Shown: in pieces, positions 1-64,000 of the stretch
Position numbering within the stretch: position 1 is the stretch's first letter
Layout of the letters: the number at the start of each line of letters is the position of its first letter
NCBI GenBank assembly: GCA_044226015.1
Contig: JBGAHS010000006.1
Location: 352,001-416,000 of the forward strand
Length of the DNA stretch: 64,000 bases
From: Candidatus Obscuribacteraceae bacterium
GTDB taxonomy: Bacteria; Cyanobacteriota; Vampirovibrionia; Obscuribacterales; Obscuribacteraceae
Reading direction: 5' to 3'
The notes under the pieces: model-generated
The model's input: only the letters and a program-made list of their open reading frames with translations
What the model was told of the DNA's origin: nothing
The model's database searches: none
Made by a program: the position numbers and the translations under genes

Positions 1-3000
1 AGACACTATTAGCACTAACCAAGCCAATCGCTGTTTGCTGCAAACTACCTGCTGAATTTATGTTCACTGAACTGGTTGCAGTGCCAGCACCTACGACACC
101 GTTCAAGGTAATTGAGTCAGCACTGTTGAAGCCAGTTATCGTATTCAGATTGACGGTTTCTGCCTTCAATCCACCGTTTATAGCCAAGGAACCAACGTTT
201 ACGATGGTTATCATATTGGTGGAAACAGTAGTGGTATTGCTTACAACCAGATTTCCAAAATTGGAAATGCTGACACTAGAGCTGCCATTGGTTGTCAGAT
301 TCAAAAGAGCGGTCTGAGTAGATATAGGTCCGTTACTGGTTCCATCGACACCCAAAGAGAGAAGCAATTTGTTCGGTGCGTAAATTGTTGCGTTCAAACC
401 AGTGGAGATAGCGCCACCAGTAGCAGTGCCACCAGAAGCATCAAGAGTAATGGTTGGGGCATAAACAGAACCATCTATCTTCAAGTTTCCGGTTCCACTT
501 CCATTTGCAGAAAGTGATAGAGGACCGCTTGAAACAACAGTCATGCTCTGCCCGACAGGTCCGCTAGGTGCAATCGTCAGATCGCCATTGCTAACCCCAA
601 TATTCATTGTTGCAGTAGTTGAACCTGTCAAAGTAGCAGAAATAACCGTCAAATCATTCTGACTTGAGATATTTACATTACCACCAGTGCTAACAACACT
701 GAGGTTCTGAACATTCACATCAAGTCCCGTGGGACCCGTTCCGCCAGTTCCAACCTTGACGTTGAGCGTTCCGGTTTGTATGTCAGTGGTACCAGCTTGA
801 GTTATTGGGTTCGCGCCAGCAACAACGAGAGTTATGGAACCGCTGCTGTCGCCAGAGGTCAAACCACCCGGGATGTTGATGCCCGCTGGCGAGCTGACAA
901 GAATACTTCCAGAGGTTAAATTCCCAGGAGAACCCGCCACCGACATATTTAGTGGTGTCGAACGTCCAATATTGAGCGCTTGAGCAGCCGTTGTCGTTGT
1001 CTGGGTTATGAAAATCGAACCACCTATTCCCGTGTCGCCGCTATTCGTAGAGGCATTCGCCGTGATCGTCAGCGGGAATGTAGTAGTCATATTTACTTGT
1101 TTGGCGTTGATGGTGACAGAACCACCATTCGAACCTGTTCCTGCTGTGACGTTCGTTGCAGAAGCACTCAGATTGCCAGATGCTGTGGCGGTGATTATGC
1201 CAGTTGGAGCCTCAAGGTCGATATTACCTCCATTACCTGCAGGCAACGCGCTGTTTACAGAACTAGCACCGCCTGCTGACGAGACGGAAATGAGCGCGGG
1301 GTCAAATTGAATACCACCAGTGCCCAGGTTCTTTATACCTATTGAACCACCATTGTTACCAGCAGCCACCAGTCCGCCACCACCGGTTCCTACACCATTG
1401 CCGTTAGCTGCAGCGTTTCCTACATTGAATGGTGTCGTGCTGTTGGTGACGATAGAAATGATGCCACCATTTCCGATGCCGTCACCAGCAGGGAACGTAG
1501 CACTGCTGTCTTGAGCGGGTCCACCGGACGCGCTCAAACCGCCACTTTGGGCATTTCCTGAAATAAATACTTTTCCGTTAGTTCCGGTTGCCGATAGGTA
1601 AATAGCACCACCATTGCCACCATTTACAATCAATGTGTTAGCAGTACCGTTGCAACTTGCACAATTTCCGCCAGCTTGACCGGTAACGAAAATGCTGGTG
1701 GGCTGCGCAACAATGATGCCACCGGCTCCCTTGGCACTTATATTGACGACCCCACCATTAGAACCGTTAGCGAAGAGAGAGCCAGTGACGCCATTAGTGG
1801 TAGTTGCTCCGACAGTAAATGGCGTAGCGCTATTCGAAAGAATAGCGATTTGTCCACCAGCACCAGCTGACAAAAGGAAATTTCCAGACGAGTTAGACTG
1901 AAGCTGAGCACCACCATTGACACTTAAGCTGCCATTGACCAGTACATTGCCTTGTGCAGCCTGGAGAACAATCTGTCCGCCTGGCCCGCCTACATCTTGT
2001 CCATTTTTTGTTACGGACAAATTAGCGTCGTTTGCAGCAACACTAAGTCCGTTGCTAGCGACGTTAATTCCGCCCTTGCCGAGATTGTTTATGGTTATGG
2101 AACCACCAGCCCACCCGGCAGCGTTGATGACGCCACCAACTCCATTAACCAGGACGCCGAGCCCATTCACGGTGAAAGCACCTGTTGAATTTGAGGTGAG
2201 CGAGACTGAACCGCCCAGACCATCAGCGAACTGAGAGCTGTGAGAGGTTCCACCATTTACGTTAATTCCACCGCCAATAGCTAGGTTACCCTTCACTGCT
2301 TGCAGGCTCAATTGACCGCCGTTTCCAGCAGCTCCAAATGTTGAGGTTCCTGGTTGAAGCAAAATCGAACCATTGGTAGCCGAGATACCACCAGTACCTA
2401 AGTTAGTCACGGTGATAGTTCCAGCGTCACCATTGCCACCAACCCCAGAACCACCGTTGGATATCAGACTGCCCACGACACCATTCGTCACGCTAGGTCC
2501 GCTTGCTCCGATTTGAAAAGCACTCGTCGAATTAGTTGTAATGACGATGTTGCCACCAAAGCCACCAATTGATGGGTTAGACGTCGGATTTCCTACACCA
2601 TTGACACTGATGCTGCTTAGAACTCCAACAGGTCCATTCACGGCTAGCAAATTTACGTTACCACCGAAGCCACCAAAACCGATAAGTGTTGGTCCTATAA
2701 CGGAAGCAGGTGCAATCGGATTGCTGTTAATTGCGCTGGCAGCAACCTGAATACCACCTTTTCCGATGTTCGAGACAGTTATCGTACCTCCTGAGTATCC
2801 GGTTGCCGAAAGGGTTCCGACACTGTTGGATGCGCTGGACGGCGTACCGACAGCAAAAGGAGTTGCAGAGTTACTGTTGAGAACGATGGTTCCGCCATTG
2901 CCTGAAGTGAAGTAAGGTTGAACCGTTATGCTTGAAACATAAGAATTCACTACATTGAAGACTGTAAACTGAGTAGACGAGAGAACAGCACTGATTGCAA

Positions 3001-6000
3001 CGGCTTCGTTTTGCGGAGCGCTACTTCCATTAAGTCCAGCCAAACCAACTACTTGTCCTGCATACAGTCCTACGGTACTAGACACTGTGATGGTGGTACT
3101 AGCCACAGAACTTGCACTTATGGCAGTAGGAGCGCTTTCGGTGCCACCATTAGCACTAAGTCCTATAGCACTCTGAATCGCTCCGTTCGCCGTCAAGAGG
3201 ATATTGCCACCATCACCGCCGATAGTGCCCAACAAGGATGAAGCATTAGCAGCAGCAACTGAAACGACTGCTGTAGAGCCAATCGTGATGCCACCACCCT
3301 GGTTAATCACTTTTATGGTACCACCAGAGCCGGTTGGCAATGTTGAGTAAATCAATCCACTTGGGCTGCCACCACCAGACACATTTCCATTAGCTGTCAG
3401 ATTTCCTTTCACGCCGTTAAACGTAGCGCTTAGAACAGCATTCGGGTCAATTACAAAGGGTGTTGTGCTATTAGTTGTAATTTGTATGAGTCCGCCATCG
3501 CCACTTCCGCGAGCGACAGAAGAACTGCCGCCGCTAGCATCGATATTGCCGGTGCTCTGAACAATTTTTCCTTCTAAGAAAATCTGTCCGCCTGACCCAC
3601 CAACATAAGATAAGTTAGCCGTACCAAGCAGACCGCTTGTAGCGTCGGCACCCTGAACCTGAAGGGCACCACCTTGAACGATAATGCCACCAGTTCCAGT
3701 GTTCTTAACCGAAATAGTTCCACCGCTACCATAGCTCTGAGTTGTACCAAGATTACCGTTGGCCGTAAGGAGTCCGTTACCAGATACACCGTTTCCTCCA
3801 ACCGTCGCCTGACCGATGTTGAAAGCTTGTGAGCTGTTCATTACGATATTGATGCTACCGCCGTTACCACCTGGAAGACCACTGGCACCGGAAAGCGTGC
3901 TTGGGGCACCATCAGCATTCAAGGTTCCGGCGATCGATACTGTGGAACCAGCAGTAAGGTTAATGTTCGCACCCCTACCATCTGCATACTGAGTTCCAAA
4001 TCCGCTATCTGCAAGGTTGTTAACACTAGGAGCCATAGTGATGGCAGCAGGGGTGACATTGATGCCGAGTGCTGCTTTCACATTCAGCGTTCCGCCATTT
4101 CCACCAACGGTATCTGATGGAGCATTTATGGTGAAGCTGTTTGCAGCATTGTTGATATTAACAGCCCCTGCACTGGTTGATGTCGTAGTGATGTTGATTG
4201 TTCCGCCATCACCACCAGTAGCATCAAGTGGACCACTGCCATTGTAGGGGGAGTAGCCACTGAGACCACTTGCACTGACAGGTATAGCACCGGCTGAGGC
4301 GAAGGAAGCAGCTCTGATGTTTATGGTACCGCCGTTAACACCATAACCTGCTGTCGAATTAGCAGACTGCGCATCAGAAGAAACGCTTGCGCTATTTAAG
4401 AAGGTCATCAAACCACCGCTTTCCAAATTCGTAATGGACGATGGAATCATTCCTGGAGATCCACCAGCGGGAAGTGTGTTATTGGCATTACTGATGTTGC
4501 TGTTAAGGTTCAGAGCACCTCCGGCTCTGACTGTGATTGTAGTCGTCGCTGTTGTAGCATTTCCAGTCGTCGGTGGAACCTGGAAGTACCCACCAGCAGC
4601 GTTCATCTTTCCTACAGTCGCACCTGCGTTCAACAAATTCGCTGAGGGACCAAGCGAGCCGGTGCTCGTCAACGCACTTGAGGTCGCCGTTGTATTGTAC
4701 GTAAGAACAAACGGAGCGCTTGCGTTTGTTAACGGAGTGGAAGTCACTACCGTAATATTGCCGCCACCCTGATTACCACCACGGGTATCGATGCCACCCG
4801 ATACGCTTGCTAAATTGATTGTAGTCGGTGCAGACGCTGCAGAGCCCTTGCTTCCGCCAGCAACAATAACAACATCACCATTCAGGTTGCTGCTCGAACT
4901 CACATTCAGGCTACCAGAAGCAGTACCACCAGTGCTGATCGCCACATCGGGCATACTGAGTTGCCCAGTCGTAGACGGATTAGAGCTTGAGGCAAACGCA
5001 GTTATTGAAACATTTCCACCAGCAGCACCGATGTTTCCGTTAACCGGTCCACCATTGGCGGTTATATTGTTCAATGTTGGCAAGTTGATATTGCCACCTG
5101 TTGAAGAAGAACCAACCACACGAATAGTTGTCTCAATTTTATCGTTCAGCCCGCCACTCAGGTAAGTGTGCTTTCCAGTGACAGTATAACTAGCACCCGC
5201 GGTCATTATGATCGGAGACGCGGTGAACTGCTTAGCTTGACCGCTGCTTGTAATGCTGAAATTACTCAGAGTTGAGCTTTGTATGTTGTTTCCAGCAACA
5301 AGGGTCACAACTCCACCAGGTCCTAATGGACTAATAGTGTTAAAGCCACCGGTAGAGATTGAACCATTCAGATTAATGTTCTTACCAGCAAGAATTGTCA
5401 CTGGCGACGTTTCAACAGCAATATTGCCGAGTTTTCCAGCAGAGCCAACATTGATGGAGCCATTATTGATTGTAGAAAACGAAATACTGTCGCCGTTGGT
5501 GATATTGCCGTTGGTGATGCTTATTGGTGCCTCGATTTTCGGAGTGGCAGTCACGAGATACACGCTACCGGCGAGTCCGCCGCCACCAGAAGATGTGTTA
5601 ATACCACCAACAGTTATGACAGAACCACCGGTGGGGTCACTCTTAGCTCCGGCAATAATTGTTACTGAACCATTATTCAGTCCTACACCGCCACCGTTTG
5701 TGTTAATCGCAACACTTCCCAGATTCACTGTTCCTGGAGTAAATGAGCTTCCTTTGCCTGTACCGGCGAATGCAGTAATGCTGACGTTTCCACCATTAGC
5801 AGTTCCAACCGTAGAAATTGGGTTGCTGAAAGCGCTGAAATCAACCGCCCCACCTGTAACACTAGGACCGAGGATCGTGAAAACAGAGCTAATATCACCA
5901 TTTCCCTGGGTGCTTGTTGATGAGCTTCCAGTGGCACTCGAAGAAACCGTGAAATTGGCACCAGACATGACGAAAAGAGGAAAGCCGGTGGCTCCATCTA

Positions 6001-7252
6001 GCGTATTGATTGAACCAGCATTGGTACCAATAATGTCGCCAGAAGCAAGCAACGCAACAGGTGCACCTTGAATGACCGTTCCACCGGAGATAGCACTGTT
6101 GACACTCAAACTACCATTCGTATTGAAAAATACGGGGTCTTCAGTAAAGGTCATGTTGCCCAAATTGAAGGTTCCACTGTTGACACCTGCGTGAATATTG
6201 CTGGCAGTGATGTTTACCTGTCCAGTAGCGGAATGCGTGTTCATTTCCACATTACCGTTACCGCCAAAAATATTGACGTTGTTCGATAGCAAATCACCAC
6301 CCATTAAGGTGGTGTTGTACTTACCAGAGAAAAGCGAATCGCGCACATTTATGTCGGCCGCTAGGGCGGAAAGTACGCCATTAGTATTGTTGATGTTGAT
6401 CGAGCTTGGCAAAGCAGACAAGACATTGAGGTTGCCTGCAATTGTGGTTAACGCACCACTGTTCACTATGTTGCTGGAGACGAGATTTAGTCCATTGGCA
6501 GCGGTAATCACACCAGCATTAGCGAGACCTGCGTGTCCAATGTTTGAAATGGTGTTACCAGCAGTGAAAGTGAGGCTGTTGGCTCCAGTTATCTGACCAT
6601 AGTTAGTGATACTGCCTGCAGCGATGAGGTTTAACGCAGTGGCACTGCTAATAAGAGCACCATAGTTATTCACAATGTTGGCAGCGCTAATCGTTGCACC
6701 ACCAATGAGATTGCTTATTCTTAAAGCACCTGAATTGGTCAAATCTCCGAGAATGTTCAGATTCGAAACACTGCTGAAGGAGGTAACGCCTTTTGGAATT
6801 ACGAGGCTGCTTATATCGAAGTTAAATTTCGGACTAAGGCTGAACGAACCACCAATAGCATTACCATTCATACCAAGTCTGATCGTCTGAGCTCCGGTGG
6901 AGATTACTTGCCAAACAGCGAGACGTTCGGCAGGAGTTAGAAGCGATTGCGCATCAATTACTCTGCTGCCAGTGCCACTACGAATACTGATATTGTTGTC
7001 ACCAAGATTGACGGGCGCTTGCAGAGTGCGGTTGGTAGAAGACAAGTCGAAGTTGAGTGTCGAAGCGTGAGCACCGTGCGTCATAGGTGTCGCACCCGGA
7101 CGAGACTGTGCCATGACAACCTGCGTCGACGACAGTCCCAAATTCAATGACACCGCCAGTAGTGTAACTGCAGATAGTGTCTTTTTCGCAGTATTGCCCT
7201 GTACATGAGAATTCCAAGCAGAAGCAAACGGCTTCTCGCGATTCGAAAGCAT
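1..7252 (-). CDS. Giant secreted adhesin/filamentous-haemagglutinin-like beta-helical repeat protein (>2400 aa, 3' end beyond the window)
   Basis: ATG at 7252 with AGAGG RBS reads MLSNREKPFASAWNSHVQGNTAKKTLSAVTLLAVSLNLG. The same frame is open at the window edge (NSAGSLQQTAIGLVSANSV), and the shadow ORFs on + at 60, 1008, 1320, 1692, 1917, 2541, 4017, 4434, 4791, 5253, 6198 and 6675 share one frame, consistent with one uninterrupted G/N/T/S-rich ORF. Not every codon was checked. Confidence 0.85.
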   Translation of the reverse strand, partial: MLSNREKPFASAWNSHVQGNTAKKTLSAVTLLAVSLNLGLSSTQVVMAQSRPGATPMTHGAHASTLNFDLSSTNRTLQAPVNLGDNNISIRSGTGSRVIDAQSLLTPAERLAVWQVISTGAQTIRLGMNGNAIGGSFSLSPKFNFDISSLVIPKGVTSFSSVSNLNILGDLTNSGALRISNLIGGATISAANIVNNYGALISSATALNLIAAGSITNYGQITGANSLTFTAGNTISNIGHAGLANAGVITAANGLNLVSSNIVNSGALTTIAGNLNVLSALPSSININNTNGVLSALAADINVRDSLFSGKYNTTLMGGDLLSNNVNIFGGNGNVEMNTHSATGQVNITASNIHAGVNSGTFNLGNMTFTEDPVFFNTNGSLSVNSAISGGTVIQGAPVALLASGDIIGTNAGSINTLDGATGFPLFVMSGANFTVSSSATGSSSTSTQGNGDISSVFTILGPSVTGGAVDFSAFSNPISTVGTANGGNVSITAFAGTGKGSSFTPGTVNLGSVAINTNGGGVGLNNGSVTIIAGAKSDPTGGSVITVGGINTSSGGGGLAGSVYLVTATPKIEAPISITNGNITNGDSISFSTINNGSINVGSAGKLGNIAVETSPVTILAGKNINLNGSISTGGFNTISPLGPGGVVTLVAGNNIQSSTLSNFSITSSGQAKQFTASPIIMTAGASYTVTGKHTYLSGGLNDKIETTIRVVGSSSTGGNINLPTLNNITANGGPVNGNIGAAGGNVSITAFASSSNPSTTGQLSMPDVAISTGGTASGSLNVSSSSNLNGDVVIVAGGSKGSAASAPTTINLASVSGGIDTRGGNQGGGNITVVTSTPLTNASAPFVLTYNTTATSSALTSTGSLGPSANLLNAGATVGKMNAAGGYFQVPPTTGNATTATTTITVRAGGALNLNSNISNANNTLPAGGSPGMIPSSITNLESGGLMTFLNSASVSSDAQSANSTAGYGVNGGTINIRAASFASAGAIPVSASGLSGYSPYNGSGPLDATGGDGGTINITTTSTSAGAVNINNAANSFTINAPSDTVGGNGGTLNVKAALGINVTPAAITMAPSVNNLADSGFGTQYADGRGANINLTAGSTVSIAGTLNADGAPSTLSGASGLPGGNGGSINIVMNSSQAFNIGQATVGGNGVSGNGLLTANGNLGTTQSYGSGGTISVKNTGTGGIIVQGGALQVQGADATSGLLGTANLSYVGGSGGQIFLEGKIVQSTGNIDASGGSSSVARGSGDGGLIQITTNSTTPFVIDPNAVLSATFNGVKGNLTANGNVSGGGSPSGLIYSTLPTGSGGTIKVINQGGGITIGSTAVVSVAAANASSLLGTIGGDGGNILLTANGAIQSAIGLSANGGTESAPTAISASSVASTTITVSSTVGLYAGQVVGLAGLNGSSAPQNEAVAISAVLSSTQFTVFNVVNSYVSSITVQPYFTSGNGGTIVLNSNSATPFAVGTPSSASNSVGTLSATGYSGGTITVSNIGKGGIQVAASAINSNPIAPASVIGPTLIGFGGFGGNVNLLAVNGPVGVLSSISVNGVGNPTSNPSIGGFGGNIVITTNSTSAFQIGASGPSVTNGVVGSLISNGGSGVGGNGDAGTITVTNLGTGGISATNGSILLQPGTSTFGAAGNGGQLSLQAVKGNLAIGGGINVNGGTSHSSQFADGLGGSVSLTSNSTGAFTVNGLGVLVNGVGGVINAAGWAGGSITINNLGKGGINVASNGLSVAANDANLSVTKNGQDVGGPGGQIVLQAAQGNVLVNGSLSVNGGAQLQSNSSGNFLLSAGAGGQIAILSNSATPFTVGATTTNGVTGSLFANGSNGGVVNISAKGAGGIIVAQPTSIFVTGQAGGNCASCNGTANTLIVNGGNGGAIYLSATGTNGKVFISGNAQSGGLSASGGPAQDSSATFPAGDGIGNGGIISIVTNSTTPFNVGNAAANGNGVGTGGGGLVAAGNNGGSIGIKNLGTGGIQFDPALISVSSAGGASSVNSALPAGNGGNIDLEAPTGIITATASGNLSASATNVTAGTGSNGGSVTINAKQVNMTTTFPLTITANASTNSGDTGIGGSIFITQTTTTAAQALNIGRSTPLNMSVAGSPGNLTSGSILVSSPAGINIPGGLTSGDSSGSITLVVAGANPITQAGTTDIQTGTLNVKVGTGGTGPTGLDVNVQNLSVVSTGGNVNISSQNDLTVISATLTGSTTATMNIGVSNGDLTIAPSGPVGQSMTVVSSGPLSLSANGSGTGNLKIDGSVYAPTITLDASGGTATGGAISTGLNATIYAPNKLLLSLGVDGTSNGPISTQTALLNLTTNGSSSVSISNFGNLVVSNTTTVSTNMITIVNVGSLAINGGLKAETVNLNTITGFNSADSITLNGVVGAGTATSSVNINSAGSLQQTAIGLVSANSV

Positions 7253-7286
7253 TAGATTGTCCTCTTATAACTTCTTGTAAATCAAC

Positions 7287-7311
7287 AGCCAGACGGCATC
7301 ACCGTCTGGCT
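7287..7311. terminator. Hairpin between the thaumatin-like gene and the giant adhesin gene
   Basis: AGCCAGACGG-catca-CCGTCTGGCT, a perfect 10-bp stem with only a weak U-tract. Confidence 0.5.
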
Positions 7312-7322
7312 TTCAAAACTTC

Positions 7323-8408
7323 TTACTGATGAGTGCCAGGTGGGCATGTTCCGGGAGGAGAGAGAGGTCCTAGATAGTTGACCTGAATAGTTCCACCGAA
7401 CTTCTGAACGCCTGCCACTGTAGCTGAGCGATTGAACTTACAACCGTTGCCCGAAGGAAAACCATTCTTGGCAGAGCAGAATTGTGCATTCGGAGTACCG
7501 TTTCCTGTGCACGGCGGGTCCGGGTCCGGGAAGGCATTGCATATGGTGCATCCATAGGGATACACACCCGGCCTAGCTACACCGGTGCGAGGATCTATGC
7601 AATTGTTGTCGCATTGATGAGCGATGTCTACCCACGAATTCTGGAAAGACACAGTTGACCTGAAGTTAGTTGCGTTGCCGTCAGCGGTCCAGAACGGACC
7701 AGTGCTCGGAGGAGTGACTTGCACCTGCAAGGTGCAGTTAGCACCATTCACACAAGTGATGTCCATCGATTCACCGCTAGGAGCACCAATTAACTGCGAA
7801 GGATTTCCAGGATTGTTGATGACAGTCTTGCCATTCACTGTTCCAGGCAAATTAATGGTGCATTCGAAGCCATTTGTACCGTTTGGCTCAGGATTGAGCT
7901 TGCCGTTGTTCAAGTTTGGTCCAGGAGTAGTCACAGGGAAACTGGAGGCACCGGTCGGGTTCGCAGTGCTGTCAGGACAGATAGCAGCAAATGTACCGAA
8001 GCCAAAGTTCATACCCTGCAGGCAAGCGCTCGGCTGACCGGTGTACTTATTGATGCCGGTGTTCAGCAACTGAACTCTGTGTCCTCTCTTCAGCATGAAC
8101 CATCCTTTGGTTGGTGCACCGAATTGAGTGAGTGGCTGTGGCGTCCCGTTAACTGAGAGATCGATCCACTTCAGAGTCTGTACGGTACCCGTGGGACATC
8201 CATCTTCCTGCGCACAGGCGGCAGGATTGACACAGAAGCCCGGAACCTGCACTCCTACCGGAACGTCAGCATTCGAAGCATTGTAAAAAACCAGCTTCGT
8301 AGCGGTCGCCGGTCCCTGCTGAGCCTCAGCCACCGGCATCGCCCATGGTGCCAACAACTGGCAAGCGATGGTGGCTGCAGCTGCAGCCATCGTAAAAATC
8401 TTTTTCAT
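7323..8408 (-). CDS. Secreted Cys-rich protein, thaumatin-like
   Basis: Signal peptide MKKIFTMAAAAATIACQLLAPWAMPVAEA; 16 Cys in the mature part; TNGFECTIN...ESMDITCVNGAN resembles thaumatin TLAEFTL...YDVSLVDGFN. Confidence 0.6.
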   Translation of the reverse strand: MKKIFTMAAAAATIACQLLAPWAMPVAEAQQGPATATKLVFYNASNADVPVGVQVPGFCVNPAACAQEDGCPTGTVQTLKWIDLSVNGTPQPLTQFGAPTKGWFMLKRGHRVQLLNTGINKYTGQPSACLQGMNFGFGTFAAICPDSTANPTGASSFPVTTPGPNLNNGKLNPEPNGTNGFECTINLPGTVNGKTVINNPGNPSQLIGAPSGESMDITCVNGANCTLQVQVTPPSTGPFWTADGNATNFRSTVSFQNSWVDIAHQCDNNCIDPRTGVARPGVYPYGCTICNAFPDPDPPCTGNGTPNAQFCSAKNGFPSGNGCKFNRSATVAGVQKFGGTIQVNYLGPLSPPGTCPPGTHQ

Positions 8409-8620
8409 CAAACCCCGCCTACAACCAAAAAAAATTCCAACCTGCGCCATTGTAGACGACCTCAGAGCATATAAGAGTCAATTAAAATATTTCTTTTTGT
8501 GTCAGCACTAAGGCTAAGTGTGCGTTGGCAGCTAGACCTAACCTTCATAAAAAAATAACAGCACACCAGTCCACTTGACAGGCTCTCGCTGCTAATATCA
8601 GCATTCCGCGTTTCAAAGTT

Positions 8621-10144
8621 GTGGATAGATTGATGGGCAAGAAACTGTTTATTTTGACTTCGTCGTTGCTGATGTTAATGACTGTCTCCCAGGTGCATGC
8701 GGCTCAACTGAATGCGTTGACACAGCAGGCATCTGAACAATTCGCTAAAGGCAATCTGAGCGCGGCAGTAGAACTCCAGGAAAAGGAACTGAAGCAAAAT
8801 CCGAAAGACTGGCTTTCACATGCATCGATGTCATTTTACGCATGGCATGAGGGCAACATCATCAAATCATCTGAAGAGGGTGAAACTGCTGTCAAACTGG
8901 CACCAGAGAGCTATCTTGCTCTTTCCAATCTTGCGGCAATCAAAGAAGGATTGGACGACCCTGCCAGCGCTATTCCTCTTTATGAAAGAGCGAGCAAAGT
9001 CGAACCCGGAAACGTTGAAGCTCACATCGGTTTAGCCCGATGCAAAAACAAACTAGGACAACCTGATGAGTGCACCAAGATGCTTTCTGAATTGGGTAGG
9101 AAAGAGCAACAGTCCTTCAATTGGTACTATGAGATTGCAGATACTCTGCTCCGTTGCGAGAAGCCTTTGCTAGCCGCACCTGTAGCAGAAAAGTGCGTAC
9201 CGCTGGCCAAGAGCGCCGATGAAATCGAAAAGAGTTCCATACTCTCTCTGATGTGCCTCATGCAGACAGGACAGTTTGCTAAAGCTGAGGCGCTACAAAC
9301 AGAGGTGTTCAACAAGTATTCAATTAAAGAGATGCAGCTATACGTGCGCACAGCCATATCCATGCTTCGCGAAAATAATCCTGAGGGCGGGAAGAAACTT
9401 CTTGAGACAGCGACGCGAGAACTTAAGAATCCTGAAGATTCCGATGCATTTTATCGACTTGGAAAAGCATTCGAACAAAAGACTATAAATCTCGCTGACC
9501 AGAACCTTTCTACACCATGGTTAGAGCTTTCAGAAAAGGCATTTTCGAACGCCTGCCAGTTAGGCAGAAGCACGAAAAACTACATCGCGCTTGCCGGCGT
9601 TTACAGCGCAGAAGGCAAGAAAAGCGAGATGGACAAAGCGTTAAAAACAGTTCTTGAAATTGATAATTCAGATCTGCTAGCGAAGTATTTGTTGTCTAGA
9701 TTACAAAATTCGGCGGCTCAGAGCCAGGACGCTCCAAAACTTGAAGAAGTTGAATTGACAATTGCAAATCTAAATTGCGGCTGCCATGTGGGTAAGGTCG
9801 TCAACGCAATGACAGAATTAGATGGTGTAGCTTACTCTTACATTCCAGCGAACATCAAACCATACAAGGGAATTTTGATCATAGACCGCAATAAAATTGA
9901 TGCGAAAACGGTTTTTGAAAAAACAACAGCAAAGGTGAAACAGATCTACGCCAGCATGGTTCCACCCCTGGTGCCTGATTTTGGAATAGTGAAAACCTCG
10001 AACCTGAGCTCCATCAGTCAAGCTATCGTCGACGCACAAAATATTCAGTATGGAAGCATAACGGACTTCTTCGTTTCATTTAAATCCGTTATGCCAACAG
10101 AACCTGTAAAAGCGCTGGCTACAAAAGCTGATAATCGGATGTAA
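8621..10144 (+). CDS. Exported TPR protein with C-terminal HMA-like domain
   Basis: Signal peptide, TPR-like helical repeats, C-terminal LTIANLNCGCHVGKVVNAMTELDGV. Confidence 0.7.
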   Translation: MDRLMGKKLFILTSSLLMLMTVSQVHAAQLNALTQQASEQFAKGNLSAAVELQEKELKQNPKDWLSHASMSFYAWHEGNIIKSSEEGETAVKLAPESYLALSNLAAIKEGLDDPASAIPLYERASKVEPGNVEAHIGLARCKNKLGQPDECTKMLSELGRKEQQSFNWYYEIADTLLRCEKPLLAAPVAEKCVPLAKSADEIEKSSILSLMCLMQTGQFAKAEALQTEVFNKYSIKEMQLYVRTAISMLRENNPEGGKKLLETATRELKNPEDSDAFYRLGKAFEQKTINLADQNLSTPWLELSEKAFSNACQLGRSTKNYIALAGVYSAEGKKSEMDKALKTVLEIDNSDLLAKYLLSRLQNSAAQSQDAPKLEEVELTIANLNCGCHVGKVVNAMTELDGVAYSYIPANIKPYKGILIIDRNKIDAKTVFEKTTAKVKQIYASMVPPLVPDFGIVKTSNLSSISQAIVDAQNIQYGSITDFFVSFKSVMPTEPVKALATKADNRM

Positions 10145-10189
10145 TTCCGATTCCACGATTTCTTAACCGCAGTTTCATATCTTTCCATC

Positions 10190-10678
10190 ATGCGAGTGAC
10201 GGAGGAAATGGAAATGCAAGCCGAATTTGAAACCTACGAAATCAAACCCAAGAGCAATGAAGAGCAAGAGCAATTGAGCCAGCAGCTGTGGGATGGCTTG
10301 GAGCATTCGAATCTTCAAAATCGCCAAAACAATCAGCTGGACGATGCGACTTTATCGCAATCGCCAGACCATGACTTACCAAACATTGAATTGCATGATG
10401 GCACAAAACACGATGACACCATCCAGGCTAAATGCGCTGATGAATCATGCAACCGAGACTGGCAAAAGGAAATGGATACGCTCAGGTCAGAGATTAGTAG
10501 CGACATTCGAGGACTAACCCCTGCCGAACAGAATGCGATCCAAAAACTTCAGGAAGAGTATCCAACGAAGAATGGTGACTTTTCTAAATCAGTAGTGAAG
10601 TACCTTTATCTCCAGGGGCAAGAAGAACTGGCCAACAAGATGATTCGCCTGAGAGACATGAGCGGCATCATGTTCTAA
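10190..10678 (+). CDS. Hypothetical acidic protein
   Basis: 162-aa ORF; GGAGG precedes the internal ATGs. Confidence 0.6.
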   Translation: MRVTEEMEMQAEFETYEIKPKSNEEQEQLSQQLWDGLEHSNLQNRQNNQLDDATLSQSPDHDLPNIELHDGTKHDDTIQAKCADESCNRDWQKEMDTLRSEISSDIRGLTPAEQNAIQKLQEEYPTKNGDFSKSVVKYLYLQGQEELANKMIRLRDMSGIMF

Positions 10679-10971
10679 GGCTGCCAATTTCTTACTTGTG
10701 ATTTCAAGAAATAAATTGCATCCGCTTTTGGACCTGAGAAATAGCTTATCCTCGCATTAACAAACATCTATTGCATCTCGCTTACGGGCAATTTACATGA
10801 GCGACACTACCAACAAGAGGATACTATTTCGCACCCAACAGATATACGATCCAAACAATGATTCTGAATCAAAATGTTCGGATGCCTGACAATTCGTTTC
10901 TAATTTTTATCGATGCATTTTAGCCATATTTTGCTATCGATTTAATATCGAGAAAATACTTTCTGGGGGAG

Positions 10972-11000
10972 TGTACAGAGATACATCGCACTGCTAAAGT
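10972..11000 (+). promoter_or_regulatory. Putative sigma70 promoter of ncRNA copy 1
   Basis: TGTACA-N17-TAAAGT with TGn extension; both hexamers and the 17-nt spacing are conserved in copy 2 while the spacer sequence is not. Confidence 0.6.
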
Positions 11001-11004
11001 ATTT

Positions 11005-11216
11005 GCATGTTCGGTGAGCGATTGAAAAAGCAATCGCGTTGAGCCGAGGGGCAATGCGGAAACAGCAGGAATGCGCATTCCGGGAACAGCAGCAGAAAGC
11101 CCGTTTTACGTGAAGGATTGGCTGAAGCGTAGAAAGATATTGAGCCTCCCGCAAGAGGCAGCCAAGCAATAGCAATAATACCGCTGCGATTTAGTTCGAG
11201 CGGTATTTTTGTTTTT
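11005..11216 (+). ncRNA. Unassigned structured RNA, copy 1 (includes its intrinsic terminator)
   Basis: Homologous to 16067-16282 (-), with compensatory base changes and indels that break any shared ORF. Confidence 0.7.
11177..11216 (+). terminator. Rho-independent terminator of ncRNA copy 1
   Basis: AATACCGCT-N13-AGCGGTATT followed by TTTGTTTTT. Confidence 0.75.
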
Positions 11217-11319
11217 GCCAGCACTATTTCCGGTCCATCTGCCTGTATCGAAAGTTCATTGCTTCACTCGACCGTTCATTCAACTCGTGTGATAATGCTT
11301 TCGCGCCATTCCATCAACC

Positions 11320-12066
11320 GTGAGCGCTTTATCTCAGGTGAACACAATGGAAAAGAACGATAAAGCTGGATCTGATCGTGAGATAAAAAACGAAGCAAAG
11401 GCTCCGCCACCGAATAACCGTCCGACTGAAGCCAAGCCTCTTAATCGATTGCACAAAACGATGAAGATCGCCCTTATCATAAGTATGGTAATCGATTCAC
11501 TTTCTACATTCGTCATCACTGCAGCAAGCTTTCTGCCACCAATAGACGCCATTACTGAGAACACGCCATTACACATCATTCTTGTGCATATCGCAGTAAG
11601 TACACTCAGCTTCTGCCAAATCGGACTGGTTCTGGTTATAGGTTTTTCTTTGATTCAATGGATGTATCGATGCTACAGAAATCTGGAACTTATTGATCAA
11701 AAAGGACTTACAACTACAAGCAATTGGACGATTATCTGCTGGTTTATCCCATTATTGAATTGGGTGCGACCGTTTTTCATTATGAAGGAGATTTACTTCG
11801 GAACTGCGTCCGATGGGCGAAGCCTAAACATGGCGCAGAAAGCTCCGTTTTACATTAGTCTCTGGTGGACATGCTGGGTCACTCAAGGAATTATGGGACG
11901 AACATCGCAGATCATTCTAAACAGAGACCCAAGCAATATTTTGATCAACGTCCTATCAATCGGTTCGAACTTGTTCGAGATAGGAGCAGCTGTATTTCTC
12001 CTGCGAGTCATCAAAGAAATAACTGAGCTACAAAACCATAGAATTCCATCTATTCAATCGGTTTAG
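11320..12066 (+). CDS. DUF4328-family membrane protein
   Basis: Four hydrophobic segments; WMYRCYRNL...WFIPLLNWVRPFFIMKEIY...LWW motif. Confidence 0.75.
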   Translation: MSALSQVNTMEKNDKAGSDREIKNEAKAPPPNNRPTEAKPLNRLHKTMKIALIISMVIDSLSTFVITAASFLPPIDAITENTPLHIILVHIAVSTLSFCQIGLVLVIGFSLIQWMYRCYRNLELIDQKGLTTTSNWTIICWFIPLLNWVRPFFIMKEIYFGTASDGRSLNMAQKAPFYISLWWTCWVTQGIMGRTSQIILNRDPSNILINVLSIGSNLFEIGAAVFLLRVIKEITELQNHRIPSIQSV

Positions 12067-12099
12067 TTGATACTCGCAAGAACTTGCTGATTGACGATT

Positions 12100-13440
12100 C
12101 TATCTCGTTTTGTCAGCATCTCTTGTAGCAAGCGACTTGGCCTTCATGAGAGCTGCGTACTTCTTTTGAATTTCGGGAATTGCTTTGCGAGCTGCTATCT
12201 CACCAGCATGAATTGCCTTGCGCGCATCATCGGGGTTGGCAGTCATGACTGGCAGTCCGCTAACGTCAGGGTTGATTACAACATCTGCAAACGGCAACTG
12301 GCGCGCGTCTGCAATTGCTAAAACAATATCTCCCATGCGCTCTGCAATTCCACCAATATGCCTAAATTTCTTCGCTGGCACAGATTTTAGTGGTTCGTCA
12401 ACAAGAACTGCAATAACCAGGTCTGCCCCCGTATCCTTAGCGGCTGATGCTGGAAGGTTAGCTCTGACGCCACCATCAATGAATACCTTGTTGTCGATCG
12501 CTACAGGCTGCAGAAGTGGAGGAATGGTGGAGCTTGCTCTTATCGCAGTCGACAACTTTCCATTACTTATTCTGTAAGCCTTACCATCGATCAGATTCGT
12601 AGCTACAGCTGAAAATGGTATTGGCGTATCCTCAACATTAACTACATTAGGTGGCAATTGAGACTCTAGGAACTCAGAGAATTTTTTTCCGGTCCAGAGC
12701 CCAGCGTAATGCTTCTTAAATGGGTGCATCAATTTAGCCAGTGGACTAATAAGAATTTTCGGTGGAATGCCACCTGGCTGGTAAGAACTTCGCAGAGAGT
12801 CATCCAACATCATGGTTTGAATTTTGTCCAACGGAACGCCAGCCGAATACAACCCGCCAATGATGCTTCCCATGCTGTTTCCAACGATGTAATCAATTGG
12901 AATACCGGCTTCTTTCAAAGCACGCAAGATGCCTATGTGGGCAGTTCCGCGAGCACCACCACCACCAAGCGCTAAAGCGACTGAAGGACGATGAGAAATT
13001 TTAGGACACTTCGCGCTTGCATCATCCTCGCTTTTGATGTGAGTTGCCTCACTGGCCACTCTATTTTTGTCATTTTGATTAACCAAGACCTTGCCGCTAG
13101 TTTTAGGATCTTTCGAATCTTCGGCTTCGGCTCCAAGATCTTGCTTCAGCTGTTCTTCTGCAACTTCTTCTGTCTCTTTGCTCTTATTATTAAAATCAGG
13201 GAACTCATCGATCGCATGTGTGTCGTGTGAACGATCCATATTGAATTTGTCTTTTCCAGAATTCGATTTGTCTGCGCTAGACAAATCACTCTTCTTTACA
13301 GATTCATCAGAACCCGCAACTTTGTCAAATTTTGCCTCGGCTATTGCTGCGTTATCAACTGAGTAACCGTCGCTTAATGACGCCTGTGGATAGCCGATTA
13401 GCAAAAATAGGGATGAGGCAAGTATTACAGACTTTCTCAT
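12100..13440 (-). CDS. Patatin-like phospholipase with signal peptide
   Basis: GGGGARG oxyanion loop, GNSMG nucleophile elbow, DGG. Confidence 0.92.
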   Translation of the reverse strand: MRKSVILASSLFLLIGYPQASLSDGYSVDNAAIAEAKFDKVAGSDESVKKSDLSSADKSNSGKDKFNMDRSHDTHAIDEFPDFNNKSKETEEVAEEQLKQDLGAEAEDSKDPKTSGKVLVNQNDKNRVASEATHIKSEDDASAKCPKISHRPSVALALGGGGARGTAHIGILRALKEAGIPIDYIVGNSMGSIIGGLYSAGVPLDKIQTMMLDDSLRSSYQPGGIPPKILISPLAKLMHPFKKHYAGLWTGKKFSEFLESQLPPNVVNVEDTPIPFSAVATNLIDGKAYRISNGKLSTAIRASSTIPPLLQPVAIDNKVFIDGGVRANLPASAAKDTGADLVIAVLVDEPLKSVPAKKFRHIGGIAERMGDIVLAIADARQLPFADVVINPDVSGLPVMTANPDDARKAIHAGEIAARKAIPEIQKKYAALMKAKSLATRDADKTR

Positions 13441-13562
13441 GAGAAACTCCCCCGGAGGACAAATGTCGTGGCGTATATCGAGTCCAAAAGTTCCTTGCGA
13501 TTTTGCTTTCGGTTTACAATTAAATTGTCTTGCAGTAAAGACTCGCCTTTCAGGTCCAAATA

Positions 13563-14225
13563 ATGAAGAAAAAGAACTCTAGCGTTGGAACCACAACACA
13601 AACTACTTCAAAGTCAGACAACCCGACGAGAAAAAAAACAGCACAGTCTCAATCTGGCAAAACGAACGCAATATCAAATTCTAAAAAGATTGAGAATAGC
13701 GAAGAGAAAAAGACCACAACCAAAGAGCGGAACATTCCAAAGAAGGTAGAAGCAAATTCTCTGGCTGATTACTTTGAGGTTATGAGCATTGCGGTATTTC
13801 AAGCCAGCGTGAGTTGGGCTCTGATACTCAATAAACTTGATAATTTTAGAAAAGCTTTCAACAATTTCGACCCTAACCTAGTAGCAAAATACGACGAGAT
13901 AAAGATAAGTTCCTTGATGGAAGATAGCAGTATTTTGCGAAACGAGAAAAAGATCAGAGCAACAGTCACGAATGCTGCCTGCATGCTGGAACTAACAAAG
14001 CAACATGGAAGTTTTGCTAACTACCTGCATTCGTTCAAGGACTACCTTACATTAGCAAAAGACATGAAAAAGCGCTTCAAGTTTTTTGGAGATTTGAGTG
14101 TCTATTATTTCCTTTTTCGCGTAAACGAACCTGTTCCAGACTTTGATGAATGGATTGAGACAATTCCAGGTGAGCATCCTCGAATGAGAGAGATGGTCGA
14201 CCAATACAGGATACCCCCTGGCTAA
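13563..14225 (+). CDS. tag: DNA-3-methyladenine glycosylase I (Tag family) with a basic N-terminal extension
   Basis: FQASVSWALILNKLDNFRKAF...ILRNEKKIRATVTNA. Confidence 0.8.
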   Translation: MKKKNSSVGTTTQTTSKSDNPTRKKTAQSQSGKTNAISNSKKIENSEEKKTTTKERNIPKKVEANSLADYFEVMSIAVFQASVSWALILNKLDNFRKAFNNFDPNLVAKYDEIKISSLMEDSSILRNEKKIRATVTNAACMLELTKQHGSFANYLHSFKDYLTLAKDMKKRFKFFGDLSVYYFLFRVNEPVPDFDEWIETIPGEHPRMREMVDQYRIPPG

Positions 14226-14267
14226 TTCGAATCTGTTGAAGTCAGGCTGGCAAGTCAGGCTGGCAAG

Positions 14268-15875
14268 TCAGGGCGAAATTGATTGCAGTTTTTTTCTAAC
14301 TAGTGGATCTTCTTTTATCTTGAGCGCTTCACGGAGTTCAACCGTTGCACCAATTTTATCGCCACTAGAAAGAAGTTTATCGGCATTAGCTACCCTTTGC
14401 GCAAAATTCTGTGGGTCGATACCACTTTGTTTAAGCCGCGACGCAAGATTTGAATGCGCAGCATTATTATCAGGGCTCCAGTATAATGCAAGACGAAGCA
14501 ACTCCACAGCTTTCGCATCGCTCACACCATCTGCAATGGCAAGATTATTGGCGGCTGCAGATATGTTACCCCTGGCTAAATTGCTTTTGGGATCAAGCTG
14601 CAAGGATTTTTTTAACGTGTCAATGGCTTTTTCATAGTCACCAGCCATTGTGTACTTGGAGCCAAGATTGGCAAGATACTGAGCCTTCACAGTTGGACTG
14701 AGAGTCCTACCATATTCATCTTTTTCTGGAATCTTATCCACAACAGAGTTATCGTCAGAATACAACAAGAGAACAGTGTTGATATCTCTATCGGAGAGTC
14801 CATGCTGCACATATAAGGACGGCGCCATAATATCGTCTGGATAAGGACTGTGTCCTTGAAGTCCTAGAGAGTGCCCTATTTCATGAAGGCAAACATTGTA
14901 GAGGTAGTTTCTTGCAATGGGCCCCTCTTTGAACGGGTCGACTGTCAGAAGCAAGATTTCTGCTGTACCCAGTCCATCGGCACCATAGGTGGTTTTGGCG
15001 AGCCCGGCTTCCGCCTTTAGTGCAGGCGCATGGAGGTCACTGGTCCATGTTACCGTCATTTGCGCATTAGCTGGATCATTGACAAAGAGAAAACCAATTT
15101 TTCCGTCAGTCAGTGTATTCCAATCATCGAACGCTTGTCGAAGCGATTCTTCAAACTCGGGTCTGTATCCTTCAACTGAACTACCATCTTTTATAAAAAC
15201 TCGGATTTTATCAGCATTCTTCCACTTTGCGAGTGCACCACTGGAGATGGCAGCCAGATAGTCACCAGCAATTGTCCTGCTCTTGCTGCGTTTATTTGAC
15301 TTATAGTTCTCTTCGTCTTTGAGGACACTGATTAATAGCTTGTATTGACTAACATCTGCTGCTTCTGGAGACTTCGCCAGATATTGCTCATAGAACTTGA
15401 TTGCTTCTGCTGGCTTGTGAATCGATTGAGAAATTTTTCCCATGAGTAACAACAACTCAGTATCATCAGGTTTTGCCGCAAGAACTTCACTTGCCTCGCC
15501 AGCCGCATAGTGAAATCTTCCGAGTTGATATAGGACGTCCGCATGCATTTTGCGAGCAGGTAAATTGCCAGGCTCTTGCAAAAGCTGTTTAGCTAGTGCC
15601 AGTTCGCAGGGCTCTAGTTGACCCTGCCTGAGCAATTCACGGGCAGCAGCAAGGCTCTTATCGACCTCTGCCGACTTATTTTTTTCCTTTGTCTTTGCGC
15701 TCTCACAAAGTAATACTGGGATCTTGCGGCCTTCTTTGCGACTGACAACTAAAGCATCGTTATTAGTCGAGCCCATCTTGTTGACTTTGGGCTCGTCCAA
15801 ATTTGCTGCGAATAATGAACCGCAGCAAGCATATCCAGCCAGCGCAACGAGCATCAGTGAGAAAACTTTCGTCAT
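14268..15875 (-). CDS. TPR-containing metzincin (matrixin-like) metalloprotease
   Basis: HEIGHSLGLQGHS zinc motif, DIMAP Met-turn, flanking TPRs, N-terminal signal; start chosen by GAGGTG RBS. Confidence 0.88.
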   Translation of the reverse strand: MTKVFSLMLVALAGYACCGSLFAANLDEPKVNKMGSTNNDALVVSRKEGRKIPVLLCESAKTKEKNKSAEVDKSLAAARELLRQGQLEPCELALAKQLLQEPGNLPARKMHADVLYQLGRFHYAAGEASEVLAAKPDDTELLLLMGKISQSIHKPAEAIKFYEQYLAKSPEAADVSQYKLLISVLKDEENYKSNKRSKSRTIAGDYLAAISSGALAKWKNADKIRVFIKDGSSVEGYRPEFEESLRQAFDDWNTLTDGKIGFLFVNDPANAQMTVTWTSDLHAPALKAEAGLAKTTYGADGLGTAEILLLTVDPFKEGPIARNYLYNVCLHEIGHSLGLQGHSPYPDDIMAPSLYVQHGLSDRDINTVLLLYSDDNSVVDKIPEKDEYGRTLSPTVKAQYLANLGSKYTMAGDYEKAIDTLKKSLQLDPKSNLARGNISAAANNLAIADGVSDAKAVELLRLALYWSPDNNAAHSNLASRLKQSGIDPQNFAQRVANADKLLSSGDKIGATVELREALKIKEDPLVRKKLQSISP

Positions 15876-16066
15876 AGCGCGCACCTCTGCCTGAATTCTA
15901 CCCTGCATGATCGGTCAAATCACTCAAGATTCAGCGAAATCACATCGCTTTCCAGCAGGCGAGAGGGTATCGCTTTCCTGTAGGCAAGGTGCTATCCCTT
16001 TTCCCTGCAGGTCCGGCGCAGGCTAGAAAATCCAGGAAGATTGAACAGTCCCAAAACTGAAAAATG

Positions 16067-16282
16067 AACAAACAAAAACACCATCCGAACTAAATCGCGA
16101 TGGTGTTTTAGCTATTGCTTGGCTGCCTCTTGCGGGAGGCTCAATATCTCTCTACGCTTCAGCCAATCCGTCACGTAAAGCGGGCTCTGCTGCTGGTGTT
16201 TCCGGGATGCGCACCCCTGATGTTTCCACATCGCCCCTCGGCTCGTAGCGATTGCTTCATTCAATCGCTCACCGAATATGCA
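16067..16282 (-). ncRNA. Unassigned structured RNA, copy 2 (includes its intrinsic terminator)
   Basis: Reverse-complement homolog of 11005-11216; terminator AACACCATC-N13-GATGGTGTT followed by a T-tract. Confidence 0.7.
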
Positions 16283-16286
16283 TACT

Positions 16287-16315
16287 ACTTTAGCGGCTTC
16301 AATCGCACTTGTACA
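16287..16315 (-). promoter_or_regulatory. Putative sigma70 promoter of ncRNA copy 2
   Basis: TGTACA-N17-TAAAGT on the minus strand. Confidence 0.55.
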
Positions 16316-16585
16316 CTACCCCAATGAAGAAGACCGAGAGATAAAATCACCTGCAGCAAACGACACTATTGTGTCAAAAAATATTAGACAAAAATTGTCA
16401 GGCACTCGAACTAGCAGCCCCCTATACCGGACGAATATCGTATATACAACATACATATAAGGCATTTCTAAGTGCAATCCAGGGGAAGCCTATACGCTGC
16501 TAATTCGATACACATTCGATAACTAGAACGCCTTTCTTAAAAAGATCAAAAATTCTTTTCCTGCTCTGATACTCTCAGTGCAGCT

Positions 16586-16672
16586 CCGAGCCGAGCCGAG
16601 CCGAGCCGAGCAAACCAAGCCGAGCCGAGCAAACCAAGCCGAGCCGAGCAAACCAAGCCAAGCCAAGCCAAG
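16586..16672 (+). repeat. Pentanucleotide microsatellite (CCGAG/CCAAG)n with a 19-bp higher-order unit
   Basis: ccgagccgagccgag...caaaccaagccgagccgag...ccaagccaagccaag. Confidence 0.9.
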
Positions 16673-16676
16673 ACTG

Positions 16677-17390
16677 ATGAATCTCAAAGCCACAATTCCC
16701 AAAGCCGCTCGTCTTTTAGGCACTATTGCGATTTCACTGCTGATGATTGCTAGCGCTGGAGTGCTCATTCTTAACCTGTGCCCTAAACCACTATTGGGTC
16801 TTCCGGAGAGTACATGGCAATTGCGAAAGTCCGATGCAATTATCGTGTTAGGCACACCCACAAAAAAGGATGGAAAAGCCACTCCGAGTTTGAGAGAACG
16901 GGTGCGCACCGGGGTTGATCTCTACAAGCGAGGAATGGCAACAAAGCTCATAGTTACAGGAGCCGCAGCACACAACAAGTTTGTAGAAGCAGATGTCATG
17001 GCAGCGGATGCTGAATTAATGGGCGTGCCAGCCGATAAAATAATTCGGGAGCGTGAAGCGAAAAACACCTATCAAAATGCTTTCGATTCCTATCTAATAA
17101 TGAAAGCAGAAGGAATGAAATCCGCGATAGTTGTGTCATCGCCCGCGCATTTGTTGCGTGCAAATTTAATTTTCTCACGCTACCCAATCGAATATTGTGT
17201 GTTCGGGTGCGATTACCCTGCTGAACAAAATGCATGGGACAGACTCATCTTCGACCAGAGAGAGAAGTATTTTGTTCTTGCGGACCTGATTCTCAATAAA
17301 GGTATTCTTCTGGGGTTGAAACCAGAACAGGCACAACAGATGCCACAGATTGCAAAAGAAGCAGAGCTGATGCACTCCCAATCAAAGTAA
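16677..17390 (+). CDS. YdcF/DUF218 family protein
   Basis: DAIIVLG, LRERV, TGAAAHN..EA, E.EAKNTYQNA, VSSPAHLLRA. Confidence 0.88.
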   Translation: MNLKATIPKAARLLGTIAISLLMIASAGVLILNLCPKPLLGLPESTWQLRKSDAIIVLGTPTKKDGKATPSLRERVRTGVDLYKRGMATKLIVTGAAAHNKFVEADVMAADAELMGVPADKIIREREAKNTYQNAFDSYLIMKAEGMKSAIVVSSPAHLLRANLIFSRYPIEYCVFGCDYPAEQNAWDRLIFDQREKYFVLADLILNKGILLGLKPEQAQQMPQIAKEAELMHSQSK

Positions 17391-17473
17391 GCTCGACTTG
17401 AGCTTACTTCCTTCGCGGCAGCGCCCCCAAAGGGTTAGCCACGACAGAGCCTTTGTATTTGAAACCAAATGGC

Positions 17474-19297
17474 TCAGGCAGTTTGAAAATTCTGTACTCT
17501 CTTGTTGAATTCGGCCTGCTCTTCCTCGGTGATACCAGGAATGGTGCGCCAGTTATCATAGAGACAAAGTTCCCATACACAGTCACCAAAATCTGGCCGG
17601 CTCTTGCTCAGCTTTTCAAATTCTGAGTGAATTTGCGAAGCATAGATTGGTTCGACCTGAGCAATTCTCGTCATAGTTCTAATTGCAGCAAGCGTAATCC
17701 AATCACGAGGTCCAAGAAGCATCGAGAGCAAAGCTTCACGACGCTCAGACCCTTCCCAGCCCTGGTCGATATTTGCGATTATCATGCCAATCAAAAATTG
17801 TATTCGAGGCAACCACGTAACGGCTGCCATTTTCTTCGGCAGGGGAGGTGGGTAGGTCAATACAGAAAGCAGCTCAGAAACACGTTCTACACCGAGCTTC
17901 TTTGCCAACTTGCTAGCTTCACCCCATTTTTCCAGCGTTGCCTTTCTTCCGTTACCCAGCACAGCAACAGCATTCAAAAGCTCTTCTGACGGCGGTGGCA
18001 AAGCAGGGGACGCATTGGTTTCTTCGTACTTCCAAATCTGATATTTGATTTCATCCAGCGGAATTCGAGGGTCGGGCCTTGGCACCGGGGGTGGTTCTAT
18101 TACAAGACGAACCTCTTGCTTGAGTGCTTTCATCTCAAGTTCAAAGGCGGTTACATTGCTTGGGGATTCAAGACAAGTAAGGGTCATCGTCACCTCGCCC
18201 TTTACTTTATCTGGCTCTTTAATCACAAGCTCTTTCAACTGCCTTAATGTGTCGCAACTCGCCTCAAGCGGTTCTAAGAGATCGCCTGCTTGCATCAAAT
18301 AAAGGAATCGTGCTCGAGCATTTCCTTTTTGTGCAAGGTCTAAAAGACCACTAAAATGCTTTTCGTTGTTTCCTATTTTCCAGGCACAATATCGAGCGGA
18401 GGGCAGAGCCCAAGCATTCTGCGGGTCAAGTTTGATTACCCTCTCGTAGCACAGCAGAGCTGCCTTCCAATCGCCGTGAAACATGTACATGTCGCCGGAT
18501 TCCAACCATCCAGAAAAATCATGTTTTTGCGCTAACTTCTGAACATGTTCAAACGCTTTCACAGCGTCTTTCAGACGAGCCTGATCTTTATAGATTAAAC
18601 CGAGACAGAGCCACGCTTCATGGTCATTGGGATTCATGAGGGCTTTCACCGCAAGCTCTGCCTCTGCATGCTTGTCAGCTCGACGGAATAAACCAACTCT
18701 AACCATGAGCGAACTTACCGCTCGGTTCTTGCAGCTAGCTGCATATCGCTCAGCCAGAGCAGACCAGCGTGCCATCATCTCAATTTCTTCGACTGTCAGA
18801 TTGCCTGGTCCATCAACACCCTGAAGTATTACAATGAAAATTTGCCAGGCAAGCTGTTCGGGCAATGACTCAATGGCTCCGGCTGGCTCAAACCACTCCA
18901 GTCCCCACAACCGGAGGAACTTTGAATCCGGCTTTGCGTGTCCGACACTAAATAAAAGATTTGCGGCATCGACAAGCCGTCCCTGTTGCATCCAAAAGAA
19001 AGCTCGCAGCGCTTCCGTTGCATAGTAAGCATGTGTTTGTTGGTCAGGCAAAATAGACTCAAGGTCGCCAGCAGCATCAATGTAGGCTTGCAAAAGGTCA
19101 AGAGATTCTGGCTTATCAGGTGCCATCGCCAACAATTCAGCGACATGGCGAAGTCCATGTTTCAGGTTGTCTTTCTTGCCGAGTTCATGGACTGCAATTT
19201 CTCTTTCGAACCCTGGAGAACCAGGTCTTAAAGAGGTAATAGCTTGATGGGAACAGCCTGCATAAAGAGTCTGCTGCTTACCGCTGGAACTACTCAT
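17474..19297 (-). CDS. TPR-containing protein
   Basis: 607-aa ORF with TPR-like AWLCLGLIY..., ALLCYERVIKLDPQNAWA. Confidence 0.75.
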   Translation of the reverse strand: MSSSSGKQQTLYAGCSHQAITSLRPGSPGFEREIAVHELGKKDNLKHGLRHVAELLAMAPDKPESLDLLQAYIDAAGDLESILPDQQTHAYYATEALRAFFWMQQGRLVDAANLLFSVGHAKPDSKFLRLWGLEWFEPAGAIESLPEQLAWQIFIVILQGVDGPGNLTVEEIEMMARWSALAERYAASCKNRAVSSLMVRVGLFRRADKHAEAELAVKALMNPNDHEAWLCLGLIYKDQARLKDAVKAFEHVQKLAQKHDFSGWLESGDMYMFHGDWKAALLCYERVIKLDPQNAWALPSARYCAWKIGNNEKHFSGLLDLAQKGNARARFLYLMQAGDLLEPLEASCDTLRQLKELVIKEPDKVKGEVTMTLTCLESPSNVTAFELEMKALKQEVRLVIEPPPVPRPDPRIPLDEIKYQIWKYEETNASPALPPPSEELLNAVAVLGNGRKATLEKWGEASKLAKKLGVERVSELLSVLTYPPPLPKKMAAVTWLPRIQFLIGMIIANIDQGWEGSERREALLSMLLGPRDWITLAAIRTMTRIAQVEPIYASQIHSEFEKLSKSRPDFGDCVWELCLYDNWRTIPGITEEEQAEFNKRVQNFQTA

Positions 19298-19442
19298 GTA
19301 TCGCCTTCAATTAGAACGTTTAGCAACAGCTAACATATCACACTAAAGGCGCGATGATTTTTGCAGACAATTGCCAACTGCTGAAGCAATCTTAATTTCG
19401 CTTCCGACAGCCAATTACTGCTTGTACTCTAAGTACTTCTAA

Positions 19443-19727
19443 TTAAGAGCGCTTAGGCGCTGCATCAATTATTTGTTGAACGAGATCATTTTCAAGTTCT
19501 TCAAGCTCATCAGCTTTGTCTTGATCTCCGCGTTCAATTGCTGTCCAGCGCTCTGCTGAAATGCGTTGCAGTTCTTTTAACTGATTTGAGGTATCGCCAG
19601 GGATAACGCGAATCAGTATAAATCTCAGTAAGTCGTTATAAAGTTTCGACTTATCGTGTTGCAATCTAAATGCTGGTCCTGATTCGCTCATGATCCTTCC
19701 TGATTTCTCATTTACTACCTGACTCAA
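19443..19727 (-). CDS. Small helical hypothetical protein
   Basis: 94-aa ORF; start uncertain. Confidence 0.45.
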   Translation of the reverse strand: MSQVVNEKSGRIMSESGPAFRLQHDKSKLYNDLLRFILIRVIPGDTSNQLKELQRISAERWTAIERGDQDKADELEELENDLVQQIIDAAPKRS

Positions 19728-19813
19728 TCGTAGCAGATCAAACTATGTCTCGGAACAACGCATCAAGCAGATGTAGCAATGACACCTAAATAATGCGGCA
19801 CCGCGTATGGTGT

Positions 19814-22276
19814 CTACCGCCTTGCTCTCACTCTTCCGGCACCGGCTCTGCCAGCGCGACTGTGAGATTTTTTATTAGCAGGGCGGCTGGCACCTGCATG
19901 TGCGGATTTCGCAACATTTGAATGCCCTTGCTTTCGACCGTAACCTGATTTGCCAACAGCGCTTTTTCCATAAGAACGTCCCGCAGAGCCATGAGCTGCC
20001 TTAGAACCACTGCTTCTGCCTTCTGAGCGCCCTTCCGAACCGTAGCCAGATTTGGCACCATAACTTCTGCCTTCTGCGCGTCCTTCCGAACCGTAGCCAG
20101 ATTTAGCACCATAGCTTCTGCCTTCTGAGCGTCCTTCCGAACCGTAGCCAGATTTAGCACCATAGCTTCTGCCTTCTGAGCGTCCTTCTGAACCGTAGCC
20201 AGATTTCGCACCATAGCTTCTGCCTTCTGAGCGTCCTTCTGAACCGTAGCCAGATTTGGCACCATAGCTTCTGCCTTCTGAGCGCCCTTCTGAAGCGTAG
20301 CCAGATTTAGCACCATAGCTTCTGCCTTCTGAGCGCCCTTCCGAACCGTAGCCAGATTTGGCACCATAGTTTCTGCCTTCTGAGCGTCCTTCTGAACCGT
20401 AGCCAGATTTGGCACCATAGCTTCTGCCTTCTGCGCGTCCTTCTGAACCGTAGCCAGATTTGGCACCATAGCTTCTGCCTTCTGCGCGTCCTTCTGAACC
20501 GTAGCCAGATTTGGCACCATAGCCTCTGCCTTCTGCGCGTCCTTCTGAACCATAGCCAGATTTGGCACCATAGGCGCTACGATTTTCTTGAGATCTTCCG
20601 CCAGAACCATATGTGGACTTTTGCCCGTTGCTTCTTGCACGGTCTTCAGACCCGTTGCTGTACTTTGAACGAACGCTTTGCTTTTCCTGCGAACGCTTGC
20701 CGAAGCCGTCGGAAGAATAGTTTTGTTGATCTATAGAATCGCCATAACCATCAGAGTTTGACTTCCCAACAGAACCATCTCTGTAGACTGCAGACTGTCT
20801 TCCTTTGTTATCTGAACCATAACCTGCAGAACGGCTGCGATCATTCCTGCCGTATTCAGATGCTGCAGAATGCCTAGAAGAGGAATTGGAGCGGCTTGAA
20901 CCATAAGCCTTTCGACCTTTATGTTCATGTTTTAATTTCGAAGAGTCATTGCCAGAAAATTCCGTTTCGTTACCATCGGATGACTCTGAGTCGTTAAAAT
21001 AACGCTTAGCAAATCTGTTACGTCCGAACTGAGCTTCGCGGCCAAAGTCAGAGCGAGAGCCCGATTGAGCCTTCGCTAGAGGTTTTCTGTAAGCATCTTC
21101 TTTAGGCTGATATTCTTCTTGAATCTCAACAACTTTGCGAGCAGAACGAATTTCAACGACTTCTCGTTTTCCATTTCCATTCTTCAAAACATCAAATATA
21201 GCTTTGACAAGATGACGCTGATCGTTGGAAACAAATGAATGCGCAAAACCAGCGCGTCCAGCTCTGCCAGTACGTCCGATGCGATGGACATAATCTTCGG
21301 CAAGCATAGGCAAATCAAAATTGACCACGTGACTTATAGATGGAATGTCGAGCCCACGCGCAGCAACATCAGTAGCAATGAGGATGCAAAACTCTCCGTC
21401 TCTAAATCTCTTAATAGTGTAAGAGCGTTGCTTTTGGCTTATATCACCGTGAATCTCTTCTGCCGGAATTTCCAGCTCACGGAGGGCAGCTGTAAGTTGT
21501 GACGCCTTACGCTTCGTCTTTGTGAAAACAAGCATAGAGTCTACTGATACATCGCCAATCAGCTCAACAAGCCTTTTTTGCTTTTCCTTCTCTTTAATGT
21601 AGTGGAATTGCTGATCAATCGACGCTGCTTCAACCTTGTCATTGTTCACCTGAATAACTTCCGGCGATTGCAAGAATTCCTCGGCAAGATCCTTAATACG
21701 ATTGTCTATGGTGGCAGAAAACATGAGCGTTTGGCGCACTTTAGGAACCCGAGCCATAACAGCTCTGACTTGCGGCATGAAACCCATGTCTAGCAGTCGG
21801 TCTGCTTCATCGAGTACAACATGTTCAACTACATTTAAGTTCGCGTAGTTGCGATTCACACAATCAACAAGTCGACCTGGTGTGGCAACAATCACGTCAA
21901 CACCACGATGTAGCGCTTGAATTTGCTTCCTGTAGCCGACCCCACCAAACAAGGTGATAAGTTTCAAGCCAAAAGGCTTGCCAAATCGTTCGAATTCCGT
22001 CGCGACTTGTGTTGCCAACTCTCTAGTTGGAACGACAACGAGCGCTCTGGTCTTAACTTTTTCACCAGCTTTGGTGCTTTGTGACAATTTGGCGATTAGC
22101 GGAAGAGCATATGCCGCCGTTTTACCAGAGCCAGTCTGCGCTGAAGCTATCAGGTCCTCGCCAGCACTGACGGTTCCAATAGCTTTGACTTGAATTTCCG
22201 TCGGCTCAACAAATCCAATCGCATTTAGATGACTAACCATTTCACTGGAAAGTCCAAGTTCACAGAATGACACCAC
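19814..22276 (-). CDS. DEAD-box RNA helicase (RhlE/DeaD-like) with a long low-complexity C-terminal tail
   Basis: Q motif, AQTGSGKT, PTRELA, DEAD, SAT, TDVAARGLD, HRIGRTGRAG. Confidence 0.96.
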   Translation of the reverse strand: MVSFCELGLSSEMVSHLNAIGFVEPTEIQVKAIGTVSAGEDLIASAQTGSGKTAAYALPLIAKLSQSTKAGEKVKTRALVVVPTRELATQVATEFERFGKPFGLKLITLFGGVGYRKQIQALHRGVDVIVATPGRLVDCVNRNYANLNVVEHVVLDEADRLLDMGFMPQVRAVMARVPKVRQTLMFSATIDNRIKDLAEEFLQSPEVIQVNNDKVEAASIDQQFHYIKEKEKQKRLVELIGDVSVDSMLVFTKTKRKASQLTAALRELEIPAEEIHGDISQKQRSYTIKRFRDGEFCILIATDVAARGLDIPSISHVVNFDLPMLAEDYVHRIGRTGRAGRAGFAHSFVSNDQRHLVKAIFDVLKNGNGKREVVEIRSARKVVEIQEEYQPKEDAYRKPLAKAQSGSRSDFGREAQFGRNRFAKRYFNDSESSDGNETEFSGNDSSKLKHEHKGRKAYGSSRSNSSSRHSAASEYGRNDRSRSAGYGSDNKGRQSAVYRDGSVGKSNSDGYGDSIDQQNYSSDGFGKRSQEKQSVRSKYSNGSEDRARSNGQKSTYGSGGRSQENRSAYGAKSGYGSEGRAEGRGYGAKSGYGSEGRAEGRSYGAKSGYGSEGRAEGRSYGAKSGYGSEGRSEGRNYGAKSGYGSEGRSEGRSYGAKSGYASEGRSEGRSYGAKSGYGSEGRSEGRSYGAKSGYGSEGRSEGRSYGAKSGYGSEGRSEGRSYGAKSGYGSEGRAEGRSYGAKSGYGSEGRSEGRSSGSKAAHGSAGRSYGKSAVGKSGYGRKQGHSNVAKSAHAGASRPANKKSHSRAGRAGAGRVRARR
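20012..20572 (-). repeat. 11 tandem 51-bp coding repeats (YGAKSGYGSEGR[S/A]EGRS)
   Basis: Counted directly in the DNA and protein. Confidence 0.95.
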
Positions 22277-22597
22277 AAAACACCTTCACGATTCACATTG
22301 TCCGGCCTTCAGGACGGGACTTTATGAGGAACTAAAATCGCAGTATTACACATATTGGCAACTTTGTCCGTGGGAAATCAACATAATCGGGGGTTCCTGT
22401 GACAACCCTTTACGTAGCAAGCCTTTGTAAGCTTGCTCTCATGCTAAGCAGGCAAATCAGCTATTATTCGAACCGTCTCAAAACAGCAAGGTCGTTTCCA
22501 GTAAAGCCCGGACCAGCAGGCATTCCGAAATTTCGCGTACGTACTTTCACCCTTGCCTGATTATGAGTTTCAACTAATATACATTCGGGAGCTTTCG

Positions 22598-24361
22598 ATG
22601 GGTTGGAGTCATACTGGGCCAATGGATTTTGCACATAGTGCTAATTCTGAAACAAAACAAGCAATCTCATTGGCAGATGAGTCGAGACGTTTTCGCGCTG
22701 ATAGCTTGTTCAATTCACCACAAGAGCCACTCAGCCTGCTGAAGATTCAAGATGATGCACAGAAGCTAAACTCGATTACCCAAGCAGGAATGAGTTCACA
22801 GAAGATTCTCGTGGCAGACAATACAGACCACGTAAGAACTTCCCCTTTTACAAGGGCAGCAGAAAAGAAAATTGAACTGCCATCATGGATGGTGCAAAGC
22901 AAACAGGGTGAAATCGCCAATAAAGAGCGTCCATCTTTTCCGAAGTTTGAATCAAATCAGCAGCCCAAAGAGCAGCCCAAAGAGCAGCCTAAAACGCAGT
23001 CCAACCCATTTCCTTTTCCGCAAAACAATGCTGAAAAATCTGGTGGGCTAAAAGAAACAAAGAGATTCTCATTACCTGAAGAACAAGGTCCTTTATATCG
23101 CGATGCAAACCTCCGAGCAGGAAACGTTGCTTTAACGAAGTTAGACTCTCAAGAAGCGGCAAAAATTATCGGCTCTATACCAGAACTCTTTCGCAAAGAG
23201 GGTATGAGAGAACTCACCATGCTTACCGCCGACGACTCGAAGAAAAAACAAGTGTATGTCTCACAAGACGCAAGCACCTATCAGAAGCAAAACCCTGGAA
23301 AGGTTGTTTTCTCAACAATTCAAGAAGCGGTAAACAAAGCTCCGAAAGATAGCGTCATAAATGTCATTGCAGGAACAAACGGAAAGGCTTATACAGAAAG
23401 CGTATCGGTTGGTCGTTCAGATCTAACCATCAGCACAAACCAACAGAGTCCTGCGGTAATTGATGGAGGCGGCTTCAACATTGGGAGTAACATTCACGAT
23501 GTGAGAATACTCAATTTTGATTTCCGTAACTTCACTGGTCGAGAAGCCGCAATTCGCGTAGAAGGGAAAAACATTGCGAATATAGTCGTTGGCGGCAACT
23601 ACTTTTACTCTGCCGTTGGATCAGAAGCCGCTGGGTTTTATGGAACAGGTTCTGCCGAACAAGAAGCAATGAAAAACGTTTATTTAGTCGGAAACGTCGT
23701 AGGACAAGACAGACAGGGTAACAGCAAGCCTCTCAATATAACTGCAAAGCAACTCGAAGCTACACCTTTTAACGGCAATGTTTCTGATGTAGTTGCTATA
23801 GGTAATCTATATTTTGGAACGAAAGATACTCCACTCAATTTAGGAATGGACTTTATCGGCGGCGAAAATGTCAGTGCTAATTCAGAATTAAACCGGGCAA
23901 GAAATGCATTTGTAGCTTTCAATTACTCCACACACATCGGGCATCCTCAACGATGGGCTTCAGGAGTCGCATACATCGACGGCGCATCTCGAATAACAGA
24001 GGTTCTTAATATGGCAGAGTCGTCAAACTTCTGTGGCGAAATCGGAGCAGAAAGACCTGGAGCTCACGCACGAGACAATACGTTTAGTGGTAATTTGTGC
24101 AAAGACATACAAAATTATTGGATCACTGTGGGTGCCCCAGACAATAACGGTGCAAAGGTTAGTGGAAGTAAAATTCAAAACAACATCATAATTAAGGCGA
24201 ACAATGCCGATGCCGATGCTCGAGCCCCTCAGCTGCAGTACAATCCTGGCATTACGAAACAGGAAATTATCAGCCGGAACCAGTTCTTTAACAAACCAAC
24301 AGATGTGACTACACTTCCTCAGAAGATAGTGGACCTTTATCGCTTTCACTTCAAGAAATAA
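22598..24361 (+). CDS. Protein with C-terminal right-handed beta-helix (pectin-lyase-like) domain
   Basis: FSTIQEAVNKAPKDSVINVIAG...YTESV entry motif followed by Asn-ladder repeats; disordered N-terminus with QPKE repeats. Confidence 0.65.
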   Translation: MGWSHTGPMDFAHSANSETKQAISLADESRRFRADSLFNSPQEPLSLLKIQDDAQKLNSITQAGMSSQKILVADNTDHVRTSPFTRAAEKKIELPSWMVQSKQGEIANKERPSFPKFESNQQPKEQPKEQPKTQSNPFPFPQNNAEKSGGLKETKRFSLPEEQGPLYRDANLRAGNVALTKLDSQEAAKIIGSIPELFRKEGMRELTMLTADDSKKKQVYVSQDASTYQKQNPGKVVFSTIQEAVNKAPKDSVINVIAGTNGKAYTESVSVGRSDLTISTNQQSPAVIDGGGFNIGSNIHDVRILNFDFRNFTGREAAIRVEGKNIANIVVGGNYFYSAVGSEAAGFYGTGSAEQEAMKNVYLVGNVVGQDRQGNSKPLNITAKQLEATPFNGNVSDVVAIGNLYFGTKDTPLNLGMDFIGGENVSANSELNRARNAFVAFNYSTHIGHPQRWASGVAYIDGASRITEVLNMAESSNFCGEIGAERPGAHARDNTFSGNLCKDIQNYWITVGAPDNNGAKVSGSKIQNNIIIKANNADADARAPQLQYNPGITKQEIISRNQFFNKPTDVTTLPQKIVDLYRFHFKK

Positions 24362-24429
24362 CAAAATAGAAGCAACCATTAGTCGCTTCTATTTCATTCA
24401 CCGCTATTGATGATTTGCTTAGCTTTTTG

Positions 24430-24648
24430 CTAATCCCCTGAAGATGGGGCTGATGGTGCTGGGGCTGGTGCCGACGGAGCAGGAGCTGAAGGAGCAGAAA
24501 TGTTAATCGTTTCACTCTTTGGCGTGCTACCACCGTGAGCCATGAAGAACCAGACTCCAAAACCTATAGCAGCAGCAAGCAAGATTGCAAGGATGCCCAT
24601 CGCTGCGCCGCCATCGGCTCCGCTATCGGAATTAACAACTGTGGTCAT
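24430..24648 (-). CDS. Small single-pass membrane protein with Pro/Ala tail
   Basis: AGGAGA RBS; TM segment MGILAILLAAAIGFGVWFF. Confidence 0.75.
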   Translation of the reverse strand: MTTVVNSDSGADGGAAMGILAILLAAAIGFGVWFFMAHGGSTPKSETINISAPSAPAPSAPAPAPSAPSSGD

Positions 24649-24725
24649 AATGTTTCTCCTATCACTGTGCACATATTCTGGCGAATAAAAGCCAGCTTGG
24701 TTCCAGTTGTATCCTGCGGAACATA

Positions 24726-26705
24726 GTGGTCTTTTCGCTGCTTAAAGAGTTCGATAGAATACTAGAGTTGGCTATTGAGGTCGCAATCTTGCTGGAATAT
24801 GTGCCAGTATTCATTTTGCTAGCGGGACTCGCGCTCCAGAATCATCGCGTCAACGAAAAACGTCGACTGAATTGGCATAGATTCAGCCCAAATCTATTCA
24901 AGCCATTTTCAAGAAGAACATACCGCCAAATTCCTCCATCTGACGCAATTAAGATTATTCGGCGCATCGCCACTACAAGTGATATCATCATCAGCGAAAA
25001 GAAGGCATATCAAATAAGCTGGAAAGGGCTAGTCGACAACATCGACGAGTCAAAAGTGGAAGCTACAATATTTATATCGAAAATAGGTCTTGAAAGTGGG
25101 TACAACCTCCCAAATCAAAAAACGTGGGTGAGATGGCATATCCTCTTTTCAGAAACAGACCCAACTGAAATCGAAATCAGAACCGAACTTGTTGCGCCTG
25201 AAATGCAAGAACCCGATCTGCGGTTAATTTTGAAGGAGCTAACACAACGACTGGATGAACAAATAAGGGCGTACATTCAGTCAATCAGGTATTTTGGAAG
25301 GACTGCTGAAATAACCTCATCTCTTATCGATAGAACCGGCGTGAGCAAGAGCCTGGACTTCAAATCGATTCAACTGCGGCACGAAGGTTCTGTTACACTG
25401 CCAATTCGCGAATATGCCGGAGTAAATGAAGAAGAAGCGATTAAATGCATAAAGATGGTTTGTGCTAACAGCAGCATTCTCTCGGATGCAATCAGTGGAA
25501 GACAGCATCTTCGCTGGACAGGTCAGGTGCAAGAGAGCCTGTCACGGAAGAACGAGCTTAATGTCAAAATCAAGTTTACAGATTACGGACAAGCATCAAA
25601 TGATCTAACAGAAGAACTAAATATGGACTGGGTGATTTCGAAAAACACAAACTCGACATGCCTGGAATGCAGCTGGCATGGAGCTTTCCAACAGAGCACC
25701 GGTGACATGGTTCGTTTTTTGTCAGAACAAGTTGATAATGAATTGCAAGACATTGAAATCAAGAAAACTGGGGTACACAATCCTGCGCAAAAACGCGCCA
25801 GAGCAGGCAAACATCCAGAAAAGACCGTGAAACAATTCTGGCCCAGCATGCAAGATTATAATGAAGCTGTGCAAAATCCTATTAGTTGCTTTTCCGATGA
25901 GATTTTGAAGAGTTCCACTGTGGACCTCAACCAGCTCGGGCTACCAAGGGTCATGTCGGGAGCATTCGCTAACGTTTATAAATTCTCCAATGGACGGGAA
26001 TCATATGCGGTGCGCTGTTTCATCAATGAACTGAAAGACGAAGACGTTCGCTATGAGAAAACCAGCCGCTTCATATGCGCGGACGACCTCATTTATACGG
26101 TTGATTTGAGCTATCTAAAGGAAGGCGTCTTTGTAAAGGGTGCATGGTTTCCTATCATCAAAATGGAATGGATCGAAGGTAGCACCGTCAATGACTACGT
26201 TGAAGAGCATTTGCGCAAACCGGAAAAAATTCGTTCCTTGCGAACTCGATTTCAAATCATGATGAACGCACTGAGAGATGCGGGAATAGCTCATGCCGAC
26301 CTGCAACACGGCAACATGATAATTAGAAACGAGGACTTTATTCTAGTTGATTACGACGCGATGTTCGTGCCTGAACTGAGCGGTTTTCATAGCAATGAAA
26401 AAGGTCATCCAAATTATCAACATCCACTTCGTGAAGGAAGGCATTTCGGTCCCTTCGTAGACAACTTCTCGGCCTGGATAATCGACACGGCTCTACTCTG
26501 CGCCGAAAGAGACCCGTCTGTTTGGACCAGTCATGCCGACTGTGAAGCAATGATCTTTAGAAAAAAGGATTTTGATTTGCCCGGCAAGTCGCAGCTTTTT
26601 TCGAGCCTCCTCTCTCACTCTGACAATGAAATTAGAGAGAGAGCAGAGAGAATAGTTCACTATCTTGGGCTCAACGTTGAGCAAATTCCGTACTTGGAAT
26701 ACTGA
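24726..26705 (+). CDS. Membrane-anchored protein with C-terminal protein-kinase-like domain
   Basis: SGAFANVYK, AVRCF, MEWIEG, HADLQHGN, LVDYD, NYQHP. Confidence 0.8.
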   Translation: MVFSLLKEFDRILELAIEVAILLEYVPVFILLAGLALQNHRVNEKRRLNWHRFSPNLFKPFSRRTYRQIPPSDAIKIIRRIATTSDIIISEKKAYQISWKGLVDNIDESKVEATIFISKIGLESGYNLPNQKTWVRWHILFSETDPTEIEIRTELVAPEMQEPDLRLILKELTQRLDEQIRAYIQSIRYFGRTAEITSSLIDRTGVSKSLDFKSIQLRHEGSVTLPIREYAGVNEEEAIKCIKMVCANSSILSDAISGRQHLRWTGQVQESLSRKNELNVKIKFTDYGQASNDLTEELNMDWVISKNTNSTCLECSWHGAFQQSTGDMVRFLSEQVDNELQDIEIKKTGVHNPAQKRARAGKHPEKTVKQFWPSMQDYNEAVQNPISCFSDEILKSSTVDLNQLGLPRVMSGAFANVYKFSNGRESYAVRCFINELKDEDVRYEKTSRFICADDLIYTVDLSYLKEGVFVKGAWFPIIKMEWIEGSTVNDYVEEHLRKPEKIRSLRTRFQIMMNALRDAGIAHADLQHGNMIIRNEDFILVDYDAMFVPELSGFHSNEKGHPNYQHPLREGRHFGPFVDNFSAWIIDTALLCAERDPSVWTSHADCEAMIFRKKDFDLPGKSQLFSSLLSHSDNEIRERAERIVHYLGLNVEQIPYLEY

Positions 26706-26934
26706 AATCTTAGAACCATCAAAGTTCAAAGCCTGTGGACCGTGAAACTCCAAATGCTTGGGTCAGTTCATTCTTTCAAAAGCGCTGACAAATTTCGCGG
26801 CAAGCTTAACTCAAGCTAATAGCGATTTCCAATTTGTCCCTTATTTTTACAGGTTGAAGCTACGCTTAGCAGGATAATTACAGTTAGCAAGCTAAAGTAG
26901 CGAGCTTCCCCTCTCATGGTTTACTTAGTTCTCA

Positions 26935-27324
26935 ATGGAACAAGACAAAATGGACAATCCCGAAAAAGCGAAAATAGATCTTGCGAAGGTCAACAATGCA
27001 CTTGCTCTTGACCGAACCTTGTTCGCAGCTATCAGGACAGCACTTTCGCTTACCGGATTCGGTTTCACGTTGGCCAAATGTGTCCATGACATGATAAAGA
27101 ACGGTGCGCTTCATGGGGTGAAATCGAGTTATCCCAGAGAGATTGGCTTGGCTCTAATGGGACTCGGACTTGCGACGCTAGTTGGTGGCGTGATCGAGCA
27201 CATAAAATTGGGACGGAGAATTCATGACACAGGATTTACATGGTCAGTTTCTCTGATCGTTGCAGTCGGTTTGGTTCTTTTAGCAATCATGCTCATCTGG
27301 AATTTATTAACTGAAATAAACTAG
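26935..27324 (+). CDS. DUF202/YidH family membrane protein
   Basis: LALDRTLFAAIRTALSLTGFG; three TM segments. Confidence 0.85.
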   Translation: MEQDKMDNPEKAKIDLAKVNNALALDRTLFAAIRTALSLTGFGFTLAKCVHDMIKNGALHGVKSSYPREIGLALMGLGLATLVGGVIEHIKLGRRIHDTGFTWSVSLIVAVGLVLLAIMLIWNLLTEIN

Positions 27325-27907
27325 AGCGTCATCCCTTCGCTCAGTCCATTCATCAATTCATAGCTCTATCTATCCATCCATCTATCTATCTATCGCTCGG
27401 TCAATTGATAGATCCCTTCAAAGAACCATTCATTCATCAGTCCGACAATCCATCAATCCGCCGCTCGATCGGTTCTCAGAGCGGGGATCCGTCCATCTGT
27501 CAATTCATCTATACGCCGCCTGTTCGCTCCAGGAAAGATGCATATCTTCGAGCTGCAACGGTTTTCGAAACGGCTTTCATCTCAATACTTTCTGCCTGGA
27601 TGTATTCGATACTTCTACTAGCTGGATGTATTTTCGATTCCATATATAGGAAGTCATTTCAAACCAGAAAATCCTACTCGCTTAAAGAATGATGTTTGCG
27701 AAGCGCATCAATCCTGAGGATGAGTTTAGCAGAATTGTATTGAATTCTCTCTCAGATATGTCACAAATTTTCCTCTAGTTATTGAGAAGCAATTCAACTT
27801 CGGTGTAAATCACTAGATAATCAGCGAACGAGAACGACACTTTACAACAACTCTAAACCCAGATTCTGCAACAGTCCCGGAATCATGTCCTTATATTTCA
27901 AATTGAG

Positions 27908-28005
27908 CTCAAATCGGGTTAATATCATTGACATGCTTACTGAGAACATATAGTCTTAACCCAGCTAATTGAGAATTATTGTCAAATCAATCCAATATCA
28001 TTGAC
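27908..28005 (+). promoter_or_regulatory. Duplicated 24-bp operator-like site upstream of the Flp pilin
   Basis: TCAAATC-N5-AATATCATTGAC at 27909-27932 and 27982-28005. Confidence 0.5.
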
Positions 28006-28071
28006 TTCAATTTTCACGTCTCACTTTTCTTGTTGTTCCTTATTTTGAATCGCACACAAAGGAGAATTCAA

Positions 28072-28296
28072 ATGCGTCGCAGTAAAAAAGGTCAAAGCAT
28101 GGTTGAGTACGCACTCGGAATCGGTTGCGTTGCAGCAGTATGCATGGTGGCAATGAGCGTTCTAGGACACATCTCAGGCGATATCTTCAACAACGTTCAA
28201 AGCGCAATCAACTATGAAGGTTCACCAGGCAGCCACGGAGTTGCTGACCCAGGCAAACTCGTAAACAACGGTCAAACCCCCTGGGCGCTTCAATAA
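28072..28296 (+). CDS. flp: Flp family pilin
   Basis: AAGGAG RBS; KKG/QSMVEY prepilin motif followed by a hydrophobic helix. Confidence 0.9.
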   Translation: MRRSKKGQSMVEYALGIGCVAAVCMVAMSVLGHISGDIFNNVQSAINYEGSPGSHGVADPGKLVNNGQTPWALQ

Positions 28297-28317
28297 TCAA
28301 AGCTTGAGGAACATGGA

Positions 28318-28911
28318 TTGTTCATCGTGAATATTAGCTTGAAAAACAGAGCAAAACGTGGACAATCCATGGTCGAGTTTGCCCTCGCCATTCCCTTTCT
28401 ACTATTAGTACTTCTCGGAATAGTCTATTTCGGGAAGTACTTTTTTGTAGCACAAAATGTCGTGTATGCGGCACAGGAAGGCGCTCGCATGGCTGCTCGA
28501 GTTCCAAACTTGAAAGACCCATCTGTACGAGATGCTATTAGAGGATTCACCACAGACGGTGCTCTAATTGGTACGGACGATGCGACCCAAAATCCATCAC
28601 CTATATACTGTGCATTATCAGCCGCAAAAATGCTGAGCGGTGATGATGGTGCACACGGCAATTTGCCCGCTGGCGCAGAAGTAAAAATTCTGCCCTATGA
28701 CGACAATGGCACCGATTCCGGTACTGTCACGATCCAGATCAAATACCCATTCGGACTCATGCTCGATTATCGCAGCTCTGCTCCGCAAAGTGAGTTCGGA
28801 AATTCGATTGACATCGTATCTGGTGCGACAAAATCAGAAACACCAGTGTCGTTTGCAAACATATCAATTCAACAGTCCGCCTCGGCTACACACGAGATTT
28901 ATCAGGACTAG
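28318..28911 (+). CDS. tadE: TadE-like pseudopilin
   Basis: RGQSMVEFALAIPFLLL...AAQEGARMA. Confidence 0.88.
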   Translation: MFIVNISLKNRAKRGQSMVEFALAIPFLLLVLLGIVYFGKYFFVAQNVVYAAQEGARMAARVPNLKDPSVRDAIRGFTTDGALIGTDDATQNPSPIYCALSAAKMLSGDDGAHGNLPAGAEVKILPYDDNGTDSGTVTIQIKYPFGLMLDYRSSAPQSEFGNSIDIVSGATKSETPVSFANISIQQSASATHEIYQD

Positions 28912-28920
28912 GAGGTCATT

Positions 28921-29910
28921 TTGGCTCAGTTAACAGCACCCGAATTGAACAAATCGCTCAACAAAGCGAATAGATTGACAGGGCAACAGTCCGAGAAATC
29001 AAAGAACAATTCCGTTCAATACATTATGCTGGCAACCCTAGTTATTCTAGTCTCACTCGCCGCGGCAAAGTCTTTTCTAACACCTAAAACCGACAATTCA
29101 GTCGTGCAAGTGGTTGCAGCTGGTGTTGACATACCAGCTGGCTGCAAAATCGACTTCGGCTCATTGCATTACTTGAACATTCCGAAGAAGTACTACACAA
29201 GTGGAATGCTCAACTCTTACGAAGAACTTGTAGGTAAAACTACCGCAGCATACATAAAAAAAGGAAATCCATTCCTCAAGAACGAAGTTCTCCAATCATC
29301 TTTATCTATGGCTCTGAAAAAAGAAGAACGTGCAATAACTCTGCGACTAGACCCTGAGATGCAGGTTGATTACAGTCTGAGAACTGGCGATAAGGTGGAC
29401 GTACTTGTAACAGTGCAAGCGCACGGAAACGGCAAAGCGGCAAACAAAAAGTATACAAAAACTCTTGCTCAAAATGTCACCGTTTTACTTGCGACACCTA
29501 GAGAAGCGCTGATGGGCTCAGGCTCTAAAATCTCGGATAGCAACAGAGTCACACTAGCAGCAAGTCCAGAAGATTGTGAACATCTTACACAAGCTGCCGA
29601 CACCGGCAAGCTCAGACTGGTGCTGCGCAATCGCATGTATCAGACAGACGAATTCTTGACTGGCGCTGATGAACGGGACCTTCTCCCGCATTTTGCGCAA
29701 AAGGAAATCGCAGAGGAAGCTTTGAAGGCAAACCAAACAAATGTTGTAGCCCCAGCTGCTCCGACATTCTTGCCTCCTCCTCCAGCGCCACAGAGTTTTC
29801 CGGAAGAAGCGCTAAGTATGCTTCCAGAAAAGGTGCAAGAACCTGTCAAATGGGTAGTTGAAATGTTCTCTGGCTCAAAGAAGGAAACCTATGCAATTCC
29901 GGTTAAGTGA
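28921..29910 (+). CDS. cpaB: Flp pilus assembly protein CpaB/RcpC
   Basis: SAF-like VVAAGVDIPAG, GDKVDVL, QNVTVL, GKLRLVLR. Confidence 0.88.
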   Translation: MAQLTAPELNKSLNKANRLTGQQSEKSKNNSVQYIMLATLVILVSLAAAKSFLTPKTDNSVVQVVAAGVDIPAGCKIDFGSLHYLNIPKKYYTSGMLNSYEELVGKTTAAYIKKGNPFLKNEVLQSSLSMALKKEERAITLRLDPEMQVDYSLRTGDKVDVLVTVQAHGNGKAANKKYTKTLAQNVTVLLATPREALMGSGSKISDSNRVTLAASPEDCEHLTQAADTGKLRLVLRNRMYQTDEFLTGADERDLLPHFAQKEIAEEALKANQTNVVAPAAPTFLPPPPAPQSFPEEALSMLPEKVQEPVKWVVEMFSGSKKETYAIPVK

Positions 29911-31222
29911 GCATCAGCGAGCATTAAGAATGCGACGACAAAGAGGGTCGATACTACCAGTGGTGGTGTTCGCCCTTCTTTTCATTTTTGCTTTTGTTTC
30001 ATTTGCCGTTGATGTAATGCATGAGATCCTTACTATTCAACAAATGCGATTTGCTGCTCGCTCTGCTGCTTCGAGCGTTCTGTCAGTTGCAAGCATCGAT
30101 GCAAACGGCTTTGCTCAAAACAGTCAGGTTATTGATTCAACTGGAAAATTCACCAGTCAAGCAATGAGCAAGATGCTTAATGAATTGAGTTCGGTCAGCG
30201 GCAGTAATGGGGTCGAATTTGATGCTACAGACCTCGCACAAGGAAGCGCGAATTCAACGAGTGACAAAGGTCCTTATCTGAAAGTTACAGCCAGACAGCA
30301 CGACAATAACGCGACGGAATTTTTCTTTATTCCTGTAAGATATGCAGCTGGCATGATGTCTGGTGGACCTGCCCCTGGCCAAGATGACTTGCGGGTGAAA
30401 CTTGTTCAGTCTGCTGAAGTTATGTGCCAACCAGCAATAAGAATTGGTCCTGGCGCCCCCTCATCGAGCCAGACCAGGCGAGGACAAGAAATTTATACCG
30501 CACGATTAACCAGTTTTCCGATGGTAATCGACTATGACGACTTCAAGAGAATTATCAGCAACGCTGCTAACAACACTAACTGCGTTTTGCAAGTGGCAAA
30601 TCCTGGTGATGCAGCAATAACTAATTCGAATGTTCTTCGCTCTTACTTCGTGAACGAAAAGCAGGGTGGCTCTGTCAGCAACTACTACTTTGATGCACAA
30701 AATCCTTTGCGTGTCGATGATCTGGTTGGTCTGGTGGAATACTTCAACAACACGGCAACTGCACCACAAGCGGTGCAAATTCCAGCTGCGGTGGAACGAG
30801 GAATTCAGCTAGATCGATTCACAAAAACCGTCCTACAGAACACCGATTTACTAGAAGTGCTTGGACAAGTTCCGCTTAATAGAGCATACATTTTTCCTGT
30901 AGCAAGAGTAACGGGTGGTTCTCTTTGCGAAGTACAGGGCTTTGCATTCCTCAAATTGACAGCAATTACGGCAAGCAATACAAACTGCCAGTTTAGCGTC
31001 GCCACTGGCGAATCTGTCCCAGTATTGAACAGCAGTGCCGGTCCATCGTTGAAAACAATTCCACAACTCGACGGTAGCAAACTGCCTGCGATTTATGATC
31101 GTTCAAACAATCCTTTTGCACCCCGTGACTTTGATGCTACAAACAATCAAATGAGCGGAGCAGCACATGGTGTCGTCATGGCACCAACCTATTCGCCCCG
31201 CAAACCTGCCACGAACAGCTAG
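29891..31222 (+). CDS. TadG-like pseudopilin
   Basis: RGSILPVVVFALLFIFAFVSFAVD N-terminus; position in the operon. Confidence 0.7.
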   Translation: MQFRLSEHQRALRMRRQRGSILPVVVFALLFIFAFVSFAVDVMHEILTIQQMRFAARSAASSVLSVASIDANGFAQNSQVIDSTGKFTSQAMSKMLNELSSVSGSNGVEFDATDLAQGSANSTSDKGPYLKVTARQHDNNATEFFFIPVRYAAGMMSGGPAPGQDDLRVKLVQSAEVMCQPAIRIGPGAPSSSQTRRGQEIYTARLTSFPMVIDYDDFKRIISNAANNTNCVLQVANPGDAAITNSNVLRSYFVNEKQGGSVSNYYFDAQNPLRVDDLVGLVEYFNNTATAPQAVQIPAAVERGIQLDRFTKTVLQNTDLLEVLGQVPLNRAYIFPVARVTGGSLCEVQGFAFLKLTAITASNTNCQFSVATGESVPVLNSSAGPSLKTIPQLDGSKLPAIYDRSNNPFAPRDFDATNNQMSGAAHGVVMAPTYSPRKPATNS

Positions 31223-31233
31223 AGGACACGTAC

Positions 31234-32151
31234 ATGATAAAGAATCTTTTTCTAAAGACACCTGCTAGCAACATCTTTCAAAAGCACCCAGGCAGTACAA
31301 ATCAAAGGACCATGCTGCCATCCAATAACGCAGACACCGCAAGCCAAATGCAAAATTCAACAGACAGCCAAAATAAACAAACAAAACCAGGAAACATGAA
31401 AGCTGTCAGTGTAGGTGTCCTTGGTGCAAAAGGCGGAGTTGGAGCCAGCACTGTAGCACTGAACCTCTCACTGGCTCTGTCAAAAGATGGTAAAAACGTC
31501 ACCCTCATCGATGGAAATTTGCAACAGCCAGATATTTCGATAATGATCGGGCAAGAAGCTGAGCATTCGATGCTTGAATTTTTCTCAAGAGCTGTCTATG
31601 AGGAGAAACTTTTCAATGCCTGCAGCCTCACACTGCAAAATGATGCCAAGCAAGGAAGATGCTCACTCTTGAGTGCACCAGCCAATGGCGAAGCCGGAAC
31701 GCAGTCAAATCTCAGTGACATAACAGCAGGAATGACACCGTTGCTGCATAAAAACGACTTTGTCGTAGTAGACCTTCCGAAAAATCTCGACAAACACCTT
31801 GTCACCATAATGGACAAGCTCGACATCATTGTTTTGGTTTACGAGTCAAACCTGGCATCAGTTGCAGCATGCCGCCGATGGCTCAAATTTTTCATTGAAC
31901 TCGGCTACGAAGCAAACAAGACCATTATGGTTCAGAACAGAGCTGGGGCTCATGGTTCCGTGAATGAAGCAGACTCACAACAACTTCTTCCATCTGCCAA
32001 CAGAGTGAAAATTCCAAATGCGTATAGCTTGATTGAGAGTTCCGCAGCAAGCGGGCAGGCAGCGATATCAAAATCGCCAACTCACAAATACTCACAAGCA
32101 ATATTCGACCTTGCAAAATCGTTGAAACTTCACGCAGCGGAGCAAAACTAA
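31234..32151 (+). CDS. cpaE: CpaE/TadZ MinD-like ATPase
   Basis: GAKGGVGAST deviant Walker A, VVVDLP. Confidence 0.85.
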   Translation: MIKNLFLKTPASNIFQKHPGSTNQRTMLPSNNADTASQMQNSTDSQNKQTKPGNMKAVSVGVLGAKGGVGASTVALNLSLALSKDGKNVTLIDGNLQQPDISIMIGQEAEHSMLEFFSRAVYEEKLFNACSLTLQNDAKQGRCSLLSAPANGEAGTQSNLSDITAGMTPLLHKNDFVVVDLPKNLDKHLVTIMDKLDIIVLVYESNLASVAACRRWLKFFIELGYEANKTIMVQNRAGAHGSVNEADSQQLLPSANRVKIPNAYSLIESSAASGQAAISKSPTHKYSQAIFDLAKSLKLHAAEQN

Positions 32152-32152
32152 G

Positions 32153-33598
32153 ATGACAAAGCTACGAGAAAGACTATTTCAAGATGGCAGCGAATCATCG
32201 CCCGCAGCAAAATCTGAGGCGCAAAGTTCAGCAACAAAGCGCCCAGCGGCGGTGAAGAATCAAGCGCTCTCCCTTACCGGTGCATTCAGTGCAGCAGGAC
32301 CACGCAAAGTATCAGACAGCTACACTGTCTTGAAGCGACGAATTCACCACCGCCTGGTTGAGAGCATAGACATTAGCAGATTGATTCAGCTAGAGGGAAA
32401 TCCCGAACTCGAATCAGCAATATCTGAAACTATTGCAGAGATCATTTCAGAAGAGTCACTTCCTCTGAGTCAGGACGAGCTTAACAACCTGGCGCAAGAC
32501 GTCTTGCACGAAACACTCGGACTGGGTCCGCTAGAGCCATTGCTCGCCGACCCAGAAATCAACGACATTCTTGTAAATGGACATGAGAGCGTATGGGTTG
32601 ATCGCAACGGTGTTCTGCAAGAAACAGACATCAAGTTCAGCAGCCAGGACCATCTCTTGCACGTCATCAACAGAATAGTTGCTAGAGTGGGCAGACGTGT
32701 TGACGAGTCATCACCAATCGTTGACGCACGCTTGCAGGACGGCTCACGTGTAAACGCAATCATTCCGCCGTTGTCCCTGGATGGTCCTGTTCTCTCTATA
32801 AGACGTTTTCGAGCACAGCCATTTCACATGGAAGATCTTATTGAGCGGACAGCTCTCAATGAGCAGATGGCAGCTTTCTTGAAACTAGCTGTAGCATCCA
32901 GATTGAACGTGCTCATCTCTGGTGGCACATCAGCTGGAAAGACAACACTTCTGAACGTTCTTTCTGAAAGCATTTCGCATCGCGAGAGAATTGTCACCAT
33001 AGAAGATACCGCTGAATTGCGTTTGCAGCAGAAGCATGTAATTCGCCTGGAGTCGCGCCCAGCTAACATTGAAGGCACTGGTGCCATCGCACAAAGAGAG
33101 CTAGTTAAAAATGCACTCAGAATGCGTCCCGATAGAATTATCGTGGGTGAGGTTCGAGGCGGCGAGTGCTTGGACATGCTTCAAGCAATGAACACCGGAC
33201 ACGACGGCTCACTATCTACGGTGCACGCAAATTCGCCTCGGGATGCTCTATCTAGAATTGAAACACTGGTTCTTCTAGCTGGAGTTGAACTCAGCCAACA
33301 GAGTATCAGAGAACAAATCGCCAGCGCATTTGACCTCGTAATTCAAATTAAGCGCATGCCAGACGGTGTCAGAAAAATAAGCTCAATAGCAGAAGTAACC
33401 GGCGTGCATGAAGGTGTAATCAGCCTTCAGGAATTGTACAAATTCAGGCACGATGGTACCGATGGCGAAGGCAAAGTGCTGGGCAAACATATAGCCTGTG
33501 GCTTGCGCCCGATGTACCAGGACAAATTTGAAGAAGCAGGCGTCAAGTTAGAGACATGGATGTTCAATAACGAAGAATCGGAGGAAGCGCAAAGCTAA
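32153..33598 (+). CDS. cpaF: CpaF/TadA pilus assembly ATPase
   Basis: GGTSAGKTT, IEDTAEL, LRMRPDRIIVGEVRG, MNTGHDGSLSTVHAN. Confidence 0.96.
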   Translation: MTKLRERLFQDGSESSPAAKSEAQSSATKRPAAVKNQALSLTGAFSAAGPRKVSDSYTVLKRRIHHRLVESIDISRLIQLEGNPELESAISETIAEIISEESLPLSQDELNNLAQDVLHETLGLGPLEPLLADPEINDILVNGHESVWVDRNGVLQETDIKFSSQDHLLHVINRIVARVGRRVDESSPIVDARLQDGSRVNAIIPPLSLDGPVLSIRRFRAQPFHMEDLIERTALNEQMAAFLKLAVASRLNVLISGGTSAGKTTLLNVLSESISHRERIVTIEDTAELRLQQKHVIRLESRPANIEGTGAIAQRELVKNALRMRPDRIIVGEVRGGECLDMLQAMNTGHDGSLSTVHANSPRDALSRIETLVLLAGVELSQQSIREQIASAFDLVIQIKRMPDGVRKISSIAEVTGVHEGVISLQELYKFRHDGTDGEGKVLGKHIACGLRPMYQDKFEEAGVKLETWMFNNEESEEAQS

Positions 33599-34539
33599 TG
33601 ACGGCTACAATCGCGATTCCGATAATCATAGCAGTGCTCGCCATTGTGGCTTTGAGTCTTGTTTTGACCCGCGTTGTCGTTGCAAAGCGTAATCGCGATG
33701 CTATGCGCATGCGACTCGAATCAATGATTGCTCTACCTGAGCAGAAGGAAGAACAATCGCTAGTCAAAGAGAACAAAGCCCACTTTGAACTGCCCTTCCT
33801 TGCAGAACTAGAACGTCTGCATCAATTGGCTGGCTTCAAGTCTGACTTTTCGCAGACGCTGCAAATCGTTTTATTTGGCACCGCTATAATTGCATGCTTA
33901 CCGTTTGCGCTCGACTTGCCAGCAGCGCCCTGCCTTGTGTTGGCGTTAATGCTGCCTGTCATAGCTTTTGTTGTTCTCAAATACAAAGCCGAAGCCGGCA
34001 GAACCAAGTTTCAGATGCAACTTCCAAACGCGCTGGACCTGATGGTATCAATTTTGCGCAGCGGTCACAGTATACCGATGGCGGTTCGTTCTGTGGCTCA
34101 AGAAAGTCCAGCCCCGTTAGGTGATGAATTCATCATCATATTCCACCGCATGAATTTGGGGCAAAGCCTTCCAGAAGCGCTTGAAACTTCGGTCAAAAAG
34201 TACGACTCTTTCGAGCTTGACCTTTTGCGCAGAGCCTCCGCGCTCAACCTTGAAGTTGGTGGCAGCCTGGCAGAAGTACTAGACAAAACGAACCACACAC
34301 TTCGCGAACGCATCAATTTGAAAAATCAAATTGGAGTTTTAACGGCACAAGGAAAATTATCAGCCATCATCTGCGGAATGCTACCAATTGTGGTGGCGGT
34401 AATTTTCAGCCAAATAAACCCTAACTACCTTGAGCCGCTGACGCAAAACATTACCGGACAAATTATGATCGCAGCAGCAGTGGGGCTTGAACTAGTTGGC
34501 TTCTTCGCAATGTACAAACTATCGTCCTTCAGGATATAA
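33598..34539 (+). CDS. tadB: TadB (T2SS F-family)
   Basis: QLPNALDLMVSILRSGHS, GGSLAEVL, LTAQGKLSA. Confidence 0.9.
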   Translation: MTATIAIPIIIAVLAIVALSLVLTRVVVAKRNRDAMRMRLESMIALPEQKEEQSLVKENKAHFELPFLAELERLHQLAGFKSDFSQTLQIVLFGTAIIACLPFALDLPAAPCLVLALMLPVIAFVVLKYKAEAGRTKFQMQLPNALDLMVSILRSGHSIPMAVRSVAQESPAPLGDEFIIIFHRMNLGQSLPEALETSVKKYDSFELDLLRRASALNLEVGGSLAEVLDKTNHTLRERINLKNQIGVLTAQGKLSAIICGMLPIVVAVIFSQINPNYLEPLTQNITGQIMIAAAVGLELVGFFAMYKLSSFRI

Positions 34540-34541
34540 GC

Positions 34542-35297
34542 ATGCCAGAACTTGTTATGAAGAAAATTGATTTCAGCGAAATTGCGTTGTCGGCACTGCA
34601 GGTTCTTCCATCAGGCTATAAACTGATGCTGCAAAAGTACCTGGCGTTTGCCGGATGGTCAGCTCCAGAAGATTATGCCAATCTGGCAGCATGGAAGCTA
34701 TACCCTTGTTTGTTAGTGACGGCATTGATTCTTCTGCTACCCAGCAATCTGGTATCACCTGCGGTGGTGGCTCCCGCCATGTTTGTGCTGTTCTTTGTGC
34801 CAGATCTTGTGATCATTCAGAAATCAAAATTGAGACAGTCAGAGATATCTTCATCGCTTCCGCAGGCGATCGATATCATGCTCTTAGGTGTGAATGCAGG
34901 CTTGAGCCTCGATGCGACACTTCAACGCCTCGCCAGCGACCGCTCGTCAGTTTCCAATGCGTTAAATGTTGAGCTCTCTCGATTGGGAAGAGACATTCTG
35001 CTGGGCATCGACAGGGAAGTTGCATACACGGCACTTTACGAACGAACTGGAGTGGAAGAACTGAAGTCATTCGGTGCAGCACTCAATCAAAGTAGCAAGA
35101 TGGGCTTAAGCGTCGCCAGAGTCTTGCAGGCTCAAAGTGAATTCATCAGATTACGACAGAAACAAAAGGCACAAGAGAAAGCCGCAAAGCTGCCCATATG
35201 GATGGCTTTTCCACTCTGGCTCTGCATCATGCCTTCACTCTTGCTGATTTTGCTGGGACCTTCGCTGCTGGCATTCTTCCAACAGCTGGCAAAGTAA
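34542..35297 (+). CDS. tadC: TadC (T2SS F-family)
   Basis: LPQAIDIMLLGVNAGLSLD, AQEKAAKLPIWMAFPL. Confidence 0.9.
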   Translation: MPELVMKKIDFSEIALSALQVLPSGYKLMLQKYLAFAGWSAPEDYANLAAWKLYPCLLVTALILLLPSNLVSPAVVAPAMFVLFFVPDLVIIQKSKLRQSEISSSLPQAIDIMLLGVNAGLSLDATLQRLASDRSSVSNALNVELSRLGRDILLGIDREVAYTALYERTGVEELKSFGAALNQSSKMGLSVARVLQAQSEFIRLRQKQKAQEKAAKLPIWMAFPLWLCIMPSLLLILLGPSLLAFFQQLAK

Positions 35298-35406
35298 CGC
35301 ATAATCAGATTCCGGCCCGCGCGCCTAAGCTTGCCAATGCGTTTAGACCGAGACGACCAGAACTGTCTACGCAAGGGAAACAACTGAGCTAGGCGCAGGT
35401 TTCTGT

Positions 35407-35538
35407 GCTGCATTGGGATCCCTTCTGAGAGCGCAGGCTATTGTGAGCTGCTTTGGGATCTCATCTGGGAGCGGAGGCTATCGTGAGCTGCTTTGGGATC
35501 CCTTCCTGGGAGCGCAGGCTTCCAGCCTGCGCTCCCAG
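35407..35538 (+). repeat. Three 40-bp tandem units ending in a REP-like perfect hairpin
   Basis: GCTGC.TTGGGATC units at 35407, 35447 and 35487; CTGGGAGCGCAGGCT-tcc-AGCCTGCGCTCCCAG at 35506-35538. Confidence 0.8.
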
Positions 35539-35837
35539 CAATGAAGTCGGACTCTCTTCTGGAAGTGAGGCATGAAAGGCTCAGGATCCGAAACAAACCG
35601 GGCTCAATACCGCACCCAGACCCAGCACTTAGACTGGTCATGGCCGAAATCAGCCACCAACTCAAACCAGAGAACTCATGACATCCACATAATCTTGGGT
35701 CAGCCTAAAGTTAGCCCGAAAAGTCCTGCTATAGCTGGAACGAGCGCCTCCAAAAGAACGAGTGTTACAGCAGATTCACGCAATTAATTGCCAACAGGTT
35801 TTAGCCTCTGGCTACCGTGGTAATATGAATTAGCTAT

Positions 35838-35909
<72 letters not shown>

Positions 35910-35934
35910 TTTTTTCTTTTTGAATTGTCTAGCA

Positions 35935-35968
35935 AGACTTTTCGCGGTTGCGAAAGGTCTATTTTATT
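35935..35968 (+). terminator. Element-supplied hairpin downstream of the tRNA
   Basis: AGACTTTTCGC-ggtt-GCGAAAGGTCT followed by ATTTTATT. Confidence 0.5.
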
Positions 35969-36005
35969 GCCAAAATAGGCAGCGAAAATTTATGCAAATA
36001 CTCCA

Positions 36006-36905
36006 ATGATACTCCGGGGAAACTTAAATATGAAAGTTGAACAAAGGGACCCCTGCATCAATTGCAATTGTTGCCATGGCTATCAAGTCGCCAGAGACGA
36101 GCAAGGAGAACCATTACATGTAGGCAGCCAGATAATTCCTAATTGGGAAATTGATCTCGTGCGAGAATGTTTTACTAGAGATGGACGCCCCCTTGTCATA
36201 AAGATCGCAAAGAGTAATAAGGACAGAGAGATCCTCCTTAAGAATTGGAATGAGATTTTTCCTGACACAGATTCAACATTAGGCGTCATAGATCAATACA
36301 CGCGAAAAGCGAACGAAGCGTATCCGTATATTTGCTTTGCATCCATCAAGGGGAGAGCTGTTGGAAAACTATTTTTAGAGAGAAACTCAAACAACTCCAT
36401 GCGACGAGAACTTCAGGCTGCAATCATCGACAATGTCCAAGTGGACATAAACCATGAAGGTAACGGAATTTGCACCGAGATGCTTGCATTCGTGGAAGAA
36501 CTAGCAAGAAAAAACAAAATTGCATGGTTAGAGATCGGTGCTCGAAGAGTTGAGGATAATGAGGACCAAGGGCATCTCAGAAGGGGTTTAGACTCACTTC
36601 GAATTTACATCAAACGTGGCTACACAAAACATCCAGTGATACCCACAAGATCGCTCCTTATTCATAACTTAATTTCGATCGACAAAAAAAGTCGCAGCGC
36701 AGCCTGGTTGAAGAATTCCCCTCAACAAAACCAGGACAATATAAGCTTCACTATCACTCATCCCCGGTATGACTCAAGATCTCTGGTTGTCTACAAGAAT
36801 TTGCTTGAGCAGGACGAGAACGTGATGGACCAGCAGACGGTTCTCGCTCTGTTTAGAGAACTCACTGCAGATGTCCCACAGATCGACGACACCACCACAA
36901 ATTGA
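36006..36905 (+). CDS. GNAT-family acetyltransferase
   Basis: IDNVQVDINHEGNGICTEML acetyl-CoA motif; LRIYIKRGY. Confidence 0.75.
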   Translation: MILRGNLNMKVEQRDPCINCNCCHGYQVARDEQGEPLHVGSQIIPNWEIDLVRECFTRDGRPLVIKIAKSNKDREILLKNWNEIFPDTDSTLGVIDQYTRKANEAYPYICFASIKGRAVGKLFLERNSNNSMRRELQAAIIDNVQVDINHEGNGICTEMLAFVEELARKNKIAWLEIGARRVEDNEDQGHLRRGLDSLRIYIKRGYTKHPVIPTRSLLIHNLISIDKKSRSAAWLKNSPQQNQDNISFTITHPRYDSRSLVVYKNLLEQDENVMDQQTVLALFRELTADVPQIDDTTTN

Positions 36906-36980
36906 CACGCTGACACAGCGTTAGAAGAGCAACTAGAAGCGGGCACAACTTTAACGCAAGTTGATTGAATACAAGTTGAG

Positions 36981-37748
36981 TTGAATGTGCACGCACCCGA
37001 AATTCCTCAAAAAAAGCGATTAGTCGCCTACTACCGTGTCTCTTCAGAATCACAAGAAGAGAACAATAGTATCGACTTGCAGAAGCGCAAAATAAGTTGG
37101 GCTGCAGATAACTACGGTTTCGAGATCATCGCAAACATCGAAGCTGTCGAAAGCGCGACATGCCAAAGTGATGATCGTAAGCACTTCAAGGAAGCACTGG
37201 AGATAATCAGATCAGCCAATTGCGATGGCTTGATCGTCAATGATCTTGATCGTTTCTTTCGCAATACGGAAGAAGGCTTGAGGATTGCCAGGAAGGAGTT
37301 TCTTGAAAGTGGCAAGACGCTCATCACCTTGAATCAAAATATAGACATCAGCACTGATGACGGCTGGTTTATGTTTGGCGTAATGCTTCTATTTGCAGAG
37401 AAAGAAGCAAAAACAAATCGATACCGAATGCGCGAGGGGAAGAGGTCTAAATCGAGAGCGAATAAAGCAGCCTACCTTAATGGAGCCACGCCGTATGGCT
37501 ATAAATCAGCCGGACCAAGCGGTAAGCGTTATTTGCAAATCGATCCAAAAGAATATCCATGGCGCGAAAAAATATTCTCCTGGCGCAGCGAAGGACGTTC
37601 ATACAAATGGATCGCACAAGAACTAAACACAAACGGTGTGAAAACAAAACGCGGTCGACAATGGCGAGACACCACAGTCAGGATCATCCTGATTCGTCCG
37701 TTAGCCCTCCAGGAAGCTCTGCCTCAAATACCGCCTGAAATAGCATGA
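36981..37748 (+). CDS. Serine recombinase (resolvase domain plus short recombinase domain), paralog 1
   Basis: YYRVSS catalytic Ser, DLDRFFR, PYGY, IAQELN..GVKTKRG..W. Confidence 0.92.
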   Translation: MNVHAPEIPQKKRLVAYYRVSSESQEENNSIDLQKRKISWAADNYGFEIIANIEAVESATCQSDDRKHFKEALEIIRSANCDGLIVNDLDRFFRNTEEGLRIARKEFLESGKTLITLNQNIDISTDDGWFMFGVMLLFAEKEAKTNRYRMREGKRSKSRANKAAYLNGATPYGYKSAGPSGKRYLQIDPKEYPWREKIFSWRSEGRSYKWIAQELNTNGVKTKRGRQWRDTTVRIILIRPLALQEALPQIPPEIA

Positions 37749-37972
37749 ACCAGAAACATCTAACTCTGATAGTTAATAATGTTCTGCTGGCGGGTCCTTT
37801 CAGTTCAGCGGGTTGGTCATTTGAGTACAGGGTAATCAAAATTGCAGACAAGGATGGAATGCCCTTTGCAGAAATACAAGAGCGTTTCCAGCTAGAACGA
37901 AATTGGACACACTGCATGTTCATACCGTGGGAGATCTGGCAGCAAATCAATTCAAAAGGCGAAGCTAGATGA
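37745..37972 (+). CDS. Small hypothetical protein coupled between the two recombinases
   Basis: ATGA overlaps at both ends. Confidence 0.65.
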   Translation: MNQKHLTLIVNNVLLAGPFSSAGWSFEYRVIKIADKDGMPFAEIQERFQLERNWTHCMFIPWEIWQQINSKGEAR

Positions 37973-38718
37973 GCATGAAAAAGTTCATCGCCTTCTACAG
38001 AGTATCTAGTAATTCGCAAGAAGAAAACACAAGCCTGGAAATTCAAAAAGCGCGAATTAACTCTTGGGCAAAAGCGTGCAACCATCAGATTGTTCACGAG
38101 GTGGAAGCAGTTGAATCTGCCACGCGAACCATAGAGAGGCGGAAACTTTTCAAGCACGCGCTCGAACTCATGGATTCAAGTAACTGTGATGGCTTAATTG
38201 TTTACGACCTGGATCGTTTTTTTAGAAACGCGGAAGAGGGCTTGCGATGTGCTCGCATCAACTTTCTCGAACAAGGCAGAGTCTTATTGAGCTTAAATCA
38301 GAACATCGACATCAGCACACATGACGGCTGGTTTACTTTTGGAATATTTCTGCTTGTAGCCGAGAAGGAAGCCCGCACGATGCGTCGCAGAGTGACGGAA
38401 GGCAAATTACATAAAGCCGCCTCATCACTATGCGAAGGACGAAAAGCCTACATCGACGGAGCGCTACCATTTGGTTTCTCTTCATCGGGCGTGAGTGGCA
38501 GGCGTGAATTAGAGATCGACCCTTCAGAGTACCCCTGGCGTCAAAAGATCTTCGCCTGGCGCGCCGAGGGTCGTTCTTACAAATGGATCGCGCGCGAGCT
38601 GAACAGCAGGGGCGTAAAAACTAAGCGCGGGTTGGAGTGGCGTGATACCACGATACGACTAATGCTTGTGAGACCCATGGCTCTTCATGAGCTGATGAAC
38701 CAGGCGATCTCAAGTTAA
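37969..38718 (+). CDS. Serine recombinase, paralog 2
   Basis: FYRVSS, DLDRFFR, PFGF, IARELN..GVKTKRG..W. Confidence 0.92.
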   Translation: MSMKKFIAFYRVSSNSQEENTSLEIQKARINSWAKACNHQIVHEVEAVESATRTIERRKLFKHALELMDSSNCDGLIVYDLDRFFRNAEEGLRCARINFLEQGRVLLSLNQNIDISTHDGWFTFGIFLLVAEKEARTMRRRVTEGKLHKAASSLCEGRKAYIDGALPFGFSSSGVSGRRELEIDPSEYPWRQKIFAWRAEGRSYKWIARELNSRGVKTKRGLEWRDTTIRLMLVRPMALHELMNQAISS

Positions 38719-39113
38719 AGTTGCAATGAGCGCTTCAAGTCAGACTCAAGACACGAAATCTGCTTCAACAGCCGGACTAGATAAGCGATATCTTTATTAG
38801 TACGCAATACAGAGTCTTTGTCTAGCCTTTGCCTAACTTCGACATGCACTCTATGCAGCACTTTCAAAGTTTCAAGCTTGCATCGTGTAGTGTCGCCAAC
38901 CTCAGCAATTAGTGTTTCAGTTCGCGTGGCACGGTAAGCGATACGCTTTAATCGCCAATCTTCGCTCTTGCACCATTGCTCGACCTCACCTTTCGAAACC
39001 CCAAGCTGTTGCGCAATCAGCCCAAAGCGCGGCTTTTTCATGGCAACATACATGTTCAAGGCTGTCTCTCGCACAGGAACTATTTCAGCAAGATTATTCA
39101 CGCCCATTTCCAT
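38715..39113 (-). CDS. HTH protein resembling the N-terminus of a terminase small subunit
   Basis: IAQQLGVSKGEVEQWCKSEDW followed by helical segments. Confidence 0.5.
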   Translation of the reverse strand: MEMGVNNLAEIVPVRETALNMYVAMKKPRFGLIAQQLGVSKGEVEQWCKSEDWRLKRIAYRATRTETLIAEVGDTTRCKLETLKVLHRVHVEVRQRLDKDSVLRTNKDIAYLVRLLKQISCLESDLKRSLQL

Positions 39114-39321
39114 TCTCTTTCATAGCAAGAGCCTTCTCTGTGAGCTTAGCCAGCCTGAAAATCGTGTTTGCCGATTTTGCGAGAATATGAAGCTCGGCAT
39201 TGTTCTGAATATCGCTATCTAGCTTAGCTCTAGCCGCATCCAATCTAACCTCTATTTCTCGGAGAACAGCATCAGCTGCATCAATAGCTTCATCCCGAAA
39301 TTCATTTTTTATCGTTCTCAT
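39094..39321 (-). CDS. Small helical hypothetical protein
   Basis: 75-aa ORF overlapping the downstream gene. Confidence 0.55.
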   Translation of the reverse strand: MRTIKNEFRDEAIDAADAVLREIEVRLDAARAKLDSDIQNNAELHILAKSANTIFRLAKLTEKALAMKENGNGRE

Positions 39322-40104
39322 TTCAATTTCTCTTTTACGGAATCTCTTTATGACTTTATCTGAAAACGAATCATTGTTGAAGACTTAACATCGTAATGCG
39401 TCTTACTGCAAACATGGCGCCAGCGAAAAAAAATATCGCCATTGCAAAACATTTCTTTTCACGGTCTCTGTGGCGCTCTGGCGCTATGGCGCTGACTTTT
39501 TCTAATAGACAAAAATAGGAGATTTGAACTATAGAAAGAGCATCCTTTGCGTTTTTTTTCCTGGGATTTTAATTGGCACGGGGATATTGCGGGCGGAAAA
39601 CGCCCGCTGCACGGAGGACCCTTCACTCGATTCCCCGCCCCTTGGCAGCCGGAAGCGCCCGCTGGGCGGTGCCCCCGAGATCCCCCGCCCCTTGATTCCA
39701 GGGCGCTCCAAGCTATCTACTATCACGCGAAATTGCTCGTCCCTCCCCGTCGTTGCTGGGTTTCCAGGTCTTGACACAGCTGAATTGACACGTCGTTCTA
39801 ACAGCGTGTTAGCGCGAGGTATGCCCCGCCCGCCGCACGCATACGCCTGCTGCGTTAATTAATCCCATAACGCCATAGTCTCTCCGCCCAGGCACCGTGG
39901 GCGGTACCACCATTAAGTACACTCAACATGGCGAATTGTATTTTTTACTTCGTCATCTCCCTCTCTCATGAACATTGCGGACAACGTTAGGAGCGAAGAT
40001 ATACAACACACTACGGTGCTTACCACGCTGTACACTGTTAAGTCTTGCTTCTTGGCGATCAATGCAGTTCACTGAAATTGCATAGGTTACAAAGGAATTC
40101 ATCA

Positions 40105-40656
40105 ATGAAGGAATCAATAAGCAAACTACTTCTCAGTGAAACAGAAGTGACAGAAAAGTATGGATTGACTTCGCAATGGCTTAGGCGTGCGCGAATGGCT
40201 GGTGTTGATCACGGTCCACCATTCATCAAACTCGGCAGCAGGATTTTTTATCAAGAATCGCTGATCGATAAATACCTGCAGGACAATCTGCATACTTCAG
40301 GCGCTTGCGGTAAAGAAGAATCCAGCCGGATTGATCGAGTATTGAGCCAGCCTTTTTGTACACTCGGATTGAGTATGCCGTTAAGAACTGACTTGCAGTC
40401 CTTAGAAACCAAAGAAGGGATGCTTTTCAGCTGTGATGTGGATTACAACAAAGACTATTTGACCACAGCTCACATATACAGATTCAATGGTGCGCTCGTG
40501 GTATCAGTAGATTCAGAAAAGCTAGCATCTGAATATCCCAAATGTTTCGGACAGATCATTGCGCTCATGAATGGAAAACTAAAAGACCTTCTAAAAAGCA
40601 ATAGCCTGAATAAGCGTTTTGAAAATGTTGGTGAGATTAGCGCCATAGCGCCATAA
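40105..40656 (+). CDS. AlpA/excisionase-like HTH protein with C-terminal extension
   Basis: LLLSETEVTEKYGLTSQWLRRAR...GPPFIKLGSRIFY; AAGGA RBS. Confidence 0.75.
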   Translation: MKESISKLLLSETEVTEKYGLTSQWLRRARMAGVDHGPPFIKLGSRIFYQESLIDKYLQDNLHTSGACGKEESSRIDRVLSQPFCTLGLSMPLRTDLQSLETKEGMLFSCDVDYNKDYLTTAHIYRFNGALVVSVDSEKLASEYPKCFGQIIALMNGKLKDLLKSNSLNKRFENVGEISAIAP

Positions 40657-40851
40657 ATTCTGAAAGCGGTCTGGAGCAAGAGCTTTCCAGTGAATGATGC
40701 TATCGCCATATTGCGTCGTTCAGTTGTTACGGAAAAAACAGGCTTGTCATATAGAGCAATTAACCGGTTACAGACATGTCGCAGCCGGATAACTTATGTG
40801 GATATCAGGCGTGACTTGGTCACCCCAGCAAATGCTAAAAAGGACAAAACA

Positions 40852-41064
40852 ATGACGCAAGATAACTCAGATCTGATGAGCAGACCGGAAGCAGCCAAAT
40901 ATTTAGGTGTAAAAATTGCAACGCTTGAAGATTGGGCTTGTAGAGGACGTTATGGCATTCCATATACAAAGATTGGGCGCTTGGCGAAATACCGAAAATC
41001 TGATCTTGATGCCTTTATTGAAAGTCGCACCGTTAATGGTGCCAGTGAAGAAGATGCAAATTAG
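40852..41064 (+). CDS. Excisionase-family (HTH_17) protein
   Basis: LMSRPEAAKYLGVKIATLEDW...IPYTKIGRLAKYRKSDLDAFI. Confidence 0.88.
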   Translation: MTQDNSDLMSRPEAAKYLGVKIATLEDWACRGRYGIPYTKIGRLAKYRKSDLDAFIESRTVNGASEEDAN

Positions 41065-41917
41065 TCAATTGAAGAATCTAAAAGCTACCTCAACAGGATT
41101 CATCGCCTCCTGCCCTGCGCACGACGACAAAAAACCATCGCTATCTATTGATAGTAGAAACGGAAAGCTTTTAGTTTATTGCCACGCCGGATGTCCGCAA
41201 GATCGCGTGATGGAACTGCTGGATTCTGATGTAATCGGCAAGCACTTAGCGAACAAACCCGATTCCGCGATTGCGGACGAAAAGAAAAGAGAAGCCATTC
41301 GCCGGGTATGGGAGGAAGCGAAGCCAATCAAGACTTCGGATCTTGCCGCAACGTACTTGAGAAACCGAGGCATCAACCTCATGGAGTTTCCCGAATCGTT
41401 AAGATTTCATCCATCAGTAAAAGCCAAAGTAGATGAAGTGTTTATGTCATTTCCAGCGATGCTAGCTCGATTTGACGATAGCAACGGAGCAATGATTCAA
41501 GTTCATAGGACGCTCCTAAGCGCAGATGGCAGAAAGGCAAATATAGAATCTCCGAAGCGCATGATGAGTTCGCCGTCAGGCAACAACACCAGAGGCGGCG
41601 CCATAAGGCTGTTTCCCGCTGGTCGCCAATTGGGAATAGCAGAGGGAATTGAATCAGCCCTGGCGTGCAATTTAGCGACATCAATCCCAGTATGGAGCTG
41701 CTACTCAGCGACATGCATGGAATCCGTTGTCATTCCGGATGCGGTAGAAGAATTGTATGTGTTCGCCGATCACGATTCAGCAGGAACCAAAAGTGCGCGC
41801 GCAGTCGCCACTCGGTTAGCGAGGCAAAAGTTAAAGGTAAAAGTGTTAGTCCCGCCCACGCTTGGGCAGGATTGGCTCGATGTATGGAATGCTCACAATG
41901 ACATATCAAATGAATGA
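41054..41917 (+). CDS. Zn-finger plus TOPRIM primase
   Basis: CPAHDDKKPSL...CHAGC, IAEGIESAL, FADHDSAG, DWLD. Confidence 0.9.
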   Translation: MQISQLKNLKATSTGFIASCPAHDDKKPSLSIDSRNGKLLVYCHAGCPQDRVMELLDSDVIGKHLANKPDSAIADEKKREAIRRVWEEAKPIKTSDLAATYLRNRGINLMEFPESLRFHPSVKAKVDEVFMSFPAMLARFDDSNGAMIQVHRTLLSADGRKANIESPKRMMSSPSGNNTRGGAIRLFPAGRQLGIAEGIESALACNLATSIPVWSCYSATCMESVVIPDAVEELYVFADHDSAGTKSARAVATRLARQKLKVKVLVPPTLGQDWLDVWNAHNDISNE

Positions 41918-43457
41918 GATCATGCAAGCGGTACATAGCACACCGTTTTTTGATCCTGACGCCAAAGACGAAAACAAAAACAAAAGCACAGAAAGATCTA
42001 ACAAAAAAGCAGGAGAGATTCTTATCGACTGCACCACGTCGTGGGAAACCTGGAGATGCCCCTTAGGAAAAAGCTTTGTGAGTTTTGAGGCGAATGGACA
42101 TATCGAGCACCACGGAGTGCGCGACAACACCACGGCGCTAAAGCTCCAGCTTGAATATTACAAGAGCACCGGAACTGCGGCGAAGAAGTCTAATATTGAT
42201 GAATGCCTGGACAATCTCGAAGCTAAAGCGCTATTTGAAAACAGAGTTTATAGGACTGCGATTAGAGTCGCAGAATGGGAAGGCTCGATATATCATGACC
42301 TGGGCAACGACAAATGGGAAGCGATTAAAATAACTGCAGACGGTTATAACCTCGTTGATTCAAAGGAATTATCACAAACAGGATTTCGCTTTTTGCGCAA
42401 GCAGGCAATGCTTCCTCTGCCCTATCCACAAGAAGCGAGTACAAATCTGCAAGAGCTTTTTGCCATCTGCGGAATTCAAGATCAAGCAAATCAAATCCTG
42501 TTGAGTGGAATTCTAATTCAAGGTATCAATCCGAACGGACCGTATCCAATTTGCGTGATCCGAGGTACACAAGGGACGGGTAAATCGACTTTATCACGAA
42601 TGATTCGCCGTATTATTGATCCGAATCAAGCGGAAATCCGCTCTCTACCAAATGAAGAAGATCACTTTGGAATTCAATGCGAAAACAGTCATTTTTCTGT
42701 GTTCGACAACGTAAGTACACAGGACCTTCCGAGATGGTTTTATGATACGTGCTGCCGCCTAGCCACAGGCGCTGGTGCTAGCAAGCGCGCACTGTATAAA
42801 AATAACGACGAGGTTATCCGCAACATCTGTCGCCCTCTACTGATAAACGGAATAGATGATATGGTTGCCAGAGGCGACTTTCTAGAACGCGCCGTCATCA
42901 TCGAACTCAAACCTATTGATCCAGGTCGAAGAAAAACTCAAAGAGAAATCGAGGAAGCATTCGGAGAAGCTCATCCTCGGCTTTTGGGCGCTTTGTATCA
43001 TTTAACCTCCAGTGCACTCGCCAACAGAAATAAAGTCAGACTGAAAGAACTTCCAAGAATGGCTGACTTCTGCCAATGGATAACTGCATGTGAAGACGCC
43101 CTTCAATGGGAGCCAGGAACATTTGCAAGGACTTTGAAAGCGAACAGCCTGGATATGAATGACCTGGCGCTTGAATCATCTTCATTGGGATCTGCAATTA
43201 GGAAGGCTCTGCCTCTCGGAATTGAATCAACGAAAGATGCGGATCTCGAATACAAGAGCGCCAATGAAATTTTGAAAGTGCTAAGTAGATATAATGAAGA
43301 TCCAAACGACAGGACATTTCCTAAAACAGGCGCTGCTTTAAGCCGTCAGCTTAAAAGACTCGTTCCGCTGTTGAACCACGAGGGTTATGAGGTCGAGTTT
43401 CATAGAAAAGAGACAAATCTCAGACCTTTATCTATCCGGAGGATGAAGACCGAGTAG
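41898..43457 (+). CDS. P-loop ATPase / putative replicative helicase
   Basis: GTQGTGKS Walker A, FDNV, LINGI, DFLER; follows the primase; start uncertain. Confidence 0.8.
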   Translation: MTYQMNEIMQAVHSTPFFDPDAKDENKNKSTERSNKKAGEILIDCTTSWETWRCPLGKSFVSFEANGHIEHHGVRDNTTALKLQLEYYKSTGTAAKKSNIDECLDNLEAKALFENRVYRTAIRVAEWEGSIYHDLGNDKWEAIKITADGYNLVDSKELSQTGFRFLRKQAMLPLPYPQEASTNLQELFAICGIQDQANQILLSGILIQGINPNGPYPICVIRGTQGTGKSTLSRMIRRIIDPNQAEIRSLPNEEDHFGIQCENSHFSVFDNVSTQDLPRWFYDTCCRLATGAGASKRALYKNNDEVIRNICRPLLINGIDDMVARGDFLERAVIIELKPIDPGRRKTQREIEEAFGEAHPRLLGALYHLTSSALANRNKVRLKELPRMADFCQWITACEDALQWEPGTFARTLKANSLDMNDLALESSSLGSAIRKALPLGIESTKDADLEYKSANEILKVLSRYNEDPNDRTFPKTGAALSRQLKRLVPLLNHEGYEVEFHRKETNLRPLSIRRMKTE

Positions 43458-43461
43458 GCGT

Positions 43462-44160
43462 CTATCTTGGTTCGAGAACGGATCGGACTCTTTCGTAGGC
43501 ACGATCAACGTCCAAAGACTCCAACGAGATCATCAGCTTAAAATCAGGAGACTTTAATAGCTCAGCAAGGCTCTCAATAATATGAGCAGAATCATTTTCC
43601 TGGGCAAGAGCAAGCAATTTCAATAAAACTGCGAGGCACTTTGTGAATACTCCATTAATTGAATTTTTTACCTCCTGCTCCACGCTTGCAAAATATGTAC
43701 GCAAATCAGAAGCTATGAAATGTTCTGCCTCTCTTGATTGTCTTCCGCGCTTAGTAGGTACACGATCAAGGGCTAATTCGCAGATCCTATTGGTTGTAAT
43801 CAATAACTCCTCTGTATGATCCAATAGGCACCGCCCTTGGTGCCAGTCTGGTATTAGAATATCCATTATCGAACTTTCTAAAATGGTGCGACTTGAAGGA
43901 CTCAGTTCCTGTAAAGAATTTAGCGCAGCTTCAATGGATTTACTGAGAATCGCAAGTTGCTTTCTGCTCTCGTTTACTGTACCAATCTCCGCAGCCTTTA
44001 TGAACATACCTGCAAGGACTTTCGGTAGGTCGCGGCGTTGTGCTTCTGTGAGAAGCAAACCACAATCAGTAGCCCAAACGCCAGCCACAATGCCGAACAA
44101 TTCTTCGATATCGCCTCCATATATTTCTAAGATCCATTCAGTTGGAGGCAAATTTGCCAT
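43462..44160 (-). CDS. Hypothetical protein
   Basis: 232-aa helical ORF inside the element. Confidence 0.6.
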   Translation of the reverse strand: MANLPPTEWILEIYGGDIEELFGIVAGVWATDCGLLLTEAQRRDLPKVLAGMFIKAAEIGTVNESRKQLAILSKSIEAALNSLQELSPSSRTILESSIMDILIPDWHQGRCLLDHTEELLITTNRICELALDRVPTKRGRQSREAEHFIASDLRTYFASVEQEVKNSINGVFTKCLAVLLKLLALAQENDSAHIIESLAELLKSPDFKLMISLESLDVDRAYERVRSVLEPR

Positions 44161-44288
44161 AAGCTTTGCGGTTCCTGCGCGTAGAGATTATCAAGAAATG
44201 CGTAATGTAAAACGCCACTTGAGGAAGTATTGTTTTAGCACTTTTTTGCGTGTTTTATCAACAATAAGCGCCAGTAACAGGAGGGATT

Positions 44289-44498
44289 ATGGAAAGAAAT
44301 TCAAAGAAGCTTCTGACCGAAATTGAGGTGGAAATCACGTATGGAATCACGCGCCATTGGTTGCGAAGAAAACGAGTGGAAGGCGGCGGACCAGAATTCT
44401 TCAAGATCGGAAGGAATGTCCGTTACTCAGCCGAAAAAATCGAAGCTTTCATATCTGGAAGCCAGCAAAGCTCAACAAGCGCATTTTCTCAGCGCTAG
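44289..44498 (+). CDS. AlpA/excisionase-like HTH (candidate recombination directionality factor)
   Basis: LLTEIEVEITYGITRHWLRRKRVEGGGPEFFKIGRNVRY; convergent with and overlapping the integrase. Confidence 0.8.
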   Translation: MERNSKKLLTEIEVEITYGITRHWLRRKRVEGGGPEFFKIGRNVRYSAEKIEAFISGSQQSSTSAFSQR

Positions 44499-45748
44499 CA
44501 TTCTGATGTTTCAACTTTCGAAAGAATGAAATTAGTGATCCTTTCCATCGGTACTCTGAGTCGCTCGATGTCAGAGACTATATAACCAGCCGTGACATCA
44601 TTGCTAGTACTATGATTCAAAAGACGCTTAAGAGGATATCCCTGAATATCGAGAGCTTCAGCAACAGTAGCAAACGTCCGGCGAAGGTCATGGCAAGTAA
44701 ATTCAATACCAGTCTTTCTCGTAACCTCCATCATGGGTTTTCTTGGATCAACCAGATGACCTGATGCGCCATCGCCCGGAAAGACGAACGTTGATGAGCT
44801 TTCCTTCTTAATTTCAAGAAGGAAATTCGAAACATGAGGGGTAAGAGGTAGCGTATGGACAGAGCCATTCTTGGTGTCAGTTACTGTAAGCGTGGCTGAC
44901 TTAAAATCAATATCTTTCCATTGAAGCGCCGAAGCCTCTTCTTTGCGTAGCCCAGTAAACAAAAGCAACTTCAAATAATTTCTCACTATCATATTCTCAA
45001 GCGTCTCTACGGCATCATGCCATGGCTTCAGCTCATGAGCCTTCAGTACAGTCTGCCTTCGAGGAATTTTATTCCAAGCCTTGATTTGAGATATTCTGCT
45101 AACGGGGTTGATGCTGATTTGCAAATCCGAATCATCAAATTTATGTTGAGCGTAATTAAATAACGCACGCAAGATGCGCATGACTTGATTTGCTTGTGCC
45201 TTCCCATTCCAATCACTACTTCGTCTTTTAAGTCCTGTATTGCCAAGATCCTTGAAGCGTCGCTCAATCATATCTTTGGAAATCTCAGTTATTGGTCGGT
45301 CCATCCAATCAGACACGCAACGATTTAGAATCTTCAGATATCCACGTTTCGTCGATTCCTTGAGGCTTGAGCGATCTGCAAGGTAGTTTTCCAAAACGAA
45401 ACGGAGAGTCGCAGATCTCCGAGACTGAACTATTCTTTCCTGCCGCAACGATTCTTTAGCGACTGCATTTGGGTCAATTCCTTTTGCGAAATCCCCGAGA
45501 GTTCTTAATGCGAGTTCTCTCGCTTGATGGTGGGTGATGCTGCCCAACTTGCCCAGGCTGACCCGAATTACCTTACGACTCCCTTTGATACGTCCCTGTT
45601 GAAAAAACATCGCACCAGTAGGAGTGACACGTACCCCAAACCCTGACGGTTCACCTAAAAAGTGATAACCAGGCTGGGAGAGCAGCGCATCAATTGTCTT
45701 TTTTGTGATCTTGGGCATGACTGGAGTATCCATGAAACTTACACTCAT
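44495..45748 (-). CDS. int: Tyrosine integrase (P4-like, with arm-binding domain)
   Basis: TGLRKEE, TKNG, HDLRRT, LLNH...T.GY catalytic set; adjacent to attR. Confidence 0.95.
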   Translation of the reverse strand: MSVSFMDTPVMPKITKKTIDALLSQPGYHFLGEPSGFGVRVTPTGAMFFQQGRIKGSRKVIRVSLGKLGSITHHQARELALRTLGDFAKGIDPNAVAKESLRQERIVQSRRSATLRFVLENYLADRSSLKESTKRGYLKILNRCVSDWMDRPITEISKDMIERRFKDLGNTGLKRRSSDWNGKAQANQVMRILRALFNYAQHKFDDSDLQISINPVSRISQIKAWNKIPRRQTVLKAHELKPWHDAVETLENMIVRNYLKLLLFTGLRKEEASALQWKDIDFKSATLTVTDTKNGSVHTLPLTPHVSNFLLEIKKESSSTFVFPGDGASGHLVDPRKPMMEVTRKTGIEFTCHDLRRTFATVAEALDIQGYPLKRLLNHSTSNDVTAGYIVSDIERLRVPMERITNFILSKVETSEC

Positions 45749-45899
45749 ATGATACTCCATTTTCGGATAAGTCTTGCCTTGTTTCACTAAAACATGCACA
45801 ATTCAATCCATCCGCATAAGCTTACCCTTGCAGGCTTTACCGAATCTTGCCAAAACCGACCAGACTTCACCAAATCTTAGAATCAACGTTGCCCATATA

Positions 45900-45942
45900 A
45901 CTGTTAATCACTTGGTCGCTGGTTCGAATCCAGCCTCGGGAG
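45900..45942 (+). repeat. attR: duplicated 3' part of tRNA-Asn
   Basis: Identical to 35867-35909 and followed by CCA. Confidence 0.95.
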
Positions 45943-46091
45943 CCATTTTTCAGCGATTGGTTAATCGCAAAATCGAATAAAGTGACCTATAGATGACCGC
46001 CGAATATAAATTGGTGGTTTTTCTTTTTGCTGCTTTTAACGCGGAATGAATTCTGCCGATTTATGTTCGTCATGATGCCCCTTTCTTTCTC

Positions 46092-47114
46092 TCAATTTGT
46101 GTGAGGCTGCGAGCAGAACATTTGGTAGTATTCGGCCCACTTTGACTTTGTCATTTGCCAATCCGAATAAATGCAAATTCCTTGGTAACAATTAGGCGGC
46201 TTTTCACCAAGTCCAGCGTTGATCCCGCGCAGTGAATGAAATAGGTTTTCCGTATTTGGGTCATGATATCCAGCACCTGCATCATCATATGCTGGCAGAC
46301 CCAGCAGCACCTGCTTCGGGCTGTACCAGGCTAGAACATCATGTGTCCAATCTTTCATTTGTTGCTCGTACAGACCTGGAGAACGCAGTGATGTGTCATA
46401 CATCATTACTACTGCTTGATCGATAAGAGCAGCAACACTGCGTGAGTAGGATTCATCCCAGTGCACATCAGCATTCTGCTGCCAGAAAGTTGGTGGTGGG
46501 TACGCTGCAATAGATATTAGCTTACCTTCTGGTATCTGATTTCGAAGTTCTTGCAGCAGCAGCAAATAATCATTATTTCCTGAGCGTAGCGGTTCAATAT
46601 TTACGTGAATGCCAGCCAATCTTGGATGTTTTTCTAAAATACTTGCACATGACTTTGCAAATGCTTTTCTCCAGCGGTCATCATGCAAAAAAACGGTTTG
46701 CTTGTTCACACCACCGACCCAAGGCATTACTTGAAATCCCTGGAAGTTGTCTAAGAATCGTTCAACTTGAGTATCGTTGGAACAGGCAATCTGTCCAGCT
46801 TTAGCAGCGGGGCAAAGATGTGGAAACACATACTTTATGTGCGCATTTCTCAGTCGATCAGATGTTTCCTTCAACATATCTGCATCACGAAATGTTCTTG
46901 ACTCTTTTTTGTTTTCTATAAACCATGTATCGTCCCCCAGCCACCCATGTTGCATCCAGAGTCCATTAGCCATGCGGTCATACCGCCCGTCACGAACATC
47001 AAGTCCAGGTGACCAGAAGAAATAAACCAATGAAGCCAGAATCGCCAAAACACACAGTAACACACAGTGAGTTAACCAATTTTGAAAGTATTTTCTGCTT
47101 GTATCGGTGTGCAC
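46092..47114 (-). CDS. Membrane-anchored GH18-like TIM-barrel protein
   Basis: GIHVNIEP, VVMMYD, LLGLPAY; GTG start chosen by RBS because the longer ORF begins inside the IS110. Confidence 0.65.
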   Translation of the reverse strand: MHTDTSRKYFQNWLTHCVLLCVLAILASLVYFFWSPGLDVRDGRYDRMANGLWMQHGWLGDDTWFIENKKESRTFRDADMLKETSDRLRNAHIKYVFPHLCPAAKAGQIACSNDTQVERFLDNFQGFQVMPWVGGVNKQTVFLHDDRWRKAFAKSCASILEKHPRLAGIHVNIEPLRSGNNDYLLLLQELRNQIPEGKLISIAAYPPPTFWQQNADVHWDESYSRSVAALIDQAVVMMYDTSLRSPGLYEQQMKDWTHDVLAWYSPKQVLLGLPAYDDAGAGYHDPNTENLFHSLRGINAGLGEKPPNCYQGICIYSDWQMTKSKWAEYYQMFCSQPHTN

Positions 47115-47445
47115 TGCGAATGCCCCTCCCAACCGCCATATTACTATTATTCTCGAATGAAAGCGTGCCGGTACATGAAATGCCAATGGTAATCTCTTCG
47201 AGCCAATCATCACCAGAGCGTGAGCGAGCATTACCAGAGAGTTGTACGAAGGACAACCGATAGGTAATGCAGATATCGTGTTGAGTGTCAATAGCCCAAG
47301 ATCGGGGACAGCAGAGGCACGCGACGTTTTTCATCGTCAGTTGCCTTCCATACGCAATCAGCGCTATTGTTTCTAGAGGTGATCCCAATGCGGCCGCGAG
47401 CGCTGATCCCTCCTAGAAGGAATTAAGCGCCAAGCTCCACTCAGC

Positions 47446-48409
47446 TCAAGCGGAGACTATGTCGTCGCGGAAAGGCGTTCCAGACTTAAGTACGCCAAAT
47501 ATAATGTGCAAAAGCTTTCTCATAGAGGCTCCAACGGCCTTCATTGGAACCTTTCCATTCGCGATTAGGTTTCGATAAAATCGCGCAATGACGGGATTGT
47601 GATCTTTGCCACTATCGCCGGCAGAAGAAAGAGTGCTGAACGCAATCAGCATTTCCTGTTTTTGGATAGTCGAGTTCGTCCACGGATGGAGCTGCCAGAT
47701 CTGATTTCGCTGGGGCTGAACCTGCAAATGCCACCAGTTGTTTGGCATTCTCAAACAATTCAGTGAAGGAACTTCAGTGAGAATCACGTTTGCTGTTTCC
47801 TCACCAACTGCTGGAATAGACATGATCGGTTTCCGCTTCTGCTGCAGGTCGGATGCTTTTTGTAAAGCCTTTCAATTTGTCTTCAATTCGACCGATTTCT
47901 AGATCAGCACTTGAGGATGCGGTTCACCGAATCCATGTCAGCATGGTTTGCTTTCTCTGTTGATAAGCGGTTCTCTCCGCAACCCCTGAGCGCGTTAGAT
48001 CGTAGAGCGCCTCACCAGCATTTGTAATTGACGCACTTCGGGAGCTGGTGGGTGCCGCAGCTTTAGTTCATTGTTTAGCGCCGTCTGAGTACCCCAGCAT
48101 CGACTTTGTCTGTTTTGGTTCCTTCCAGCTCCTCTGAGCAAATCGCCTGATACCGTCAAGTTCGGCAGCTAACAGACTCGCCTGCCAGTGAAAGAGAAAA
48201 ATCAGCGAGGTCATATAATACGCACCCGGTGGCTTCCTGCAGAACAATGCGTTCTCAACTCCGATTTTTTGCAACCAGCGCAAGCCCTGGAAGCCTTTTT
48301 CGGTTTGTGAAACTGATGGTGTTTCTCTTTCCCTGTCACCTCCACGACGCTCGAAATCTTTCGAGATGTCGATTCCAACAAAACAGTCGAACATGCAATC
48401 CCTCTTCAT
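47446..48409 (-). pseudogene. IS110 recombinase, multiply frameshifted in this sequence
   Basis: FVGIDISK N-terminus, SIPAVGEETA, MRKLLHIIFGVLKSG C-terminus. Confidence 0.85.
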
Positions 48410-48429
48410 TCTGATTTTCTAGTTATAAG

Positions 48430-48640
48430 ACGCATGGTAATGCCTGACTTGGTCAACCTACTAGTCAGACTCTCACTCAAAGTGGGTCTTAGATATCGTC
48501 CGACCTGCATATCAGGATAGGGAAGGCAAACAAATCTGCCATTACAGGATCAAGTCCTAAAGATAAACACTGTTTTGCCTTCCCCCTACCTCAGCGTCCC
48601 GAAGTAGAGCTTGATCAGCCGGAGTTCCAGTGTCAAGCCA
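48430..48640 (-). ncRNA. Putative bridge RNA of IS110 copy 1 (boundaries approximate)
   Basis: Target loop with TTTATCT and GTAATGGCAGAT; donor loop with ACGATATCT. Confidence 0.75.
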
Positions 48641-48897
48641 TCGTTATCGAAGATAGCAAGATAAAAGGTCTCTCCTCGTACCTCGAATGCTACTACTGAC
48701 CGGGCTCTATAGAGGAGATTGACAGGGCTCGCCAGTCGAAATCCACTGCAAAAGACCATATATGCATCCAAGCTCTACATCTAAAGAGGAGAACAAATCT
48801 GCTGGATAAGATCTAGGGTGAACGGACTAGATGAGGTTCTTCTTCCAGTAGTTGGAGCCACAATGCTGTGCAGATTTCGCGTATGCGATAATGTCCA

Positions 48898-51198
48898 TTG
48901 CTAGTCCGCTCAGCTATATTGACGCTTCAGTGTATGTTTAAGATCTATCCAAAAGAAGAGACAATAATTCGAATCTGCGCGTGCCTTCTTTTGGCTTTAG
49001 GCAGTTCCGTTTTCTCGGTCTTTCTCGCGCCAGGTTATGGCAATGTGATTTTTATTGAAGGGGGGCCAAGCGGGAAAGAGCACGGAGAAATTATAATCAA
49101 GGACGACTCGGATAGAGCAACGTTAAAGGACTGGGGACCGACACTGAGAAGGTTGCAGCTTATCGGAGACCTCAACGATAATGACTACGACATCTTAATA
49201 AAAATGCCATTTCTCAAGAATCTCTGGCTGGGTGATTCGAAGCTAACTTGCGCAAGGCTTGAACGCCTGAACAACTGCATGCAGCTGGAAGAGCTTGAAT
49301 TAGCCAATCCAAATTTGAAAAATGATTCTATGGACGGAATGAGACCGTTGACCAGAATACGGGAACTGGGCTTGATAGATTGCCAGGATTTGCTGAATAA
49401 GCAAGGTAAGCTGAATCTTCATCCGTTTCCAAGCATATTGAGCCTGAGAGTCTCGGCACATGGAGACGACTTTAGCTGTGATAGCTTGTTATCTCACAAG
49501 GATACCTTAGAGAAGTTCTGGGTTATGTGGACCGTGAAAAATCCACAATCACTCGGAAAGATGCGCAAACTAAACGATCTAACGCTGTGGTTTCATCGAT
49601 TTGATGTAGAAACCAACCACGCCATAAGGTCGCTAGGACAGCTGAAGACGCTGGTGCTATGTGCAAACGGACTCAGCACCGATAGTTACGAAAGTATAGG
49701 AACACTTTCGAATCTGAAAAGACTGGAGCTGAATAATGAAAGATTGACTGGGAAAGAGTTTCAATCAATTGGAAGGCTAAGAAATCTTGAGTACATCAAT
49801 CTAGACAATGGCTCTTATGTTGATAGTGATTTTCAAAAATTGAGTGGTCTCAAAAAGCTCAGGGAGCTGACATGCCGGGGACCGATCAACGGTACAGGGT
49901 TAGCAGCTTTTACGAATACGAAAATCGAGAAGCTAGATATATCAGGCGAGAAGCTCACGTCAAGCGGATTTGCAGCTATATGTGGCTTGAGTAATTTGCA
50001 AAAGCTGACTATTTGTCCTTGCAAAAGTCAGCCGGAATGGTCCAACGTGCTTGCAAACCTTTCGCAGCTACAAGAATTCAACGTTGCTTGTCCTGCCACT
50101 GGTGCCGATTCATGGGCCAGAGCTCTAGCGCAATCAAGCAATCTTGAGAGTGTAAATTTATCAAATAGTGACTTTTCTGATGAAGGGATTAGATTCCTTC
50201 TGAGCTTGCCTCATTTGGAAAAACTGAATATTGGAAATACAAGGGTAACGGATAGAGGGCTGGACATGTTGAAAAATATGCAGCAACTTCAAGATCTGAC
50301 AGTTAGTCACTGTAAAATTTCTGATGCTGGAATGAAGTCGATTGGTGCACTGGCCGGATTGAGGCAATTACATTTGGAATATACGCCAATTACCGATGAA
50401 GGATTGGGATACCTGGTGCCATTGTCTAATCTTGAATCGCTGCAACTTGATGGAACAGAGATAACTGGGATGGGACTCGAACATGTTGCCAAACTTCCAG
50501 CTCTCCGAAAGTTAAATCTAAGAGAATCAACAGTTCGCAGCGATTCAATCTCATTCCTTGTGGGGACGGGCATTGAATCCCTCGATATCAGCCATACTGA
50601 AATTAGTGAACATGCATTACCATCGTTAAGATCTCTTGCTAAGCTGAAAAATCTTCAGATGGACGGCTGCGGATTCATGACCAAGGAATCAATTCCGGCG
50701 CAACCGCAAGGTTACGTGATCCGGTTTCCAGCTGCACCGGCTAACATTGCACATCCTCAATATTGTGCACCGGCTTCACCAGCGATAAGCAGAGACCAGT
50801 TGTTGAATGATTTGAACAAACTGAACGCAGATTTGGATGCGCGCCTACATCCAGGCATATATATTTGCAGCAACATTGCACGTGGCTGGACAGAATCGAT
50901 TTTCGAACTATACAATCGGCGGGCCTTTGTGCACAATGCACTCAAGAATTTTGATAAAGCCTTGGCCGATGCAAATGCAGCGGTCCGATTGAATCGGCTT
51001 TCTGTTGCGGCGCGCAACAACAGAGCGTTAGCATACCTCAGATTGGGTCAATACGAAAATGCCTTGCTCGATCTTGACCGTGCTCTGGAAATCGATCCGA
51101 AGTGTGGGGAGTCATGTACGCTGCGTAACGAAGTCTTAGATAAATTGAACCAGAAAGGCATGACCGATCGCTTGGAAGACAGATCACATATCAATTGA
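48898..51198 (+). CDS. Leucine-rich-repeat protein with C-terminal TPRs
   Basis: Repeats such as LEKLNIGNTRVTDRGLDML; ARNNRALAYLRLGQYENALLDLDRALEIDP. Confidence 0.88.
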   Translation: MLVRSAILTLQCMFKIYPKEETIIRICACLLLALGSSVFSVFLAPGYGNVIFIEGGPSGKEHGEIIIKDDSDRATLKDWGPTLRRLQLIGDLNDNDYDILIKMPFLKNLWLGDSKLTCARLERLNNCMQLEELELANPNLKNDSMDGMRPLTRIRELGLIDCQDLLNKQGKLNLHPFPSILSLRVSAHGDDFSCDSLLSHKDTLEKFWVMWTVKNPQSLGKMRKLNDLTLWFHRFDVETNHAIRSLGQLKTLVLCANGLSTDSYESIGTLSNLKRLELNNERLTGKEFQSIGRLRNLEYINLDNGSYVDSDFQKLSGLKKLRELTCRGPINGTGLAAFTNTKIEKLDISGEKLTSSGFAAICGLSNLQKLTICPCKSQPEWSNVLANLSQLQEFNVACPATGADSWARALAQSSNLESVNLSNSDFSDEGIRFLLSLPHLEKLNIGNTRVTDRGLDMLKNMQQLQDLTVSHCKISDAGMKSIGALAGLRQLHLEYTPITDEGLGYLVPLSNLESLQLDGTEITGMGLEHVAKLPALRKLNLRESTVRSDSISFLVGTGIESLDISHTEISEHALPSLRSLAKLKNLQMDGCGFMTKESIPAQPQGYVIRFPAAPANIAHPQYCAPASPAISRDQLLNDLNKLNADLDARLHPGIYICSNIARGWTESIFELYNRRAFVHNALKNFDKALADANAAVRLNRLSVAARNNRALAYLRLGQYENALLDLDRALEIDPKCGESCTLRNEVLDKLNQKGMTDRLEDRSHIN

Positions 51199-51412
51199 TG
51201 AAGCCGGTTACAGCGACTCGCCGTAAGGCAGATATCGTGTTGAGTGTCAATAGCCCAAGATCGGGGACAGCAGAGGCACGCGACGTTTTTCATCGTCAGT
51301 TGCCTTCCATAAGCGATCAGCGCTATAGTTTCTACCGATGATCCCAATGCGGACTCGAGCGCTGATCCCTCCTGGAAGGAATTAAGCGCCAAGCTCTGTC
51401 GAACAACTCAGC

Positions 51413-52375
51413 TCAAGCGAAGACTAGGTCGTCGCGGAAAGGCGTTCCAGACTTAAGTACGCCAAATATAATGTGCAAAAGCTTTCTCATAGAGGCTCCA
51501 ACGGCCTTCATTGGAACCTTTCCATTCGCGATTAGGTTTCGATAAAATCGCGCAATGACGGGATTGTGATCTTTTGCCACTATCGCCGCAGAAAAGTGCT
51601 GAACGCAATCTAGCATTTCCTGTTTTGGATAGTCGAGTTCGTCCACGGATGGAGCTGCCAGATCTGATTTTCTTTGCGGGAACTGGGACACGAAATGCCG
51701 CCAGTTGGGGCAAATTTCTCCGGCAATTCCAGTGGAACTTCAGTGAAAATCCCGCGTTTGCTGTTTCTCACCAACTGCTGGAATAGACATGATCAGTTTC
51801 CGCTTCTGCTGCAGGTCCGGATGCTTTTTGTAAAGCCTTCAATTTGTCTTCGAATTCGACCGATTTCGATCTAAACGCCAGGATGCGGTTCACCGAATCC
51901 ATGTCGCATGGTTTGCTTTTCTCTGTTGATAAGCCAGTTCTCTCCTGGCGCCCTAATTTTGTTGAGATCGTAGAGGGCGCCTCACCAGCATTGTAATTGA
52001 CGCACTTCGGGAGCTGGTGGGTGCCACTGCGCTGGATTCATTGTTCTTGCCAAATGGAAATTGCCCCAGCATCGACTTTGTCTGTTTTGGTTCGCTTCAG
52101 CTCACTCTGAGCAAATCGCCTGATACTGAGTCGGATTCACGACGCTAACAGACTCGCCTGCCAGTGAAGAAAAATCGAGTCATACCAATACGCACCGGTG
52201 GCTTCCATGCAGAACAGTGCGTTCCTCAGCCTCGATTTTTTTGCAACCAGCGCAAAGAAGCCCTGGAAGCCTTTTTCGGTTTGTGAAAACTGATGGTGTT
52301 TCTCTTTCCCTGTCACCTCCACGAAACATCAAAGAAATCTTTCGAGATGTCGATTCCAACAAAACAGTCGAACAT
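51413..52375 (-). pseudogene. IS110 recombinase, multiply frameshifted in this sequence
   Basis: FCMEATGAYW, SGSSIRGRTRLSKTGNARLRSAL (catalytic Ser region), MRKLLHIIFGVLK. Confidence 0.85.
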
Positions 52376-52399
52376 TAATCCCTCTTCCATTCTAGTTTT

Positions 52400-52620
52400 C
52401 TGGTTATAAGACGCATTGTATGCGCACAACCTGATCAACCTGCTAAATTCAGACTCTCACTCAAGTGGTGCCAGATATCGTCCGACCTGCATATCAGGAT
52501 AGGAAGGCAAACAAATCTGCCATTACAGGATCAAGTCCTAAAGATAAACACTGTTTTGCCTTCCCCCTACCTCAGCGTCCCGAAGTAGAGCTTGATCAGC
52601 CGGAGTTCCAGTGTCAAGCC
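52400..52620 (-). ncRNA. Putative bridge RNA of IS110 copy 2 (boundaries approximate)
   Basis: Same guide segments at 52542-52548, 52515-52526 and 52473-52481. Confidence 0.72.
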
Positions 52621-53126
52621 ATCGTTATCGAAGATAGCAAGATAAAGCGAGTGTCTACGATTCTCTTGAGACACCATATGCGGTGCTTTTGGGTATCGAA
52701 GATACGAACGCAAGTCTCATCCGTCAGCGGATTTTATTGGGCTATTCCGCATGTCACTGTCGTCGTCTGCCCGAAAGCTGGACAGACCTGAGGCAAGAAT
52801 AAAAAATGGCTCGCGCACGTCTGCCTCTCCGTCCTAGCACATGCTCCAAGACAATTTGCTGCTCGCGAGTGCTCGCGTATGCCTACCGGCGTCCAGCTGC
52901 CGGGCTCCAGCTGCCGCCCTCGGCAAGTGACGCGCAAAGTAGGCGCCACTTGTTGTGATATAGTGGGAAAAGCCTGAAGATGATAAGAGAGATATTGAAC
53001 ATGAAGTCCTCGGCACGACGTTTTAGCTAATCAATTCAATCGATGAGTGGACCGCCGTCTTGCCTTTGATTAGAGGCGGATAGAAAGACATGCTGTCATT
53101 TTACTTCGATTTGAGGAGATACTAAG

Positions 53127-54650
53127 ATGATTCCGTTTGATGATATTCGACGGTTGCAGAACCGGTCGTGGTCAATTCCATTAGTTGAAATGATTGAGCG
53201 CGGAGAAGTCGAGGACGCTGAAGAGATTTGCCGCACGATTGGAGCCCTGGAAGATCCTAGACTTTCTGGCAGATTGCTGCAAATCCTGGAAGATGTTGAG
53301 CGCCCCTCCGTGGTGCGAGAACTCGCAGCAGACGCTTTGAATGAAAGTGTGAATATAGACACCGCAGAGCAACGTCGGCAATGGTGGCAGTCGGGAGACT
53401 TTTTGCTAATGCGGCACGCTGTCCGTATGGCAGAAAGCACGGAGAACGATTTGCTTCTGGAAATATTGAAAGATGGGTCGAGTCCCTTCTACGTAGACGC
53501 GCTAAACGTAATTCAATGGTGGGAAGAGCCCTGCTTCCAAATTTTCTTGGCGACAGCGCTGAAACATGATGATCCCTCTGCCAGGGAAACTGCTGCTGAT
53601 TGTTTGGTCTGGGAACAACCGAACGGAGCAGCTACCGATCTACTGCGTTTAGCTGCCGATGCGCGATATGAAGATGTGGCGATTGCGGCAATGAATACAT
53701 TGAATTATTACGCGACGCAGGAAGTACTGTTACGGTTTACTGAATTGCTGCGAGACGGTCCGGAGGAACTTCGCGAGAACTATCAGGCGGGAACTGAATA
53801 TGTTCGCCAAGAATTTATTGACGGCTGCAGATGGGCTATGCGCAGGGACACGGCCGTGCGCGATCACTTGTTGATGTGGATGCAACCAGTAATACACTTA
53901 TTCAACCCTGAGGATTTCCAGATATCGGATCGTGCCAGCACGAACTCCCGAGGGACAAAGACAGTTCAGCCTTCGATGACGGTTAATGAGATTATTGCGG
54001 ATCTCGGCGAACCAGACGCATGCTGGGCAGACAAATTGCACAAATACAATGGTAATTATGACTGGTCCCGGTTAGCCGAAGGCGACGCGGTGAGGCTTGT
54101 GCAATTCTTGGCCGCGCATGAGGACGTTAATGTGCGTGAACTCGCTTGTTCGATTGCCGGGCATAGAAAGCTCAGCGATCTGTTGTTCTATTTGTTGAAT
54201 GATCCGACGAGCAGGGTTAAGAAAACAGCCTCGTATCACAGCAGGATGCTGAGCAGAGAGCCACGTTTTCGTGATCGTCTATGGCAAATTTTGATGAGTC
54301 CAGACACGCGAGGATTCTTTGCCACCGAGACGTTGGAAAGTTATTTGGTTCATGCGAATGATCTACCAGTTGATGTGCCCCTAAAAGAATTGGTCTTGGA
54401 AGATAAGCGTCCATCGGTCAAGGCAGCTGCGGTTTCTGCGTTGCACAAACGTGGCGCACGGGACGAAATTGATTCGGTCAGCTGTTTGTTGCAGGAACCG
54501 GCGTTTAATAACTGGTGGGTGCATAGAAACGTCCTCGATGCCTGTGCGGAGCTGCGTATCGCAGCCAGCATCGAGCATCTATTGATGGTAGATGATGTTT
54601 ACCTGCAGATAGCGGTGGCCGAATATAGAGTGGCGATAAAGCGGAGCTGA
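53127..54650 (+). CDS. HEAT-repeat protein
   Basis: VRELAADAL, ARETAADCL, VRELACS, VKAAAVSAL; GAGGAG RBS. Confidence 0.8.
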   Translation: MIPFDDIRRLQNRSWSIPLVEMIERGEVEDAEEICRTIGALEDPRLSGRLLQILEDVERPSVVRELAADALNESVNIDTAEQRRQWWQSGDFLLMRHAVRMAESTENDLLLEILKDGSSPFYVDALNVIQWWEEPCFQIFLATALKHDDPSARETAADCLVWEQPNGAATDLLRLAADARYEDVAIAAMNTLNYYATQEVLLRFTELLRDGPEELRENYQAGTEYVRQEFIDGCRWAMRRDTAVRDHLLMWMQPVIHLFNPEDFQISDRASTNSRGTKTVQPSMTVNEIIADLGEPDACWADKLHKYNGNYDWSRLAEGDAVRLVQFLAAHEDVNVRELACSIAGHRKLSDLLFYLLNDPTSRVKKTASYHSRMLSREPRFRDRLWQILMSPDTRGFFATETLESYLVHANDLPVDVPLKELVLEDKRPSVKAAAVSALHKRGARDEIDSVSCLLQEPAFNNWWVHRNVLDACAELRIAASIEHLLMVDDVYLQIAVAEYRVAIKRS

Positions 54651-54926
54651 TCCGCCTGCCTGATATTGGTCAGCAGCCTGCTGATCGTGTTCGCACATGC
54701 TGAACAGCAAAATCAGTGTTTTTCCACCAAAAAGAACTGGGTCCCGGATAGCATGCTAGGCAGAGGCACACCGGGACAACTGTATTTATGATACTCTGTC
54801 TTCCAAATTTGCTTTATTGTTCCGCAGTTGTTCCTCTATGGTTAGAGCTTGCTTCTTATTCAGTGCGCGCCCGCGCTGAAATGAATCGTAAGCTTGTTTG
54901 ACTTCCTCGATTGTCATTTTCCTATA

Positions 54927-55343
54927 CTACTTGGTTGAATGAACGTGCCGAGCAAAGTTATTAAGTATCGACTGCCAACCTTGTTGTTGCTGCTCGACGG
55001 AATGAGTGGGTTCACTATCAAAAGTTACGTGAACTCGAACCTGATTCGGTTCCTGCAAAAACTCAACATGCGCTGTTCGATCGCCAAAAGAATACTCGAT
55101 CAGCTCATGCTCAATGATCTTCGTATAGGTTCCAGCAAAATCGAACCCCATGCTACCGTCCTTCGCTTCCATTCGAGAAGAGAACAATCCACCTACACGC
55201 AAATCCACTTCTGCTTTTGTTGTATGCCAATCACCTGAGGCGGCGTTCCATTGTTCGATGTCTTTTGGCGTTGTGTACGCACGCCACACCTCCTCTATAG
55301 GAGCGTTTACGGCGGTTTCGACGGTAATTCTCTCTGCGGACAT
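54927..55343 (-). CDS. SRPBCC/AHSA1-family protein
   Basis: APIEEVWRAYT, DLRVGG, QQQGWQSILNNF. Confidence 0.9.
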   Translation of the reverse strand: MSAERITVETAVNAPIEEVWRAYTTPKDIEQWNAASGDWHTTKAEVDLRVGGLFSSRMEAKDGSMGFDFAGTYTKIIEHELIEYSFGDRTAHVEFLQEPNQVRVHVTFDSEPTHSVEQQQQGWQSILNNFARHVHSTK

Positions 55344-55523
55344 TTGAGTTCCTCTCATTCATCTGATGGTGGAACATTATATGCGCATGCGCTCTTCCGA
55401 GATCATAGAAATCAAAGCAATCAGAATGACTGCCTATTATTTACCAAAACGAAGATTGTCAGCCAAAAGGCGACAATCTTCATCTGGTTTCTGCCCAATC
55501 AGGGAGATTGGCTACTGAAGAAC

Positions 55524-56120
55524 TTAAATCCAACGAGCCATTGCGCGATTGACTTTGCTCGATGGCGGGGTTTTGCCTTTCAAGCGAGCATCAGAAGCTG
55601 GGTGCAAGTCTTCATTTTTGCTGGACTCAGCATTCTCTTCTTCTCTAGCTTGCTTGATGGCTTCTTTTTCTTTCATCGCATTGGCTTTCGCTTTATCTGC
55701 CTCTAGCTGCGCAGCCTGCTGGTCTCTCGACGAAGCATCAGGAAAAGGAAACACTTCATTTCCAAACGCTTCCCCTTTTGATGCAGCACCGCTAAAAGTT
55801 TTGACCAGGTCGAGTGGGTTATTGCCGATGGATCCGTGCTCTGCAATGTTCGCTCCGACACCTAGTGCGGTACCTAAGATTCCAGCAAGTGGAAGGTTCG
55901 AATGACCGATTCCATCGACTGATTTAATTCCACTTTCGAACAGCTCAACTCCACCGAAAACATTTGCTACGGTGGAAGCGGCAGCGCCCAAACCACCCAT
56001 TGCAAAACTTTCTGTCGGAGAAAGAACTGTGTTGAATGCAACGCTGCCGATTTTGCCAACGCCTTCACCAACGGTTTTAGCTGTATCTTTGACTGCATCA
56101 GCAATATCGTCTAGAAACAT
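55524..56120 (-). CDS. Hypothetical Gly-rich protein with a charged C-terminus
   Basis: GGAGG RBS; 198-aa ORF. Confidence 0.7.
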   Translation of the reverse strand: MFLDDIADAVKDTAKTVGEGVGKIGSVAFNTVLSPTESFAMGGLGAAASTVANVFGGVELFESGIKSVDGIGHSNLPLAGILGTALGVGANIAEHGSIGNNPLDLVKTFSGAASKGEAFGNEVFPFPDASSRDQQAAQLEADKAKANAMKEKEAIKQAREEENAESSKNEDLHPASDARLKGKTPPSSKVNRAMARWI

Positions 56121-56380
56121 GATTGAGAACCTCCAAAGTTGTTTGATAGGTTCAGAATAGTGCTGAGATATGCCCGTTTCGTCCTCAATATGTCTCTAAA
56201 ATGTCCTCGTCCCGAAAGCATTGGACAATCACAATTTCACCGCTTTGGAGCTAGCCAGCTAACACTGATCAGTTTGAGCTGCTCAGTCAACGGGACAAAT
56301 GCAGACAGAGGGCGGCGCTAACTATTGGCGCTTTATGCCATCTGAACTAATCGAAACCCGACCCTCTAAGAGATTGAGCC

Positions 56381-57376
56381 GTGCAAATTGAATCCATTTG
56401 GCAAGATCGTATAAAAGGCATGCTCTTCGGTCACGCGATCGGGGACGCACTTGGTCTCGCCACCGAGTTCTTATCAAAGAATCAAGTGAACCGTTATTAT
56501 CCATCCGGCATCCGCAGTTATGGGGAGATGATACAAGATCGACATCGAGCACACTGGCAGCCGGGAGAATGGACCGACGACACCGACCAAATGTTGTGCA
56601 TTCTAGATTCACTTCTCGAAAAGAAGCGCGTTGATGTTTTCGATATTGCTAGACGATTTCACTATTGGGCATTCCATGGCGGTCGGGGAATCGGCAGAAC
56701 CGTGCTTTCAGTGCTAACTCATGATAATTATTTGAATCATCCCCATCAAGCTGCAATAGAAGTATGGGAACGAAGCGGCAGAAGAATCGCTGCCAATGGT
56801 GCGTTGATGAGAACTTCGATTCTTGGAGTTTGGGACTTGCACGATAGGGAAGCGCTAATAAGGAATGTAAGAGATGTGTGCCGAATTACTCATGCCGACC
56901 CTAGATGCATCGCTTCATGTGTTGCTGTCTGCGTAACTATTAGAAAACTAATTTTGTGCAGTCAAACACTTGATCTAGATCGACTAATCACAGAAGCTCT
57001 GGATGAATCGCGACTTGAAGACCCAGGCATTTTGGAAGAGTGCAGTCAACTCTGCTTCGCTTCCTCAATCGAGACATTGCGCCTGGATGAGGGACTTAAC
57101 CCTGGTGACGAGAACAAGATAGGTTATACCTACAAAGCGTTGCCTTGCGCCATGTGGGCGCTTCGCAACGCTAAGAACCTGGAAGGCGGCTTACATTCCG
57201 TGATTATGGAGGGTGGCGATGCCGATACGAATGCCGCCATAGCTGGTGCGCTCTTAGGAGCACGCTTCGGCTACAAAAGCATTCCAGAGCATCTCATAAG
57301 CGAGCTGAAAAACGCCGAACAGCTGCATGAAAAGTCAGAGCAGCTAACGGAACTCTTGTCTAAAAATGCTTCTTGA
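56381..57376 (+). CDS. ADP-ribosylglycohydrolase (DraG/ARH family)
   Basis: GDALG, WTDDT, NGALMR, TH, GGDADTNAAIAGALLGA. Confidence 0.93.
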   Translation: MQIESIWQDRIKGMLFGHAIGDALGLATEFLSKNQVNRYYPSGIRSYGEMIQDRHRAHWQPGEWTDDTDQMLCILDSLLEKKRVDVFDIARRFHYWAFHGGRGIGRTVLSVLTHDNYLNHPHQAAIEVWERSGRRIAANGALMRTSILGVWDLHDREALIRNVRDVCRITHADPRCIASCVAVCVTIRKLILCSQTLDLDRLITEALDESRLEDPGILEECSQLCFASSIETLRLDEGLNPGDENKIGYTYKALPCAMWALRNAKNLEGGLHSVIMEGGDADTNAAIAGALLGARFGYKSIPEHLISELKNAEQLHEKSEQLTELLSKNAS

Positions 57377-57423
57377 ACAATCCGCAGACCGGTAAAAAGT
57401 AACCATTCATGAACGAGCTGCGC

Positions 57424-58137
57424 TTAATAAGGCAGCTGAACTGGTTTGCCGCGCATGTAGTTTAGATCATCATCACTGGCTAAGCTATTCTGATCCATAA
57501 ACCTGAGTCGGTAATTTTCATAGTCAACGTTTTGACCCATTCGACGAAGCTCATTTACTCGATCGCCAACAATTTCGGAAACAGAATTACTTGGTTGCAC
57601 TATTCGAACAGGTGGGCTGTTTGGATAATCACGATCAACAACATACAAATTGTCCCAAGTACTTGTTTCCTTATTCCAGTGTTCCGCACCAACACGAACA
57701 CCTTGATTGAAGGGTTGCTCCTTCATTTGATCATAAATCTTGGAAATCAAATAGTTGTATTCGCGATTAGATGTCGACAAACTGCCGAGGCGTGGCACTA
57801 ATTCTTCTGACAGCTGCCATGCTGCATCAAGAGGATTTACAGTATTGCGGAAGTCTTCTGCAATATTCCTAGCCGTGCCATTCAGAACAGCCTCCGATTT
57901 CTGCTTTTCTAACTCTGGACCGTCCTGTGGATCACAAGGAAAGGGAATCTTGATCCAATCCTTACCTGAGACTCTGCCGCCGTTATTATCCAGTATATTC
58001 TCAACACAGCGCCCTACACTAGCGTTAGAGTGAGGAGGAAGCACGTGCTCATATGCAACACTCCAAAGTGATTCGTCTGGTCTCATTTTGTGCATTTCAT
58101 AATCTTGCTCGGACTGTCGTCTATCTAACTCGGGCAT
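57424..58137 (-). CDS. Hypothetical protein with two degenerate LysM-like motifs
   Basis: HKMRPDESLWSVA...IKIP and IVQPSNSVSEIV...GKPVQLP. Confidence 0.5.
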   Translation of the reverse strand: MPELDRRQSEQDYEMHKMRPDESLWSVAYEHVLPPHSNASVGRCVENILDNNGGRVSGKDWIKIPFPCDPQDGPELEKQKSEAVLNGTARNIAEDFRNTVNPLDAAWQLSEELVPRLGSLSTSNREYNYLISKIYDQMKEQPFNQGVRVGAEHWNKETSTWDNLYVVDRDYPNSPPVRIVQPSNSVSEIVGDRVNELRRMGQNVDYENYRLRFMDQNSLASDDDLNYMRGKPVQLPY

Positions 58138-58557
58138 CTGTGTTCTCCATGCAACTATGATTTAAGACAACTCTAGCCTGCGTGCAGAAATTACACAGTG
58201 TGCGTTTTAACGCAAACTGCTGTTATCTTGATGCAGGTGGGAATCAGTAATTTCCACAACCCAGAGGGGTGAATTATGCAGTTTGGTCGCAAATAGCTGC
58301 GCTACTGCTTATGTAACGTACTTCGAGCTATTCATGGATACTACATATTCGAAATAGATTTAAGTCAGAATACAGCAGCAGTTGGGTGCTCCCGAATGCA
58401 TTACAGCATTCGGCAAAGTCTCTGGTTCTTCCTAGCACCGCTGAGTCAAATGTTGCTGCTGCCTGCAGGGCTCTTACCTTCGCGTCACCTTCGAGTCACT
58501 TAATGAAACTATTCTGATTCATGGAAGCTAAGGCAATTAAAGAACCGAGGAGCCTTC

Positions 58558-60408
58558 ATGTACAACACGGAATTCGATTGTAATTCAGGCGAATTCGATG
58601 AGGAAAAGCAAGAGGCTTCTCAAAACCTGTCAGCAGACTCATGGCAAAGAAGCGGTTTGTCAAAAGTATCAAAAAAGTCAGAGTCAGAGCCCAACCAGAC
58701 CAGTCAAAGCAAAAAAGCCGTACCAGAAAATAGGTCAGACAAAGAAGCTAGCTTGCTCAATCCATACTCCTATTATGGACAAACTGCGAAACCTATTTTC
58801 AATTTACCTCTCCAGAAACAGTGGAAGATAGAAGACTGGAATAAAGGATGCAACAAACCAGAATTCAACAAACTTGGCACTCAAATTGATGGACCAGCCC
58901 CTTTCGGCTCACCTTTTCAAAGACTCCGATTCGGGGAAAAAATCGAATTTCAACGCAGTACGGAAGAGATCGATACGGCAGTTTTTAGCAACCAATCGCT
59001 CACCGAACCCTTGAAGCAGCGCCTCCGGGAGAAGCTTATCCAAACATCCGAATCCAGTGAACTTACTTCGGACTACAAGCGCGAATTTGTTAACGGACTT
59101 TATGGTTTCGCTAAACGCAGCGACATTAGCAACGACGAAAAAGCGAAAACGTTCCAGAACATCATCGAAATAATGGAAGCAGATAAGGGTCAACCTTTCA
59201 GCCAAATCGACCGAGAAAAGCTTGCCACGCAACTTCTCTGGCACCTCTCCAACGTAGAGAAAAACTGCCAGGGCGGCAATCAAACATGTAACATGACGGT
59301 CATCCGTGGCATCATGTTATACGAGTCGCCCAGCAAGTTCTCTGGCTTCATTCGAGACCTCCTGCAGACAGGAAAGTTCGTAACGAAGGATCAATCTGAG
59401 ATTTCCTTGCCTTTAGAATCTACAAAAGTAGCTGCGCAATCAGAGGAAAGCAAATTCCCTCCGGCAGACGGTAGCAGAACGTGGCTAGGAAAGATTTCTG
59501 ATGTAGCCATGGCAAATGTCTACTGGCAAAGGCAGACGAAACAGCTTGACGATACCAGAGTGAGAAAGGGAGAGCTTGTATACAGAGAAGACCTAGGCAA
59601 TGCTCGCTTGTTCAGAATGACGAACGGAAAGCCAGAGCCGCTTCAACACGAAACAGAACAAGCGTCCAATCCGGGCACATCTGACCGCGCCATAGCAGAC
59701 ATCCACCAGCAAATCACTGGAGAATCGCGAGAGAATTTGGTACTCACATCAAACCGAGTAGAGGTCACCACAGGACCAGGTGTCAGAACGGTTGATGAGA
59801 GTCAACTTCAAGAAATTCTATCGCGTGAAAAGGGAATACATATTGCAAGAATCTGGACGGGGGTGGATTGGGTCTCAAAAAATTCTGGTCAAGGAGTTAA
59901 CGGAGGCGAGCATGTAGTCCTCATAAAAGACTACGACCCTGCGAGTAAAGCCCTGGCTGTAGACAATTCTTGGAGTCAAGATTTTGACAGGTTGCATCCC
60001 GACAGCAGAATAAGCTTGCACGAACTTTTCCAGGCTATGGATAAGCAGGGTATGAGTACAAAACACAATTTATTCTCGAGAATGAGTAACATTGATTATG
60101 CAGGCACTTTCAACTTGACGGTAGATGCACTAGCTATCCCGGCAGCCTTAACTGCGAACAGGTTTGGAAGCTCACGAGGTATGCTATCCGGCTATGGACT
60201 TGTGCGACTTACCAATGACCTATCAGACATTCGTCGGCTTAGAGACTCCAATGACCTAACAAGAGTTGGGCTTGGTATTACAAGCGATACCATGATGATA
60301 ACTGCAGGTTTTGCTCCAAGAGCACTTCCAGCAAGATTCCGAGCCCCCTTAGCTCTGGGTGGCGCAATCATGCGCGGGACGCTCGACTATTTCTATTTTG
60401 GCAAATAA
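58558..60408 (+). CDS. Hypothetical protein with a papain-like Cys/His/Asn triad
   Basis: QGGNQTC, GEHVV, VDNSW; hydrophobic C-terminus. Confidence 0.55.
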   Translation: MYNTEFDCNSGEFDEEKQEASQNLSADSWQRSGLSKVSKKSESEPNQTSQSKKAVPENRSDKEASLLNPYSYYGQTAKPIFNLPLQKQWKIEDWNKGCNKPEFNKLGTQIDGPAPFGSPFQRLRFGEKIEFQRSTEEIDTAVFSNQSLTEPLKQRLREKLIQTSESSELTSDYKREFVNGLYGFAKRSDISNDEKAKTFQNIIEIMEADKGQPFSQIDREKLATQLLWHLSNVEKNCQGGNQTCNMTVIRGIMLYESPSKFSGFIRDLLQTGKFVTKDQSEISLPLESTKVAAQSEESKFPPADGSRTWLGKISDVAMANVYWQRQTKQLDDTRVRKGELVYREDLGNARLFRMTNGKPEPLQHETEQASNPGTSDRAIADIHQQITGESRENLVLTSNRVEVTTGPGVRTVDESQLQEILSREKGIHIARIWTGVDWVSKNSGQGVNGGEHVVLIKDYDPASKALAVDNSWSQDFDRLHPDSRISLHELFQAMDKQGMSTKHNLFSRMSNIDYAGTFNLTVDALAIPAALTANRFGSSRGMLSGYGLVRLTNDLSDIRRLRDSNDLTRVGLGITSDTMMITAGFAPRALPARFRAPLALGGAIMRGTLDYFYFGK

Positions 60409-60570
60409 TAATCGAATTGCACTAAGCATTCCGCGTTTCGGAAAAATTGATCTCAAACCACCTTTAATGAGCTGGTGCAGATATAATTGTAAATAGTGAC
60501 TCGATACAGATAACCAGCTTACTGATTAAAGACAGCATCTCAACTACGGAATAGGAGCTAGAGATAGCTC

Positions 60571-60873
60571 ATGAACGCAGATGATCAGGAACCAGAATAT
60601 CAAATTCCTCGAACAGCTTTAGAGGCTGCACGATCCTCTGGGGATGGTCGCCCCCCAGCCAATACAACCGTTGGACTGAATGATGGCGATTCAGATTCTG
60701 AGAACTATAGAGTTGGGCAAAAAATGAAATGCCTGATCATCAATGCACGTAATGGAGGATACGACGTGCTCATTATCAAAGATGGCAAACTTGCTTACTT
60801 AAAGACAGAAAGGCAACTTGCCCAGGGAGAAGTTTTGCTAGGTGAGTTTCGTTACTGGCAAGATAAAGATTGA
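60571..60873 (+). CDS. Small protein with an S1/OB-like C-terminus
   Basis: YRVGQKMKCLII...GGYDVLI. Confidence 0.5.
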   Translation: MNADDQEPEYQIPRTALEAARSSGDGRPPANTTVGLNDGDSDSENYRVGQKMKCLIINARNGGYDVLIIKDGKLAYLKTERQLAQGEVLLGEFRYWQDKD

Positions 60874-61041
60874 ATTTAACTAATTCGATCAATTCGACTC
60901 AGTATTCTCTATCGAATTTAATGCGCCACAGTAGTTCAACATTTAGCCAAGGTTCAACCTGGTCCGACTCATTATCACCGTCTTCTAATGATTCAATTAT
61001 GTTCCCTGATATCATTTTCAAATGTCTCTGGGAGAAACTCC

Positions 61042-61905
61042 ATGCCAGCCTTGGAATTGTGGTGGCAAAGCTACTTCGATTACCTCAAACAAATTCTAAC
61101 GACCCTGCTCGTTTTCCTCTGTATCGAAAAGCTCCTACCAACGGAAAAACAACAATCGCTCAGGGCATTCGGTTTCAATATTCTATTCACAATCACAAAT
61201 CTAGCCCTGATAATGTGGATAATCCCACTTTTCAACCCTCTTGTACTCCTAGTAAAAGAAAAGCTCCATGCAGGCTACCTAACATGGCCCACCTCTAGCG
61301 AGCCATTGAAACTGATATCATTTTGCTTTATCTACATCGTGTTGTGGGATGTCTTGCAATACTTTGGACACAGGCTCCAACACACAATTCCATTCCTTTG
61401 GGAAATTCACAAATTTCATCATACTGAAAGAAACCTCAATGCGTCTTCATCTGCAAGGAAGCACATAGCAGGTCATATCTTCGAAGAGTTCACCATCGTA
61501 TTGCCACTAATTTTGATTTTCTCGAACCCTATACTTCCCTACATCGCGCAGTTTTTGTTCTTCAACTTCTGGGGTTATTTTAACCACATGAACGCTAAGA
61601 TATCCCTTGGACCATTAACTACAGTTGTGTCTGGTCCACACTTTCATCGAATTCACCACTCAATAGAAAGTGCTCACACAAACAAAAACTTTTCAGCATT
61701 TTTCCCTTTCATCGACGTGCTTTTCGGAACCTATTACAGCCCAAAGAAAGATGAATTTCCATCAACAGGGGTTACGGGAGAAAGCGACCTCCACGATTTA
61801 CTTTACGTAAATGTTCAGCCATTCTTAGGCTGGACCTATTTAGCTAAACTATTACCTGAAAATTCTAAGAATGGGTCTCAATCTCGGACTGAGCATTATG
61901 GGTAA
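61042..61905 (+). CDS. Sterol desaturase / fatty-acid hydroxylase family protein
   Basis: HRLQH, HKFHH and HRIHH histidine boxes. Confidence 0.92.
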   Translation: MPALELWWQSYFDYLKQILTTLLVFLCIEKLLPTEKQQSLRAFGFNILFTITNLALIMWIIPLFNPLVLLVKEKLHAGYLTWPTSSEPLKLISFCFIYIVLWDVLQYFGHRLQHTIPFLWEIHKFHHTERNLNASSSARKHIAGHIFEEFTIVLPLILIFSNPILPYIAQFLFFNFWGYFNHMNAKISLGPLTTVVSGPHFHRIHHSIESAHTNKNFSAFFPFIDVLFGTYYSPKKDEFPSTGVTGESDLHDLLYVNVQPFLGWTYLAKLLPENSKNGSQSRTEHYG

Positions 61906-62050
61906 GTGGTCAAATAATCCTTGAGAAGAGCTTAGGAACTCCGCTCATTAGCCATCGTAATTATTTCTACGTCCTTCTCATCCCTACTCTTTGTTAATTA
62001 CTAGAGCCCCTTAGCTTGGTATATTAGAACGACTTGCAGGTTTTTCTATT

Positions 62051-63250
62051 ATGTCCTCCCAGCTATTGCTGCCTAAGAATCAGACACTAAGACAACAAAG
62101 AATGCCGCGTCTAATTTTTTCGGGCACAGCAGCAACGGCTTTATTCATCTTCGCCGCGATTTTTCTCGGACTTCCTTTCTGTTTGATAAGTAGATACTCC
62201 CAGGAAATACTGCTGCTATCCAATGATCCCCGGGATTTTTCCAGACGAATTGAAAGGTACCTCATATCTGACAATGATTCAGAAACTGTAATTTTAGGCT
62301 CATCAACCGGGATACTACCAAGCTTCCTCTGTGACCGTCCCTTTTGGTTCCGTAGCGGCAGAGGGTTAACTTCAATTGACGAAATCAGACATCGATTTAA
62401 CGACCTGGTGCCACGTTATTTTGTGGCTGAACTAAGAAAAGTGGGGTTCGCTTCCCCAAACGCAGTTAATCTTTCCATGCCAGCAGCCGACGTCACTGAT
62501 GAAAAGCTAGTTTTGAAAAAGTTAATTCGCTTTGCCAAACATCCCAAAACTATCGTTCTATGCATAAGTGTCCGTGATTTTGCTGTTTACCCTTGGATTG
62601 GAGGGAAGATAGAAGTCAGTCCGGTATTTTTGTCCGTCAACGACATTAACATCGCACATGAGGCTCTCGCTGGAAACCAGTTCATCCGATACCTATCAAT
62701 TAAGCTACGGGAAGACACTTTTGCTCACGCCTGGAATGCTAACAAGTTTTTATTCACGTCTTCTCTTGCAAAGCTGTCACTACCTGTGGTGCATTGGGCA
62801 AAACGAACTGGCATTCTTTCTAAAGATTTTCCTGAATACAAGGAACCATGCAACTTTGTCATAGCTGACATAAATCAAGTTATGAAAAACAGTCGACTCA
62901 CTGAGCAAGTTGAAACCGCTCCATTAACAAAGCTGCTTGCCCAATGGAGACCAGAATTTGAAAGCGAACAAGAGGAATCGCTTATTGAAATTGCCCGCAT
63001 ACTAAACCAACGCGGAATTAAGCTGGTAATCGCTGAAACGCCACTAAACCCGAAAGTGCAAACCCCGGAGACACTCCAGGCACTTTACCGACATGCAATA
63101 AAAAAGGCTGCAAACCTTTACGGAGCAAAGCTTTGCCCAACACCTGAGTTTAGAGAAGATGATTATCTAGATGCTTTCCACATGGACCGCTCAGGAGGAC
63201 AGAAATTTTTCCACAACCTGGCTGACTTTATGGCTAGAGAATGCCGCTAA
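62051..63250 (+). CDS. Membrane-anchored SGNH-like protein (DltD/DUF1574-like)
   Basis: VILGSS near the N-terminus, DAFH near the C-terminus, N-terminal TM segment. Confidence 0.55.
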   Translation: MSSQLLLPKNQTLRQQRMPRLIFSGTAATALFIFAAIFLGLPFCLISRYSQEILLLSNDPRDFSRRIERYLISDNDSETVILGSSTGILPSFLCDRPFWFRSGRGLTSIDEIRHRFNDLVPRYFVAELRKVGFASPNAVNLSMPAADVTDEKLVLKKLIRFAKHPKTIVLCISVRDFAVYPWIGGKIEVSPVFLSVNDINIAHEALAGNQFIRYLSIKLREDTFAHAWNANKFLFTSSLAKLSLPVVHWAKRTGILSKDFPEYKEPCNFVIADINQVMKNSRLTEQVETAPLTKLLAQWRPEFESEQEESLIEIARILNQRGIKLVIAETPLNPKVQTPETLQALYRHAIKKAANLYGAKLCPTPEFREDDYLDAFHMDRSGGQKFFHNLADFMARECR

Positions 63251-63300
63251 AGGTTGTTTGACTGGTGTTTTCAGTCTTTGCATTCCAATAGCATTCGACG

Positions 63301-63951
63301 ATGATTAGGAGTTCTAAATTGAGTTCAAATGAATTACTCATAGTTGGAGCTGGCGGACATGCAAAAGTCGTATTCGACATCGTTAGACTTAATAAGTCTT
63401 TTACGTCCATCAGTTTTTTCGATGAGATGGCCCCAAAAGGAAAGGAATTGTTTGGGAAACCAGTACATAACTGCATAGACCAACTGGCGCCATCTTCGTT
63501 TATCGTGGCAATTGGCGATAACAAAACTCGCTTGCGTTTGTTTGAACAACTTGTTGAAAATGGATTTGCACCAATTACGGTACTACATCCATCAGCGATT
63601 ATTTCACAACTTGCGAGTATGGGAAATGGAACATATGTTGGTCCACTAGCAATAGTGAACGCTGATGCACAGATCGGAGACAACTGCATTATAAATAGTG
63701 GTGCCATTGTCGAGCACGACTGCCATGTGGAATCTCACGCACACATTTCGGTAGGTGCCCACCTGGGTGGAAAAACCGAGATTCATGAAGGCAGTCTCTT
63801 CGGCATATCAGCAAGCTCACTTCCATGTACAAAAATCGGAAAGTGGAGTGTTGTTGGTGCTGGGGCGCTAGTAACTCGCGATGTAGCCGCCTATTCAACA
63901 GTAGTGGGAGTTCCAGCCAATCCACTCGGAGAGAAAATCATCGGCTGTTGA
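63301..63951 (+). CDS. NeuD/PglD-family sugar acetyltransferase
   Basis: GAGGHAK, AIGDN..R, VEHDC, hexapeptide repeats, VGVPA. Confidence 0.93.
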   Translation: MIRSSKLSSNELLIVGAGGHAKVVFDIVRLNKSFTSISFFDEMAPKGKELFGKPVHNCIDQLAPSSFIVAIGDNKTRLRLFEQLVENGFAPITVLHPSAIISQLASMGNGTYVGPLAIVNADAQIGDNCIINSGAIVEHDCHVESHAHISVGAHLGGKTEIHEGSLFGISASSLPCTKIGKWSVVGAGALVTRDVAAYSTVVGVPANPLGEKIIGC

Positions 63952-64000
63952 ATTAATTTCGTATTTAACTCATTTGTTTGAGTTTTTTCCGGTAAAGGTC

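Follow-up and report, generated by a model that had tools for sequence, protein, structure and literature searches.

Several bacterial noncoding RNAs of unclear function form oligomers through symmetric kissing loops with covarying adjacent bases, among them the OLE dimer and the GOLLD and ROOL oligomers (PMC12286853) and the ARRPOF dimer, which appears in the table of a review (PMC12990946). The bridging L9.3 tips of OLE read GGCC, GAUC or AGCU, and OLE also has a kink-turn (PMC12286853). The raiA motif RNA, as described in PMC12968392, is ~200 nt long, pseudoknotted, very abundant, trans-acting and an orphan in function, all of which the RNA described here is or probably is; unlike it, raiA occupies a single locus with fixed gene context in Bacillota and Actinomycetota and has two pseudoknots. 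Within the same phylum, Yfr2 (Cyano-1, RF01701) is a single hairpin of ~70 nt with an unpaired 5′ GUGUGAGGAG motif, reported as multicopy, non-syntenic and strongly expressed (PMC2662882, PMC6778093; see also PMC6191309).

We analyzed a window of 64,000 nt from a Candidatus Obscuribacteraceae bacterium (contig JBGAHS010000006.1), in which an initial annotation had noted two copies of a structured RNA, at 10972–11216 (+) and 16067–16315 (−). All features quoted there are present. Over 255 nt the two copies share 84% identity (blastn, E 1e-68), a likeness beyond chance, and their alignment and compensatory changes bear out the claim of diverged copies whose differences preserve pairing. Fold z-scores against dinucleotide shuffles are −3.01 and −3.05. 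The RNA had been called unassigned and undescribed, with an Rfam search proposed as the check that could overturn this; the search returned a significant match to poplar-1 (RF03041), for copy 1 at 11038–11176 with 137.8 bits (E 8e-31) and for copy 2 with 136.8 bits (E 1.4e-30), both above the gathering cut-off of 110.5 bits and over model positions 1–141. The consensus stems of RF03041 are maintained through compensatory change, as membership of poplar-1 calls for. By these matches, both repeats are poplar-1 genes, encoding an RNA of a catalogued family that lacks an explained function.

We take the poplar-1 family to originate from Weinberg et al. 2017 (PMC5737381), in the main text of which the name “poplar” does not occur. 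A literature search met “poplar-1” in one drinking-water preprint and “RF03041” nowhere, with no function reported. The host order, copy number, promoter and self-complementary tip described below were obtained in the present analysis; the supplement of Weinberg et al. 2017 may cover some of them and may likewise mention the kink-turn.

The poplar-1 gene is ~205 nt long, as compared with 141 positions in the Rfam model, which begins within the 5′ hairpin and ends before the terminator, missing ~65 nt that include the kink-turn. A full-length model (R1) matches copy 1 over all 216 positions with 228.5 bits. The genome contains five copies, four of them on the window contig. One of the five is divergent (L005:1460–1658; G000:C10:557443–557643), has no P4b hairpin and keeps the pseudoknot and the GCGC tip; by this comparison it is a natural minimal variant of poplar-1.

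Table 1. Predicted features of the two poplar-1 genes in the 64,000-nt window.
Feature	Position	Strand	Remarks
Copy 1, predicted full transcript	11007..11215	+	5′ end placed 6-7 nt past the −10
Copy 1, promoter	10965..11000	+	GGGG(G/T)A(C/G)T box; −35-like TGTACA 10972-10977; −10 TAAAGT 10995-11000
Copy 1, distal upstream box	10875..10894	+	quasi-palindromic; motif scan of upstream regions
Copy 1, 5′ hairpin P1 with putative kink-turn	11012..11046	+	mostly outside Rfam model
Copy 1, P2 arm	11049..11102	+	pseudo-two-fold internal loop from two YRGAAACNNYAG-type strands
Copy 1, P2c hairpin	11066..11083	+	tip GCGC 11073-11076, predicted dimer contact
Copy 1, P3, P4 and pseudoknot	11104..11171	+	P3 11104-11134; P4 11138-11171; pseudoknot 11118-11123 / 11160-11165
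Copy 1, intrinsic terminator	11177..11215	+	bulged G, upper stem, then U tract
Copy 2	16069..16280	-	RF03041 136.8 bits; terminator stem 16107-16077; tip GCGC 16212-16209
Copy 2, promoter	16287..16322	-	GGGGTAGT box; TGTACA 16315-16310; TAAAGT 16292-16287
Copy 2, distal upstream box	16393..16412	-	top-scoring site of genome scan

A structural alignment of 93 of the 97 extended sequences (four near-identical G007 copies were left out) shows, through covariation, a predicted four-domain fold with a pseudoknot. Two-sided, compensatory changes are seen at 50 of the 60 proposed pairs, counted in the same 93 sequences from which the structure was derived, which favours the structure; the covariation that had been sought in a larger alignment is present. 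Paired cells amount to 95.8%, versus 81.5 ± 0.3 in shuffles and 33–39% in slid controls.

Kink-turns consist of a three-base bulge followed by tandem G·A / A·G pairs between two helices. P1 fits this consensus and carries a putative kink-turn, with a 3-nt bulge at 11038–11040 and tandem G·A at 11016–11017 / 11041–11042; the G·A positions are kept in 91–93 of the 93 sequences, the bulge bases are variable, and 9 of the 11 P1 pairs show compensatory changes. The internal loop of the P2 arm repeats one 12-base pattern on both strands, giving a two-fold GAAAC repeat. The pseudoknot proposed initially between TTGGCTG (11118–11124) and CAGCCAA (11159–11165) is upheld: both words are there, and its pairs covary, with 95.7% paired and two-sided changes in all six. 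Three further hairpins quoted with it are all present in the sequence. The terminator is 98.6% paired, with 10 of 12 pairs compensatory and a bulged G in 91 of the 93 sequences; its stems do surround an identical 13-nt stretch, but what had been read as a 13-nt loop is the bulged G plus a short compensating upper stem.

What is new here, on top of a known but unexplained family, is the prediction of a self-pairing tip. The P2c tip can pair with itself in every one of the 230 distinct copies, two of which come from a targeted metagenome scan: GCGC in 193, GCGU in 20, ACGU in 13, GUAC in three and AAUU in one, the 20 GCGU tips requiring a wobble pair to self-pair. The two adjacent centre bases change jointly, from CG to UA three times independently and to AU once. 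On a tree of 165 rows (hairpin excluded, 56 near-duplicate GCGC rows dropped, nine unparsed, bootstrap not fully settled), GUAC requires three origins and ACGU six, and AAUU sits beside ACGU copies. A metagenome scan with the sole demand that the first centre base not be C gave two copies, and the second base was complementary in both; in a control loop, the terminator tetraloops, the centre pair was complementary in 23 of 83. Some genomes contain paralogues with differing tips (G009 with GCGC, ACGU and GUAC; also G020 and G021).

Two neighbouring bases of the same strand are unable to pair with each other, and Kretsch et al. reasoned from this in the case of the OLE L9.3 bridge, which was observed by cryo-EM (PMC12286853). 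Because the poplar-1 tip bears the signature used for intermolecular kissing in OLE RNA, poplar-1 probably homodimerizes through P2c, a prediction that rests on four centre-base events. In co-folding, 204 of 221 copies form their inter-strand pairs at P2c, a result given no weight because any hairpin can swap strands. Poplar-1 thus has the self-complementary loop with covarying adjacent bases that marks the OLE, GOLLD and ROOL type, without sequence or model similarity to these RNAs or to ARRPOF; it differs from them in its length of ~205 nt, its multicopy genes and its one candidate bridge, and in that its dimer is predicted from sequence alone.

It is unlikely that the RNA is a monomer, with P2c ending in an unusual two-base loop or an intramolecular docking site and all else as proposed below. 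Such a reading would suit the 193 of 230 tips that are plain GCGC, the dimer being a prediction from sequence, but a two-base loop gives no cause for the two bases to be mutually complementary, and CG, UA and AU centres are seen and a non-complementary one never. A strand-switch mutation in palindromic DNA could also mimic the tip covariation; the G·U pairs in many P2c stems speak against such DNA-level correction.

The conserved promoter of the family comprises the GGGG(G/T)A(C/G)T box and the −10 element. The TGTACA-N17-TAAAGT arrangement first described is present in both window copies (10972–11000; 16315–16287), but its TGTACA part is not conserved family-wide. A promoter signature derived from poplar-1 copies lies upstream of 71 of 99 copies and has four matches genome-wide, three of which are poplar-1 copies. 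The sole other match is at G000:C12:251001 (−). A generic promoter and terminator scan picked up neither window element. Further upstream, the distal box occurs in 173 of 225 upstream regions, in 169 of these 86–89 nt ahead of the GGGG box, and is likely a transcription-factor site. A search for a regulon through this box was uninformative, its 95 genome-wide matches not being specific.

Rfam classes RF03041 as “Gene; sRNA”, and the neighbour-independence of poplar-1 genes, seen in their promoter and in the context counts given below, agrees with this. The initial proposal that this structured noncoding RNA has a complete, stand-alone transcription unit of its own is supported by promoter, terminator, gene contexts and metatranscriptome contigs alike. 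The survey of runs took in 24 from 20 studies, 21 of them recorded as RNA, and contigs of six different runs were mapped; being contigs, they give neither strand, ends nor level. Four RNA runs cover, within 10400–11900, only 11019–11184. Run X1 yielded a 146-nt contig identical to copy 1 (11019–11164, depth 163) and contigs of 76 nt (16120–16195, depth 173) and 101 nt (16166–16266, depth 115) identical to copy 2; its ~21 kb of flanks gave only stray pieces of 40–50 nt, a lack of coverage that by itself proves nothing. No contig of the DNA control, run X22, mapped to the region. In run X16, the contig of a relative stops at 16280 before adapter, 7 nt past the −10, a weak hint that this is the 5′ end of copy 2. 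Judged by contigs, poplar-1 is probably abundant, and a drinking-water preprint names it as one of the RNAs with enrichment in the intracellular RNA (10.1101/2025.10.18.683149).

Model searches show a multicopy, order-wide distribution of predicted poplar-1 genes. Of 39 further genomes of the order, RF03041 matched 36, with 1–12 copies each (33/36 in the same family, 3/3 in the sister family); it matched none of 21 genomes that represent seven more families of the class. The full-length model matched 29 of 30 own-family and both sister-family genomes; among 118 genomes of other families, it gave four weak matches (E at least 2.9e-4). In 20 of the 64 parts of the genome collection, a pattern scan returned 139 loci; 16 overlapping loci were left out, and R1 confirmed 109 of the other 123, the remaining 14 all being labelled other phyla. 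True matches are mostly labelled Obscuribacterales, Obscuribacter or Melainabacteria, and nine R1-confirmed ones carry labels of other phyla, and a few name oxygenic genera; all of these are metagenome bins that may be mislabelled or contaminated. Presence in oxygenic cyanobacteria was rejected, two weak matches there (E 0.012 and 0.033) not resembling poplar-1. Some near-complete members of the same family have no poplar-1 match (G023, 92%; G168, 97%), suggesting that the RNA may be dispensable.

With confidence that is about evenly divided, we propose that poplar-1 is a stand-alone RNA of ~205 nt, likely abundant, likely a tip-paired dimer and probably a trans-acting platform for protein binding. 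Two copies would pair through their self-complementary P2c tips, and the dimer would display a pair of kink-turns and a pair of two-fold GAAAC loops to some protein of the cell, which it would hold or titrate in trans. The cell would set the dose of the RNA through its dedicated promoter and gene copy number, the latter growing by duplication at the DNA level. That poplar-1 binds a protein at all seems to us equally credible either way; the guess follows from the dedicated promoter, variable gene dose, structure-centred conservation and two-fold loop. Obvious partners (CsrA, Ro60/TROVE and the L7Ae family) were not found in the genome, which is 92% complete, and L7Ae-family matches occur in 2 of 36 genomes in the family, both weak. 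Poplar-1 as a CsrB/RsmZ-type sponge or as a bacterial Y RNA was rejected for want of a CsrA and of a Ro60 gene, respectively, in this genome.

The main rival to protein binding is that the RNA acts alone, as a ribozyme or a binder of a small molecule or tRNA built on the core of P3, pseudoknot and P4, whether monomeric or dimeric. Bases at the core junctions that are invariant and unpaired or never vary (A46, G47, G102, A134, A136, U137 and A138) would suit such activity. The combination of a pseudoknot with a kink-turn, typical of aptamers and ribozymes, is also found in poplar-1. Against this, there is no regulated downstream gene, no other Rfam family matches poplar-1 even at E ≤ 10, the divergent fifth copy dispenses with the P4b hairpin, and contigs cross the core in single pieces, so that a fixed cut is not indicated; we consider a purely RNA-based activity improbable. 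Likenesses to group I and II introns, hammerhead and T-loop, suggested by known motifs, were discarded, no Rfam model having matched. A wider scenario, in which an RNA-only homodimer of the OLE and ARRPOF kind is a major stable RNA of Obscuribacterales, its paralogues form tip-sorted dimers and its partner or ancestry is shared with Yfr2, we hold as possible, if doubtful.

Poplar-1 might also be an elaborated counterpart of Yfr2, with the same GAAAC...GGNNA loop serving a related factor or pairing with a partner RNA. On its GGG/CCC stem, Yfr2 bears GAAAC followed by GGNNA, and the same two positions vary as in poplar-1; it shares with poplar-1 the phylum, a multicopy and non-syntenic character and, probably, strong expression. 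Poplar-1 contains both GAAAC and GGNNA, with P2c lying between them and with a different pairing. The common words are short, however, and in poplar-1 the 5′ GUGUGAGGAG motif is absent and GUGAG is engaged in the kink-turn. The Cyano-1 model misses the poplar-1 copies, R1 matches none of five Yfr2 loci, and the Yfr2 partner Yfr1 was not found. Cyano-1 itself matched 32 of 101 genomes of the phylum, none listed as this class. A common origin or role with Yfr2 is quite unlikely, and somewhat more so than an activity of the RNA alone.

The gene contexts show no neighbour that is fixed family-wide for the predicted genes: the next downstream gene has the same strand in 82 of 236 contexts and the opposite strand in 72, while 20 contexts have a further poplar-1 copy there and 62 have no gene within reach; 291 neighbour proteins fall into 206 groups, the largest of 10. 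Several loci do keep the same neighbour across genomes (an M16 peptidase in 10, UbiD in nine, a lyase in seven), suggesting that these loci are old. In G007, a serpin gene lies beside a poplar-1 copy (L017:33–1388). The promoter has been duplicated together with the RNA, and in one genome a unit made up of a Ser/Thr kinase gene and an antiparallel poplar-1 gene stands six times in tandem with a period of ~2.2 kb (L268:3300–16900; G216:C8), which together point to copying at the DNA level.

A selfish, non-autonomous mobile element (a MITE, an IS200/IS605-type end or a retro-copy) is very unlikely to account for this pattern, even with copy numbers of 1–12, near-identical copies clustered mostly in one orientation, and flank words of at least 8 nt shared by 19 of 217 copies versus about 10.6 in shuffled pairs. 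Those shared words have no fixed length, and poplar-1 copies have neither terminal inverted repeats nor a target-site duplication of fixed length. A scan of 216 neighbour proteins, for the most part a single one from each group, at E cut-offs of 1e-3 or 1e-10 found no transposase, integrase or reverse transcriptase, so the MITE check proposed at the outset gave no sign of one. The copying of the upstream promoter excludes RNA-mediated copying, and the loci with a constant neighbour are also at odds with mobility. Phage carriage was likewise rejected, since the two pattern matches in one viral scan both fail model R1. That poplar-1 controls the next gene in cis, as a riboswitch or attenuator, is hardly credible: both window copies end in a terminator and have a same-strand gene 105–160 nt downstream, but downstream orientation is near even across the family, the gene functions are unrelated, and the terminator does not overlap the core.

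The initial annotation had set the RNA apart from riboswitches, SRP, 6S, tmRNA and RNase P RNA, and rightly so. The tmRNA, the RNase P RNA and a weak SRP match were located elsewhere in the genome, and the raiA model gave no Rfam match to the copies. A 6S RNA or its replacement, an idea raised by the lack of an RF00013 match in the genome, was discarded: RF00013 does not match the poplar-1 copies, and 27 of the order's 39 genomes have a separate single-copy 6S-like locus, which scores below the RF00013 cut-off in all. In this genome, a probable 6S RNA missed by Rfam lies at G000:C6:800570–800775; along 208 nt, it shares 79% identity with a weak RF00013 match in a relative.

Other RNA genes of the genome include 18 tRNA genes in a 2.3-kb array (G000:C10:356333–358584), a tRNA-SeC called by ARAGORN (G000:C11:1300243–1300341) and, in the window, a tRNA-Asn gene at 35838–35909 (+). 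The window also contains, at 19814–22276 (−), a DEAD-box helicase whose long C-terminal tail consists of Gly/Ser/Arg/Tyr-rich repeats, and a short tandem repeat with a 5-base unit at 16575–16680, at the start of a DUF218 ORF.

As an already catalogued family, poplar-1 does not count as a new system, though it is an orphan. The present analysis sets out the complete gene boundaries, assigns the family to a host order and makes one sharp prediction, dimerization through four named bases. If the prediction is true, a class with few members would gain a small natural RNA oligomer of another phylum, and work on a conserved, probably abundant RNA of bacteria from soil, peat, water and sludge would have its first starting point.

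Follow-up and report, generated by a model that had tools for sequence, protein, structure and literature searches.

The window, a 64,000-nt stretch of DNA, holds two copies of an IS621-type IS110 element whose bridge-RNA guides very probably spell a motif that lies upstream of relaxase genes and is likely a MOBP-type oriT nick site. Insertion is predicted one base 5′ of the inferred nick, with TATCTTG-C kept. This assessment is based on features read from the sequence, namely guide complementarity, empty sites, differing cores, a −35/17-nt/−10 promoter, and the place and strand of the motif. By analogy with IS621, circle formation, bridge-RNA expression, a cut after position 9 and handshake-driven exchange would be expected here as well. 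The benefit to the element would be a conserved, non-coding and mobile landing site.

Table 1. Features of the IS110 copies, their predicted bridge RNA and their insertion sites (positions in the window)
Feature	Position	Strand	Remark
IS110 copy 1 (donor-derived DNA including right-junction core CT)	47271..48657	-	1,387 nt
IS110 copy 2	51230..52638	-	1,409 nt
IS110 recombinase gene, copy 1, frameshifted in assembly	47446..48409	-	
Left target half TTTTATC and core TT, copy 1	48658..48666	-	X1 contig spans 48636-48720 without difference
Right target half GCATTAC and following inverted repeat (displaced 3′ side of oriT-like site), copy 1	47228..47270	-	
Left target half CTTTATC and core TT, copy 2	52639..52647	-	
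Right target half GCCTTAC, copy 2	51223..51229	-	
oriT-like 5′ side, copy 1	48660..48794	.	77% identity over 124 nt to regions upstream of RHH-relaxase operons in two congeners
Predicted bridge-RNA target-binding loop (outer stem, guides, inner hairpin)	48521..48586	-	
Target-loop outer stem	48586-48572/48531-48521	-	
Target-loop inner hairpin AGGA-CTTGA-TCCT	48558-48546	-	
Left target guide GTTTATCTT, 9-mer	48560..48568	-	First base C in copy 3 and in X3, X7 and X8 contigs
Right target guide AATGGCAG, 7 pairs and one bulged base	48536..48543	-	
Handshake guide AT of target loop	48534..48535	-	Cf. PMC13626964 (in extract)
String GTAATGGCAGAT (right-guide segment of the initial annotation)	48545-48534	-	
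Left donor guide ACGATATCT	48491..48499	-	
Right donor guide and handshake GT	48456..48466	-	Garbled in copy 1 assembly; ATTTAGCAG-GT in copies 2 and 3 and two orthologues
Right end: −35 box TTGACA (47291-47286), left donor half ACGATAT (47279-47273), donor core CT	47271..47291	-	
Right donor half GCTAT, overlapping predicted −10 box TATCTT	48650..48657	-	TATCTTG-C is rebuilt at the left junction by the GC of this half

An IS621-like IS110 element in three genomic copies

The initial annotation had proposed that the guides explain the two insertion sites in the window. In a register shifted by one base, the guides pair with both sites, and a genome search located a third copy, on contig C8, whose empty allele (L144) carries the same target. 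Copies 1 and 2 contain many indels in the assembly. Because contigs of four runs (X1, X2, X3 and X6; at most three studies) agree on identical indel differences from copy 1, these indels are most likely assembly errors; X1 and X2 possibly represent the source sample and do not count as independent.

Copy 3 reads in a single frame, with an internal deletion and a late stop. This reading matched PF01548 (E 8.5e-25) and PF02371 (E 5e-14), and it matched NF033542 above the cut-off. Its D, E, D/D and S residues align with those of IS621, giving a DEDD RuvC-like domain and a Tnp domain with the catalytic serine, and its only solved relatives are IS621 and ISCro4 (E 1.7e-43 and 1.9e-46). By every testable feature except identical cores, the element is a member of the IS110 (IS621-like) group. 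A protein scan of the genome collection returned nothing beyond the query's own locus, a viral scan gave 0 matches, and Rfam matched nothing in 47000-53000. A metagenome pattern scan, for which the positive control worked, found an IS110 gene at 0 of 120 loci, so its pattern matches were regarded as chance.

Predicted bridge RNA in the left end

An IS621-type bridge-RNA architecture had been recognised in the initial annotation, and our analysis bears this out: there are four guides, AT and GT handshakes, a predicted circle-junction promoter, and a DEDD plus Ser recombinase. Every string quoted there was found on the minus strand. Laid out on the IS621 map (PMC11208158, in extract), the left end reads as a 3-nt linker, GTTTATCTT, one U, the hairpin, a GT linker, AATGGCAG and AT, and its donor part as ACGATATCT, then ATTTAGCAG, then the handshake GT. 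The 145 nt at 48521-48665 are identical in copy 2.

The expected fold of the end region held for the target loop, which was better than its shuffles (z −2.92; third copy, z −3.90), and failed for the donor loop, which was no better than shuffles (z 0.25) and is without independent support. In a comparison of three sequences, of which two are close, seven pairs of the target-loop outer stem differ at both bases. When the 258-nt left end was resampled 200,000 times under a Markov model, the left-guide 8-mer appeared 1,393 times, the donor 8-mer 640 times, and the left and right target guides in order in 128 resamples. The handshake dinucleotides of wild-type IS621 are AT and GT, as here (PMC13626964, in extract), and the Watson-Crick pairs of the handshake AT rise from 0 to 2 on exchange. 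Joining the ends would create a predicted promoter, TTGAC(A/G)-17 nt-TATCTT, which was matched in sequence in 5 of 5 elements; a promoter scan of the integrated left end found none.

Target, donor and core sequences

The register of the insertion was determined from empty sites in relatives. From 53 rows we removed 3 off-site rows and 3 occupied sites (L142, L164 and L244, with ends of a second lineage, B, described below), and all 47 remaining sites read ATC-TT-GC. One of them, L144, belongs to a congener; it is the orthologous allele of copy 3 without the insertion and reads TTTATC-TT-GCCTTAC. On this evidence the target gains one T, the donor loses one and the target core is TT, giving the corrected target (C/T)TTTATC-TT-GC(A/C)TT. 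Since ATTTAGCAG, the right donor guide, is complementary to CT-GCTAT once two bases are flipped, as they are in IS621, the donor is ACGATAT-CT-GCTAT. The 14-mers reconstructed in the initial annotation were thus off by one base (0 occurrences in the 8.19-Mb genome), and its donor carried one T too many. Its equation of the left guide with the left half of the target plus core holds for the guide, as a 9-mer at 48568-48560; the CT proposed as target core does not stand.

That earlier register, with a CT core in both partners and the target TTTATCTGC(A/C)TTAC, would explain the junctions by a 2-nt repeat, as in IS621. It is scarcely credible, however, since the genome contains no such site, the extra T is present in 47/47 empty sites, ATTTAGCAG does not pair with CT-TGCTA, the promoter spacer would become 18 instead of 17 nt, and the orthologous empty allele L144 refutes it.

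The left-junction core was TT in copies 1 and 2 and in contigs of X3, X7 and X8, and the right-junction core was CT in all three genomic copies. Copy 3 is an exception that counts against the main reading, with CT at its left junction though its empty allele has TT. An identical CT core in target and donor was not found, the target having TT and the donor CT. Other IS110 elements of the family (L177, L182, L185, L187 and L188) have AT at the left junction and CT at the right where it is visible, with the pair AT/CT read in L177, L187 and L188; because they too show unlike cores, we treat these as a variant and not as grounds for exclusion from the IS110 group. The first core base is less conserved (PMC11208158, in extract), and matching cores were paired in 10.1101/2025.05.14.653916 (in extract). 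IS621 is cut on the top strand after position 9 (PMC11208158), and top-strand insertion has been described (10.1101/2025.10.25.684509, in extract). By analogy, TT on the left and CT on the right would be the expected remnant of these two steps. A loose-end consensus of X1 at 48665 was considered as a new site; it was a blend of copy 2 and copy 3 flanks and was left uncounted.

Guide pairing and length of the right target guide

The left guide pairs at 8 of 9 positions in copies 1 and 2, with position 1 mismatched, and at 8 positions plus a wobble in copy 3. The right guide carries one extra base relative to the right target half, as had been noticed at the outset, and forms 7/7 pairs with one bulge. 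The bulged base is G in copy 1, where position 12 of the target is A, and T in copies 2 and 3, where it is C. Position 12 in the 47 empty sites was C in 33 and A in 14, and never G or T. The extra base may let the guide read A or C at this position by bulging G or T.

The further suggestion that the right guide extends to about 10 nt is doubtful, as its first two bases fall at the G72-U73 linker of IS621 (PMC11208158, in extract) and two orthologues have a 2-nt linker followed by 7 nt. Longer right guides have already been reported in orthologues (PMC11208160, in extract). A guide of 9-10 nt, running through the GT beside the inner hairpin, would fit the AC at positions 15-16 of all three targets, against 0 of 16 congener matches outside oriT contexts, and would fit L325, an oriT-like site by an RHH gene that is complementary without a bulge and has an extra base (1 of 8 pattern matches). 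However, AC simply belongs to the oriT consensus (43/47 empty sites), the G is kept in G088 and G043 although unable to pair there, and the protein of IS621 holds G72, a base in the syn conformation (PMC11208158, in extract). We therefore consider the longer guide unlikely.

The target motif lies upstream of relaxase operons

The motif YATCTTGC was found on the opposite strand upstream of MOBP-type relaxases at 28/28 loci, 27 of them at 550-622 nt, where the scored loci were those with at least 700 nt upstream among 30 fetched. Controls at the same loci gave 0/28 on the same strand and 1/28 downstream. Because the genomes are kin, this figure reflects conservation and not 28 independent events. 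Homologues of the small RHH-like gene were present in 74 of 104 family genomes and usually precede the relaxase (seen at 22 of the 30 fetched loci), and the motif lies at a fixed distance of ~125-175 nt upstream of the RHH gene. On the circular 70-kb contig C2 (G000:C2:1900-6035; L140 and L252), a NikA-like RHH gene is followed by a relaxase at 2542-4089 with a weak match to PF03432 (E 6e-8) and a VirD4-type coupling protein. The oriT-like site of this contig is the only empty site of its kind in the genome and mismatches the guide at position 3. VirB4 (PF03135) had no match in the genome, which is 92% complete, so that no helper machinery was found.

MOBP relaxases nick at the consensus (C/T)ATCCTG(C/T) and remain attached to the 5′ end; a 3′ product of ~9 nt puts the cut between G and C (PMC3772185, in extract). 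The lagging side is where relaxase genes are normally found (PMC11541004, in extract), and the RHH and relaxase genes were on the expected lagging side of the motif at 28/28 relaxase loci. TATCTTGC, one base off the consensus, occurs in 47/47 empty sites, which read ATCTTG and not ATCCTG, and the exact published TATCCTGC occurs with a second relaxase clade, in the same geometry, in 3 of 8 relatives. These features suggest that the motif is likely a MOBP-type oriT nick site (nic). It could instead be an operator or promoter of the RHH-relaxase operon, the IS then targeting a regulatory repeat. The fixed distance to the RHH gene and the single-base departure from the MOBP consensus would suit such a role, whereas the invariance of the ATCTTGC core, its placement on the strand and side expected of nic, and the exact TATCCTGC of the second clade argue against it, making a purely regulatory motif quite improbable.

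Seven congeners contained 28 guide-compatible 13-mers, 16 of them without oriT context. Positions 13-16 (TTAC), 3′ of the inferred nick, are kept in most empty sites, and a GTAA-type inverted arm was found downstream at 22 of 48 sites. At 4 of the 48, the downstream inverted arm equals the guide's own 8-mer and is a possible source of the guide. Two oriT-like sites with one extra base, L325 (G065) and L313 (G057), complement the right guide without a bulge. An attC/REP target was rejected: the short inverted repeat resembled attC at first sight, but the genome has no repeated empty copies, and the motif tracks relaxase operons.

Orthologues and a second lineage

The orthologues in G088, of which L135 is intact, and in G043 have left guides GCTTATC and CTTTATC and right guides GAGGCAG and GTGGCAG, both of which change with their targets. 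Their right guide comprises 7 nt after a 2-nt linker and has no bulge, and the final A of their left guides is mismatched at position 9. Guide-target covariation was also seen in G049 and in lineage B; few independent lineages are involved. The G049 orthologue (left guide TTTTATC-CT) lies upstream of an RHH-relaxase-coupling protein operon of another relaxase clade, and TTTTATCCTGCC is found upstream in 3 of 8 relatives of the G049-type relaxase. No relaxase was detected near the G088, G043 and G092 insertions at the 5 loci examined; the G088 and G043 insertions keep TATCCTG-C, and three lie near tyrosine integrases.

The family also contains a second IS110 lineage, B, whose protein shares ~42% identity with that of G088. 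With the left guide ATCTTGC-CT, lineage B inserts in the same oriT-like motif as the lineage of the present element (A), 3 nt further 3′. Its RNA accounts for 13 of 17 pattern matches (L173-L176, L178-L180, L184, L192, L265 and L271-L273), and the other 4 are not bridge RNAs. Of the 13, ten show the left junction in the motif, 4 show TACCG after the right junction, and 2 lie downstream of RHH and relaxase genes. Among the left-junction pattern matches (n = 17), 7 look like chance (L201, L203-L207 and L210) and L202 was set aside. In a tree from which one short row was left out and IS621 itself is absent, A and B each formed supported clades and joining them was not rejected (AU p 0.226). An independent origin of the two lineages was thus not accepted as established, a common origin being compatible with this value. 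In another element, L279 on a Pantoea plasmid, the left end contains a ~65-nt tandem repeat that spans its left junction, upstream of the IS110 gene.

Genomic context of the three copies

Neither an RHH nor a relaxase gene lies beside copies 1 and 2, and no transfer gene adjoins them. Copy 3 is located ~130 nt upstream of a small RHH-like gene, with only this RHH-like gene beside it. On both sides, the flanks of copies 1 and 3 are more like empty sites than 1,000/1,000 random stretches. The right flank of copy 2 is no more oriT-like than random stretches (521/1,000), and its left flank is moderately so (2/1,000). Copies 1 and 2, which lie just beyond a tRNA-Asn island, resemble orphan origins.

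The island (35837-45942), bounded by tRNA-Asn and a partial tRNA copy (45888-45942), contains a tyrosine integrase (44495-45799), a primase-like gene and two serine recombinases. Upstream of copy 2, a GC-rich stretch of ~190 nt (52730-52930) has homologues in four relatives and at G000:C12:322091. At a loose end of X6 at 47264, the 30 bases past the right junction resemble a lineage-B left end, which suggests that lineages A and B may be stacked in one origin.

Fate of the occupied origin

By analogy with published work, a top-strand circle would be copied out. The junction promoter would then drive RNA and recombinase, the target loop would find TTTATC-TT-GC(A/C)TT, and the element would be inserted one base 5′ of the inferred nick. 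Nicking of the rebuilt site, if it still occurred, would make the element the first DNA into the recipient, where fresh origins would be targets. If the displaced 3′ bases were required, the origin would be disabled until excision.

We tentatively propose, as a possibility somewhat short of probable, that bridge RNAs have been set to nick sites and donor ends rewritten to rebuild the nick, at registers −1 and +3 and tuned to ATCTTG or ATCCTG. Each copy would then be the leading DNA of a working origin, an RNA-guided conjugation hitch-hiker. With the targeting unchanged, insertion may instead disable the origin, oriT being only a conserved repeated site and no transfer occurring until excision; this deserves serious consideration without being the expected outcome. 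Consistent with a disabled origin, the TTAC at positions 13-16 is displaced by 1.4 kb along with the GTAA-type arm, where present, and copies 1-3 lie in elements without a relaxase. For the streptococcal IME_oriT, no mobilisation in cis was found and an origin disabled until excision was suggested (PMC7563843, in extract). The donor ends, however, point the other way. Among 14 other IS110 relatives, 12 have TGTAT as right donor half, an indicative count from a search by few set words, and both lineages have replaced this sequence, A by GCTAT and B mostly by TA(C/T)AC, each opening with the target's bases at that place. Because the donor ends copy the target's 3′ bases, the motif is intact on the left in both lineages, where the junction keeps the whole 5′ side plus G-C (A) or plus GC-CT-TA (B). 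Occupied sites with RHH and relaxase genes upstream also exist (L138, L265 and L273). This donor-end mimicry favours a still-working origin over a disabled one only slightly.

Relation to known systems

Some IS110/IS1111 members, namely IS4321/IS5075 in Tn21 repeats and IS1111-attC, likewise target other mobile DNA by RNA-guided insertion at conserved cis sites. They belong to a different group and use different sites, none of which is known to be a relaxase nick region. Titles and abstracts, most subscription papers being outside reach, yielded no oriT-targeting IS110, and none of four oriT terms was present in the seven supplements of PMC11208160.

IS621 and ISCro4/IS622 (PMC11208160 and PMC11208158, in extract; PDB 8wt6 and 9t56) have the same recombinase family and a two-loop RNA in the left end, and share with the present element 9-nt left guides, a discontinuous 9-nt right donor guide, AU and GU handshakes and a junction promoter. 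Unlike them, the element has an oriT-like target instead of REP, a target core TT against a donor core CT, an 8-nt right target guide with a bulge, and a right donor half GCTAT in place of TGTAT. The IME_oriT elements known from streptococci and S. aureus (PMC7563843, in extract) are also mobile and integrate specifically at the transfer origin of conjugative elements, near the nick site, but they use a protein-specified integrase, carry their own Rep_trans relaxase and cargo, and enter MOBT origins in Firmicutes. Here, in contrast, a 1.4-kb RNA-guided IS without a transfer gene enters likely MOBP-type origins; in place of the integrase and Rep_trans relaxase of IME_oriT, a single IS110 recombinase gene was found. 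The MOBP oriT nick regions of RP4 and H. pylori tfs4 (PMC3772185, in extract) share the (C/T)ATCYTG-C core upstream of the relaxase, with inverted repeats nearby, whereas the putative nic of the main relaxase clade here has ATCTTG and not ATCCTG.

Bridge RNAs are known, and the present case bears on why natural guides carry the sequences they do. A guide aimed at the likely start of conjugation would offer a minimal IS without transfer genes a route to new hosts, and such guides could help to locate oriT in an uncultured lineage. The element also offers engineers a natural case of differing target and donor cores and of a right guide whose bulge may let it accept two bases.

Other features of the window

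A 51-nt tandem repeat of at least 12 units (19835-20695) lies within an 820-codon ORF (19814-22276). A 117-nt inverted repeat, 89% complementary, has its arms at 11098-11214 and 16070-16186, 4.9 kb apart.
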